DNA from: Squalus acanthias
Lineage: Eukaryota
Assembly (NCBI GenBank): GCA_030390025.1
Contig: CM059432.1
Coordinates: 64,234,001 to 64,298,000, forward strand
Direction of reading: 5' to 3'
DNA: 64,000 bases
Part shown: positions 1-64,000 of the stretch, piece after piece
How positions within the stretch are numbered: the first letter of the stretch is position 1
Layout of the letters: each line of letters opens with the position of its first letter
The notes under the pieces: generated by a model
What the model saw: the letters and a program-made list of their open reading frames with translations, nothing else
The model's database searches: none
Told to the model about the DNA's origin: nothing
Program-made: the position numbers and the translations under genes

Positions 1-471
1 CCCCAGCATCGAAACTTTGACCACGCTCGATCAGCTCCGATGGACGGGCCACATCGTCCGCATGCCCGATACGAGACTCCCAAAGCAAGCGCTCTACTTG
101 GAGCTCTGACATGGCAAGAGAGCCCCAGGTGGGCAGAGGAAACGCTTCAAGGACACCCTCAAAGCCTCCTTGAAAAAGTGCAACATCCCCACCGACACCT
201 GGGAATCCCTGGCCCAAGACCGCACAAAGTGGAGGAGAAGCATCTGGGAAGGCGCCGAACACCTCGAGTCTCTTCGCCGGGAGCAAGCAGAAGCCAAGCG
301 CAAGGAGCGCACGTCAACCCAAGCACTCCACCCACCCCTTCAACCACTGTCTGCCCCACCTGTGACAGAGACTGTAGGTCCCGCATTGGACTCATACGTC
401 ACCCGAGAACTCATTTTTAATGTGGAAGCAAGTCATCCTTGGTTACGAAGGACTGCCTAAGAAGAAGAAGA
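1..471 (+). mobile_element. RTE-clade LINE 3' end (window-truncated)
   Basis: Frameshifted ORFs give the RTE C-terminus (KRFKDTLKASLKKCNIPTDTWESLAQDRTKWR; CPTCDRDCRSRIGL..H..TH zinc finger) followed by a (GAA)n tail. Near-identical to 61194-61532. Confidence 0.85.
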
Positions 472-905
472 GTGACAACAGAGTCTGACACATTTTTGCA
501 CAGCTTGAAATCACACTCTGTGATATTAGTAACGAGCACGCTAACCCATTGCCACATTTCAGCATTTGGAAAAAGCGTTTCTTTTAATGGGTTTTTAAAT
601 GGAATGTGTATTCGCACAAATATGAAAAATAGAGCACCAAGATGACGGGTGGTTAATAAACTGAATGTATATCCAGAGACTTGACAATAAACAACTTGCT
701 AGCTTGTCTAGGTAATCACAAAGCACCTCTCACCTATTGTATTGTAAACCTCTTTGACCTCTTTGAGGCGAGGGTTAAAAAAAGAGACACAGATACAAAG
801 GCTGGCTTTTAGAATCAGGATGCGGAGATGCCGGTGTTGGACTGGGGTGGACAAAATTGAGAGGTCGCACAACACCAGGTTATAGTCCAACAGTTTTATT
901 TGAAA

Positions 906-947
906 TCACAAGCTTTCGGAGCTATCGATTGCTCCTTCCTCAGGTGA
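906..947 (-). ncRNA. Minimal type I hammerhead ribozyme motif
   Basis: Minus strand reads UCAC-CUGAGGA-A-GGAGC-loop-GCUCC-GAAA-GC-UU-GUGA. Confidence 0.8.
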
Positions 948-1387
948 AGTAAATTAGATACAGAATCGCCAAAGCATATATAGATAGAAAACAAAGCATG
1001 TGTACCTTACAATTGCAGACCACTAAATTAAATCATCCTGACTATCTGCCGAGGTGTGATAAAGTTAATTAAGTCAGCCAGGAAGGTACCACATCAAAGA
1101 CATAGCAAGATACAACTGAGACAATGAGGTGTAGTAAAAATTTTAAAGCTTTTCGTTTTACATACAGACGGCAGCTTTTGACATGTTAGAACCCCTGCGA
1201 CTACACCTCATTGTCTCAGTTGTATCTTGCTATGTCTTTGATGTGGTACCTTCCTGGCTGACTTAATTAACTTTATCACACCTCGGCAGATAGTCAGGAT
1301 GATTTAATTTAGTGGTCTGCAATTGTAAGGTACACATGCTTTGTTTTCTATCTATATATGCTTTGACGATTCTGTATCTAATTTACT

Positions 1388-1429
1388 TCACCTGAGGAAG
1401 GAGCAATCGATAGCTCCGAAAGCTTGTGA
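1388..1429 (+). ncRNA. Minimal type I hammerhead ribozyme motif
   Basis: tcac ctgagga a ggagc aatcgata gctcc gaaa gc tt gtga: stem I tcac/gtga, stem II ggagc/gctcc, palindromic AGCU stem III. Confidence 0.8.
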
Positions 1430-2128
1430 TTTCAAATAAAACTGTTGGACTATAACCTGGTTTTAGAATCAGGACATTCCACAGGCAGTCAGGCAGCAAA
1501 AGACTGAGAAAAACAGGAGGCTACAGGAATATTCTATCCTGGGCTGCTAGACAGAATGCAGAGGACTTAGTCTGTTTAAGACAAGCAAGATGACCCACTG
1601 AAGTGGGATAGTGTAGCATGTTCATTATTTTTATGTTATTATGCAAAGTTAAGTTGTATTGATTGAACTAAATAGTCTGATAATAATTATTGCTTACTTT
1701 GGAATAAAGTAACTTAATGATTCAAACCAAGCCTCACCTCATCTGACGTTAACTCAGTTTGCCAACAGAGAAATTACAGAAATACATACGCAAAAGATAT
1801 AGATATTCAGTTTGGATCACAAGGGGGTTCTACTGCTATATCCCTGGGTCCTGCTATCATACAAGTAGATATAGGGCAGTGTGAGTCAACACTCATTGGT
1901 AAAATGCATAGACCACTTACAGAATGATACCAATACCATTGAACACAAGAAGGTATCTACAACAGCACTTATTTTTGACACCTGTTCATAAAAGATTCTA
2001 TTGTGCGCTATTTTAACAAAGCCATTAACTGGTTTATTTTTAATGGATTAACGTATAAATAATGTACAGAAAGGTGTTCATTTTGCCTCTAGGTGAAGTG
2101 TTACCTGTAATAATATGGTGGAGTCATA

Positions 2129-3858
2129 GACCGCGATTTCACCTACCGAGGTGGGTCCGGTGCGGCCGGGATGTGACCCCACTGCTGGCTCCAGCCCGCT
2201 CTGTGAAAAGATTTTATGATTATTGGGCTTGTTAGGCACATTTCCCAGCCAATTGAAGGAAGCGGGTCTGATGACGTCATTTGATGACGCGTCATCAGCC
2301 GGTTTCCTTAAAGGGACCATGGCCAAATTGATTTTGACAGTTCTGCTGTCAGTGTTCTACAGCATTGAGGTGCTGCAAACACTGACAAGCACTGCACAGA
2401 GGTGCACAGGCTCTCCCATGACTCCCTCCCTTATGGAGGGAGCCACAGCACGCAGGGAGGTTCTCTTCCCTTCCAATGGGCAGAAGAGACCTCCCCAGGA
2501 GATCAACACAGCCTGGTTACACATTGCACAGGAGGGCAGAAGCAGGGATGTTGTCAGGAGGACCAGGCTGCAGTGGCACAAACCTTTCAATGATCTCAGT
2601 AGATCACAAAACGTTGCTGCAAAGCCACACTCAACCTCATCTTGCTGTGCCACCCATCACATCCCCATCACTCTGCCTTCCCTACCCTACTCCTGCACAT
2701 CCTTACTCACACCAACTTACCTTGCACCTCCACCCATCCCTCTCTATCGACATTATCACTTCCCCATCTCACTAGCCACCCCTCACACTCACTCTCATCC
2801 TTGTCCAATCATACCAACTAACAACACACAATGGTAGGCACTTGTGTGTTTTAGCCAATGTTCCTGTGAAGTTTCAGTTAATATGCTGTAAATATTGAAA
2901 TCTTTATTTTCAACACTTTGAGTTCTTGAACAGATTTGTGTGCACCTTTGGAAGTGGCTTAGTGAGTTGCAGTGAATGGTGAGACATAATGGTACCCCCT
3001 GCAATGGTGATGAGTGTGAAAGGAATAGATTGGGCATTGTAGGAATGCTTTATGGTGTTGGTGTGGGGTGGTGCCAACCTGGCGCATCATGTGGCAGCCA
3101 GGCTGTACAGCATCAAGTGAAGTAAATCTGGCCATGGTGAGGCCATCCCTGGTGTCCCGGGCAGCATCGGGTACTGATGGCCTGTGTAGCATCAGTTGAT
3201 TGCGGAGAAGGTTGGTGTTGTTGTTGGTGCTGCTGGTGTGCCTGGATCTGCTGGTGTTGGTTGGGGCTGATCGTGGTGGGATTCTGAGGACCAAGGTGAG
3301 AGAGTGTAAGCCATATTCATTCTGATGTAATAGATGGCAGATGAAGTTGAGATGACAGAAGCAAATCTGTCAATGGTCAGAGAGGTTGTTCCAATGAGGT
3401 GGCACTGGATAGAGAGTTGGCTCCAAACACTTGCAAGCTGCATAAAGCTCAATCTGTCTTCCAAATGTAGTAAGCAATAGTTTCTGAGCTTGAAAAGTGA
3501 ACAGCTGTGAGATGGGAGATTTTATACAACTTTTGCAGCTGTCAGATAATAAGATAATTCAATGCTGAATCCACTCATGCTGAGCTGATGTGATCCCCAA
3601 GCAGCGGGGAAGCCATGGGGGAACACGTAAAATTCAAAGGTAAGCTTAAAATACTATTTAAGTGCCTCTTAATCGCTCTACTGATCTAAATTGCCTACCC
3701 CACCAGCTTGGTGTCGGGTCTATTCAGCGATGACAAACCCGGCATCTGGGAGACTAGCATGGAGGCGGCTTGACAGCAGGTTCCACACCCGGTCAAAAAA
3801 AAATTTCCCACCTGACCCACCACCAAACGCACCCGCTGACCCCCGAAAAATTCCCCCC
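2129..3858. mobile_element. Internally deleted PIF/Harbinger DNA transposon
   Basis: ATA flanks both ends. Plus-strand Myb/SANT-like remnant (REVLFPSNGQKRPPQEINTAWLHIA...RRT...FNDL). Minus-strand transposase C-terminal remnant (RDGLTMARFT) like that at 14740. Confidence 0.7.
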
Positions 3859-4020
3859 ATAGTTGTTTGACAGTACTACTAAATGTGTTAGTATTTGCTT
3901 AACACATACAATAGCTTTTACCATATGCTGTGAGCCATTTTCATGAAATAAGTTAAGCGTACTGTTTGGCTTAATCTATGCAAGTTCTTGAGAAAACTGC
4001 ATCCATTTTATTTACTCATT

Positions 4021-5647
4021 GGCCCATAATTTGCAGTCAGCAGTGAAGCTAAGGCGCTTTGTTGTTTATTTTCTAGCCTTTCTTTCCTGTGTCTTCCGAA
4101 CTCACTTACAAATTTTCTGCCTCCCATTTCCAGCTTTGCTTCTCTCCCTTCTGAATCGAAGCTCAGGCTCCCATCCCACTGCCAAGCTAGTTTAAATCCC
4201 AACAGCACTAGCAAACCCCCCCATTAGGATATTTGTCCGGGCCCTGTTGAGGTGCAACCCGTCCAGCTTATACAGGTCCCACCTCCCCCAGAACCAGTCC
4301 CAATGCCTCAGGAATCTAAAGCCCTCCCTCCTGCACCATCTCTCTAAACAAGCATTCATCTGCTCTGTCCGCCTATTTCTGTACTCACTAGCACGTGCCA
4401 CCGGGAGTAATCTGGAGATGACTATCTTTGAGGTCCTGCTTATTAATCTCTTTCCTAGCTCCCTAAAATCTGCCTACAGGTCCTCATCCCTCTTTCTCCC
4501 TATGTCATTGGTATCTATATGGCCCACGACCTCTGGCTGGTCACCATCCCCCCTCAGAATGTCTAGCAGCTGCTCAGTGACATCCTTGAGCCTGGCACCA
4601 GGGACGCAACATACCATCCTGCAGTCGCAGAAACATCGGTCTTTTCCCCTTACTATTGAATCCCCTATCACTATTGCTTTTCTGACCTTCTTCCTCCCCC
4701 CGTACAACTGAGCCACCCATGGTGCCGTGGACTTGGCTCTGGCTGTACTTCACAGAGGAACCATTGCCCTCACCACCGGTTAGGGAGCGAGATTCACTCT
4801 GGACTCCTGCACTACCTGCCTGGTCCTCCTTGTCTGTCTGGCGGTCACCCATTCCCTCTCTGCCTGCAAACTCTTAAGCTGTGGGGTGACCAACTCCTGA
4901 AACATGTTATCCACATAGCTCTCAGACTCCCGGATGCACTGCAGTGACGCAAGCCGAAAACCAGAGCTCGAGCTCCTCCAGCTGACGATACTTCCTGCAC
5001 ATGTGCTTGTCCAGGACACGAGAAGCATTCTGGATCCCACATGGCACAGGATGTGCATTCGACGGGACTGAGCTGCCCTGCCATGCCTCTCCTAACTAAA
5101 CTTCTTAGTTTAACTCTCTGCCCTAACTTAGAGAGAAAAAAGTCTAAATTATTTACTCAAGTTTAACAGGAACCACTGAGATACAAAACACAAGAACCTA
5201 AATGTTAGATATCGAGATATTTAACCTGGAGTCCTCAGGTTCTGTGAATCCACTGCTCCTTTTGAGTTGGATGTGAGAAATCACCTTCCTGCTCTCCACC
5301 GAATTCCTACCATCACCAAATTCTTCCACTCTGCTTGCAATCCACTCCGATTGCGATTCACCCAGCTCTGTCTCTAAGCTCTGTGTTCAAACTCAGGGGG
5401 TAGTTAACAGTGATATTAGCGCGGGAAAGCTCAAGTTTTTTTCAGTTTCATTGATTTCACAGATTGCCGGCTATTGGGGGGATCCACAGCCCAGCCTGTA
5501 CCGGAGCAGTGAACGATTGACCGCAACTTCAGGATTTCCACATTTAGACACACATACGCTAAATCCTGAAGTTGCGGTCAGTTTCAGAGGGGGAATGATG
5601 ACAAACGCTGAGAGTTTGCCATCATTACCCACTGCAAAATCTGGGCC
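4021..5647. mobile_element. Harbinger-type MITE split by a CR1 fragment
   Basis: TIRs ggcccataatttgcagt / actgcaaaatctgggcc; 3-bp ATT on both sides. Confidence 0.6.
4060..5395 (-). mobile_element. CR1 LINE 5' part with degenerate ORF1 (zinc finger + SGNH esterase)
   Basis: MAGQLSPVECTSCAMW..., IVIGDSIVRG, HIDTND and DGLHLN motifs in shifting frames. Homologous to 52018-52968. Confidence 0.85.
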
Positions 5648-5859
5648 ATTTTAAATTACTCATGTTTTTCTATATTAATAATATTAATATTGAGGCCATT
5701 GATAACATTTTCTTCAAACACCTGCTTCAAATATTTGTTTGGTGACTAATGAACATCAAAACTTCATTATGGGTTGCAACATTCATGGGCCTAGATCTTC
5801 TGGTTAGCCATTAATCCAGCAGAAATGCAGCATGGTAGAACTTGAGTCTGCCACAAGAA

Positions 5860-7312
5860 GGATAGGAAATGTAACCCCGCTATTTAAGAAAGGAGGGAGA
5901 GAGGAAATGGGGAACTACAGACCTGTTAGCCTCACATCAGTAGTTGGGAAAATGCTGGAATCTATTATAAAGGATGCAATAACTGGGCACTTAGAAACTA
6001 ATAGTAAGATTGGGCAGAGTCAACATGGATTTATGAAAGGGAAATCCTGTTTGACAAACCTATTGGAGTTCTTTGAGGATGTAACTAGTGGAGTAGACAA
6101 AGGGGAACCGGTAGATGTGGTATATCTGGATTTTCAGAAGGCCTTCGATAAGGTCCCACACAAGAGGTTGGTGAACAAAATTAGGGCACATGGAATTGGG
6201 GGTAATATACAAGCACGGATTGAGAATTGGTTAACAGACAGAAAACAAAGAGTAGGGATAAACGGGTCTTTTTCAGGATGGCAGGCTGTGACTAGTGGGG
6301 TACCGCAAGGATCGGTGCTTGGGCCCCAGCTATTCACAATCTATATCAATGATTTGGATGAGGGAACTAAATGTAACATTTCCAAATTTGCTGATGATAC
6401 AAAGCTAGGTGGCAGCGTCAGTTGCGAAGAGGATGTGAAGAGACTTCAAGGGGATCTCGACAGGCTCAGTGAGTGGGCGAGAACATGGCAGATGGAATAT
6501 AATGTGGATAAATGTGAAGTTATCCACTTTGGTAGAAAAAACAGAAAGGCAGAGTATTTCCTAAATGGTGAAAGATTGGGGAATGTAGATGCTTAAAGGG
6601 ACCTGGATGTCCTTGTACATGAGTCACTGAAAGTGAATGTGCAGGTGCAGCAAACCATTAGGAAGGCAAATGGTATGCTGGCCTTCATTACAAGAGGATT
6701 TGAGTACAGGAGTAAAGAAGTCTTACTCCAATTATATAGGGCCTTGGTAAGACCACACCTGGAGTACTGTGTACAATTTTGGTCTCCTCACCTAAGGAAG
6801 GATATACTTGCCATAGAGGGAGTGCAACGAAGGTTCACGAGATTGATTCCTGGGATGGCGGGACTGTCGTATGAGAAGAGATTGAGTAAACTAGGCCTGT
6901 ATTCTCTTGAATTCAGAAGAATGAGAGGGGATCTCATTGAAGCATACAAAATTATAGGGCTTAATAGATGGATGCTGGGAGAATGTTTCCCTTAGCTGGG
7001 GAGTCTAGAACCAGGGGCCACAGCCTCAAGATAAAGGGTAGGCCATTCAGGACTGAGATGAGAAGAAATTTCTTCACACAGAGGGTGGTGAATCTTTGGA
7101 ATTCTCTACCCCAGAGGGCTGTGGAGGCTCAGTCACTGGGTATATTCAAAACAGAAGTCGATAGATTCTGACTAGTAAGGGCATCAAGGGATATGGCGAT
7201 AGGGCCGGTGAATGGAGTTGAGGCAGAAGATCAGCCATGATCTCATTGAATGGCGGAGCAGGCTCGAAGGGCCGAATGGCCTACTCCTACTCCTATTTCT
7301 TGTGTTATGTTC
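5860..7312 (+). mobile_element. 5'-truncated CR1 LINE (RT region to 3' tail)
   Basis: NYRPVSLTS, QHGF, YLDFQKAFDKVPH, GVPQGSVLGP, KFADD motifs; in-frame stop at 6594; CR1 3' UTR/tail. It appears to sit inside a MITE-like element (~5787-7821). Confidence 0.95.
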
Positions 7313-10294
7313 TTTGCAACTGATTCTATTGGCTTTATGGCTTTTTAAATTTTAAAGGGCCTCTCGCTGTTGATAGCAACGTTGGACTAGGGATGACCAG
7401 GTGTCCATTGCATCCAGTGTTCTATAGTACAAATAATGGAAAATACGTCACTCCTGCTCCTCCTGGCCCACAAGGAAAACAAAAATAAAATTTAAAAACT
7501 TACATTGCCTGGGCCTCTTTGGGCCCACAATGCATGTCCCAACAGGCCCGACCTGACGGGAAGGCTGCCACTGCTCCACCACTCAGGGCTCGGAATAAAC
7601 TAGCATATCGGGCCCCAATAATGTCATTGGGACCCGATCTGCATATTTAAAGAGGACCCCACTAGCTTGGGTCAGGTGACTTGCTTGCCTGTTCAAACAC
7701 ACGGGAAGGCCATGGGATCAGAGGGAGTAAGTCAATACCCTCATTTTAACTGCCTCCCCCCGCCGCCTCCAACCCCCACCGGCCTGGTAGAAACCAGGCG
7801 GGAGGAGTTGAAATTGGGGCCTATGTACCATTAGAATGATTTTTTTTTGCTACAGAATATTTCTGTATTACAGTACTTTTAGCTTCATTAAAAGTTAATG
7901 TTAACTGCTGGTAATTAAAATATAATGTTCATGAATTAGAAATCCAAAATTCTCCCAACTGTGCAGAATATGTTAATGAATGTTATTATTCTGGAGGAGT
8001 CAGCTTATGCCACGAATAAGTGCAACTGAGACCTGGAGATTTATGGAGATGGATGAAAAGCAATATCCTGATGCATCAACAGGTGTCAGGCATGGAGCAG
8101 GTTAAGAAGCAGAGTATTTCATCTGTGAAGATTAATCCTTTGAAAAGGAGGTACAGGTGGCAGATACTTGGAGTGAAATTTTCAATTAAAAATTGTTTAA
8201 TGGAACTGATACATTGACGGACATCTTGCCAGTTTTGTTCTGCAAATGTCATTGTAAAGAAAAGGCGTGTTTAAACAATTAAGATAAGACAGTTTCCTCA
8301 GTGTTGAAAGTTCCAGAGTGTGAAGACTAGCAGGACAGATGACATACTTATTCTATGTCAAAAGATATTTTTCTTCTCGTACAGTAGCAGCTGAATAGCT
8401 ATAAATTATGTGACACTAAGCCACTTTACAGAATAGAATGAAAAACAGCCTCACCACGTTCATAAATGAGAGGAAGTGAAGAGAGCTCTCCCATTATGTG
8501 TGAAGCACTGAACTGACAGGCTGTCCTGAGAGGATGCAGAACTGCTTAGTGTGCGTTCCCAGTTGAAACCAGTTGTGTTATGTTTGGCTTCAGTGAGAAT
8601 AACTCAGGTGCTTGCTCATTATGTCTGCTTAAGTTGTGTCAGGAAGGCAATAGTGGTTAAAGGGCAGGTGGACAAATTGTGCAGCTGCATTGTGTGGCAG
8701 CAGTATGCCGAGAGGAAGCTGCTTTTCTCTCTCTGCGGCATATTCTCATTCATTTTTAAACTTGTTTCCGAGATTGCAAAGACAATGGAAAAACATCAAT
8801 ACTGAGGGTGGATTTCAACGACTGCTCACCCATTCCTCAACTGAAAAATGGATGTTCAGCAGCTGAAGGTCGGTGGGGAAGCTCGGCCTCCCCTTGCTTG
8901 GCAAAGGCCAGCCTGATGCAATTTTCAGGTGGGTGTGTCACTGGGTGAACAGTACGCCAGCCTGTTTCGGGCATGAGCCTGTGAAAATATGAAAATTGTG
9001 GTCCTACACCATTGAAGGACCCCGATTGGAAATTTGAGGTGCAGATAGGCAGAGCATGCACCGTGCAAGCTTTGCCCATTTGTACTGGGCAGCGAACGGC
9101 CTAACCAGCAGTCCTTAAAGAGACCATTGGTGACTGCTCCACAAAAGGGCCCCAGACTTTTTCTCTTTTATTTTTGTGAGGTCAGGAGCAGCAGAGCACT
9201 CCTCCTGGATCCACAAAAATACTGTGGCCCACTGCCAGCCCATGGTTGTCCTCTACAGAATTGGCTCACCCCTCCCTCAGGCCTGACCAGCTAGCTGGCT
9301 TAACATAGGAGCCGACGATTTCCTGCCCTTCCACAATCGGAGAGAAGCAGTGGATCGGCCGTTTGGCCCCCCAGCTCGCCGGCTACATTCAAATGAGGCC
9401 CAACCTGGAAATGGTTCCGGCTTTGGGTGGTCAACACTTTGGCTTCATGCCCGTTTTGGGCAAATGTCAAAAATAACCTCCCCGCCCTCCACTGTTTCTG
9501 TTCTTTGCCTGTCAATTTCATAGCCTGGACCACTGAAGAGACTCTAATTTAGCCATCATGCGAATATCCTTCCTAGAAAATGGAGAATTTTCATTTGTTA
9601 GCATAATCTTTAGCTGGACCTTCCATCTTTGCCCCCAAGCAACAGGCTGCCCAAAGTGCACCGATACTGGCACAACATCTGCCAGCATTATGTAAATTGC
9701 CTGAACCCAGAAATCGAATGGGGTCAGGCGCGTATTTTACTAGCAGTTTGGAAGTCTTGCTTTGCCATTGTTATGGCAATTGAATGGGACTGTGGGTTTC
9801 TGGCCCCTTGATTTGTGTGTTCATTTTTTTGAGAATAGATGTCCATAATCAGTGATGTGAGACTGGTTTAAGAAAGCTTTTTGTCCATTTGTATCATTAC
9901 TTTCAATAGTATGTCATCCTAAAATGGGTTCTATGAAATTAGCAAGAAAAAATCTGTATCATGATTGGTAAGTTTTCTATCGCTTCTGCTATCAAAATCA
10001 CTTTGTACAAATTGGTTACAAAAGAAAAAGCACGTGAATGCAACATTTTGATTACCAACAGATTTGGGTTCATTTGGGGCATGCATAGCAATTACCGCAC
10101 AAAAAATTGGAGCGGGACCCAGTTACACCAGCTTACAATCTATGACGAGGAGGCATTTAGAGAGCTTGTCGTCAGACACCAACATTCAATTATTGGTGAG
10201 ACCCCTGCCTGCCTGCGGCGGGCAGCCCTGATGCTGCTGGAATCCCGGCAGTTAAAATGGCATTTCCTCCATCAACCCCTGAACCGTTAATGGC

Positions 10295-10960
10295 TCTCCA
10301 CCATCTATAAAGTCTGTCAGTTATGTAAAGGAATATTCACCACTCACCTTGCATGGAAGCTTGGCACCATTCAGGACAAAACAGTCTGCTTGGTTAGCAC
10401 CTCTGCCATTGAATTCAATATCCACCCTCTCCACGGCTGCAGACTGTTGCTGCAGCGTGTATGACTATCTGATCATTATGACATTGCTGTTTGTGGAACC
10501 TGCTGTGCGCAAATTGGCTGCCGCATTTCCCTAAATTACAACAGTGACTCAACTTCAAAAGTGCTTAATTGGCTGTAAAGTGCCTTGGGATGTCCTGAGG
10601 TTGTGAAAGGCGCTATATAAATGCAAGTCTTTCTATCTACAGTGTGCACTGCAGCAATTCACCAAGTGTACTTCGACAGCACCTCTCAGCCTTCCAACCT
10701 CTACCACCGAGAATGACAAGATCAGCAATGTTATGGGAAAGCCATCACCTCCAGGTTCCACTCCAAACCACTCACCATCCTGACTTGCACATAGATCGCT
10801 GTTTATTAATAGATGCTGAATCGAAATCCTGGAATTCCCTGCCGAACACCACTTTGGGAGCACCATCACCACAAGGTCTGCAGCGATTTAAAAAGCAGAG
10901 CAGCTAGGGATGGGCAATAAATGAGGCTCTGCCAGTGTCACCTAGGTCCTGAGAACAGTT
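10295..10960 (+). mobile_element. Old 3' fragment of LINE family B (CR1/L2 group)
   Basis: Degenerate match to 19020-19541 (MHCSNSP...KSWNSLPN; gggatgggcaataaatg tail). Confidence 0.7.
10472..10632 (+). mobile_element. DeuSINE-like (AmnSINE1/SacSINE1-type) SINE 3' part
   Basis: caaattggctgccgcatttccc...aaggcgctatataaatgcaagt resembles the DeuSINE 3' tail as recalled. It interrupts the LINE B fragment. Confidence 0.6.
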
Positions 10961-12593
10961 TATAAAAGATCCCTTACTGTACTGAACTTCAAGGTTTCAA
11001 ACCTTACCAACACAGCCAAACGTGCCACGGCTCTTAAAGTGCATCATTAATTGGAAAATTTAAAGCTGTGCGTTTCTTGTATAAAGCCTGAATAGAATTG
11101 CTGCTGACAAAGTTGACCAACATGAAGCCAAGTATTGCCATCAGAGGATTTCTGATTGCTGGGGCAGCAAAACAGTGACCCATAAATCAGGAACCAGGGA
11201 AAAGAGCAAAATTCAATGAAAACTTACTGAAGTGTAACTAGGATTTAAAGAAAGCAATTTGCAAAGTGTCATATATCTGTAACCCTGAAAAGAGTTTGGC
11301 AATTGCTGTGGAATTGTTCATTTCCACAAATTTGAAGCTGAACATTGGAAGAACTGGAGTATAAATATTAAAGGATGCAGAGTGATTAGTTAATATTGCA
11401 GCAAAAGAACAGGGCAGTGTAAAAATAACAGAACTGTGAAATACTTGCATCTTGAAACTAAACTGTGAGATTAGCGCATGAAGGTTTAACACATCTGTAT
11501 GCAATTCTTTGGTCCAGATTTTAACAGAGGCATTAATCTGTGGATTAACACCTCCATTGAAATAGTGAAATAAGGAATTGCATATGAATGAATTGGGCAT
11601 TTATTTGTTAATATTCTCACAGGGTCAAATCAAGAGAGTGCAGTTTCTCTTTTGATAAAATAAACGGGAAGATACCTATTTTTCTCCATTATTAATGACT
11701 CGCCAACACAATTGAATTCTCAGGAATTGCTCATTTCAAGTCAATTATCTAATAATTTTGACAAAAATGTTAATTACAGTAAAAAATAGACATCCTCCAT
11801 TTTTTTTGTGAAGACAAATTTTTGACCCCAAGACTACATGATAGAATCAATGACAAGATTTTTGCCTTTACCTCCTGGGTGCTAAACATGGCCTGGACAC
11901 AGCGCCAAATGGAAAATCTGGCGGGGAGCATTGCATGCCAGTAACAGAACCCATTTTGGAAGGAAAATTCAGTGGGTTCTGTAGGGGCATGTCTCCTTGC
12001 CAGATTTTCCTTTCTGCACTCTGCACAGATGATGCTTACTGCAATAAGTAAAGACGATAATCTACCTTAATCACTTTTAATTGAATGACTGGAAAACTAA
12101 AATTTAGCAACATAGCATTTTTTGATTTGCAGATATGACAGAACAATTGAGGCGCGTTTGGATGCCTGCGAGTAACCTACACGTCAAAGTCGGGGCTTAA
12201 ATTATTGCAGGTGGGTGGGTAGTTATTGTTGCAATTAACGTCCTTAGGAGACGTTAAAGAGGTGTTTTTAAATTGAATTTAACTTAGCTTTAAATTTAAC
12301 GGCCGGATTGTTCACCTTTGAGCCGGGTTGGGTGTGTGCGGGGTGTGTAGCGGGTCCGGAACGCAATGTTCTGAACAACGTGCTGCTCAGAGCGACTTTC
12401 ACTTAATGGCCCCAATTGAAAGACTCATCGCGTTTCCCGGCCCTATTAAATGGTGCGGGCCTGATGGCATCATCGATGACGCGTTTCCAGCACCCATATT
12501 TAAGGCAGCCTTGCACTGAACTCACTTGAAGGTTGCCAAAGGAGGGTGAAAGGTGTGCAAGAAAGGCCATGGGATAGATAAAAATTTTGAAAC

Positions 12594-14453
12594 ATGGATA
12601 GCGAAAGGCAGAGAGCTGCACCCCAGTTCTCAGATTCTTCCTTGCATAATCTTGTGGAGACTGTCAGAGCAGGCAGGGAGGTCCTATTCCCTGCTGACAG
12701 GCAAAGGAGATCTCCACAGGAAACAAAAAGAGCCAAGCTAGATATTGCTGAGGAGGTCAGCAGCAGGGATGTGGTCAGGAGGACCTGGATCAAGTGCAGG
12801 AAGCGCTTCAATGATCTGATGAGGTCAAGAAAGGTGAGTGCAATGCCACACTCACCCTCATCCTGAAGTGCCTGTTGCCACACCCCCCTCACTCTGCCTT
12901 CCCAAGCCTACTCCTGCACAGCATTACTCACACCAACATACCTTGCACGTCCACAGATCCCTCTCTCTCTATGTACATACACACATCCCCATCTGACTAA
13001 TCACCTTTGACACTCACCCTCATCCTAATGCAATTATAGCAAGTAACACCACAGAAGGAGGACATTTGGCATTGGCACCCCACTCTCACATAGTCACCCT
13101 TTACAGATGTACATCCATTCCTTACACTCATTCCATCACTCTCACTCAAACTTCTCTTCTTTCGCTCCTTGCAGGAGGAGAAGAGAACTCAACAATAGGG
13201 AGCGGGAGAGAACCGGAGGTGATCCTCCAGTAATTGCACATCTCACAGCAGCAGAGGACGCGGCTCTGGAAATTTCGGGAGCTCGAGAGATGCTGGCGGT
13301 GGGAGATGTTGGGAGAGGCACATTCCAGCAACCTGGTGACAGAATCACATCTCATAAAGCCACATGGCATAAAACAGTCACTCATGTCAGCAGCCAGTGA
13401 AATGTCATCATGTGCATATGGTAACGTTACCCATTCTTATTATAATACTTCTAATTCATCTCTTTATTCTCCTACAGTTCCATCAACTGCCCCCTCCCCT
13501 CCCCATTATCTAGCTGGAAGAGGAAGATGACTCCTCAGAGGAGCCTCCAGCCTCTGAGGGTGCACTGTCACCAGACGTATGCGCACCCAGCACCAGCGCA
13601 GATACACACCTCGGTGGGTCCTTTGCACCATAGAGTAGAGTTGTCACCTGGTGTCTCACAATTCACAAGTGAGCAAGAGCAGATGGTGTTGACGGGGACA
13701 GCAGTGGAGACTCCTCGTTGGAGGGCGCAGGATGCTCACAGCTCTGCTGAGCTGCATGCAGAGGCTGAGCCTCAGGGGCCATCCAGAAAGAGGGTGATCC
13801 TGGAGGGGCAGCAACAATTGCATGAGGCTCTGGCATCTTTTGCAGCCGCAATATCTGCAAATGTTCAGAGAATTGAGGAGTCCACCTCCAACATGAGCAG
13901 CACCATGTCGCAGGCGATGGTGACAATGTGCTGTTCCATGGAAAGGATGGCCACCTGCATGGAGCAGCAAATCCGGCACTCACATGAGCACATGCTAGCT
14001 GTGGACAACAGATGGCAGGCGCTCATAGACCTCTTCTCAAGAAGGGATGTAAACGTTGACTTGGGCCTTCATCGCCCCGCTGCTGTGCAGCAAGGTGCTC
14101 GCCAGCTCCTTGTTAGCAGGGAAGTGCGGGTATCCCATGAGAGGGATGATGGTGAGAGGGGACATGGATGAGGGGGCTCTTCTCAAAGCGCTTCCACTTC
14201 TCCCCCGTTGCCTCCTCCTCAGTCAGAGCTCCAGCTGCTCCCTCGGATTCCGAGGGCCGAGTCTGCCCCTGCACAGTTGCAGGAGAAGCAGACTTTGGCG
14301 GGGCCATCAGAGGCTCCAAAACCCAGAGGACATCTGCCAAAAGTGTCTATGCAGTCGCAGCAGCGAAGTGAGCAGCCTGCAACTACCTCTGCTGAAGCCA
14401 CAGAGGTTGCACCTCGGAGAAGCACTCGCAAAAGAAAAATGACACAAAAGTAG
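12594..14453 (+). pseudogene. Harbinger Myb/SANT-like DNA-binding gene, 3 exons (12594-12833, ~13175-13335, ~13478-14453), frameshifted
   Basis: MDSERQRAAPQFSD...RRTWIKCRKRFNDL followed by AAG|GTGAGT; polypyrimidine-CAG acceptors at 13174 and 13477; RERTGGDPP motif; basic end PRRSTRKRK. Confidence 0.75.
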
Positions 14454-14840
14454 ATGCACAAGGGTATGCACGTGGATGTATCAAAAAATGTTAGTGCTAA
14501 GTTTCAGTTGTTTTGATTACACACATAAATATTTTTCTTTGCACCACTTTCGGGTCTTGTCCATTTGTGGCTCAAATCTTGGAAGTGGCTTTGTCACTTG
14601 AAGTGAGTGGTGACACATTATTTAACCTCGAACATTGGGGCTTTGGGTGAGAGCAATGGATTGGTCATTGTAGGGATGCTTTATGGTGTTGTTGGGGGTG
14701 GGGGGAACTTAGTACAGCATATGGCTGAATTGGTGCAATTTAAGTAAATCTGGCCATGATCAGGCCATCCCAGGCCTCCCAGGCAGCAATGTGCACCGCT
14801 GCTGGTGGCATCTGCATCTCAGCTTCCTCCTTTTTTTGAC

Positions 14841-14883
14841 AGATAGATAGATAGATAGATATATATATATATACATATATATA
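14841..14883. repeat. (GATA)n/(TA)n microsatellite
   Basis: Seen directly at the CR1 5' junction. Confidence 0.9.
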
Positions 14884-14884
14884 A

Positions 14885-15832
14885 AATGACCTGGATATTG
14901 GAATACAGAGTAGAATTTCTAAATTTGCCGATGACACCAAATTTGGGGCTGTGACAAAGAGTGATGATGACACCAATTGACTGCAACAGGACATAGAAAG
15001 GCTAGCAGAATGGGCAGACAAGTGGCAGATGGAATTTAATAGAGAAATGTGAGGTGATGCATTTTGGCAGAAGGAACAGGGAGAGGCAATATACACTTAA
15101 TGGCACAGTTTTAGAGAGTGTGTACGGACAGAGGATCCTGGGAGTTAATGTGCATAGGTCCCTGAAGGTGGCAGGACATATTGAGAGAGTGGTTAACAAA
15201 GCATATGGGATCTTGGGCTTCATAAATAGAGGTATTGAGTACAAAAGTAGAGAAGTTTTGCTGAATCTTTATAAAGCGCTGGTTAGGCCACAACTGGAGT
15301 ATTGCGTCCAGTTCCAGTCACCACACTTTAGGAAGGATGTGAAGGCCCTTGAGAGGGTACAGAGGAGATTTACCAGAATGGTTTCGGGGATGGGGGATCT
15401 TAGCTACAAGGACAGGTTGGAGAAGCTGGATTTGTTTTCATTAGAGCAAAGGAGGTTGAGGGGTGATTTGATGGAGGTGTACAAGATTATGACGGGTTTG
15501 GATAGGCTAGACGGGGAAAGGCTGTTCCCACTAGTTGATGGTACAAGGACTAGAGGACACAGATTTAAGGTTTTGGGCAAGAGATACAAGGGGGATGTGA
15601 GGAAAAGCTTTTTTACGCAGCGAGTGGTGAGGACCTGGAACTCGCGCCGACGGAAGTGGTGGAAGCGGAGACACTCAATGTTTTCAAGAGGAGACTGGAT
15701 AGGCACTTGAGGGAAATCAACTTGCAGGGCTACGGGGATAGAACGGGGGAATGGGACTAACTGGATTGCTCTGCAGAGAGCCGGCACGGACTCAATGGGA
15801 TGAATGACCTCCTTCTGTGCCGTTATGACTCT
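14885..15832 (+). mobile_element. 5'-truncated CR1 LINE inserted in the transposase
   Basis: KFADD, LVRPQLEYCVQF and RTRGH motifs plus a CR1 3' UTR. Confidence 0.9.
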
Positions 15833-16710
15833 GACTCCTCCTCGTCTTCCACCTGCTCGTCCTCGTCCTCCTCTGAAGAGGCTGTGTGCTGTGCACCATG
15901 CTCCTCCTGCAGCTCCAATCCTCGCTGCTATGCTATGTTCTGAAGCATGCAGCAGACGACGATGATGATTCTGGAGACCCTGGCTGGTGCGTACTGAAGG
16001 GCTCTTCCAGATCTGTCAAGGCATCTGAAGCGCATCTTCAGCATGCCAATTGCTGGTTCTATGACACATCTGGTGGAGATGCGACTGTCATTATAATGCT
16101 CCTCGGCCTCAGTACTTGGCCTCCTCAAGGGTGTCATGAGCCACGTCTTCAGTGGATAGCCCTCATCTCCAAGCAGCCAGACGGTATGTCTGTTTGGAGG
16201 TGTGAAGAGCTGAAGGAGGGTGGAATGGCGCAACATGAAAGAGTCGTGACAGCTGCCAGGCAATCTGGCGCACACATGCATAATCATCTTTTTATGGTTG
16301 CAGACGAGCTGCACATTGAGGGAGTGGAAGTCTTTGCGGTTCACAAACACTCCTGGGTGATGATGGGGTGCCTTCATGACCACATGTGTGCAGTCGATGA
16401 TGCCCTGCACCTGTGGGAAGCCAGCCAGAGCCTTCATCAGTGGAAAAGTTTACATAATTGGCTGACTTGTGAAACATGGCATCGATCACCTGGGTGATGC
16501 ATCTGTGGGCAGCCGACTGCAAGATCCCACAAATGTCTGCTGCAGATCCCTGGAAGGAGCCTAAGGTGAAGAAATTGAGGGTGGTGGTGACTTTGACAGT
16601 GGCTTGGAAACGGATTTCAAAAATGGTAATCAGGTCCTGCTGTTAAATTCGGCAGAATCACAAAACTGCCCCCCTCCACTCCCTCCTGCCTCCCTGTAAA
16701 TATCTGGCCC

Positions 16711-19700
16711 TTGTTTTGTTACAGCTTTTTCTTAACTTTGGAGGCTTTCAAACTGACAAGATCAGGATGAGAGGCACGTTCGATGTGTTTGACAGCACAT
16801 CAGAAGAGGAAGACCATCACCATCCATGGCAGCGACGATGTGCTATGGTGGGATCAGCATGTGCACAGGAGGGAGGTGCACAGGAGGGAGGGGTCGAGAT
16901 CACAGGAGACACTTCCCATATCACAGGCGAAAGACAGAAGCTCAGCTTCCTTGACCTCTTGGAAGAACAGTGCTTCTGTAGGCTGAGGTTCTCACGTCAG
17001 GTGTGGCAGACATCTGCAGCCTCCAAGAAGAAGACCAGATCCCTGCTGGACCTGGCGGACATGCATTACACCAGTGAGTGTGAAGTTCATTACCACCCTC
17101 AATTTTTTTTGCTTCTGGTTCCTTCCAGGGTGCTGCCCTAGACATCTTGAGGGTCTCGCAGTCAGCTGCACATAAATGCATAAGGAAGGTGATGGATGGA
17201 TTGTTTGCCAGGGCTAGGAGTTACATAAACTTCCCATGTGATGAAAATAGTCTGAATAAGCAGGCACTTGGATCCACCTCTCTGGCTGGATTCCCACAGG
17301 TACAGGGTGCCATCGACTGCACACACGTGGCAATCTGAGCACCACCACAGCAACCAGGAGTTTTTATAAACCACAAGGGATATTCGTCCATCAATGCGCA
17401 GCTGGTGTGCAACCACAAGAGGTGGTACATGTAGGTGTGCACCAGATTCCCTAGGAGCCGTTATGATGCATTCATACTGCGGCAGTCCAACATTCCTTTC
17501 ATTCCAGGAAGCAGACTTAAGGTCTGGCCCGGCATATGCCTCACTCTACCATTACCACCAAGCCAGGCGATCAACCCTGGTTCAATGAGTATAGAAGAGC
17601 ATGCCAGGGGAAGCACCAGGCGTACCTAAAAATGAGGTGCCAACCTGGGGAAGCTGCAACACAGGACTACACGCATGCTAAAAAGCGGAAGCAGCATGCT
17701 ATATACAGGGCAAAGCGATCCACAATCAACGGATCAGATCAAAGCTCTGCAGTCCTGCCACATCCAGTCGTGAATGGTGGTGGACCATTAAACAAATAAC
17801 GGGAGGAGGAGGCTCCATGAAAATCCCCATACTCAAAGATGGTGGAGCCCAGCATATGAGTGCAAAAGACAAGGCTGAAGCATTTGCAACCATCTTCAGC
17901 CAGAAGTGCTGAGTGCATGATCCATATCGGCCTCCTCCTGAGGTCCCCACCATCACAGAAGCCCGTCTTCAGCCAATTCAATTCACTCCACGTGATATCA
18001 AGAAATGGCTGAGCGCAATGGATACAGCAAAGGCTGTGGGCCCAGACAACATCTCAGCTATCGTGCTGAAGACTTGTGCTCCAGAACTAGCCGTGCCTCT
18101 AGCCAAGCTGTTCCAGTACAGCTACAACACTGGGATCTATCCGACAATGTGGAAAACTGCCCAGGTATGCCCTGTCCACAAAAAGCAGGACAAATCCAAC
18201 CCGGCCAATTACTGCCCCATTAGTCTACTCTCAATCATCAGCACAGTGATGGAAGTTGTCATCGACAGTCCTATCAAGCGGCACTTACTCACCTGCTCAC
18301 TGATGCCCAGTTTGGGTTCCGCCAAGACCATTCAGCTCCCGACCTCATTACAGCCTTGGTCCAAACATGGACAAAGGAGCTGAATTCCAGAGGTGAGGTG
18401 AGAGTGACTGCCCTTGACATCAAGGTAGCATTTGACCGAGTGTGGCATCAAGGAGCCCTAGTAAAATTGAAGTCAATGGGAATCAGGGGGAAAATGCTCC
18501 ACTGGCTGGAGTCATACCTAGCACAAAGGAAGATGGTTGTGGTGATTGAAGGTCAATCATCACAGCCCCAGGACATCGCTCAGGGCAGTGTCCTAGGCTC
18601 AACCATCTTCAGCTGCTTCATCAATGATCTTCCCTCCAACATAAGGTCAGAAATGGGGATGTTCGCTGATGACTGCACAGTGTTCAGCAACATTCACAAC
18701 TCCTCAGACAACAAAGCAGTCCATGCCCGCATGCAACAAGATCTGGACAACGTTCAGGCTTGGGCTGATAAGTGGCAGGTAACATTCGCACCACAGAAGT
18801 GCCAGGCAATGACTATCTCCAACAAGCGAGAGTCTAACCACCTCCCCATGACATTCAACGACATTACCATTGCCGAAGCCCCCACCATCAACATCCTGGG
18901 GGTCACCATTGAACAGAAACCTAACTGGACCAGCCACATAAATACTGTGGCAGCAGGAGCAGGTCAGAGGCTAGGTATTCTGCGGCGAGTGTCTCACCTC
19001 CTGACTCCCCAAAGCCTTTCCACCATCTACAAGGCCCAAGTAAGGAGTGTGATGGAATACTCTCCACTTGCCTGGATGAGTGCAGCTGCAACAACACTCA
19101 AGAAGCTCGACACCATCCAGGACAAAGCAACCCGTTTGATTGGCACCCCATCCACCACCGGCGTACTGTGGCTGCAGTGTGTACCATCTACAAGATGCAC
19201 TGCAGCAACTCACCAAGTCTTTTTCGGCAGCACCTCCCAAACCCGCGACCTCTTCCACCTAGAAGGACAAGGGTAGCAGGTGCATGGGAATACTACCACC
19301 TCCAAGTTCCCCTCCAAGTCACACACCATCCTGACTTAGAAGTATATCGCCGATCCTTCATCGTCACTGGGTCAAAATCCTGGAATTCCCTCCCTAACAG
19401 CACTGTGGGAGTACCTTCACCACACGGACTGCAGCGGTTCAAGGCAGCAGCTCACCACCACCTTCCCAACGGCAATTAGGGATGGGCAATAAATGCTGGC
19501 CTTGCCAGCGACGCCCAGATCCCATAAGCGAATTTAAAAAATGACAATGGATACCCCCTTCAAACATGGCTCATGATACCTGTGAGGAACCCCACCAATG
19601 AGGCTCAAGAGCGCTGCACTGAGAGCCACATGACTACCAGCTGTGTCATAGAGCAAGCCATCGGAATGTTGAAGATGCATGTCAGGTACTCAGATAGGTC

Positions 19701-20952
19701 TGGACGCATCCTTCAGTACTCGCCAGCAAGGGTGTCCAGAATGATAGTGGTGAGCTGCGTCCTGCACAATATTGCGCAGCAGAGAGGATTGCAGGTGGAG
19801 AAGGACAAAGGGCCTCATCACTCATCTTTGGATGAGGAGAAAATAGAGGAGGAGGAGGAGGAGGAGGAGGAGGAAGATGAGGCACCCATCACTAGACAAG
19901 CCGCTTACATTGCTGCAAGGGATGTCCAAATATCACGACGGTTCACCTAGTGTAAACATAAGAAATGAAATCCTGCGGTCCGTTCTCACCACCAGGACCA
20001 CCCCTCCCCCCTTGCAATAAACAGTCCTTCAGCCACTCATCAACCCATTGCACATCTGCCTAATGGGACCCGTCATGTATTGACATTCATCATGAAACAA
20101 GCGAAAGGGTAAGTTGGCACTCGGGAAGCAATAATGGAAAGACGTGGAAGTGGTGGTTAACAATAAATTTTATGTGGCATTAAATAGAAAGGAAACTTAT
20201 AAAGAAAGGAAACTTAACAATGTAACATTTTGTAAAACACTCATGTGCATACCCTTGGTGACTTACAATTTCTTGAGCTTACGCTTCCTACCGCTTCTAC
20301 GTGGTGCATCCCATGTGGCTTCAGCAGAGGTAGAAGGGAGGTGATGAAGTGCTTAGAAAGTGAAGGCTGGGTGCTGCTGAAAGTTAAGTGGGTGTGAGGA
20401 GTGATGTGATGGAGTACGCTTGGCAAGACAGAGTGAAAGTGTCAGGGGATCAAACCATAGGATGTAGTTGAACCAGCAAATGTATTCACTTTTCCTGACC
20501 TGGGTTAGGTCATTAAACCGCTTCCTACAGTGCTTCTAAGACTTAGTCATAATGCTCCTGCTGCTCACCTCCTCAGCTACCTACAAACATGCCTGCTTGG
20601 TGAGAGCCGCATGTTTCTTCCTCACATTGCTGGGGAAAAATATGTCGCTCCTGCTCCTGACTGCTCCCAGCAGTGATGTGTCATTGAATCTGGGTGCTGC
20701 CCTTGCTCTATGTGCACTATCCATCATGAGCACCTCTAATTTCCATCTGCGAATTGTCCCTTTAAATACAGGTGGGAAGACGTCATGCGGGTACGTATCA
20801 CGCCCGCTGTGCAGCTTGGAGACGTGAAAACAGGAAGTCAAAATGAATTGCTTCAATTCACTTGCGATCGCAGATTCCGACCCACTGAGTTGAATTCCAT
20901 CATCTCCCCCCAACCTCCACTCGGAAGCAGCCTTCAGATTAATATCTGGGCC
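16711..20952. mobile_element. PIF/Harbinger transposon relic C (transposase +, Myb -)
   Basis: Transposase 16768-17525 plus 19542-19950 (AIDCTHV, DNGYP, IEQAIGMLK, acidic tail, RRFT*). Myb remnant ~20727-20490 and ~20340-20241 on the minus strand. Right end aatatctgggcc. Confidence 0.85.
17527..19541 (+). mobile_element. LINE family B (CR1/L2 group), 5'-truncated ORF2
   Basis: RT motifs PANYCPISLLS, ALDIKVAFDRVWH, QGSVLG, MFADD; tail gggatgggcaataaatgctggccttgccagcgacgccc...aaaaa. Interrupts the transposase just before its DxGYP motif. Confidence 0.9.
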
Positions 20953-22175
20953 AATATGTTGCTGTACCAAACTAGGTGCATCAGTGACAATATTATGATT
21001 TAATAGAGAAATAAAACTTAACAAATTAATTTATAATTCAAGTTGGTTACCTGTTATACCTATAATTCAAAAGATTGCAAAATGCTAAAATTTATAGTCC
21101 CAAGAAATAAAAGTCTGAAGAGGTTGTACCCGCTAGCAAGAATTTCTCAAGGACAAGCGCAAAATGTCCTTTTAGGTTTTGATCAACAGAAAACCAGGCT
21201 GAGGGGTTTGGGACTGGGAGAAAGAATTTGGGAGTGAAAGAGCATGGAACCTGAAAACAATCTGGGATTCTCCAGATAGCTGAATGGCAAAAAAGTATTC
21301 ATATGTTTTTAGTTGGAAAGAAAAGTTCAACAGATGTTCAGTTTATTATTTTGTTTCAATAATACGGACACACACATCACTTCTGCAGCTATAGAAAATG
21401 CTTTAAAGTGGCAAACAGGTCAACTGAGGTTGCCAGGACACAGCTACCCAAATTGCAAGACGATGGAGATATCTGCACTCATTCTGAGAGAATGTACCAT
21501 TTAAAACACTGGACTTATAAAAGCCTTACCTTCTTGTGCCCCAGTTTCAAATAAAGGGGCATTCCTTCGGTACCCATCCTAGAACATGACAACACATCAG
21601 CCCTCTTTACCTCTAGATTACTGTGCTAATAATCATCACCTGATTAAATAAGTTAGCATCAAATAAGTACACCCTTTATAGTATGACTCTAACCTTCATG
21701 ACTAACAGTGCGATGTCAGTCCATATTCTAATTTATAACAAAGTCCAAAGTCAACAAAAGCCAACCTACACTTCCCCAACACTGTGCTTACCCTGGGTAG
21801 CTACATGTGTCTTTCATCTAATGTTGTTCTTCTCCTCAGTATCACAAGAAGTCATTGATTGCTGATGCTCTGCATAAGGGTCATGGGCCTTCCTCTCGTG
21901 GCAGCTTGTTCCTGGTGGAAAGCTGCTGTTTGCTGTATCTCTGGAGCTCGTTCTTGGGCAGGCGGGTGTAGCCTTCTACTTTCCACTGGTGTGGTGCTCT
22001 GAGAGGGAAGGCCAGAGGCCTGACATGTGCAGGGCAGCTGTATAAGAACAGAAGAACATAAGAATTAGGAGCAGGAGTAGGCCAGATGAGCGTTCGAGCC
22101 TACTCCGCCATCCAATAAGATCATGGCTGATCTTCGACCTCAACTCCACTTTCCCACCCAATTCCTATATACCTT

Positions 22176-22304
22176 ACAATAGCAAAATACTGCGGATGCT
22201 GGAAATCCGAAATAACAGAAAACGCTGGAAAAACTCAGTAGGCCAGGCAGCATCCGTGGAGAGAGAAACAGAGTTAACGTTTCAGGTCGAAGACCTTTCG
22301 TCAG
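22176..22304 (-). mobile_element. Short Penelope-type (family B) repeat with hammerhead core
   Basis: 9-bp TSD atatacctt (22167-22175, 22305-22313). Minus strand reads CUGACGA-A-AGGUC-UUC-GACCU-GAAA-CG-UU-AACU. Confidence 0.75.
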
Positions 22305-23059
22305 ATATACCTTGATTCCCCGAGAGTCCAAAAATCTATCTGTCTCAGCCTTGAACATACTCAACAATTCAGCATCCACCCCTTTAGGGTAGAGAATTCC
22401 AAAGATTCACAACCCTCTGAGTGAAGAAATTTCTCCTCATCTCAGTCTTAAATGGCCGACCCCTTATCCTGAGACTATGCCCCCCTAGTTCTAGACTCTC
22501 CAGGCAGGGGAAACAACCTCTCAGCATCTACCCTGTCAACCCCCTCAGAATCTTATATATTTCAATGAGATCCCCTCTCATTCTTCTAAACACCAGAGAT
22601 TGTAGGCCCATTCTATGCAATCTCTCATCATAGGACAGCCCTCTTATCCCAGGGATCAATCCAGTGAGCCTTTGTTGCACCGCCTCTAAGGCATGTATGT
22701 CCTTTCTTAGATAAGGAGACCAAAACTGTGCACAGTACTCCAGGTGTGGTCTCACCAAAGCCCTGTACAATTGTAGTAAGACTTCCTTACTCTTGTACTC
22801 AACCCCCTTGCAATAAAGGCCAACATGCCATTTGCCTTCCTAATTGCTTGCTGTACCTGCATGCTAACTCTGTGTTTCCTGTATGAGGACACCTAAATCT
22901 CTCTGAACACCAATATTTAATAGTTTCTCACCATTTAAAAAATATTTTTTTCTATTCTTCTTACCAATGTGAATAACGTCACATTTCCTCACATTAAACT
23001 CTATCTGCCACCCTATTGCTCACTCACTTAACCTGTCTATGTCTCTTTGCAGACTCTTT

Positions 23060-26000
23060 GGGCTGGATTTTACTCACCGAGACGCGTTGCGGGCGGGACT
23101 GCGCCTTCCGAGTTCTAGTCTCGCCCCCAGAGACGTCTGACGAACAAACTCTATTTTGCACTGATTGGCCTGCCGGACAATTAAGGGAAAGCCAGTGTTA
23201 GATGTGGTCAGTTGATGATGGAGACATGGCTCCAGGGTGACCAAGGCTGGGAATTCAACATCCAGGGGTATACAATATTCAGGAAGGACAGACAAAAAGG
23301 AAAAGGAGGTGGGGTAGCATTGTTGTTTAAAGAGGAGATTAACACAATAGTAAAGAAGGATATTAGCTCTGATGATGTGGAATCTGTATGGGTAGAGCTG
23401 AGAAATACCAAGGGGCAGAAAACGTTAGTGGGAGTTGTATACAGACCTCCAAACAGTAATGCTGAGGTTGGGGATGGCATTAAATGGGAAATTAGAGATG
23501 CGTGCAATAAGGGCACAGCAGTTATCATGGGTGACTTTAATCAACATATAGATTGGGCTAACCAGATTAGTAACAATACTGTGGAGGAGGACTTCCTAGA
23601 TTGTATATGGGATGGTTTCCTGGACCAATATGTCGAGGAACCAACTAGAGATGAGGCCATCTTAGACTGGGTATTATGTAATGAGAAAGGATTAATTAGC
23701 AATCTTGTTGTGCGAGGCCCCTTGGGGAGGAGCGATCATAATATGATCGAATTCTTCATTAAGATGGAGAGTGAAGTAGTTGACTCAGAGACTAGGGTCC
23801 TGAATTTAAATAAAGGAAACTACGATGGTATGAGGCACGACTTGGCTAGGATGGATTGGGGAGTGTTACTTAAAGGGTTGACGGTGGATAGGCAATGGCA
23901 AACATTTAAAGATCGCATGGATGAACTACAGAATTTGTTCATCTCTGTTTGGCATAAAAATAAAACAAAAGAGGCGACTCAACCGTGGCTAACAAGGGAA
24001 ATTAGGGATAGCATAAGATCCAAGGAGAGGACATATAAATTGGCCAGAAAAAGCAGCAAACTTGAGGATTGGGAGCAGTTTAGGATTCAGCAAAGGAGGA
24101 CAAAGGGATTAATTAAGAGGGGGAAAATAGAATATGAGAGTAAGCTTGCAGGGAACATAAAAACTGACTGTAAAAGCTTCTATAGATATGTGAAGAGAAA
24201 AAGATTGGTGAAGTCAAGCGTAGGTCCCTTGCAGTCAGAAGTGGGGGAATTTATAATGGGGAACAAAGAAATGGCAGACCAATTAAATACATACTTTGGT
24301 TCTGTCTTCACAAAGGAGGACACAAATAAACTCTCAGAGATGTCAGGGAACATAGGGTCTAATGAGAGGAAGGAATTGAATGAAATCAGTATTTGTAGGG
24401 AAATGGTGTTAGGGAAATTGACGGGATTGAAGGCCGATAAATCCCCAGGGCCGGATAATCTACATCCTAGGGTACTTACGGAAGTGGCCCTAGAAATAGT
24501 AGATGCATTGCTGGTCATCTTTCAAAATTCTATAGACTCTGGAACAGTTCCCATGGATTGGAGGGTAGCTAATGTAACCCCACTATTTAAAAAAGGTGGT
24601 AGAGAAAAAACAGGGAATTATAGACCGGTAAGCCTGACATCGGTAGTGGGCAAAATGCTAGAGTCCATTATAAAAGATGTAATAGCAGAGCACTTGGAAA
24701 ACAGTGACAGGATCGGACAAAGTCAACATGGATTTACAAAAGGTAAATCATGCCTGACTAATCTACTGGAATTTTTTGAGGATGTAACTGGCAGAATAGA
24801 TAAGGGAGAACCAGTGGATGTGGTGTATTTGGACTTTCAGAAGGCTTTCGATAAGGTCCCGCATAAGAGATTAGCGTGCAAAGTTAAAGCACATGGGACT
24901 GGGGGTAAGGTACTGATTTGGATAGAGAACTGGTTGGCAGACAGGAAGCAAAGAGTTGGAATAAACGGGTCTTTTTCCGAGTGGCAGGCAGTGACTAGTG
25001 TGGTTCTGCAGGGATCGGTCCTAGGACCCCAGCTATTCACAATATATATTAATGATCTAGACGAGGGAACTAGATGTAATATCTCCAAGTTTGCAGACGA
25101 CACAAAGCTGGGTGGGTGTGTGTGCTGTGAGGAGGATGCAGAGAAACTCCAATATGATTTAGACAGGTTGGGTGATTGGGCAGATGCATGATAATGTGGA
25201 TAAATGCGAGGTTATCCACTTTGGTGGCAAAAACAGGAAGACAGATTATCTGAACGGCAATAGATTGGGAAAAGGGGAAGTGCAACGAGATCTGGGAGTC
25301 CTTGTGCACCAGTCGCTGAAGGTAAGCATGCAGGTGCAGTAGGCGGTTAAGAAGGCAAATGGTATGTTGGCCTTCATAGCGAGAGGATTCGAGTACAGGA
25401 GCAAGGATGTCTTGCTGCAGTTGTACAAGGCCTTGGTGAGACCACACCTTGAGTATTGTGTGCAGTTTTGGTCGCCTTATCTGAGGAAGGATGTTCTTGC
25501 CATGGAGGGAGTGCAGCGAAGATTTACCAGACTGATACCTGGGATGTCAGGAATGACGTATGAAGAGAGATTGGGTCGATTATGCTTATATTCGCCAGAG
25601 TTGAGAAGAATAAGAGGGGATCTCATTGAAACTTATAAAATTCTAACAGGACTAGACTAGATGCAGGAAGAATGTTCCCGATGGCGGGGGAGTCCAGAAC
25701 CAGAGGTCACAATCTAAGGATAAGGGGTAAGCCATTTAGGACTGAGATGAGGAGGAATTTCTTCACCCAGAGAGTGGTGAACCTGTGGAATTCTCTACCA
25801 CAGAAGACAGTTGAGGCCAATTCATTAAATATATTCAAGAAGGAGATAGATATATTTCTTAAGGCTAAAGGGATCGAGGGATATGGGGAGAAAGCAGGGA
25901 CAGGGTACTGAATTTGGATGATCAGCCATGATCTCATTAAATGGCAGAGCAGGCTCAATGGGCCGAATGGCCTACTCCTGCTCCTATCTTCTATGCTTCT

Positions 26001-26656
26001 ATCTGCCAGTTTTCTTAAAGGCATATGCACCACACTTGTTTGACAGATGATTTGACAGTGTTTGACAGCATTGAGGTGCTGTCAAACACTGACAATCACT
26101 GTCCAAAGGTGAGCGCTTGCACCCCGGCCCTCCAATTACTCTCTCCTTAGGATAAAACAGATGGCAGCTGCAGCTCAGATTGCAGAAGCCATCTGTCACT
26201 TCTCCCGATGAGATGAGGCTACACAAACACTTCACAGCTTGTCACCTGCAGAAACATCTAACCACATTAAAAATTACTTTCACAACATGTCCTTACCTCT
26301 GATACTAACCAGTGTCCCATTGCATCCTTCACACCACTTCTGCAGCTGTCATCCAAACACCAACATAACAACAGACCCACAGCACGCCTCACTTACCCTG
26401 ACGGGGATCCCCGACGTCAGGAAGCCCGCAGCAACGGTCGAAAAATTGGAAAAAGCCTCTTAACTGCCTGTTAACAGGCAGTTAAGTGGGTATAATCCTC
26501 TTCCCGCCTGTAGGAGTCGGGACCCTGCGCAAATCGGGGACCCGACTCCTGGGAAGATTGGTTGGGAGTGGGTTTGGGATTCGCTCCCATTTTTGGGGAT
26601 TTTCTCAGCAGTGCCACCTCCAAACCCGCCTCCTCAGTGCTGGTAAAATCCAGCCC
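23060..26656 (+). mobile_element. Harbinger-derived MITE family M1, split by CR1
   Basis: TIRs gggctggattttac / gtaaaatccagccc; TSD TTT; homologous to 40990-41861. Confidence 0.85.
23219..26000 (+). mobile_element. CR1 LINE ORF2 (APE endonuclease + RT), nearly complete
   Basis: 659-aa ORF with ETW, YRPP, GDFN, SDH endonuclease motifs and RT motifs; stops and a deletion in the C-terminal part; CR1 tail. Confidence 0.95.
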
Positions 26657-29600
26657 TTTGTGTCCTCCTCACAGCATCAGGCAGGTGGACTCCAGCCATC
26701 GCTATTCCACTGGGCTCTAGATTTGTGTCATCATTCATCAGCGGGATGGCTGGTCTAATGGCATCTATCAGATCCTGAAAGCCCTGAGATACAGCAGTGG
26801 CCGCCATGGCCTTGAGGCTTGTATGCAGCTGCTTTCTGTTCTCTCCCCTCCGTGCTTCTGTGGAGGCACCAGCAGATGCCAGGTTGCTGCTTAGGTGTGA
26901 TTACAAACCTACATCACTTCAATCTGTGGTGTTTCAACATGTGTCACCTCTACATTACCCAAGGCTACTTCATCTTTATTCCTATGTTCCATGTGGAGTT
27001 TTCAAATTACGTAGCAAATCTTTCAAATTTTTAATTTATTTTTAATTTGAATAACTCAGATATGTTGTAGGGCCTATTAAATTTAACTATCACACTAATG
27101 AAGAGAGTGAAGCATTAATGTGTCAATAAAGATTTAATAAGTCAAATTGAAACCTATTACTAACTGCGTCATGCCAGTTGTTGTGGGGTTTTTTACTCTT
27201 CCCTCATGCGGGAGATGCAACAGTTTAAGTGATGAATCTCAGGCTATTTTATGCTTGGGACACAAGTCACGGTTGACTGGAGATTAATGTGACACTCGCT
27301 GAACTCAATTCATTTGCAGCCATCAGGGAACACGGATTTTCATCTCATTTCCTTAGGCTGAATTTGAACTTGGGCCTTCACAGGTGAAGGGCAGTGAATA
27401 AAATAAATGTTTTGTTATATTTGCAAAATATGTACATTTGATAGTTTTGCCAGTAGCTATCATTTAGGTTATGCACAAGGAAGAAGCAGAGTTGTTTGTC
27501 TGTCAGAAACCATTAGACATTCCCTCTTACCTAGTTAACTTTTATAGGAATTTCTGGATTATATTACCATTAGGAGCTTTTTTTTTGTGACTTTTATGCA
27601 GAGTGCAATAACACTCCAAAATGATGCAAGACACCGTGGGAATGTTGACTGGAAATAAAACTTTATTACATCCATGTGTTGCCCTCCCAAGGGCAAGTCC
27701 TTTTACACTTTTCATGAGATAAAATGAAAAGTGAGATGAGAAGTGTGAAAGGACTGTTTCTTGGGAGGGCCATATACTGTTTCAATAACATTTTATTTTC
27801 AGCCAGTGTTTCCTCAGCACTCAATGTGGACAAGTGCTGGACTCAACTACTGCTCTGAAAATGGGTACAAAAGTAATAGCTGCAGTTGTCCCGTTACGGC
27901 CATTGGTGGATAGAATGTAAAACTGCTAATACATTGGTGGATATCTCATTTTATTAAGTTCCTGGGTATTATTTATCTACCTTTCACCAATACACATCTA
28001 ACATTTAGCCTATTCATAGCTGAAAGCTTTGACTACAGGAATCGCTTACTGAAAGGGTGATGACGAGTTGGTTACATTTTCATCAACGAATTGGCAGTCT
28101 GTTTTACAACTCTCCTCATTTTTATTTCCATTAAAGCCAAAATCTACCCCCGTGAGTTGTAATGACAATGGTCCCAAAAATGCACGGTTGTCCTAGTAGA
28201 CTCCTGGGGTGGAACTTTAACCCCCAAAAATGGGTGAATTGGGGTCATGTGGGAGGTTAGAGAGTTAAAAATCTAAATCCTGACCCCCAACCCCCCACTT
28301 CCGATTTTAATGGAGGCAGGACGGGGGCGGGCAACCAGGAGGTGGGTTGGCACTTTAAATATTATAATGAGGCTCCATGCCTCACGGTGAGCTACCATTT
28401 TAAATTTAAATTTAAGTTTAATTCTGGCTGGTCAGGTTTCCCGGGCAACGGGGAACCGGCAGCAAAAGGAAGGCGAGGACTGCTGGATCCAGGAGGTAAG
28501 TGCCTTTCCACTTACCTGCTGGATCCAGCGTCCCTGCCTTGCCAAACCCTCGTGATCAGATAACCCCCCCTAACCCTTCCGATCTGCTCCCATGCCTTCG
28601 ATCTTCCCCTCGAGGTGTCCAACTGCACCCCCCCCCCACCGCCCGGCCCCGCCCCCCCAAGGCCTCCAATCCTCAGCCCCCAATCCCCTTCTGACCTCTC
28701 CCCTCCGGCCCCCGATCCCCCTCCGACCTTCAATTCTCTATGTCCGATCCCTCCCTCCTCTCTGTGGCCTGATGCCATGGGCCTAACCGCCCAACAGCTA
28801 ACCAGCCTTTCCATCTAGCTGGCTGCGGGCGGGAATCAATGCTTTGAAATGCTAATCAGACCCTGCCGTTAAATTCAGCAGGCCCTGTGGGAAACCCATT
28901 CTCCCTGGTTTCCCGATCCGCTTTCCAGCACTCACTGCTCCCTACCAGCCCCCAAATTAAATTTCCGACCCTGCTGTCAGTTTGGCGTGAGTCCACCAAA
29001 ATGGCTGCATACTCAGCCACAGTTTGCAGAATGGCTTTGTGGGGTGGAGCCATATCTGCCCCTACAAGGCCATTGATGTCAGGGAGGTGGAGCCCGGGGA
29101 CTAGAGAGACTGCATAATTTGGGAACTGTCGTAACCTGGCCCTCAGTCAGGATCTGGTGCAGCATCAACACAGGTATGCCTTGTCTCACCAGGTGCATCG
29201 TGCCGAAACCAGCTGATGTGTGGCCCTTCCACTGACCTTGTGAACTTTGGCAGGGTCAGTTGTAGGATTCTGTGGCAGGTGTATTCCCAGCATAACTGCC
29301 AGAATGGCGCCCATGTAGAATTTCTAAGCTAATGTCTATGAATGATAAGGCAATCATAGTATAGGAGAACAGAAAATTAAACTGCTGCAGATGGGGAAAT
29401 GTTGTTGCATATAATGACTGGAAGGATCGATTTAATTTTATTTAAAAAAATATTATGCTTAAATGATTGTTACTGCAGCCAATTGATTTTCTATTTGCCT
29501 TTTAAACAAATGAAAGCTGAACGATTTGCTGCTTTGTACCTTTCAGACTTCAGAATGTGTGTTGATAGAATAAGCAGTCAATCTCAAACCTGAATAAACT

Positions 29601-29917
29601 TGAAAGATTTACAAGAAAAAAAATACCATATACATATGACATGCAGCTGACATTTAGTCAACAAAGTGCCCAAGATTGTGACGTGTTTGTGCAAGGTTCT
29701 TTAACATGCATTTGGGAAATAACTGCATGGGACAATGGGATGTTAATGAAAATTCCACGTCCGTAGATGCAGCAACATTTCTCCATTTTCATTCTAACTT
29801 GTCATAAGCCTTCAGCTGTTTAATATTATTGAACAAAGAGCCAGCATAACTGAACAGAAGAGACAGGGGTGAGCAAAGCTTGACCAAGGGGATGCATTTA
29901 TAGTCCCTTCCGAGGTG

Positions 29918-30015
29918 TAAGCCTTGGTTCAGTGGTAGCGCTCTTACCTCTTGAGTTGGAGAGTTATGGATTCAAGCCCCACTCTAAGACTTGAGCACAT
30001 AATCCAGGCTGACAG
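29918..30015 (+). mobile_element. tRNA-derived SINE head (DeuSINE-like)
   Basis: A-box-like tggttcagtgg and B-box-like gattcaagcc, followed by acttgagcacataatccaggctgaca. Confidence 0.55.
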
Positions 30016-30017
30016 GA

Positions 30018-31277
30018 AATCATAGAACCATAGAATAATACAACACAGAAGGAGGCCATTTGACCCATTGGGCTGGATTTTGCCAGCCCTAGGGAGGCGG
30101 GTTTGGAGGCGGGACTGCTGGGAAAATGGCAGAATTTGGGGGTGGGTGCCGTATCGGGTCCCGTCTCCCTGGAGGCGGGAAGGGATTACAGCCACTTAAC
30201 TGCCTGTTAACAGGTAGTTAACAGGCATAAAATAGGATTATCCCCATTTTGCCCACACAAGTGCGGGCTTCCGAAGGCTCCGAAACCCACCAGGGTCACT
30301 GAGGCGAGCAGTGGGTCTGCGGGGGTCGGAGGGGTCCAAAAGTGTGCTGTGGAGGTGAGTGATGGGTGCAAGTGTGGAGAGGTGATTATCTGAGGTAAAT
30401 GCAAAGTGTTAGAAAAAGTGTACTTACCTTTGTTTCTTCCTGTAGACTTCAATCGGTGGGTATGCGGAGAGTCTCGCACCTCCGTGGTAGAGATGACAGA
30501 TGGCCGTTGCATTCTCCGATACAGCAACCACCTAATTTCTACAAAAGAAAGAGGTTTGATGAGGTCTTGAATTCAAGAACTCATCAAACTACAGAGAATG
30601 TCAGTGTTTGACAGCTTCACAGAGCTGTCAAATGATGACAATTCATCTGTCAAACATTTTCGACAGATGAAACGTCATACATTGACGTTCTCTGTAACCG
30701 GCTTTCCCTTAATTGGCCTGCTAAGCCCGCTGGGCGGGCTTAACAAGGTCGATCAAGGGAAAATAGCGTGGGTTGGCCAGAAATTGATGGAGGCGGGACT
30801 GAAACCCGACAAATGGAGTCCCGCCTCCAAAAGCTCCCCATTGGCAAAATCCAGCCAATTGTGTCTGTGCTTGCTCTTTGAAAGAGCAATCCAATTAGTC
30901 CCACTCCCCTGCTCTTTCTCCACAGCCCTGCAAATATTTCCTTTTCAAGCATAGATCCAATACCCTCCTGAAAGTTACTATTGAATTTGCTTAAGGTAGT
31001 GAATTCCAGATGATGATAACTTGCTGCGTAAAAAAAATTCTCCTCATTCCCCCACCCCCCTAGATTTTTCACCAATTTATCTTCAATCTGTGTCCTCCGG
31101 TTATCGAACCTTCTGCCAGTGGAAGCAGTTTCTCCCTATCTACTCTATCAAAACCCTTCATAAATTTGAACCCCTCTAATTAAACTCCCCTCTAAGGAGA
31201 ACAATCCCAGCTTCTCCAGTCTCTCCACACAACTGAAGTCCCACATCCCTGGTACCATTCTAGTAAATCTCCTCTGC
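30018..31277 (-). mobile_element. CR1 3' fragment split by MITE M1
   Basis: Reverse CR1 tail (atcatagaa...) continues at 30861. Confidence 0.75.
30070..30857 (-). mobile_element. MITE family M1 copy
   Basis: TIRs gggctggattttgcca / tggcaaaatccagcca; TSD ATT. Confidence 0.85.
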
Positions 31278-31450
31278 TGAAAACTCTCAGCAGGTCAGTC
31301 AACATCTGTGGAGAGAAGTTAACATTTCAAACCCTTCTTCAAAACCTAAAATGTTAACTTGTCTGTTCTCTCCTGCTAAATGACCTGCTGAGAATTTCCA
31401 GCCTTTTTAAAATTTTATCACAGATTTCCAGCATCTACTGTATTTTGACT
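31278..31450. mobile_element. Degenerate palindromic family-B Penelope-type repeat
   Basis: ctcagcaggtca...gttaacattt faces aaatgttaact...tgacctgctgag. Confidence 0.6.
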
Positions 31451-32125
31451 TGGTTCACTGCTTTTGTCACCTTCACATTAAAACCAAATCAATGGCCCTG
31501 TTTTTTGGAGAGCTGGACAGCTTCAATGCCCTGAAGCCCAATTATTTTACATTCTAAATGCACTTCTCCAGCAGAGAACTATTTTGCTCTTTCTATATAT
31601 TTTTAGATTTAAAAGTGGGTTCTGTTATATCCTTTATGACTGCCAGTGCTATGGAATCTGCTCCACTGACATTGCAGAGCAAACATCATGGCACCAATGG
31701 CAACTGAAAAAGATGTACACAAGGGCAATGTTACAAAACATGGTTATTTCTGGACCTTCTCCAACAGCTAGGCAAGGACCACATGGCTAGCGCTGTGTAA
31801 ACCACATTGCTGCCCTATATGCAGGGTCACAAGCATTTTTGTGTAGAATATGCAAAAATTATCCCACCCCATAAAAATTGCACCATCCAGTAAAAATTGT
31901 CCTGCTCCATTCTCCTCCCTACTCCTGCCCTGTGCTGTCATGGGACATCAAAGTCTGCTCCATGATCTGGGTAGGAATTCCTAATCTTGCAATAATTTTC
32001 CAAAAAGTAACATTTTCTATCCACAGTGTGCAGCAAAGTTCAATCCCCTGGAACAGCACAGGTCGGAGCCGAAGCAGTGGTGAAAGGGTGAATCAAGGAA
32101 AGCTGACTTTATGAACAATGAGGAG

Positions 32126-32126
32126 C

Positions 32127-32158
<32 letters not shown>

Positions 32159-32440
32159 GGTGGGAGAAGGGTGCCAGTATGAATTAGGAGGCGGGGGGGA
32201 ATAGTGCTGATGTGAACTGTGACAAGGAGTGAAGACTGCCAGTATGAAATGGTGGGGGGAGGAGAGACTAGCCGCTTAAACTGAGGGGAAAAAAATGCCA
32301 CTGTGAACCGGAGCAGAGGAAAACAGAGCCAGCATGCACCAGGGCAGGAAGGGTAGATTAGTGCCAGTATGAACTAGGGGAGGGCGAATACTGCCACTGT
32401 GAACTGGAGAGAAGGGAGAAAAGTACCAGTGTGAACTGGG
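32126..32440 (+). repeat. (GA)n followed by a degenerate ~32-bp minisatellite (core TGCCAGTRTGAACT)
   Basis: Cores at ~32172, 32205, 32237, 32268, 32296, 32327, 32362, 32392, 32424. Confidence 0.7.
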
Positions 32441-32943
32441 AGGGAGAAGAGTAGCTCCATAAATTTGAAAGGGAAAGGAAACTAAACATTTAACATTCAG
32501 TGAAATTATTTTAAAACAATTTACCAGTCAGATTTAGTAACATTTAATACCGAAATATATCCACAATAGTCAGGAGAAGTGAAGGAAAATCCCTGCAACT
32601 TTTGCCACAATCTCTTGCAATTTTCCAGTGGCGATGCCTATACAGCTCTCTAACCACCAAAAAATCAGGGCCAGCATTTACATTTGCCACCAGTGATGCT
32701 GCTACTTACAGAACAAGCTTCACCTTGTTTATAGCACAGGGCTGCTACTGAAGTCAAGGCTGCTGTTAGCAGCAGCACTGTAACAGAAAGATGTCATTAA
32801 TTTAACAACATCTGGATCTAGTCTGAAAATGGAGTTCAGAATCCAAATAAAGTTAAATCAACATGAGTATTATCTTTGAATATTTATGAATGAACCTTTA
32901 AAGAATAGTCCAGCACTTCACTAGAATAATTTCCTGAAATAAT

Positions 32944-33676
32944 GGTCCTGAAATCGCGGTCTCCGTGACGGAGTTGCCTTGTAAAAGGCCCCGTACTTTC
33001 CGGGTTTCCGCTTGCGCTGCACATGCGTGAAAACACAGAACCTGCGATCTGTCAAGATTCGCCTTGACGGATCGTCCGCCTGCGACCCAAAAACACATTC
33101 GCTGGCCCAGAGTTCGGCTATTTGTCCAACTACTGCCCAGCAAATGCACACAAAACACTTTTGCCTGGTAAAAGCAAGTGTAGGGCCTGCTTTTACCAGC
33201 GTAAGGGTAAATTAAAATTAAAAAAATTAAAAAACATACGCAAATACTTAATTAGTTTATAAAAATTTAGGCCTGGATTAAAATGTTTTAAATTATTTTT
33301 CAAACAATTTAATTTTTATTTTAAATGCTTCATTAAAGGGACTTTTAATTAATTTTGAAAATGAGAACATTTATTTTTATTTCAGTTGTGTAAATTATTT
33401 ATTTGGAGATTGCTCATATGCTAATAAGGATTCCATTTGTAAATGGAATCCCCATAAGCGTAACAGGAATCCTCCTTTCTGATTGGAGGACCTGGCCCAC
33501 ATGATCCCAGGGACGTTTCCGAACCGCCTGCGTCCCTGGGATCCGTGGGCCTTTACGCAGGCATATACCTGTAGGCCCAAAACCCGAAGCCCAAGATCCA
33601 GCAAGTAGGTTCGGATTTTTTTTTCGGGTCGGAGGTGTACTCCGGAGGTACGCCTCCGACTGCAAATTTCGGCCCA
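32944..33676. mobile_element. MITE-like element with GC-rich ends and AT-rich centre
   Basis: Imperfect TIRs ggtcctgaaatcgcggtc / gactgcaaatttcggccc. Confidence 0.55.
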
Positions 33677-34589
33677 AAAATTATAGTGTGTTTTTTCGGG
33701 GGGAAAAAATCAGTCATATAGGTGCTTAGAATGTAGAATAATGTTAATGGATTCTGAGGAGAAAAGTGTCCTTGCCACCTTGTGTGACAGGAGCAGCACA
33801 TGATTGCCTGGCATGAACAAGACATACAATGCAGCCTAGGGATATTATTCATTTAAATTAAGTCTACAAATTTGGAACAGAGCCTGAAAATTTAGATTTT
33901 CTGAATTAAGTATCGTGAGGTTACTATGCAAATATGGAAACATCATTCCATGGCATTTCGAACTAAGCCATCAACAAATTTGGATTAATTTTTTCCACTA
34001 AACCGTTAAGAAACTGGACATACACCTAATACTCGATTGCAAGGCAGGTGGCTGCAACTACATCAGTGTTCTTATGGGAAACTTGGATAATTTCCTCATC
34101 GAATCAACAGGACCAGCTGTAAACTTAGATATTTTTGCCTTCTAGACTGAAATGGATCAGGCATAGGCCTAACACTAGACCACCGGGGAATTACGTATTA
34201 GACTGGATGGAAATCATCATTAGACCATTGTTAAGCCTAGATACAAATCCACCACTAAAACATCATGAAGCCTGCAGAAGTAAATTGCTATATGTACTGA
34301 TAGCTTAAGTAAATGTGTGAAGATTTCCTTCAGTTGGTATTTCTAGTGAAATCATAAATGCATTTTTTCTTTTTGAATCTGTTTTCAATTCATCAGAGGT
34401 CCTGACCAGAGAAAATCTGTTTATGATGTTGTTGGGGGTAACCCAGCGCTAAAGCATCAAGAAACTTGGAGATAAAAGAAAAGGGAGAATTGGAATGCAG
34501 AGTTCAAATTGGAAATGAGAATAGGGAAGAAAATATAACTGAAATGGTAAGATTTTAAATGTTATGGATGAATAGAAGTCGAGGAATCG

Positions 34590-36688
34590 TGGCGAAAAAT
34601 TGTGGCCACCACTCTAGCGCCCTTCCCTGGTGTGGGACTCAGTGGCCACCATTTTGGTGAGGGCCTTAGTGCTGCCGCTTGCAGCGCTGGCCCTGGAGAT
34701 GTAAATGAAGAGAGGGTGACGTCAGTTGCCATGCAACGGCGAATTAAAGTCACCGCTGCGAACTTCGACCATAGCGCTGAGTTCAGCAGACTGAGAGATG
34801 CTGTCAGCACCTCTTAAAAGGACACACACATCTTTCAAGTAAGTTTGCATTTAAGCTTTTGGACTGAATATTTTTTTCTTTTATTGAAGTAGTGGCTTGG
34901 TGCAATGCATGTTAAAAGTTTTTTTTTAAGTGTGCAGGGAGTGCTGCTGGATGCTTGCAAGGCCTCAGATGGTAAAGGAAGCCCACTGAAAAGACAGAAA
35001 ATGCTGGAAATACTCAGCAGGTCAGGTAGCATCTGTGGGGAGAGAAACAGAGTTCACGTCTCAGGTTGAGATGCTGCCTGACCTGCTCAGTATTTCCAGC
35101 ATTTTAAGCTTTTATTTCAGATTTACAGCATTTGCTCGCAGAGGGAAGAGGAAGACACAGAAGAGGAAGATGCAGAAGAGAAAGAAGGAGAAGAGGAGAG
35201 AGCAGAAGAGGAGGGAGCAGAAGATGAGGAAGCAGAAGGAAGGATGCAATCCAAACAGTCGCTTTCTGGCCGGGATATCTGGATGGAATGATCCGCCTGC
35301 GGTACCAGTGACCACAACCCCAATTCCCCTTTCAACATTCGTCCCACACCTTCCCTTCCCTCTGTTACTGACCATCACAGCAACCTCTTGGCCACAATGC
35401 TGAAATAAAAGCCACCACAATGCAAACTTTCCAATCCAACTTTATACATCTATCCATCCACTATCACATCAATAAATCAACTAATCACCCTTATGCATTC
35501 CCTTAGTGACTGTCTTGTGTGTGCCTTTGCCTATCCTAGTAATGTCATGTAGTGCTACCCCAGTGACTGCAGCATGGCTGGTGGAGGCTGCTGACTTTGT
35601 GGGGGACACTGCAAATGGCCTTGCTGCTCGACCTTGAGGAGCTGGTGGCTGGGAGTGTCAAATCGAGTGATGGTGTTGTTGTTTCTTCTACTACTTCTCC
35701 TTCTTCAACCATTGGCTGGGAAGGCTATATTTATTGGGTGTGTGAAATGAGGAAGGCACAAGGGTGGAGTTGTGGTGAGGAGAGGGCGGGAAAGCAAGAG
35801 GTTCATGCGAGAAGGAGGATAATGTATGAGGATAGTGACATTTTGTATCCTATCAGCCCTGCCACTGGCCAAGGGCTCAGCCATGCCCCTGCTAAGAATG
35901 CCCTGCACCATCGCCTCCAAGGGGGTGAGGTGAGGCTAGGAATGGGAGCTAGTCACAGGTGTGCCTTGTGTTTGGTACGGATTGTTGGTAGGTGAGAGAT
36001 TGTGGGGTGGGGGCGGGGGGGAAATCATGCATTGAGCAGTGTGTGAGGCTAGTGGTGCAGCTGGTAGGAGATGGCTCTTGAAGGTGCATTCACTGACCTT
36101 GACCACTGGTCTGAGGTCATGAAGCTTCTTTGGGCACTGGAGCCAGGTGGTGGGGGCGACACTGCTGGCAGTGATGGCCTCGGTGATGCGGTCCCACATC
36201 GTTCTTTCTGGAGGACCTCCTGGCCCCTGTGGGTAGAGGACCTCTCTTGCAGTTTTGACCCCCTGCACAAAGCTGGAGTGCTGCGTGCGAGACCCTGGGA
36301 TCCCCTTCCTTGGATTGCTGAGCCATTTGTGTTAGTGCTGAAGTACTTTTCCCATTTTTTTTTTTAGGTGCAGAAGGGAATTCAACTTTAAGAGCTGAAG
36401 ACTCTCATTTGGAAACTCTTTGTTAATTTTTTTCCCAGCAGGCAGTTGAGCTGTAATGGCTAAAAAACGCCTATTTTTACATAATTTTGATTTTTTTCAT
36501 TTCAGAAGGCAGTTCCCCTTTACGCACCTGATACTGCTTTCTGAAATGACAGCCTCGCTTTCAGAGCAAGCTCTTCTTGCTGCAATGACGTTTTGGCCAC
36601 GCTGCATTGGGGCCTCCTGCCGGGACAAACGCCACCAGGCCCACGGTGACACCGGCAGCTTTTGTGGCGTTCACGAATTTCTAGGCCT
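34590..36688. mobile_element. Degenerate Harbinger relic D
   Basis: Minus-strand Myb remnant 36326-36095 (REVLYP...WLQCPKKLHDL...KV|GTCAGT); acidic transposase-tail remnant ~35140-35290 on the plus strand. Confidence 0.6.
34993..35135. mobile_element. Palindromic family-B Penelope-type repeat (ribozyme core lost)
   Basis: aaaatgctggaaatactcagcaggtcagg...cctgacctgctcagtatttccagcatttt inverted arms. Confidence 0.65.
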
Positions 36689-36894
36689 ATGATTCTATGA
36701 AATTGAAATATACCAAGTTGGACCAGTCCAGATTTTGACTTTGGGCTTTCTCACTCTCCTCTGGTGGAGCCCACTTCTCAAGATCATCTCAGATTAGAAA
36801 CAAATTTTCAGATAAAATGCTTCCCATGCACAAAACAATTTCCATGTAATCCGATAGAAAATGTGAAGACTCACGTTAATTATATAGCAGCACA

Positions 36895-38085
36895 AAATGT
36901 CACTAGCTTGGTGGATAGGGTTGAGTCTATGGATGTTGTCTATATGGACTTCCAACAGGCATTTGATAAGGTTCTGTTCAAGAGATTCGTAGCAAAAATG
37001 AAAGCGCGTGGAATTAGAGGTAATCGGGACAGAGAGCATTCTCTGATTGACAGAATGTTCCCCAGGGATCTGTACTGGGTCCTTAGCTTTTCACCATATG
37101 CATTAATGACTTAGATGAAGAAATCGAGAGATGACACTAAGTTAGAAGGCACAGTAAATTGTGCAGATGGGACCAGGAAGTTACAAAGCACATAGACAGA
37201 CTAAGCAAGTGGGCAAAACTATGGCAAGTGGAGTTCAATGTGGGGAAGTATGATCCAGTTTGGATTCGAAAAAGACAAATCGGAATATTACATAATGGAG
37301 AGAGACTAGGGGGCAAAATTTGGTTGCTTTGCACCTGCCGTTAGGGCGCAAAGCAACTAGCTCCCAGGCGTGGCGCCGCTAACGCCTCCCGCGAAATTCA
37401 GCGGGAGGTTAGCAGCGGCGGTAGCCGGTAGCGCCCCACGCCTCCGCCAATGAAGTCATCGCCGTGCAAAGCGGCCCCGCTCCGGCCGCAAACTTCGGTC
37501 GCGCCCCCTGATGTACCGCCGGACGCTATATCCGACAGGGTCAGTGGGGAGTCCTTGCGGCCAGGGCAGCGATATTTAAAGGGGAGGTGCCAGGCAGCTA
37601 TTTTTTTTGTGTGCCGCCTGCCAGCACCTGCCCCCTCTGCCCTCCTCCCGCGATCCATCAGCCCGGCACTCTTATTGAGTGCCGGGCCTTTTGCTAGCAC
37701 CGCGCTCCCTGGTGGCATAGCAGGGCCCCGGTTCACGCTGTGCAAGCCCCTCCCCTTTAATAAGGGAGGGAGGCCTGCAGTACCACGGCGCTATGTGCCT
37801 CTGTGGCACATAGCCCTGCAATATTGAACTGGAGAGCCCCAAGAGGGAGGGAGAGTGCTTCCAGTAGTGCCCCGCCTCCTGCTTGGGGCACTACCATTCA
37901 GTTTTCGGGGCGCTAAAAGTAGCGCCCTGGTGAAGTTAGTGCCTCAAAGGGAGCGCGAGCCAATTTTTCCCCCTAGGAGCTGTGGAGCAGCAAAAGGATT
38001 TAGGTGTCCATGTACACAAGTCAACAAAAGCTAGTGCACAAGTACAAAAAGTAATCAAAAAGGCTAGTGGTATGTTGACCTTTAT
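36895..38085 (+). mobile_element. Old CR1 RT fragment split by a GC-rich MITE
   Basis: VYMDFQQAFDKV; the sequence continues across the TAG duplication. Confidence 0.75.
37310..37973. mobile_element. GC-rich MITE family M2
   Basis: TIRs ggggcaaaatt / aatttttccccc; TSD TAG; homologous to 49084-49856. Confidence 0.85.
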
Positions 38086-40163
38086 AGAATCATAGAAATT
38101 TACGGCCCATCGTGTCTGTGCCGGTTGAAAAAGAGCTGTCCACCCTAATCCCACTTTCCAGCTCTTGGTCTGTAGCCTTTCAGGTTACGGCACTTCAAGT
38201 GCATATCCAAGTACTTTTTAAATGTGATGAGCGTTTCTGCCTTTACCACCCTTTCAGGCAGTGCATTCCAGACCCGCACCGTCCTCTGGGTGAAAAAATT
38301 TCTCAACTCCCTCTAATTCTTTGACCCATTACTTTAAATCAATGCACCCTAGTTATTGACCTCTCTGCTAAGGGAAATAGGTGCTTCCTATCCACTCTAT
38401 CTCGGTGCCTCATAATTTTATACACCTCAATTAAGTCTCCTCTGTTCCAAAGAAAACAACCGCACCCTATCCAATCTTTCCTCATAGCTAAAATTCTCCA
38501 GTCTTGGCAATATCCTTGTAAATCTCCTCTGTATCCTCTCTAGTGCAATCACATCTTTCCTGTAATGTAGTGACCAGAACTGTACGCAGTACTCTAGCTG
38601 TGGCCTAACTGGAATGCACTGCCTGAAAGGGTGGTAGAGGCAGTTCTAGCATAACCTCTCTGCTCTTGTATTCTATGCCTTAGCTAATAAAGGAAAGTAT
38701 CCTGTGTGCTTTCTTAGGTTATCTCAACTGCCAGTTCAGCAACTTAGAAAAAGCTTACTACTACAAAGGCCTATTAGCTCATTCGATTCCCATTCTTAAC
38801 CCTTTAATTATAGCAGAGCTCGAAAGCCCCACTTCACTGCCATGTGGGACCTTGTCAAAGGCCTTGCTAAAATCCATGTAGACTACATCAAATGCACTAC
38901 CCTCACCAACCCTCTTCGTTACCTCCTCAAAAAATTCAATCTAGTTAGTCAGACACTACCTTCCCTTAACAAATCCATGCTGACTGTCCTTGATTAATCC
39001 ATTTCTTTCTAAATGATGATTTATACTGTCTCTCAGAATTTTTTTCAATAGTTTTCCCACCATCAAGGTTAGTCTGACTGGCCTGTAATTACTCGGTCTA
39101 TCCCTTTCTCCCTTTTTAAACAGTGGCACAACGTTAGCAGTCCTCCAATCCTCTGGCACCACGCCTATAACCAGAGAGGATTGGAAAATAATGGTCAGAG
39201 CCTCCGCTATTTCCTCCCTTGCCTCTCTTAACAGCCTGGGATACATTTCATCCGGGCCTGGCGATATATCTACTTTCAAAGATGCTAAACCTCTTAATAC
39301 TTCCTCTCTCTCTATGTTTATCCCATCTAATATTTCACAATCCTCCTCCTCCTCCTTAACTACAATGTCTGCATCGTCCCTCTCTTCTGTGAAGACAGAG
39401 GCAAAGTATTCATTAAGAACCATACCCACATCTTCCGCCTCCACGCATAGGTTACCTATTTGGTCTCTCATCGGCCCTACTCTTTCCTTAGTTATTCTCT
39501 TGCTCTTTAAGTATTTATAAAACATCTTTGGGTTTTCCTTGATTTTACTTGCCAATATTTTTTCATTCCCTCTCTTTGCTTTCCTAATATCTTTTTTAAT
39601 TTCACCCCTGCACTTTCTATACACCTCTAGGCTTTCTATAGTATTGAGCTCTCGGTATCGGACATAAGCTTCCATCTTTTTTCCTTATCCTACCCTATAT
39701 GCTCCTTGACATCCAGGGGGTTCGAGATTTGGGAGTCCCACCCTTTTCCTTTGTGGGAACATATTTGCTCTGAACCCTCACTATCTCCTCTTTGAATGTC
39801 TTCCACTGCTGACACCGATTTACCTTCAAGTTTCTCTCTCCAGTCCACTTTTGCTAAATCACATCTCAGCTTAGTAAAATTGGCCTTTTCCCAATCAATA
39901 ACTTTTACACCTGGCCTATCATTGTCCTTTTCCATAACTATGCTAAATCTAACTGAATTATGATCACTACCACCAAAATGCTCTCCCACTGATACTCCTT
40001 CCACCTGCCCAGCTTCATTCCCTAAAACTAAGTCCAGAACTGCCCCCTCTCTTGTTGGGCTTGTTATGTACTGGCTAAAAAAGTTCTCCTTAATTCATTA
40101 AAAAAAATTTGCACCCTCTATATCGTTTATGCTAATTCTATCCCAGTTAATATTAGGGTAGTA
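38086..40163 (-). mobile_element. CR1 LINE ORF2 with internal deletion and filler
   Basis: GGSDHNSV, SPGPDEMYP, NYRPVRLT and QHGF motifs; reverse CR1 tail at 38086. Confidence 0.9.
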
Positions 40164-40535
40164 TTACCACTCTCTGGAACAGGTTCTCTAGGGAGATGGT
40201 GGAAGCATTTAGTATTGATTAATTTAAATGCACATTAGATAGATATCATTCAGAAAATAACATTTTGGGATGCAGTATATAAGTAATTTGAGACATGACA
40301 CATGGTAAGTGTAGCATGCTTGGGAGGAACAGGTTACTTTGGATCTATTGTTTCCAAAGCTCTCTACCACTGATTTTCCTCACATCATGTCTGGGTCGGT
40401 TGTAGACTGATTGATAGAGATTGATTGCTATGATTAGCCAACAACTCCATTATTGTTACATCACATGACTACAAGGATGGTAGAAGGTGATCTAGATGGA
40501 CCTTGGTTTTTTTTGTCTAGCATTTCCCATGTTCC
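40164..40535 (+). mobile_element. Ancient CR1-type 3' end with long 3' UTR
   Basis: WNRFSREMVEA-like frame, then tagatggaccttgg...ttcccatgttcc terminus. Confidence 0.5.
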
Positions 40536-40989
40536 AACAATAATTTTTAGACTCAGATCTCAGTTGTAACCAAAGGTTTGAACGTTTCCAGCACTTTTTG
40601 CTTTTGTTTTAAACCATATGTTACCCATGTGATTTTAAATTGCATGACTTCAAAATTTATGCAATCAAAAGATCTTACTAGAGAACCTGAATACCCTGCT
40701 TTGCACATTCTTACCTTTAAAACGCATGTGATGAAACAGTTTTGTTAAAACTCAGTGTATTTTTAAAGTTGTTATGATTTAATGATAGAACAAACAGTTT
40801 TCATCTCGTTTCCAGCTCAACATGATTTCTAAGTTATAATTCCTAGCATGAGTACATCATTGTATTACATGTCAATAAAGTCAAATAATCCATTTTGCAA
40901 TCTCTTACACTCACTGCAAGGTTTCAATACCAGATGAAGAGGACAATTTTCCACTGTTTACCTAGCTTTAAAAATGCTTCAGTCATTTA

Positions 40990-41861
40990 GGCTGGATTTT
41001 TCCTCTCGATGCAGCTTGGGGGCGGGACAGCTGCCTTCCGGGTTCCAATCCCGCCCCCAATGACGTCCGACGCACAGACGCGATTTTGCGTCAGTTGGTC
41101 TTGTTAAGCCCGCCCTGCGGGCTTGCCGGCCAGTTAAGAGAAAGCCGGTGTCAGATGATGTCAGTTGATGACGCGTCATCTGCCGGTTTTCTTAAAGGGG
41201 CCATGCACAATTTTTTTTGACAGCTGATTTTTCAGTGTTTGACAGCATTGAGGTGCTGCAAACACTAACAATCACAGTACAAAGGTGAGCTCTTGCACCC
41301 AGGCTCTCCATGACTCCCTCCTTAGGCTAGAACAGATGGCAGCTGCAGGTGAGGTTACAGAAGCGATCTGTCACTGGTGAGAGAGGTTCTCCCAATGAGG
41401 TGGGACTACACAAACAATTCAAAACTTGTCACCTACAGAAAAGTCTAAATACATTAAAAATGATTTTCCCAACATTTTCTTACCTCTGAAACTCACCAGT
41501 GTACTATTGGATCCTTCACACCACTTCTGCAGCTGTCATCAATGCACAAACATTGTAGTAGATCCACAGCACGCCACACTTACCTGGCGTGGTATCCGGA
41601 CATCAGGAAGCCCGCAGTAGACCTGTCAAAATTGCAAAAAGCCTCTTAACTGCTTGTTAACCTGTTAACAAGCAGTTAAGTGCCTATAATCTTCTTCCCG
41701 CCGCTAGGTGTTGGGTCTATGTGCAAATCGGGGACCCGACACTTGGGAAGATTGTTTGGAGGCGGGTTGACAGCAGGTTTCCGACCCGCTGTCAATCTTT
41801 GCGATTTTGCCGGATGTCCCACCTCCAAACCCGCCCCCTGAGCGCCAGCAAAATTCCGGCC
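40990..41861 (+). mobile_element. MITE family M1 copy (uninterrupted)
   Basis: TTA TSD on both sides (canonical Harbinger); TIRs ggctggatttt / aaaattccggcc. Confidence 0.85.
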
Positions 41862-42793
41862 TTAGTTTCCCTGCAGAATGATCTCAGATGGTCAGGAAAA
41901 TTACAACATCTGTAATGCTTTGCACGTATTAAAATTGCACATACCTGAGTGATAATGTTGGGTAGAAACTGATAGCAATATAAAGAAATATTGCTGAGAT
42001 ATAATGAACTTTTTCCATTTTATTCCAAATGCATAGGTCATCCTTCAGAGCACATTTTATTACAGTAGTCATTTTACAGTCATTTTCATTAATTAATGTT
42101 CGGCCCTTTGTAACATGATGCATGAAATGTTCTTATATGGATACATGTATCTCCTTTTTGCTCTTATCCTTTTCCTTCATTCAAAATGTATGATTGACCT
42201 GGAAAATAACTTTAAAAAGTGAGTATGTTACTTATTACCAAAATAGACATCTGATGGCAGCTCATCCATTAATGACTGAAAATGGGTTTCAATTATGCTA
42301 TGATATTGGTAACAGATGCATTGATGCATTTATATGAAATTCCTTTGATCTCTATTTTAATGAAGGCATTAACCTTTAACTAGCAAATAGAGGAATTTCA
42401 TACAAATGCATAAATATCACTTAACATAGTTTCAACCCAAATGTCCACTAATAAATACAATTAATTTACAACCATCACTCTACAGCCTTCTAATTGCAAT
42501 ACATGGAGTCAGTGTCATGAACACCAGTCACATATTCTAGCTTTCCTCTTAACTCTCTATTGGTTATACGAAGCAGCTGCAATAAACAGAAGAGGAAACA
42601 AAATGCTCTTGCAGATTACCTTTTACTAATGCTTTCTTCCCAGCTTTTAAATGTTTGTGAAAATTTTGGCAACAAATTTATATATCATGCAAAACAAGCA
42701 TATTTGTGAATTTACTTCTTCATTCTTTATGTGAATCAGTAAACAATTTAGATCGGCCATGACAACTGTTAAGAGCACTCCTTAAAACATTTA

Positions 42794-42963
42794 GGGGTGG
42801 AAATTCATCTTAGGCGGAAGTGCAAAACGGGGGTTTTCATATCAGCCGTTCGATATTCAGGTCCATTTACTCCAATAGAACTGAATATCAAGTGGGCCGT
42901 GTAACAGGCGGCGGATGCAGTAACGCCCGTTTAGTGCGACCATCCAAGATGAATTTCTACCCT
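42794..42963. mobile_element. 170-bp Harbinger-type MITE
   Basis: TIRs ggggtggaaattcatctt / aagatgaatttctaccc; TTA flanks. Confidence 0.75.
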
Positions 42964-43582
42964 TTAAACTGAGCTAACAAATGCAACACTGGCCAGGGAA
43001 ATGTGGTGATGGCCTTGGATTTGGTGATGCATTTACATTAAGATCTTTACTGCAGCAACCTTGTTGTTCTGGGTGTTTCCAATTTAAACACATGAAATAT
43101 GCCATAATTCCACTTTATGTATTAGTGAATTTTTGGGTGGAAACCAGGCTATGTGATATTGGTAATAATCTCCTAGAATCTTGAACACCCAACAGAAAAA
43201 CCTCCAATATTTCATCGAATGATGCTGCTTTTTCAGTGGAAATGAACAAACATTGTTGTCATAGTCACAGAACACCTCTGTAATGTCAGGTCACTCGTGG
43301 GATGGATCACATAGACGGAAACATTATTATAGTCTTGGGCCCCAATATTTACGGGGAGGCGAGTTGGGAACAGGGGAAGCATGGTAGTTGGGGGTGGGGA
43401 TGGGGGAAACCCACAAATCTCGGCAATGTGGAGGTCCTGCTGAATTTAATGGCAGGACCTCATCATTTTTTATTCGGTTTCCTGCACGGCAACCGGCCAG
43501 AATGACAGGCTGACCAGCTGCTGGGTGGAAAAACCAGCGGCAGAAGGCTGCAGCCGGGGACAGTCCCTGGCAACCGGCAATC

Positions 43583-45430
43583 AGCAACAACAAGAAGCAT
43601 TTATATAGCACCTTTAACGTAGTAAAATGTCCCAAGGCGCTTCACAGGAGTATTATATGACAAAAAAATTGATACCGATCCACATAAGGAGAAATTAAGG
43701 CACGAGACCAAAAGCTTGGTCAGAGGGGTAGGTTTTATGGAGCGTCTTAAAGGAGGAAAGAGAGGCGGAGAGGTTTAGGCAGGGAATTCCAGAGCTTAGG
43801 GCCTAGGCAACAGTAGGCACAGCTTCCAATGATTGAGCGATTATAATCAGGGATGCTCAAGAGGGCAGAATTAGAAGAGCGCAGATATCTCGCGGGGTTG
43901 TGGGGCTGAAGGAGATTACAGAGATAGGAAGGGGCGAGGCCAAGGAGGGATTTGAAAACAAGGATGAGAATTTTGAAATCAAGGCATTGCTTAACCGGGA
44001 GTCAATGTAGGTCAACGAGCACAGGGGTGATGGGTGAACAGGACTTGGTGCGAGTTAGGACACGGGCAGCCGAGTTTTGGATGACCTCAAGTTTACATAG
44101 GGTAGAACGTGGGAGGCCAGCCAGGAGTGCGTTGGAATAGTCAAGTCTAGAGGTAATAAAGGCAAACGGTTTCAGCAGTGGATGAGCTGGGGCAAGGGCA
44201 GAGATGGGCGACGTACGGAGGTGGAAATAGGCAGTCTATGCTGCAGATATGTGGTCGGAAGCTCATTTCAGGGTCAAATATGACACTAAGGGGGCGATTT
44301 TGCCAGCCCTGGGGAGGCGGGACTGCCGGGAAAATGGCAGAATCTGGGGACGGGTACCCATCCCGCCCTCAACTCGCCTCCGTGCCATCTTCCCAGCAGG
44401 TGGGTACCCGACCTGCGCCAGGTCCCGTCTCCAAGAGGCAGGAAGGGGATTACAGCCACTTAACTGCCTGTTAACAGGCAGTTAAGAGGATTATCCCCAT
44501 TTTTCCAGCAGAGGTGCGGGCTTCCCGATATCGGGAAACCCCGCCAGGGTCACCGAGGCGAGCAGTGGGTCTGCGGGGGGTCGGAGAGATTCAAAAGTGC
44601 TCTGTGGAGGTGAGTGATGGTTGCAAGTATGGAGAGGTAAGTATGTGAGGTGAGTGAAAAGTGTTAGAAAAAGTTTCCTTACCTTTGTTTCTTCCTGCAG
44701 GCTTCAATCGTTGGGGATCTGGAGGCTCCGGCATCTCCACGGCAGAGATGACAGAATGGCTGCTGCAGTCTCCGATGCAACAGCCATCTGATTTCTGCTC
44801 AGGAAATACGTTTGGTGAGCCTCGAGTACAAGAACTCACCAAACAACAGAGAATGTCAGTGTTTGACAGCTTCTCAAAGCTGTCAAATGATGACAATTCA
44901 TCTGTCAAAAATTTGACAGATGAAACGTCATACGCTGACGTTCTCTGTAACCAGCTTCCCCTTAATTGGCCTGCTAAGCCCGCTGGGTGGGCTTAACTAG
45001 GTCAATCAAGGGAAAATAGTGTGTGTTGGCCACAAGTCGATGGAGGCGGAACTAAAACCCGACAAGCAGCAGTCCCGCCTCCAACGCGCCCCCATTGGCA
45101 AAATCAGCCTCCAGGATTGCAAACAGTGTTGTTCAGCCTCAGACAGATGTTATGGGGAGGGATGGAGTCAGTGGCTAGGGAACAGAGTTTGTGGCGGGGA
45201 CCGAAAACAATGGCTTTGGTCTTCCCAATACTTAATTGGAGAAAATTTCTGCTCATCCAGAACTGGATGTTGGACAAGCAGTCTGACAATTTAGAGACCG
45301 TGGAAGGGTCGAGAGAAGTGGTGGTGAGGTAGAGCTGGGTGTCGTCAGCATACATGTAGAAACTGACCCTGTGTTTTTGAGTGATGTCGCCAAGAGGCAA
45401 CATGTAGATGAGAAATAGGAGGGGGCCAGT
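43583..45430 (-). mobile_element. L2 LINE 3' part split by MITE M1
   Basis: GPLLFLIYMLPLG...YADDTQLY RT motif; L2 tail (gctatataaatgc...ttgttg) at 43583-43650. Confidence 0.85.
44290..45111 (-). mobile_element. MITE family M1 copy
   Basis: Close homolog of 30070-30857; TIRs gggggcgattttgcca / tggcaaaatcagcctc. Confidence 0.85.
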
Positions 45431-46121
45431 CAGCTGATCATGGCAGTGAGAAGAGGCCATGATTGGTAGAATGTTTGTTTGAGGGACTGTGGGAGCACTC
45501 CTGCTCCTCCTGGCTCACAAGGAATGCTATAAAAAAGCACTTACTGTCTGCAGCCAGCTGGTCCCATCTCCATTTAGCTTCTGGGTTTCCTGCGCACTGG
45601 GAAACCTGGCCAGAAACAGTTAAATTTACATCAGGCTCCCAACTGCAATGTGCGAGCCTGATTTAAATATTATAATGAGGTGTCCCGCCTCTCAAGAGAG
45701 GGGCCCAGACATGCCACGCAACCTGCCACCTTACAAATGGCGGCAGACACGTATGCAGCTGTTTGAGGTCGTGTTTTGCAATTTTTAAATATTCACCCCG
45801 CCCCCCTGACCCTCTCCTGCCCGTCGTAGAGTTTTAATTTCGACCCCTTGAAGTCCAAACTGTAACTGTAAAGGTCAACTGATGCAAATCTTTTGAGTAT
45901 GCATTGAATACATAAGGGTCTGTTTAATAAAGTCTAAGGTGTTTATTAACATGTGAACAAAGAAACCTCATATTAGTTTATTTCAATACCTATTTTATTA
46001 TACACATAACTATTTCTATTTATCTTGGCTACTAGGGTTGCCAACTCTCGTTTGATGCATTCCTTGAGATTTGATCATGCGACTTTTTAATCACATGGCA
46101 TTCGATCACAACACCACTCAT

Positions 46122-48304
46122 AACAGGTTAATAGATGGAGAAAAGCTGATTTTGAGGGGCTGAGAATAGAACTTGGGGGAAAAAAATGGGCAATAATATT
46201 GGCAAACAACAATGTAGAACAGCAATGGGAAACATTTAAAACGGTGTTCAACAGAGTGCAGGAAAAATATATTCCGCTAAAAGGAAAGAACAAACTAAAC
46301 ACTAATGAGACTCATGGATAAATAAAGCCATAAGGGAACAATTGAGCTTAAGGAAAGAGGCATACATTAAGTACATAGACATCAGGGGAGTGCATGATAA
46401 GAGAGAATACAAAAAGATTAGGAGAGAAGTCAAAAAAACAATTAGGGAGGCAAAGAGGAACTATGATATTAAATTATCAAGGAATATAAAACAAAATAGT
46501 AAGATATTTTATAGGCACATCAATAAAAAAAGCAAGGTTGGGATGGGAACAAGACAATACCAGAGGCAACGATAGAGAGAAGGCAGAAATATTAAATAAT
46601 TATTTTGCTTCATTATTTACCGGGGAGATAGAAAAGGTGGACATGACATTGGATAAGGAGATTAGTAATGAGATAAGTGCATTTAAAATAAAACAAAGGG
46701 GATATATTAAATAAACTAATCAAACTCAGAGGATAAAACCCCTGGTCCAGATGGATTGCATCCACACATCTTTTAAAAATCTACGGAAGAGATAGCAGGG
46801 GCATTACTACACATATTTAATAATTAATTAGAAAAAGGTGTAGTGCCAGAGGACTGGTGGATAGCTAACGTAATACCGATATTTAAGAAGGGGGATAGAA
46901 CATGTCCAGGGAATTATAGACCAGTCAGCTTAACATCGGTGATAGGAAAAATAATGGAATCCCTACTGAAGGAGAAAATGGAAGAACATCTAGAAACCAA
47001 AAACATAATAATGAATAGTCAACATGGATTTCAAAAGGGAAAGTCTTGCTTGACCAACCTTATTGAATTTTTTGAAAAGGTAACAAAGAGAGTAGACAAT
47101 GGTAATGTAGTAGATGTAATTTATCTGGATTTTCAAATAGCCTCCGATAAGGTACCCCATAATAGACTGATGAACAAGGTCAGGGAATGCGGAGTCAGGG
47201 GACAAGTAGCAGAATGGATTGCTGGCGCAAGACAGAAAGCGCAGACTAGGAGTAAGGGGTAGCTATTCACAGTGGCAGAAGGTGGGTAGTGGTGTTCCAC
47301 AAGGATCAGTGCTGGGACCACTGCTGTTCACAATTTACATTAACGATGTAGACTTAGGAATCAAAAACACAATTTCTAAATTTGCGGGTGACACCAAATT
47401 GGGGGGGATAGTCAATACTGAGGAGGACTGCAACAAGTTACAGGAGGACATTAATAAACTTGCAGAATGGGCATATAATTGGCAAATGAAGTTCAACACA
47501 GATAAATGTGAGGTATTACATTTTGGTAGGAAGAATAGGGAGGTCACTTATCACTTGGAAGGTGTGAGTCTAGGTGGGGTAGAGGAACAAAGGGATCTAG
47601 GAGTACAAATACACAAATCACTAAAAGTTGCGACATAGGTTAGCAAGGCCATAAAGAAAAGCAAACCAAGCACTAGGGTTTATTTCTAGAGGGATAGAAT
47701 TGTAAAGCAGGAAAGTTATGCTAAACCTGTATCGAACCTTGGTTAGACCACACTTAAAGTACTGCGTACAATTCTGGTCGCCATATTATAAAAGGATATA
47801 GAGGCACTGGAGTGGGTGCAGAGAAGATTTACAAGGATAATACCAGAAATGCGAGGGTATACAGGAAAGGATGAACAGGCTGGGTCTCTTTTCTCTTGAA
47901 AAAAAAAGGCTGAGGGGTGACCTAATACAGGTCTATAAAATTATGAAAAATGTTGATAGAGTTGATACAGAGAAAATGTTTCCACTTTTGGGGAAGAGCA
48001 TAACTACAGGCCATCAATATAAGATAGTCACCAAGAAATCCAATAGGGAATTCAGAAGAAACTTCTTTACCCAGAGGGTGGTGAGAATGTGGAACTTACT
48101 ACCACAGGGAGTGGTTGAAGCAAATAGTATAGATGCATTTAAGGGGAGGCTAGACAAGCATATGAGGGAAAAGGGAATAGACGGTTATGCTGATAGATTT
48201 AGATGAGGAAAGACAGGAGGAGGCTCGTGTGGAGCATAAACGCCGGCATGGACTGGTTGGGCTGAATGTCCTGTTTCTGTGCCGTATATCCTATGGAATC
48301 CTAA
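46122..48304 (+). mobile_element. AT-rich CR1 subfamily, 5'-truncated and degenerate
   Basis: PGNYRPVSLTS, QHGFQKG, GVPQGSVLGP motifs with several frameshifts; CR1 3' UTR. Confidence 0.9.
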
Positions 48305-49083
48305 GTAATCATGTGATGCTTAATCATATGACATTTGATTACGTGACATTCAACGTTCCCGTTAAGCTGCGTGGCTGTGCAGCGGTCTGGAGGTCCTGCA
48401 CTGGCCGCTCACTGGCTTTTCAATACAAGAAACCGTACGTGTGAAAATTTGAATGGGCCACGCACCCCCAAAAAAAGTAGAGGGAGCATTGGTGACATTT
48501 TCCCACTGTTTGCAAATGTTAATACAGTTACCTTAGTTGAGTGTCTGAGTATCAACAAGCCCCGAATAAAGTATTTGACTTTTTGTTTTATAGCGAAATG
48601 AACAACATAATTTATAAATCAAAGAAAGAACACAAAAGAATAGAAAGATTTAAGGATAAGTAATGTTTAAATAAAACTACTTCTGTGATGTTTCTACAGT
48701 AGCGACTGCAATGAGAAACATCAAGTAAATACCATTGATTCAACAAAAACATCGATACAAGTAACTTCTAACTCAAGTTTTCGTACAATTTTATGACTTT
48801 TTACAATACACAGCAAATTCTAAAAATAATAAATAAAACCAAAACCAAACCTAATTCAATTCACTGACTCCCACACCCCACTGTGGAAACCCAGCTTCAA
48901 GGACGTGAGGCTCAGTCCTCAGAGAGCAGCACCAAAACTGTCTGACTCCTGTAATAAAACACTTTATATAACAGCGCACATCACAGGCTGACATAAACTC
49001 TCCCTTGCTCAAATTCTGTTTCTCTATCTCTCCCTCCCCCAGTTTGCGTGTGTCTCTCCTCAGTTACTCTCTCAGGACTCATG

Positions 49084-49856
49084 GGGGGAAAAATTCAGCT
49101 GCTTGCGCCTCCCGTTAGCGCCTTAAGAGGGCGCTAATGGGGCGTAAAGCAGCTAACGCCCGGGCGCAGCGCCGCCCACGCCTCCCGAAAAATTCAGCGG
49201 GAGGTTAGCGGCGGCGGCAGCCGGTAGCGCCCTGTGGCGCTGCGCCACCGGCGATGACGTCATCGCCGTGCGCAGCACCCCGCTCGCGCCCCAGCCGTGA
49301 TCTTCAGTCGCGCCCCCTGATTTACCGCCAGACGCTATGTCCGACGGGTTCAGGGAGGCGTACGTGCGGCCGGGGCGGCGATATTTAAAGGGGAGGTGGC
49401 AGGCGGCCATTTTTGTTGCTGGCCGCCTGCCAGCACCTGCCCCCGTTGCTGTCCCCGGCCCCCGTGAAGCCCCCCCACCGTGAAGTGCCGGCTGCGCTCC
49501 AAGAGCCCGGCACTTCTCTTGAGTGCCGGGCTCTTTTGCCGGCACTCCCGATCCCTAGGGGCCCAGCTGGGCCCCGGTTCGCGCTGCGCAGGGTCCCTCC
49601 CCTTTAAGAAGGGGAGGAAGGCCTGCAATACCGCGGCGCGACGTGCCGCAGCGCGTGGCGCTGCGGCACGTAGCGCCAGGATATTCACTCGCAGCGCCCC
49701 AAGAGGGATGCGGGGTGCTTCCAGTGGCGCCCCGCTTCCCTCTTGGGGCGCAACCACTGAAGTTCCGGCGCGGGGCCGCTAATTTTTTCGGGGCGCTAAA
49801 AGTCGCGCCCCGGCGAGGTTAGCGCCCCAAATGGGGCGCGACTCAATTTTTACCCC
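49084..49856. mobile_element. GC/CpG-rich MITE family M2 (young-looking copy)
   Basis: TSD ATG; TIRs gggggaaaaatt / aatttttacccc. Confidence 0.85.
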
Positions 49857-49986
49857 ATGGAGTTTTCAGATGAGTTTCATTGGCTCTGATGCCGTCATCC
49901 TCACCACTGGAAATGAAGCGGTGTGCTCCGAATAGTAGGGGTCCAGCAGGGCTCCGACAACGCGGTTTGGTTGCAAGCCATGACAG

Positions 49987-50142
49987 TCAGGGTACTGCAC
50001 ATCCGCGAACTGCACATACAAGGACTATTTCTCCTAAGTCGCCAGCAGCAGCGCTCAGGAGACCAATCGCCCATTCCGGTATTCTCCCTCCGACAGCGGG
50101 AGGTTTGGGAACCGTATTGGATGCTTGTATTGTGGAATGTGC
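49987..50142 (-). pseudogene. Candidate decayed exon encoding a juxtamembrane/TM-like segment
   Basis: Acceptor tttttgtcctgcttccag, then AHSTIQASNTVPKPPAVGGRIPEWAIGLLSAAAGDLGEIVLVCAVRGCAVP*. Confidence 0.3.
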
Positions 50143-50169
50143 CTGGAAGCAGGACAAAAATAATTGTAC

Positions 50170-50423
50170 AGAAGCAAAATACTGTGGATGCTGGAAATCT
50201 GAAATAAAAACAGAAAATGCTGGAAATACTCAGCAGGTCAGGCAGCATCTGTGGAGAGAGAGAGAGAGAGAGAGAGAGTTAACGGTTCAGGTCGATGACC
50301 CTTCGTCAGAACTGGGAAAAAGTTCTGACGAAGGGTCATTGACCTGAAATGTTAAATCTGTTTCTCTCTCCACAGATGCTGCCTGACCTGCTGAGCATTT
50401 CCAGCATTTTCTGTTTTTATTAC
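50170..50423. mobile_element. Palindromic family-B Penelope-type element with two back-to-back hammerhead motifs
   Basis: 12-bp TSD aaataattgtac (50158-50169, 50424-50435); inverted arms; HHR-like cores at 50277-50313 (-) and 50321-50357 (+). Confidence 0.8.
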
Positions 50424-50678
50424 AAATAATTGTACCTCTGCTCAGTAATTAACTGACAGGACAGATGCTTCACCATCGCCTGTCTACAAGCCATACTACA
50501 CATATCAGACAGTACCAAATTTAAAGGGTTTACGGTGTCACCTTCTTCTGATATTGGAGACGGAGTGGCAGAAACCATCTTCAGCTACCTTGACCTTAAG
50601 CTCTGGAATTCCTTCCCTAAACCTCGTCACCTCTCTACTTCTTTCTTCTTCTTTAGGGATATGGTAGCATAGTGGTTA

Positions 50679-51637
50679 TTTTTTTTTTATTCGTTCATAG
50701 GATGTGGGCGTCGCTGGCAAGGCCAGCATTTTTTGCCCATCCCTAATTGCCCTGGAGAAGGTGGTGGTGAACCGCCTTCTTGAACCGCTACAGTCCATGT
50801 GAAGGTACTCCCACAGTGCTGTTAGGGAGGGTGTTCCAGGATTTTGACCCAGCGACGATGAAGGAACGACGATATACTTCCAAGTCTGGATGGTGTATAA
50901 CTTGGAGGGAAACTTGGAGGTGGTGGTGTTCCCATGCGCCTGCTGCCCTTGTCCTTCTAGGTGGAAGAGGTCGCGGGTTTGGGAGGTGCTGCCGAAGAAG
51001 CCTTGGCAAGTTGCTGCAGTGCATCTTGTAGATGGTACACACTGCAGCCACGGTACGCTGGTAGTAGAGGGAGTGAATGTTTAAGGGGTGGATGCGGTGC
51101 CAATCAAGCGGGCTGCTTTGTCCTGGATGGTGTCAAGCTTCTTGAGTGTTGTTGGAGCTGCACTCATCCAGGCAAGTGGAGAGTATTCCATCACACTCCT
51201 TACTTGTGCTTTGTAGATGGTGGAAGGCTTTGGGGAATCAGGAGGTGAGACATTCGCCGCAGAATACCTAGTCTCTGACCTGCTATTGTTGCCACAGTAT
51301 TTATGTGGCTGGTCCAGTTAAGCTTTTGGTCAATGTTGACCCCCAGGATATTTGTGGTGGGGATTTGGCGATGGTAATACTGTTGAATGTCAAGGAGAGG
51401 TGGTTAGACTCTCGCTTGTTGGAGATAGTCATTGCCTGGCACTTGTGTGGCGCAAATGTTACCTGCCACTTATCCAGGTCTTGTTGCATGCAGGCATGGA
51501 CTACTTCATTATCTGAGGAGTTGTGATGACACTGAACACTGTGTAGTCATAAGCGAACATCCCCATTTCTGACCTTATGCTAGGGGGAAGGTCATTGATG
51601 AAGCAGCTGAAGATGGTTGGGCCTAGGACACTGCCCA
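50679..51637 (-). mobile_element. LINE family B 3' part
   Basis: Reverse complement of ~18590-19541, with poly-T at 50679. Confidence 0.9.
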
Positions 51638-52017
51638 CATCTTACTGGACTAGTAATCCAGAGCCTGGACTAATGATCTGGAGTCATGAGTTCATAATCC
51701 CACCACGGCAGCAGACCTGAGGGGGAGCGGAGCCTGAGGATATAAAGAGCGCGGCAGAGCGAGGCCCAAGAGCGGAGGCAGCGGACCCGACAACAAAAAC
51801 AAGGAGTGACGTCACAGGAAAGCAGAGAGTTGATTGGTTGGTCAGTATTTCTCTCTTTATCTTTGGCATTGGTTTAAACTAAGAGCCTAGATTAAAAACT
51901 AAACATTCAAAAAGGGGGAGCTGATTGGTGAGTATCTGGTAAGTGTTTTTACTTGGCTTTCTTAAAGTTTTTAAGTTTATTCCAGCTAGGTTAGTAAATA
52001 GTCTGTTAATTAGAGGT

Positions 52018-52968
52018 ATGGCAGGGCAGCTCACACCCGTGGAATGCACATCCTGTGCCATGTGGGAAGTCCTGGACACCTCCATTGGTCTGGACAACCA
52101 CATGTGCGGGAAGTGTCGCCAGCTACAGCAGCTCGAGCACCGGGTTACGGAGTTTGAGCGGCGGCTGCAGTCACTGCTGTGCAGCCGCGAGGCTGAGAGC
52201 TACGTGGATAGCACGTTTTGGGAGGTGGTCACCCCACAGCTTAAGAGTGCGCAGGCAGAGAGGGAATGGGTGGCCGTCAGACAGAGGAGGAGGACCAGGC
52301 AGGTAGTGCAGGAGTGCCCTGAGCCCATCTTGCTCACCAACCATTATTCGGTGCTGAGTGCTGGTGAGGGTGATGGTTCCTCTGGGGAGTGCAGCCAGAG
52401 CCAAGTCCACAGCACCATGGAAGGTTCAGCTGCACAGACAGTGGGGAAGAGGAGAGGGAGAGCAATAGTGATAAGGGATTCAATAGTTAGGGGAGCAGAC
52501 AGGCATTTCTGCGGCCGCAGACGTGACTCCAGGATGGTATGTTGCCTCCCTGGTTCCAAGGTCAAGGATGTCACTTAACAGCTGCAAGGCATTCTGGGGA
52601 GGGAGGGTGAACAGCCAGAGGTCGTGGTCCATATCAGTACCAACGACATAGGTAGGAAGAGGGATGAGGTCCTGCAGGCAGAGTTTAGGGAGCTGGGAAA
52701 GAGGTTAAAAAACAGGACATCAAAGGTAGTAATCTCCGGATTACTACCAGTGCCACGTGCTAGTGAATACAGAAATAGGAAGATGGAGCAGATGAATGCG
52801 TGGCTGGAGAGATGGTGCAGGAGGGAGGGCTTTAGATTCTTGAGGAATTGGAACTGTTTCTGGGGGAGGTGGGACCTCTACAAGCCAGACGGGTTGCATC
52901 TCAACGGGAATGGGACCAATATCCTCGCGGGAGGGTTTGCCAGTGCTGTTGAGGAGGGTTTAAACTAG
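52018..52968 (+). pseudogene. CR1 ORF1: CxxC zinc finger, coiled coil, SGNH esterase (one in-frame stop at 52576)
   Basis: CTSC...CGKC; LQQLEHRVTEFERRL; IRDSIVRG; HISTND; DGLHLN. Confidence 0.85.
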
Positions 52969-53305
52969 CTTGGCAGGGGGATGGGAACCGAAGTATAGAG
53001 TCAATAGGGAGGGAAGAAAAACTGGAATTGGAAAACAAAAATGTAGAAAGTAAATTGGAAGGACAGAGGAATCAAGGGCTAGATAATAGTCAACAAGGAG
53101 GTTTGCCTGTACTAAATGGTATATACTTCAATGCAAGGAGTATAGTGAACAAGGCAGATGAGCAGAGGGCACAGGTAGACACTTGGGACTATGATATTAT
53201 AGCTATTACAGAGACGTGGTTGAAAGAGGGGCAGGTATGGCAGCTCAGCATTCCTGGTTACAGGATTTTCAGACAGGATAGAGAGGAAGGTAAAAAGGGA
53301 GGGGG

Positions 53306-54956
53306 TGTAGGGGGTGGTGTTTTTGTGTCAGCTTTGCCTCTGACTTCTGAGCGGTTCAAATCGCTCCCACTCCCTTGGTTTTAGACCGTGGACTTATTTG
53401 GGGATTGTGATATAAAAGGTGCAGCAGACAACTGAGTTTGATGAAAGAACTTCAATCTTTATTAAAAGGTAAAACACAAATAATAACACTCTTATCACTC
53501 TAAAGGTGGGGAACACTTTGGTACAAGCGAGGGAAATGACAGTAGAACAATACTTCACCCCTCCCAACCCCACTTTACTAGCTAAGTTAGGTTTTGAAGG
53601 ACCAGGGATAATGCTCACCAATCCTTTGACAGTTGGGCTAAATCGCGGTTTTGGGGTTCGCTGTTTATGGCGGTTAGTGTCTGCCGTACCCCGTACGCGG
53701 TAGAGGACTTCACCTGGGTCTCTGGTCAGTCTTCGCGAGTCCGCTGATGCGGTAGGATGTCGTTGTGGATTTATCTGGTGAGTACCCAATTTCTTTAGTT
53801 CAGCAGTAGGGCTTAGAGTTTTTTTAGGGAAACTCTTACCCAGGGGTAAGTCAGGAGTAGTTTGTAGTGTGGAAACTTTGCGAGTCTTCGAGTTTTCTTC
53901 CCTGGAGTTGGTCTTTGTTGGTCGCGGTGGCCTGCGATTACCCGGTCAGTTGGGGGTAATGCGCGGTTGTTGGTTTCGTGAGGCCTTTGGTTCCCGCGAT
54001 GGCTTTAGGCCTTGATTGGAGTGTCGGTCGACCTCATGGAGCCGTCGGTGACTGGTTGCTGCTTGTTGCTCCGGGTGGCTGTGTTGGGGCCGTTGTTGGA
54101 GGTCCGTCGAGGTGGTGTCTTTGCGAGCTGGACTCAGGTGTGTCTGAGTGGTGAGCGATGCCGACTCGCTTCCAGCTCAGGCCTCCTTCTTCTTGGTCTC
54201 TCCTTCCTTCTTCATCGTCTCTCTTCGTCTGGTGTGTGCTTGGTGGGCCTTCAATTATACTGAATTGAAGTGGCCTTATCTACCCGCCAAATCTGTTCCG
54301 TTCATTGTTTAGTTTTGGCGGGCTCGTAAATCGGTAACGATTTACTAGCACGTTAACTGGGTTTTAACAGGCCTTCAATCTGACCCATTGAGTATGGCCT
54401 TATCTACCCGCCAAATCTGTTCAGTTCATTGTCTGAATTTGGCGGGCCTGCTACCAGTAACTGCTCTGTAAGTGTCAAATGGGTTTTTGGGATGGTTTGC
54501 ATCCTGTCGATTTTCTTGGCTGATTGCTGGTGATGGGTTTTGTGTTTTGTGTTCCTAGGCTGCTATAGCCTAGTCCTGGGTGCTCTGTATTATGCATATT
54601 TCTTGATGGGCCCTGTAATCGGTTTGATGTGACCTATTGTTTCGGGTGGGGCTCTCTTCTCCTAGGGTCTATTGTCAAAATATTAATGCGTGCTGGGGCT
54701 TTGAGTGAGATCATCCCGGTTCCCCAGACATTGCAATTAACTGCAATACCCAAACTGCTTTTACAGAGGTCGAACCCAACTTCCTTCACAGCCTGTTCTC
54801 CCTTTACAGGCCCAGACATGTTTTTAAAATGCCAAAACTTGGTTTTTGGTCTTAAATTCCTTATGTTAGGCCCAAATGCATTTTTATCACTCTGAGGTAG
54901 TTCCAAAGTCCTTTTTCCTTAGGTTTTGGGGATCTGCAAATTTTGGAAACCTTACA
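53306..54956 (-). mobile_element. Solo LTR (1651 bp) of an LTR retroelement or ERV
   Basis: Termini tgtagg...ccttaca. Inserted in the G-run of CR1 KKGGGVA; the G count implies a 4-bp TSD. AATAAA on the minus strand at ~53458-53463. Orientation is inferred. Confidence 0.75.
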
Positions 54957-56984
54957 GGGGGGTCGCAGTATTGATTAAAGAAACTATTACAGCTGTGAGG
55001 AGGGATGATATGTTGGAGGAATCATCAAACGAGGCCATATGGGTCGAATTGAAAAACAAAAAAGGGGCGATCACACTGCTGGGAGTGTACTACAGACCCC
55101 CAAACAGTGAGTGGGAGATAGAAGAACAAATATGTAGACAAATTTCTGAGAAGTGCAAAAACTACAGTAATAGTAGGGGATTTCAACTATCCCAATATTA
55201 ACTGGGATAAAATTAGTGTGAAGGGTATAGAGGGTGTGGAATTCCTAAAATGCATCCAGGAGAACTTTTTTAGCCAGTATGTAGCAAGCCACACAAGGGA
55301 GGGGGCGGTTCTGGACTTAGTTTTAGGGAATGAAGCTGGGCAGGTAGAAGGCGCATCAGTGGGGGAGCATTTTGGTGCTAGTGACCATAATTCTGTTAGA
55401 TTTAAGGTAGTTATGGAAAAGGACAAGGATAGACCAGAAATAAAAATTCTAAATTGGGGAAAAGCAAATTTTGCTAAGCTCAGAGCAGTGGGAGGCATTC
55501 AAGGAGGAGATCCAGAGGGTTCAGGCCAAATATGTGCCCTTAAAGAAAAAAGGTGGGACTAACAAATCTAGAGCCCCCTGGATGTCTAGGGACATACAGG
55601 GTAGGATAACGAAAAAAAGGGAGGCGTATGACAGATACCGAGGGTTAAATACTCCAGAATCTTTAGAGGAGTACAGAAAGTGCAGGGGTGCAATTAAAAA
55701 GGATATTAGGAAAGCAAAGAGAGAGCATGAAAAATTCTTGGCAAGTAAAATCAAGGAAAACCCAAAGATGTTTTATAAATATATTAAAGAGTAAGAGGAT
55801 AACTAAAGAAAGGGTAGGGCCTATTAGAGATCATGAGGGTAATCTGTGTGTGGAGGTGGGAGACGTTGGTAGGGTTCTTAATGAATACTTTGTGTCTGTT
55901 TTCACAAAGGAGAGAGGCGAAGCAGATATTGCTATCAGGGGGGAGGAGTGTGACATATTAGATGAAATAAACATAGTGAAAGAGGAAGTATTAAGGGGTT
56001 TAGCAGCTTTAAAATTGGATAAATCCCCAGGCCCGGATGAAATTTATCCCAGGCTGTTAAGCGAAGCAAAAGAGGAAATAGCAGAGGCCCTGACCATCAG
56101 TTTTCAATCCTCTCTGTCTTCAGGTGTGGTGCCGGAGGACTGCTAATGTGGTACCCTTGTTTAAAAAGGGAGAAAAAGATAGACCAAGTAATTACAGGCC
56201 AGCCAGCCTAAACTCGGTGATGGGAAAATTATTGGAAAGAATTCTGAAGGACAGGATAAATCTTCATTTAGAAAGACACGGATTAATCAAGGATAGTCAG
56301 CACAGATTTGTTAAGGGAAGGTCGTGTCTGACAAACTTGATTCAATTTTTTGAGGAGGTAACAAGGAGGGTAGATAAGGGTAGTGTGTTTGATGTAGTTT
56401 ATATGGACTTTAGCAAGGCTTTTGATAAGGTTCCACATGGCAGACTGGTCACAAAGTTAAAAACCCATGGGATCCAGGGCAAAGTGTCAAGTTGGATTCA
56501 AAACTGGCTCGGAGACAGAAAGCAGAGAGTAATGGTTGATGGGTGTTTTTGTGACTGGAAGGCTGTTTCCAATGGAGTTCCGCAGGGCTCAGTACTAGGT
56601 CCCTTGCTTTTTGTGGTATATATCAATGATCTAGACTTGAATATTGGGGGTATGATTAAGAAGTTTGCAGATGATACTAAAATCGGCTGTGTGGTTGATA
56701 CTGAAGAAGGAAGCTGTAGACTGCAGGAAGATATCAATAAATTGGTCAGGTGGGCAGAACAGTGGCAAATGGAATTCAAGCTGGAGAAGTGTGAGGTAAT
56801 GCATTTGGGGAGGGCTAACAAGGAAAGGGAATACACATTAAATGGTAGGACACTGAGTAGTGTAGAGGAACAAAGGGACCTTGGAGTGCATATCCACAGA
56901 TCCTTGAAGGTAGCAGGCCAGGTAGATAAGGTGGTTAAGGCGGCATACGGAATGCTTGCCTTTATTAGCCGTGGCATAAAATAC

Positions 56985-57533
56985 GTTCTCCAAGGCAACC
57001 TTAGAAACACACGACAACGCAAAATCATCGAGCAGAAACTGATAGCCAAGTTCTGCACTCATGAAGACGGTCTCAATCGGGATCTTGGGTTTATGTCACG
57101 ATACATGACGTGATCCGGACTCGAGTCGTCGTTAGCTTGTTCACAGATGTGATTCCCAGTAAAAAAGTAAAAATTTTCCCAGTAAAAAAGTAAATTTTTT
57201 TTTAAAGCTTTTCGTTTTACATACAGACGGCAGCTTTTGACACGTTAGAACCCCTGCGACTTCACCTCATTGTCTCAGTTGTATCTTGCTATGTCTTTTG
57301 ATGTGGTACCTTCCTGGCTGACTTAATTAACTTTATCACACCTCGGCAGATAGTCAGGATGATTTAATTTATTGGTCTGCAATTGTAAAGTACACATGCT
57401 TTTTTTTCCATCTATATATGCTCTGACGATTCTGTATCCAATTTACTTCACCTGAGGAAGGAGCGATAGTTCCGAAAGCTTGTGATTTCAAATAAAACTG
57501 TTGGACTATAACCTGGTGTTGTGCGACCTCTCA
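56985..57533 (+). mobile_element. 5'-truncated Penelope-like element (GIY-YIG C-terminus + pLTR)
   Basis: 9-bp TSD ataaaatac (56976-56984, 57534-57542); VLQGNLRNTRQRKIIEQKLIAKFCTHEDGLN resembles the R..E..I......GLN end of Penelope GIY-YIG endonucleases. Confidence 0.85.
57448..57485 (+). ncRNA. Minimal hammerhead ribozyme motif
   Basis: tcac ctgagga a ggagc gata gttcc gaaa gc tt gtga (G-U pair in stem II). Confidence 0.8.
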
Positions 57534-59411
57534 ATAAAATACAAGAGCAGGGGGGGTTATGCTTCAACTGTATAAAACACTAGTTAGGCCTCAGCTGGAG
57601 TACTGCATGCAGTTCTGGTCACCACATTACAGGAAAGATGTGATTGCACTAGAGAGGGTACAGAGGAGATTTACAAGGATGTTGCCGGGAGAAATGAATC
57701 TTAGCTATGAGGAAAGACTGGATAGGCTGGGTCTGTTTTCCTTGGAACAGAGGAGGCTGAGGGGAGACCTTATTGAGGTGTATAAAATTATGAGGGGCAT
57801 AGATAAAGTGGATAGAAAGGAAATATTTCCCTTAGCAGAGGGGTCAAAAACCAGGGGGCACAGATTTAAAGTAATTGGTGGAAGGTTTAGAGGGGATTTG
57901 AGGGGAAATTTCTTCACCCAGAGGGTTGTGGGGGTCTGGAACTCACTGCCTGAAAGGGTGGTAGAGGCAGGAACCCTAACCACATTTAAAAAGTACTTGG
58001 ATGTGCACTTGGGATGCTCTAACCTGCAGAGCTACGGACCAAGAGCTGGGCAGTGGGCTTAGGCTGGATAGCTCTTTGTTGGCCGGCGCGGACACGATGG
58101 GCCGAAATGGCCTCCTTCAGTGCTGTTACGGTCTATGATCCTATGAATTTAAATTCAATTAAATAAAATCTGGAATAAAAAAGCTAGTATCAGTAATTGT
58201 GACCATGAAACTATCGGATTGTCATAAAAACTCATCTGGTTCACTAACGTCCTTTATGGATGGAAATCTGCCGTCTTTACCTGGTCTGGCCTATATGTGA
58301 CTCCAAACCCACAGCAATGTGGTTGGCTCTTATCTGCCCTCTGAAATGGCCTAGCAAGCCACTCAGTTGTATTCAAGAATGTGGCTCACCATCACCTTCT
58401 TGAGGGCAATTAGGGATGGGCAATAAATGCTGGCCTTGTCAGTGATGTCCACATCCTGTGAATTAATAAATAATATCCTCCTTTAAGATGCTCCCTTTGC
58501 TTTTGATCACCTGTCCTAACATCTCATGTGGCTTGGTGTCAAATTTTGTTTGATAACACTCCTGTGAAGTGCCTGGGGATATTTTACTAGGTTAAAGGCG
58601 CTATATAAATGCAAGTTGTTGTTATTGTTGCTGGTGACAGATCCCACTGCACAACTATGGGACAATTCAACCTCTGTATTCGACATATTGACTCCACAAT
58701 TTCTCATTTATATAATGCTTCCAGGGAACTAAAATTAAAAGAATTGAAATAAATGTTATTTTACTACCAAACTAAATGGCAGGTAACATGTCTGTGAATA
58801 TAGAGCTCTACTAGACACTTAAAAAAAAGTAATAACTCCTGTATGCACATAAAATGCTGTAGCAATATAAAAATGCTGTACGTCAAATAATATGATATGC
58901 AACATTGAAAGTTGGTATCACTACAGGGCTTGTGAATTTAATGAATGTACAATATTTACAAAGAAATGAAAACTGGTCCTGAGTTATGCAGACACTGTTT
59001 CACCCGTCACCAAATATTTGTGCCTGGTGGTGACAATGTCGTGAGAATGTGCTGTCAGGTTTTGCAAAAGAAACCAGTGCTGGTCATTATCAATTCATTT
59101 CTTCCTGACAACCATCACTATTATCTTTTTTGTTATTTTCAAGCTGCATTCTAAACTTCTAATTTGGTCTCCTGATTCATTGAAGGTAGCAGAATTCCAC
59201 TGCATTTGATTTGATTGGCAACTAAATAAAAGAGAACTGTAAAGGATTGTCTGAGACACTACTTGATCACAAGGAGTGGTTTAGACTCTTGATTGAAACC
59301 ATACTTCACCATGCAGGAGAGTTTCTGTTCTACTATATGTAGTTGAAAGAGAACACTCTTCGGGCTATGTACAAATAAACAGAAATTCCACTCTGCACTA
59401 TTATTCACATT

Positions 59412-60098
59412 GGAACAGGAGTAGGCCATTCAGCCCCTCAAGCCTGTTCTGCTGTTCAATGAGATCATGACTGATCTGTATCCTAACTCCATCCACATGC
59501 CTTGGCTCCATATCCCTTGATAGCCTTGGCTAGCAAAGATCTACTGATCTCAGATTTAAAATTATTAATTGAGCTAGCATCTACTGCTTTTTGTGGGAGA
59601 GAGTTCCACACTTCTACCACCCTTTGCCTGAAGAAGTATTTCCTAACTTCGCTCCTGAATGGCCTGGCTCTGATTTTAAGGTTATGTCCCCTTGTCCTAG
59701 ACTCCCTGACCAGCAGAAAGGTTTCTCTCTACCCTATCAATTCCTTTCAAAATCCTAAAATCCTCAATCCAATCACGCCTTAACCTTCCATATTCCAGGG
59801 AATACAAGCCTAGTTTATGTAATCTCTCCTCATAATCTAACCCTTGGAGCCCTGGTAACATTCTGGTGAATCTGTCCAAGGCCAATATATCCTTTCACAG
59901 AACTGTATACAGTACTCCAGATGTGGTCTAACCAGGGCTTTGTATAGCTGTAGCAAAACCTCCCCCTCTTTATATTCTAGCCCTCTAGTTATAAAGGCTA
60001 ACATTCCATTAGCCTTTTTGAGTATTTTTTTGTACCTGACTACATTTTAGTGATCTGTGTACATGGACCCCTAAATCTCTTTGGATCGCCACTGTTCC
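59412..60098 (-). mobile_element. Old CR1 3' fragment
   Basis: RFTRMLPGLQGLDYEERL and a reverse CR1 tail. Confidence 0.8.
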
Positions 60099-61193
60099 TT
60101 CATTTTGATTGATGTGTTTGGATAAAACTCCTCTAATTTATTCATTTAAAAAAGTAAAGGTGCTAGAATTTTAGAAAGATATTTAGGTTGCACATATGAA
60201 TAAGGGATGGGTATTGTTTGTCTCTATTACCAGTTTAAAAATCCATAATATTGAAAAGACAGAGAGAAGCTGATTGAAGGTGGACAGAGACACTTGGGGA
60301 TTTCTTTGGATTTGTGACCATTACTATAGGAAATGAAAATATTTCTGGAGTCTAAGGAATCACTTTCATCACTACTACATGTACAAGTAGGTGCACTTGT
60401 CTACAAGAGCTGCAGGAATGGAAGAACCACAAGTCTGAAGAGGGTGAGGGAAGCTTTATGTAACAGTGCATCAAGGAAGTTGGAAGATGAGATGATACTT
60501 TCCAACCTGGGAGCTAAGGGAGAATAGCAAGCCAACTTGTATCTGCTCCTTAATGACAGAAAACAGAAATAACCTGAGTTAAACACACCTGGTGCCACCA
60601 ACAAGCAAGAACAGACTGCACAGTGCTCAGGGAGCAGCTGCACCTGGCAGGGAGAGAGTCGACATCCCTCCAGCTGGAGACTATCAGGGCCAGGCGGTGG
60701 TCTGGTGCAACTTCTCTGAGGAGTTTGCTAGTTCAAGTGTGTCGTCCCGCTGTGCTTGCGGAATTCTTTCTGCGATTAGAGAACACTGGCAATATTGCTA
60801 ACTGCATGTGCTGCGCCCTTCAGCTGCACTTCAAAGCACTGTGAGCATTAGGAAGTCCAGGAATTTTTGCTGCCCGGCTACTCTTTGTCTTTGACCTGCC
60901 GACATCATCCTCCACTATTGGCAGCTGCAACAGAACATAGTGGGGGAGGGGAATCATTGAATTATATAGCACAGAAGACCACCATTTGGCTCATCATGCC
61001 TGTGCCGGCTTTTTGGCAGAGCTATCCAATTAATCTCACTCCCCCAGGTCTATCACTATAGCCCTGCAGATTGTTTCCTTTCAACTACTTGGGGCTCCCG
61101 TGCTGCAATCGGAAACTGCCTGCTCACCCCATGCCGGACTGAGCTGTGCCCCCCTCGCCTCGGAGTTAGCCACCACCCCACTAACTACCGAGA

Positions 61194-61532
61194 GGAAACG
61201 CTTCAAGGACACCCTCAAAGCCTGCTTGAAAAAGTGTAACATCCCCATCGACACCTGGGAATCTCTGGCCCAAGACCGTACAAAGTGGAGGAGAAGCATC
61301 CGGGAAGGCGCCGAACACCTCAAGTCTCTTCGCCGGGAGCAAGCGGAAGCCAAGCGCAAGCAGCGCATGTCAACCCAAGCACCCCACCCACCCGCCCCTT
61401 CAACCACCGTCTGCCCCACCTGTGACAGAGACTGTAGGTCCCGCATTGGACTCATCAGTCACCTGCGAACTCATTTTTAATGTGGAAGCAAGTCATCCTC
61501 GGTTCCGAGGGACTGCCTAAGAAGAGAAGAAG
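61194..61532 (+). mobile_element. 5'-truncated RTE LINE
   Basis: 11-bp TSD aactaccgaga (61183-61193, 61533-61543); C-terminal zinc finger; GAA tail. Confidence 0.9.
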
Positions 61533-61956
61533 AACTACCGAGAATAGTCAGTCATTCTTGGGAGTCACTTCTGCTTCCATCGGAAGAGTTCATTGCCCCC
61601 TCATTGGTTCATACAGGTGGAAGCTACTGGTCGAGGGGTGGAAAGAGGAAGAGAGGGACAAAATTACTTACTGCCTTGTGCCTCTTTGAGTTGGCCTCTT
61701 TAAGTTGGCCTGTACACTGACTGGGTGTTTGCACATCAAGGAGATACACAACAGAAAAGATACTGCAGTTTGAATTGGTGGAGGATATTAACTTCATCTG
61801 TTAGTCTGATTTAATCTGTAAATGTAATTAGAAAGAAAGAGCTGAGACAGCATGATATTGTAATGGTCAATCTGTCGGGTCTGATACAATTACACCTCAC
61901 TAAAACACTTTGAATGTGTTGAAGTGCTGCTCCAAAACAATGCCTTTGTCACTAAA

Positions 61957-62260
61957 GGACAAAAATGAGAAGTCGCACAACACCAGGTTATAGTCCAACA
62001 GTTTTATTTAAAATTACGAGCTTTCGGAACTGCTGCCCCTTCGTCAGGTAAAGGTACAGTGAGGGAATCTATTACACAGTATATATACACAGAGAGCAAT
62101 TTGTCTGCAGAGATACAATCTGTTAGGAAGGCATTACATCAAAGACACATCAGATCAGCCATGATCTTATTGAATGGCGGAGCAGGCTCGAGGGGCCGAT
62201 TGGCCTACTCCTGCTCCTATTTCTTATGTTCTTAGTACAGCTAAGACAATGAGGTGGGTC
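61957..62260 (-). mobile_element. Diverged Penelope pLTR copy, containing a CR1 tail at ~62152-62234
   Basis: Homologous to 849-1130 (gtcgcacaacaccaggttatagtccaacag). Confidence 0.75.
62014..62051 (-). ncRNA. Minimal hammerhead ribozyme motif (variant)
   Basis: Minus strand reads UUAC-CUGACGA-A-GGGGC-AGCA-GUUCC-GAAA-GC-UC-GUAA. Confidence 0.8.
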
Positions 62261-62814
62261 ACAGGGGGTCCAACGTGTCAAATGCTGCCATCTGCAGTTG
62301 AGCTTTTAACTTTTTTTTTTATAAAGGTGAATGACGTGCTATGAACAGTGCTGCGAGAGGTAACCATTTCAGGAAATCCTAATTTATGTGACGGAACCTT
62401 CACAATTTGCTGCCACTGGTGGGATGTAATTTTAGGGGATTTTACAGAACCGTTCCCTCTTGTAATGGTCTTGCTACATTTCCCGTAAGTGCACCTTATG
62501 CCCCCTACAAACAAGGGAACATAAGGTACACTTCTGGGAAATGCAGAAACCTCATACCCTCAGGACTAACACAATCGAAGAATGCTAGTGCCGCTTGCAC
62601 TTTATTTCTCTCCAGCCTACACCAGAAAGCAGCACTAATTAACAACATACCACATTTGAGCTGGACTCAGATTTTGAATTAACTAACCAGATTTATTAAC
62701 TGAAATGAAACAAGTAGAGTGCATACAGAACAACACAAGATTATGTACAATGATAGCAGTAAAATGACCAGATCTTTTAAAATTACAGTCTGCACAATGT
62801 GGGTCAGTGCCAGA

Positions 62815-63415
62815 AATCTAGGTAGAGGCTGGGTATTCTGCGGCAAGTGTCTCACCTCCTGACTCCCCGAAACCTTTCCACCATCTGCAAGGCACAAGTC
62901 AGGAGTATGATGGAATGCTCTCCACTTGCCTGGATGAGTGCAGCTCCAACAACACTCAAGAAGCTTGACATCATCCAGGACAAAGCAGCCCGCTTGATTG
63001 GCACCCCATCCACCACCTTAAATATTCACTCCAGTCCACCACCGGTGCACCATGGCTGCAGTGTGTACCATTTACAAGATGCACTGCAGCAACTCACGAA
63101 GGCTTCTTCGACAGCACCTCCCAAACCCACGACCTCTACCATTTGGAAGGACAAGGGCAGCAGGCACCTGGGAACACCATCACCTGCAAGTTCCCCTCCA
63201 AGTTGCACACCATCCTGACTTGGAAATATATCGCCGTTCCTTCATTGTCGCTGGGTCAAAATCCCTACCTAACAGCACTGTGGGAGTACCTTCACCACAC
63301 GGACTGCAGTGGTTCAAGAAGGGGACTCACCATCACCTTCTCGAGGGCAATTAGGGATAGGCAATAAATGCTGGCCTTGCCAATGACGCCCACATCCCAG
63401 CAACGAATAAAAAAT
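62815..63415 (+). mobile_element. LINE family B 3' end
   Basis: SPLAWMSAAPTTLKKLD and the family-B tail with A-rich end. Confidence 0.9.
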
Positions 63416-64000
63416 AACTGCAGCCAATGAAGAGCTGCTGTCAACGCCAGCAAGAAGAGGCGTTTTGAAGTCAGATGGCCGCTTCGGGAGCGGTAATTAA
63501 AGGGAATCCTTTTCAGATCGCTGAACCGTTATTATTTGCACCAGTCTGGTGCCTGTGGAAAGTTTTCACTCTTTCATTGTCTAGTGCTCTGCCGCCTCGC
63601 TTTCCAACTTTAGTGCCCTAAGAGAAGTGGTTAGCGCTTGATTTAGCGCTCCACTTCCCTCTTGGAGCGCTTCAACTGAATTTTGCGGGAGCCTATCATC
63701 ATTAGCGCCTGGCGCTACTTTTTCAGCTTTCGAGGTTTTAGCGCCACAAAGGGGGCTATAATGAATTTCTCCCCCATACTCCTTGAAAGATAAAGCCTGG
63801 AGTTTGTGCTCGATTACGCTGCCCATTTTTGCGCAATTCGGCCGAAATCAGCGTAACCGGCGCAAAGGATCGCAAATTTTAAGTGCAATTTGCTTTCAGT
63901 ACAACTCGAGTTTCTGCGCTCTTTTGCGCTAGTTTTAAAAATATCGCGCTGGAAACAGGCCCAGCCACAAAAATGGGTAAATTAATCATCATTGGGAGTT

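What the first reader, a model, noticed from the sequence alone, without database searches (positions are those of the whole stretch)
821..1460. Young Penelope insertion forming a ~260-bp hairpin with a hammerhead ribozyme in each arm
Seen: 261-bp arms (875-1135 / 1200-1460) with about one mismatch by eye, a 14-bp TSD, and an intact CUGAGGA...GAAA-GC-UU motif in each arm on opposite strands. Known: Penelope-like elements carry minimal type I hammerheads in their pLTRs and often insert with inverted pLTRs. Their palindromic stem III is proposed to support dimeric cleavage. Inference: transcription in either direction gives long dsRNA containing one ribozyme plus its antisense, a possible self-silencing or siRNA/ADAR substrate.
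Basis: partly seen in the sequence, partly recalled or inferred. Interest (0 to 1): 0.72.

Follow-up and report, generated by a model that had tools for sequence, protein, structure and literature searches.

The report
Young head-to-head Penelope retrotransposon insertion
This 640-base hairpin is a recent, shortened copy of a common Penelope-like jumping gene, likely in a shark genome, inserted as two mirror-image halves in a layout already described for this class; it was likely made by copying the element's RNA from both cut ends of the target DNA, and nothing shows that it is transcribed or silences anything.

Summary
Observation confirmed: 261-nt arms with 1 mismatch, an exact 14-bp TSD and a minimal type I hammerhead per arm. 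A public-run contig holds the empty site with one TSD copy, so the insertion is real and young. A sister copy in the window carries the end of a Neptune-type Penelope ORF, 88% identical to a shark protein. The inverted 5'-truncated copy, one-sided tail, opposite-strand hammerhead pairs and siRNA from inverted Penelope copies are all published.

The arms are staggered. The 64-nt loop belongs to the right arm; the left arm runs 54 nt further 3'. Simple fold-back cannot give this. Priming from both target nicks can (about 60%), and the two pieces are 325 and 315 nt long. Both arms cross the ribozyme cut site, so the template was uncut or re-ligated.

In a read-through hairpin the ribozymes are predicted to be masked (72 kcal/mol). 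The TATA motifs point outward. The inversion junction was not confirmed in contigs.

This scan reached two-ended priming before on other shark DNA, including this genome. This is an ordinary member of a known kind, with one testable mechanistic detail.

The parts
807..820 (.). Target-site duplication, left copy (14 bp)
   Evidence: single copy in the empty-site contig
821..874 (-). Tail: 54-nt 3' extension on the left arm only. It ends 89 nt after the predicted ribozyme cut, at the family's commonest listed end (about 819-821), just before an ATG that many copies carry next
   Evidence: loose ends at 819 in 88, 70 and 10 contigs of X1, X5, X10 (table 7, truncated)
875..1135 (-). Left arm: inverted copy of the 3' UTR/pLTR, shorter at its 5' end; whole antisense piece 821-1135 is 312-315 nt
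910..947 (-). Minimal type I hammerhead of the left arm (stem I 5' strand from 947, core from 943, predicted cut 910|909)
977..982 (-). TATA-like motif 39 nt before the ribozyme core, pointing outward to the left (promoter predicted only)
1133..1135 (.). Inversion junction with 3-nt microhomology (AGT fits both the antisense arm and the sense element)
   Evidence: sense contigs begin to align at 1133; junction itself not seen in contigs
1136..1199 (+). 64-nt loop: element 3' UTR in sense orientation, continuous with the right arm
   Evidence: blastn of 1141-1460 to 57200-57516 at 95.6%; alignment
1200..1460 (+). Right arm: sense 3' UTR/pLTR without tail, ending 35 nt after the predicted cut, inside the loop of the tail helix; whole sense piece 1136-1460 is 325-328 nt
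1353..1358 (+). TATA-like motif 39 nt before the core, kept at -39/-40 in all three family copies; pointing outward to the right (promoter predicted only)
1388..1429 (+). Minimal type I hammerhead of the right arm; predicted cut 1425|1426; stem III palindrome AGCU 1421-1424; loop II carries a 4-nt insertion relative to copy 2 and holds a 6-nt palindrome
1461..1474 (.). Target-site duplication, right copy
56985..57533 (+). Sister copy (copy 2), not inverted, 9-bp TSD; carries the last 42 codons of the PLE ORF, the 3' UTR and a hammerhead; used as reference
61957..62294 (-). Older sister copy (copy 3) with hammerhead and TATA motif

Best explanation
The 640-bp insert is a young, non-coding, 5'-truncated copy of an endonuclease-positive Penelope-like retrotransposon, likely of the Neptune clade, set head to head inside a 14-bp target duplication, and it was likely made when both nicked target strands each primed a cDNA on the 3' end of uncut element RNA. 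Shown: the anatomy, the empty site, the family link, the staggered arms, the 3-nt junction microhomology, and that both arms cross the ribozyme cut site. Inferred: (1) the GIY-YIG endonuclease nicked both strands 14 nt apart; (2) one 3' end primed at cut+35 (right junction) and ran 325-328 nt; (3) the other primed at cut+89 (left junction, the tail end) and gave the 312-315-nt left piece; (4) the two cDNA ends were joined at AGT. The hairpin is a by-product. The ribozymes are passengers of the pLTR, predicted to be masked in any read-through transcript, and the copy has no ORF.
For: Both halves have their element 3' ends at the TSDs. The loop is sense and continuous with the tail-less arm, while the tail is on the other arm, so neither arm is a subset of the other, as fold-back of one cDNA would need. 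The left end is the family's commonest listed terminus (table 7). Both arms share 8 substitutions and 2 indels against copy 2, so they come from one source. Two of the three other inverted PLE insertions in the window are staggered the same way; the third is undetermined. The anole PLE protein cuts and extends both target strands, starts at two adjacent RNA sites that define the tail, is predicted to be a dimer, and uses unprocessed RNA (PMC11167929). In rotifer Pen2a the inverted pLTR is 37 bp shorter and a 31-bp tail is optional on one inverted pLTR (PMC3846280). Family link: 41 aa at 88% to P0003, which has RT, DKG, a CX4CxxC linker and GIY-YIG with CCHH residues.
Against: No listed contig bridges the inversion junction (longest listed piece 40 nt, 489 pieces not shown), so the loop's orientation, on which the staggering rests, is from the assembly alone. 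The left-junction contig in X5 reaches only 22 nt into the insert, under the tool's 31-nt bar. The right end (cut+35) is not among the loose ends shown (704 rows hidden). The two other staggered copies are old and lack a convincing TSD. Their arm lengths are not equal (about 83/67 and 71/106 nt, read). The published explanation is self-priming on an antisense template (PMC3846280). No genome was held, so no genome-wide count was possible.
Confidence: 0.62

Rival explanations
1. Self-priming fold-back. An antisense template, or the first cDNA, snaps back at AGT over a 64-nt loop and is copied. The tail comes from copying an antisense RNA to its end, or from a short second priming of the tail alone. 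A variant is a nested fold-back whose loop was later flipped or mis-oriented in assembly.
For: It is the published proposal for head-to-head PLE structures (PMC3846280, passages). It explains near-identical arms. The 15 listed joints that I read as inversions have offsets of 0-58 nt, as small loops would. Insertion B1 (50170-50423) turns at a short natural palindrome with a 7-nt loop.
Against: Pure cDNA fold-back cannot add element tail beyond its own priming site. Only 3 nt of pairing would close a 64-nt loop. No antisense transcript is shown for this family. The left junction sits at a preferred terminus and has the polarity of a target-primed cDNA.
Confidence: 0.22
2. The hairpin was not made here: a master locus that was already inverted was transcribed and retrotransposed in one pass from 1460, truncating at 821.
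For: Partial-tandem copies flanked by inverted repeats are described as a frequent active form in Drosophila (PMC2377424, passages). The arms share all variants but one.
Against: Random 5' truncation would not be expected to land on the family's commonest terminus. A 260-bp hairpin template is a poor substrate. A multi-copy junction should be easier to see in contigs, and none was listed in 4 runs (a weak negative).
Confidence: 0.07
3. One reading: the locus acts as a self-silencing dsRNA, siRNA or ADAR substrate, with ribozyme cleavage taking part.
For: About 90% of bases pair on either strand. Inverted Penelope copies gave siRNAs matching the inverted regions in transformed Drosophila (PMC3681739). 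A TATA readable both ways is proposed in rotifer pLTRs (PMC3846280). The one arm difference is A>G in the sense strand, the change editing would leave.
Against: The insertion is polymorphic, so it is too young to show selection. The TATA motifs face outward. Ribozyme stems have pairing probability 0 in the hairpin and cost 72 kcal/mol to form. Minimal hammerheads showed no monomer and low dimer cleavage in vitro (PMC4209133). One transition cannot be told from an RT error or later mutation. The same review says those siRNAs did not silence Penelope efficiently.
Confidence: 0.05
4. The inverted repeat is an assembly artefact.
For: Neither the inversion junction nor the right junction was seen in a listed contig. 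PLE inverted structures trouble assemblers (PMC8557442).
Against: The exact 14-bp duplication of a site that is single in the empty allele, the private mismatch between the arms, microhomology at the junction, a partial left-junction contig in a second sample, and three more inverted PLE copies in the window.
Confidence: 0.04

Closest known systems
Canonical EN+ Penelope-like element insertion unit (PMC8557442 Fig. 2 legend; Pen2a_Av of Adineta vaga, PMC3846280; Drosophila virilis Penelope, PMC2377424)
   Same: 5'-truncated copy with an adjacent inverted 5'-truncated copy, head to head, a tail on one end only, variable TSD, hammerhead in the pLTR.
   Different: So short that no ORF is left. 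The tail offset is 54 nt rather than 30-40. The TSD is 14 bp against 8-10 bp in the rotifer examples.
Minimal type I hammerheads of metazoan PLEs (Cervera and de la Pena 2014, PMC4209133)
   Same: Core, extra base between 9 and 10.1, G10.1-C11.1, palindromic 15.2-16.2, 4-bp stem I. The paper already reports dual min-HHRs about 100-700 bp apart on opposite strands; these two are about 450 nt apart.
   Different: Stem II is 5 bp (7-8 bp in the Schistosoma families). Loop II carries a 4-nt insertion relative to copy 2 and is self-complementary. Cleavage untested.
Poseidon PAc of Anolis carolinensis (Frangieh et al. 2024, PMC11167929)
   Same: Internal RT start sites downstream of the ribozyme near a stem-loop define the tail; both strands are nicked and extended; cleavage is not needed.
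   Different: This family is Neptune-type by its linker motif. Its ribozyme lies about 90 nt before the ATG, not across it. The main text read does not explain inverted insertions.
Twin priming of L1
   Same: Two target-primed cDNAs, head-to-head join, microhomology at the junction.
   Different: In L1 the two cDNAs copy different parts of the RNA. Here they overlap by 261 nt, which needs strand displacement or two RNA molecules.
Non-LTR retrozymes (bioRxiv 10.64898/2026.07.22.740005; PMC7229834, search listing only)
   Same: Non-coding, PLE-derived, type I hammerheads.
   Different: Retrozymes are direct tandem units with ribozymes on one strand; this is an inverted pair and cannot release a monomer.

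Membership tests
EN+ Penelope-like element (family level) | Single ORF with RT and C-terminal GIY-YIG endonuclease with CCHH residues | tested here: met
   Absent from the insert itself. Copy 2 (95.6% identical over 321 nt) ends in 41 aa 88% identical to the C-terminus of P0003, which has RVT_1 (E 5e-9) and, by eye, DKG, GIY-YIG and CCHH residues.
EN+ Penelope-like element (family level) | pLTR holding a hammerhead | tested here: met
EN+ Penelope-like element (family level) | 5' truncation, adjacent inverted copy, one-sided tail, variable TSD | tested here: met
   TSDs of 14, 9, 12 and 9 bp at four insertions in the window
Neptune clade | CX2-5CxxC motif in the RT-EN linker (shared with Nematis, absent in Penelope/Poseidon) | tested here: met
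   CX4CxxC in P0003, P0005, P0006; definition from PMC8557442; seen in the homologue, not in the window
Neptune clade | RT phylogeny separating it from Nematis | not tested
   No reference set at hand. The preprint lists Neptune and Poseidon in vertebrate classes and no Nematis among the groups it detected.
Minimal type I hammerhead | CUGANGA, GAAA, NUH, stems I and II, extra base after 9, G10.1-C11.1, palindromic stem III | tested here: met
   24 of 24 cells paired in 3 distinct copies, one compensatory pair in stem I; 161 of 500 shuffles reach this, so it is not significant alone
Minimal type I hammerhead | Match to a curated hammerhead model | tested here: not met
   No Rfam hammerhead hit; the published minimal motifs were found with a relaxed descriptor, not such a model
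Minimal type I hammerhead | Self-cleavage as monomer or dimer | not testable with these tools
   Nearest-neighbour energies only: double hammerhead -23.5, two monomers -26.0, inactive duplex through stem and loop II -36.9 kcal/mol
Non-LTR retrozyme | At least two consecutive direct units with a ribozyme on the same strand | tested here: not met
   One ribozyme per strand; criterion from the preprint
MITE or fold-back DNA transposon | Terminal inverted repeats at both ends with fixed ends across copies | tested here: not met
   The left arm starts 54 nt inside the insert; sister copies are not inverted and end at other places

The most novel reading that the evidence does not exclude
Two active sites of a dimeric Penelope enzyme copy ONE uncut RNA at the same time, one behind the other. 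A leader primed at the upstream start site and a follower primed from the other target strand at the tail end, displacing the leader's cDNA, stop together and are joined. The follower cannot overtake, so the tail-bearing arm would always be the one shorter at its 5' end, the loop would match the tail offset (64-70 against 54 nt here) and the two cDNAs would be of like length (325-328 against 312-315). This would explain the inverted pLTR and the one-sided tail of Penelope-like elements with one rule.
Probability: 0.3. Interest if true: 0.6.

Novelty: new member of a known kind. Interest (0 to 1): 0.27.

Why it matters
As an object it is ordinary: one of many inverted stubs of an abundant retrotransposon. 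Its value is as a clean, recent specimen with a known empty site. How Penelope-like elements make inverted ends and one-sided tails is stated to be undefined (PMC8557442). The staggered arms here point to priming from both target strands, which can be tested on any shark assembly and in the existing in vitro system. It also shows that cDNA synthesis ran across the predicted ribozyme cut site in both arms, which bears on the open question of what PLE hammerheads are for.

Tried and rejected
Whole genome: none held, so no genome-wide census. Rfam: no hammerhead at E up to 5 in 1-6000, nothing at gathering score in the window. Metagenome scan with an 18-nt tail motif: 4 loci, all matching only 18-22 nt, taken as chance. 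Sequencing runs: no RNA holder listed. The guessed-RNA run X10 has no cover on the unique left flank 560-805, and guessed-RNA run X12 has no listed piece across the junction; neither is evidence on expression. Junction test on 1098-1172 in 4 runs: no listed bridging piece; inconclusive, because contigs drop rare paths between high-depth repeats and only 32 of 521 pieces are shown. Host gene: Pfam scan of 142 of 269 stop-to-stop frames of 70 aa or more (all 90 that start before 22,000 and 52 of the other 179) gave transposon-type domains and two sub-threshold hits (Cut8, Spc7), no host exon; short exons would be missed, so an intronic position is not excluded. A first translation of copy 2 was in the wrong frame. 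The constrained fold had stem I off by one (81.8 kcal/mol) and was redone (72.1). The pair count had the 3' strands off by one and was redone. A-to-I editing as the source of the single mismatch was considered and left open. Retrozyme and MITE readings were rejected (see membership). Initiator matches at -7 and -12 are absent in copy 3 and are weak. Sub-threshold Pfam hits on P0003 and P0006 (E 0.076, 0.046) were taken as noise.

Full report
OBSERVATION. The insert spans 821-1460. The arms 875-1135 and 1200-1460 are 261 nt and differ at one place, 969 C against 1366 A. The 14-mer TTTTAGAATCAGGA flanks it exactly at 807-820 and 1461-1474; its chance at a given place is about 7e-9. Each arm holds a minimal type I hammerhead: stem I UCAC/GUGA, core CUGAGGA, an extra A, a 5-bp stem II, GAAA, GC, UU, with the predicted cut at 1425|1426 and its mirror at 910|909. 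Rfam has no matching model. Across 3 distinct copies in the window all 24 stem cells pair, with one compensatory change; 161 of 500 shuffles do as well, so this is consistent but not significant.

IT IS REAL AND YOUNG. Laying contigs of 4 public runs on 560-1760, record 1 of run X1 (566 nt, depth 8.19) joins 560-806 directly to 1461-1638. That is the empty site with one copy of the 14-mer, bridged by 247 and 178 nt. The duplication was therefore made by the insertion, and the locus is polymorphic or heterozygous. X1 may be the window's own sample. A contig of a second sample (X5 record 16) runs from the left flank 22 nt into the insert, below the tool's 31-nt bar for bridging. A targeted test on 1098-1172 listed no piece across the inversion junction in 4 runs (longest 40 nt, 32 of 521 pieces shown), and no right-junction contig was listed. 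The inner structure thus rests on the assembly. An artefact is unlikely given the TSD, the private mismatch and the junction microhomology.

WHAT IT IS. A sister copy lies at 56985-57533 with a 9-bp TSD. It begins with 42 codons whose best named relatives are shark proteins (Heptranchias perlo, Mustelus asterias; 11 of 11 candidates pass), 88% identical over 41 aa to the end of P0003. P0003 has an RT and, by eye, DKG, a CX4CxxC linker and a GIY-YIG domain with CCHH residues. By the definitions in PMC8557442 (passages) this is the Neptune/Nematis type; no tree was built. The host is therefore likely a cartilaginous fish. The insert is the 3' UTR and pLTR of this element with no ORF. A Pfam scan of 142 of 269 long open frames found transposon domains and no host exon.

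Against copy 2, the 64-nt loop is sense sequence continuous with the right arm, while the left arm alone carries a 54-nt tail. The sense piece is 325-328 nt and the antisense piece 312-315 nt; AGT at 1133-1135 fits both (sense contigs start to align at 1133). Both arms share 8 substitutions and 2 indels against copy 2, so they have one source; the left arm has one more change. Both 3' ends face the TSDs, at 35 and 89 nt after the predicted cut. The left end is the commonest terminus among the loose ends shown: 88, 70 and 10 contigs at 819 in X1, X5 and X10, with others at 848, 855 and 858 (704 rows hidden; the loose consensus suggests some continue into an ATG). Copies 2 and 3 end near 858 and 849. 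The right end lies inside the loop of a predicted tail helix and the left end just past it; I looked at this after reading e1-8597828. One search lists 15 of 129 joints; I read them as inversions in other copies, with offsets of 0-58 nt. Their short sides are only 20-28 nt, so this is weak. Of three inverted insertions of a second PLE family in the window, two are staggered with the same polarity and one is undetermined; the two have no convincing TSD.

MECHANISM. A single cDNA that folds back makes a second arm nested in the first and cannot add tail beyond its own priming site. The staggered form needs antisense template for the tail, most simply a second cDNA primed from the other target strand. 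The anole PLE protein nicks and extends both strands, starts at two adjacent internal RNA sites that define the tail, is predicted to be a dimer and uses uncut RNA (PMC11167929, parts 1-2 of 4). I put two-ended priming at about 0.6. The published alternative is self-priming on an antisense template (PMC3846280, passages), which could also leave this polarity (0.2). The bolder version is two active sites running in tandem on one RNA. It predicts the polarity, a loop near the tail offset and like cDNA lengths, all seen here, but this is one locus and the two old copies do not have equal arms (0.3). Both arms cross the cut site and reach 185-250 nt upstream of the predicted start, so both were copied from the 3' region of uncut or re-ligated RNA.

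THE dsRNA IDEA. A read-through transcript of either strand folds at about -500 kcal/mol with about 90% of bases paired. The antisense arm comes first on both strands, stem II has pairing probability 0, and forcing the ribozyme stems costs 72 kcal/mol. A sense arm alone keeps stem II (0.92-0.95) but hardly stem I (0.01-0.06). The two ribozymes are on opposite strands and cannot dimerise in one RNA. For two isolated copies an inactive duplex through stem and loop II (-36.9) beats the double hammerhead (-23.5) in a model without tertiary contacts. A TATA motif sits 39-40 nt before the core in all three family copies (lead from e1-8639351). If it is a promoter it fires outward from each arm and gives no hairpin; D. 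virilis Penelope has a TATA-less promoter (PMC2377424, passages), so this is prediction only. Nothing here shows transcription of the locus. The idea itself is not new: siRNAs matched inverted Penelope regions in transformed Drosophila and did not silence the element efficiently (PMC3681739, passages).

WHAT IS KNOWN. Inverted 5'-truncated copies and one-sided 30-40-bp tails are standard for PLEs (PMC8557442, passages). Dual minimal hammerheads about 100-700 bp apart on opposite strands, no monomer cleavage and low dimer cleavage are in PMC4209133 (parts 1-2 of 4). PMC6765202 (passages) reviews dimer cleavage; Lunse et al. (PMC5785218) was seen only as a reference there. The retrozyme preprint was read in part 1 of 5 and passages. 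L1 twin priming is recalled, not read. Searches for a printed twin-priming account of PLE inversions found none: 'Penelope' with 'twin priming' gave 3 papers on other subjects by title and abstract start, not opened; 'Penelope, pLTR, template switch' gave 1 review; 'Penelope-like, Neptune, shark' gave 0. The library lacks most subscription papers. I saw no supplements; Figs S1-S2 of PMC11167929 and the supplements of PMC4209133 and the preprint may bear on this.

EARLIER FINDINGS. I noted twin priming before the first look-up returned anything. Later look-ups showed that this scan reached the same idea many times on shark DNA: 12 findings hold all the words, 8 shown, including this genome, and one lies 8.5 kb before the window. 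These are unchecked repeats, not independent support. A look-up for the equal-length, one-RNA version found 0.

VERDICT. A real, young, dead-end Penelope-like insertion of a known layout. The ribozymes are real motifs but passengers, and the silencing role is unsupported. Interest 0.27, carried by a testable rule for how inverted PLE ends form.

Noticed in passing
window 56094-57110 (+): Copy 2 landed inside a LINE reverse transcriptase so that a 339-aa open frame runs from the LINE RT (RVT_1) straight into the last 42 codons of the Penelope endonuclease; likely a chance in-frame fusion.
   Followed up: partly
window 50170-50423: Inverted insertion of a second hammerhead-bearing Penelope family with a 12-bp TSD, a 7-nt loop just before the ribozyme and a tail on the left arm.
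   Followed up: partly
window 34986-35135 and 31275-31451: Two older inverted insertions of the second family, both staggered like the focal one; no convincing TSD.
   Followed up: partly
window 22176-22304 (-): Solo stub of the second family with a 9-bp TSD whose 5' end falls within a few bases of the ribozyme core, inside another repeat.
   Followed up: partly
window 1405-1412: A 4-nt insertion relative to copy 2 leaves loop II self-complementary and is predicted to favour an inactive intermolecular duplex over the double hammerhead.
   Followed up: partly
window 27646-27805: 70-nt inverted arms at 74% with a 20-nt gap, not matching either Penelope family; perhaps an old miniature DNA element.
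   Followed up: no
window 5518-5580: Perfect 20-nt inverted repeat with a 23-nt loop; only chance-level miRNA hits.
   Followed up: no
window 12591-12863, 15931-16449, 19528-19947: Myb/SANT-like and DDE_Tnp_4 fragments, the pair typical of PIF/Harbinger transposons (label recalled).
   Followed up: no
window 23185-25188 (+): 668-aa open frame with endonuclease and RT domains, a fairly intact LINE ORF2 piece.
   Followed up: no
window 769: C>T variant 52 nt left of the insert, seen in the empty-site contig of X1 and in the left-junction contig of X5; phase with the insertion is not settled by contigs.
   Followed up: partly
window 49627-49766: Two short GC-rich hairpins side by side, not examined.
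   Followed up: no
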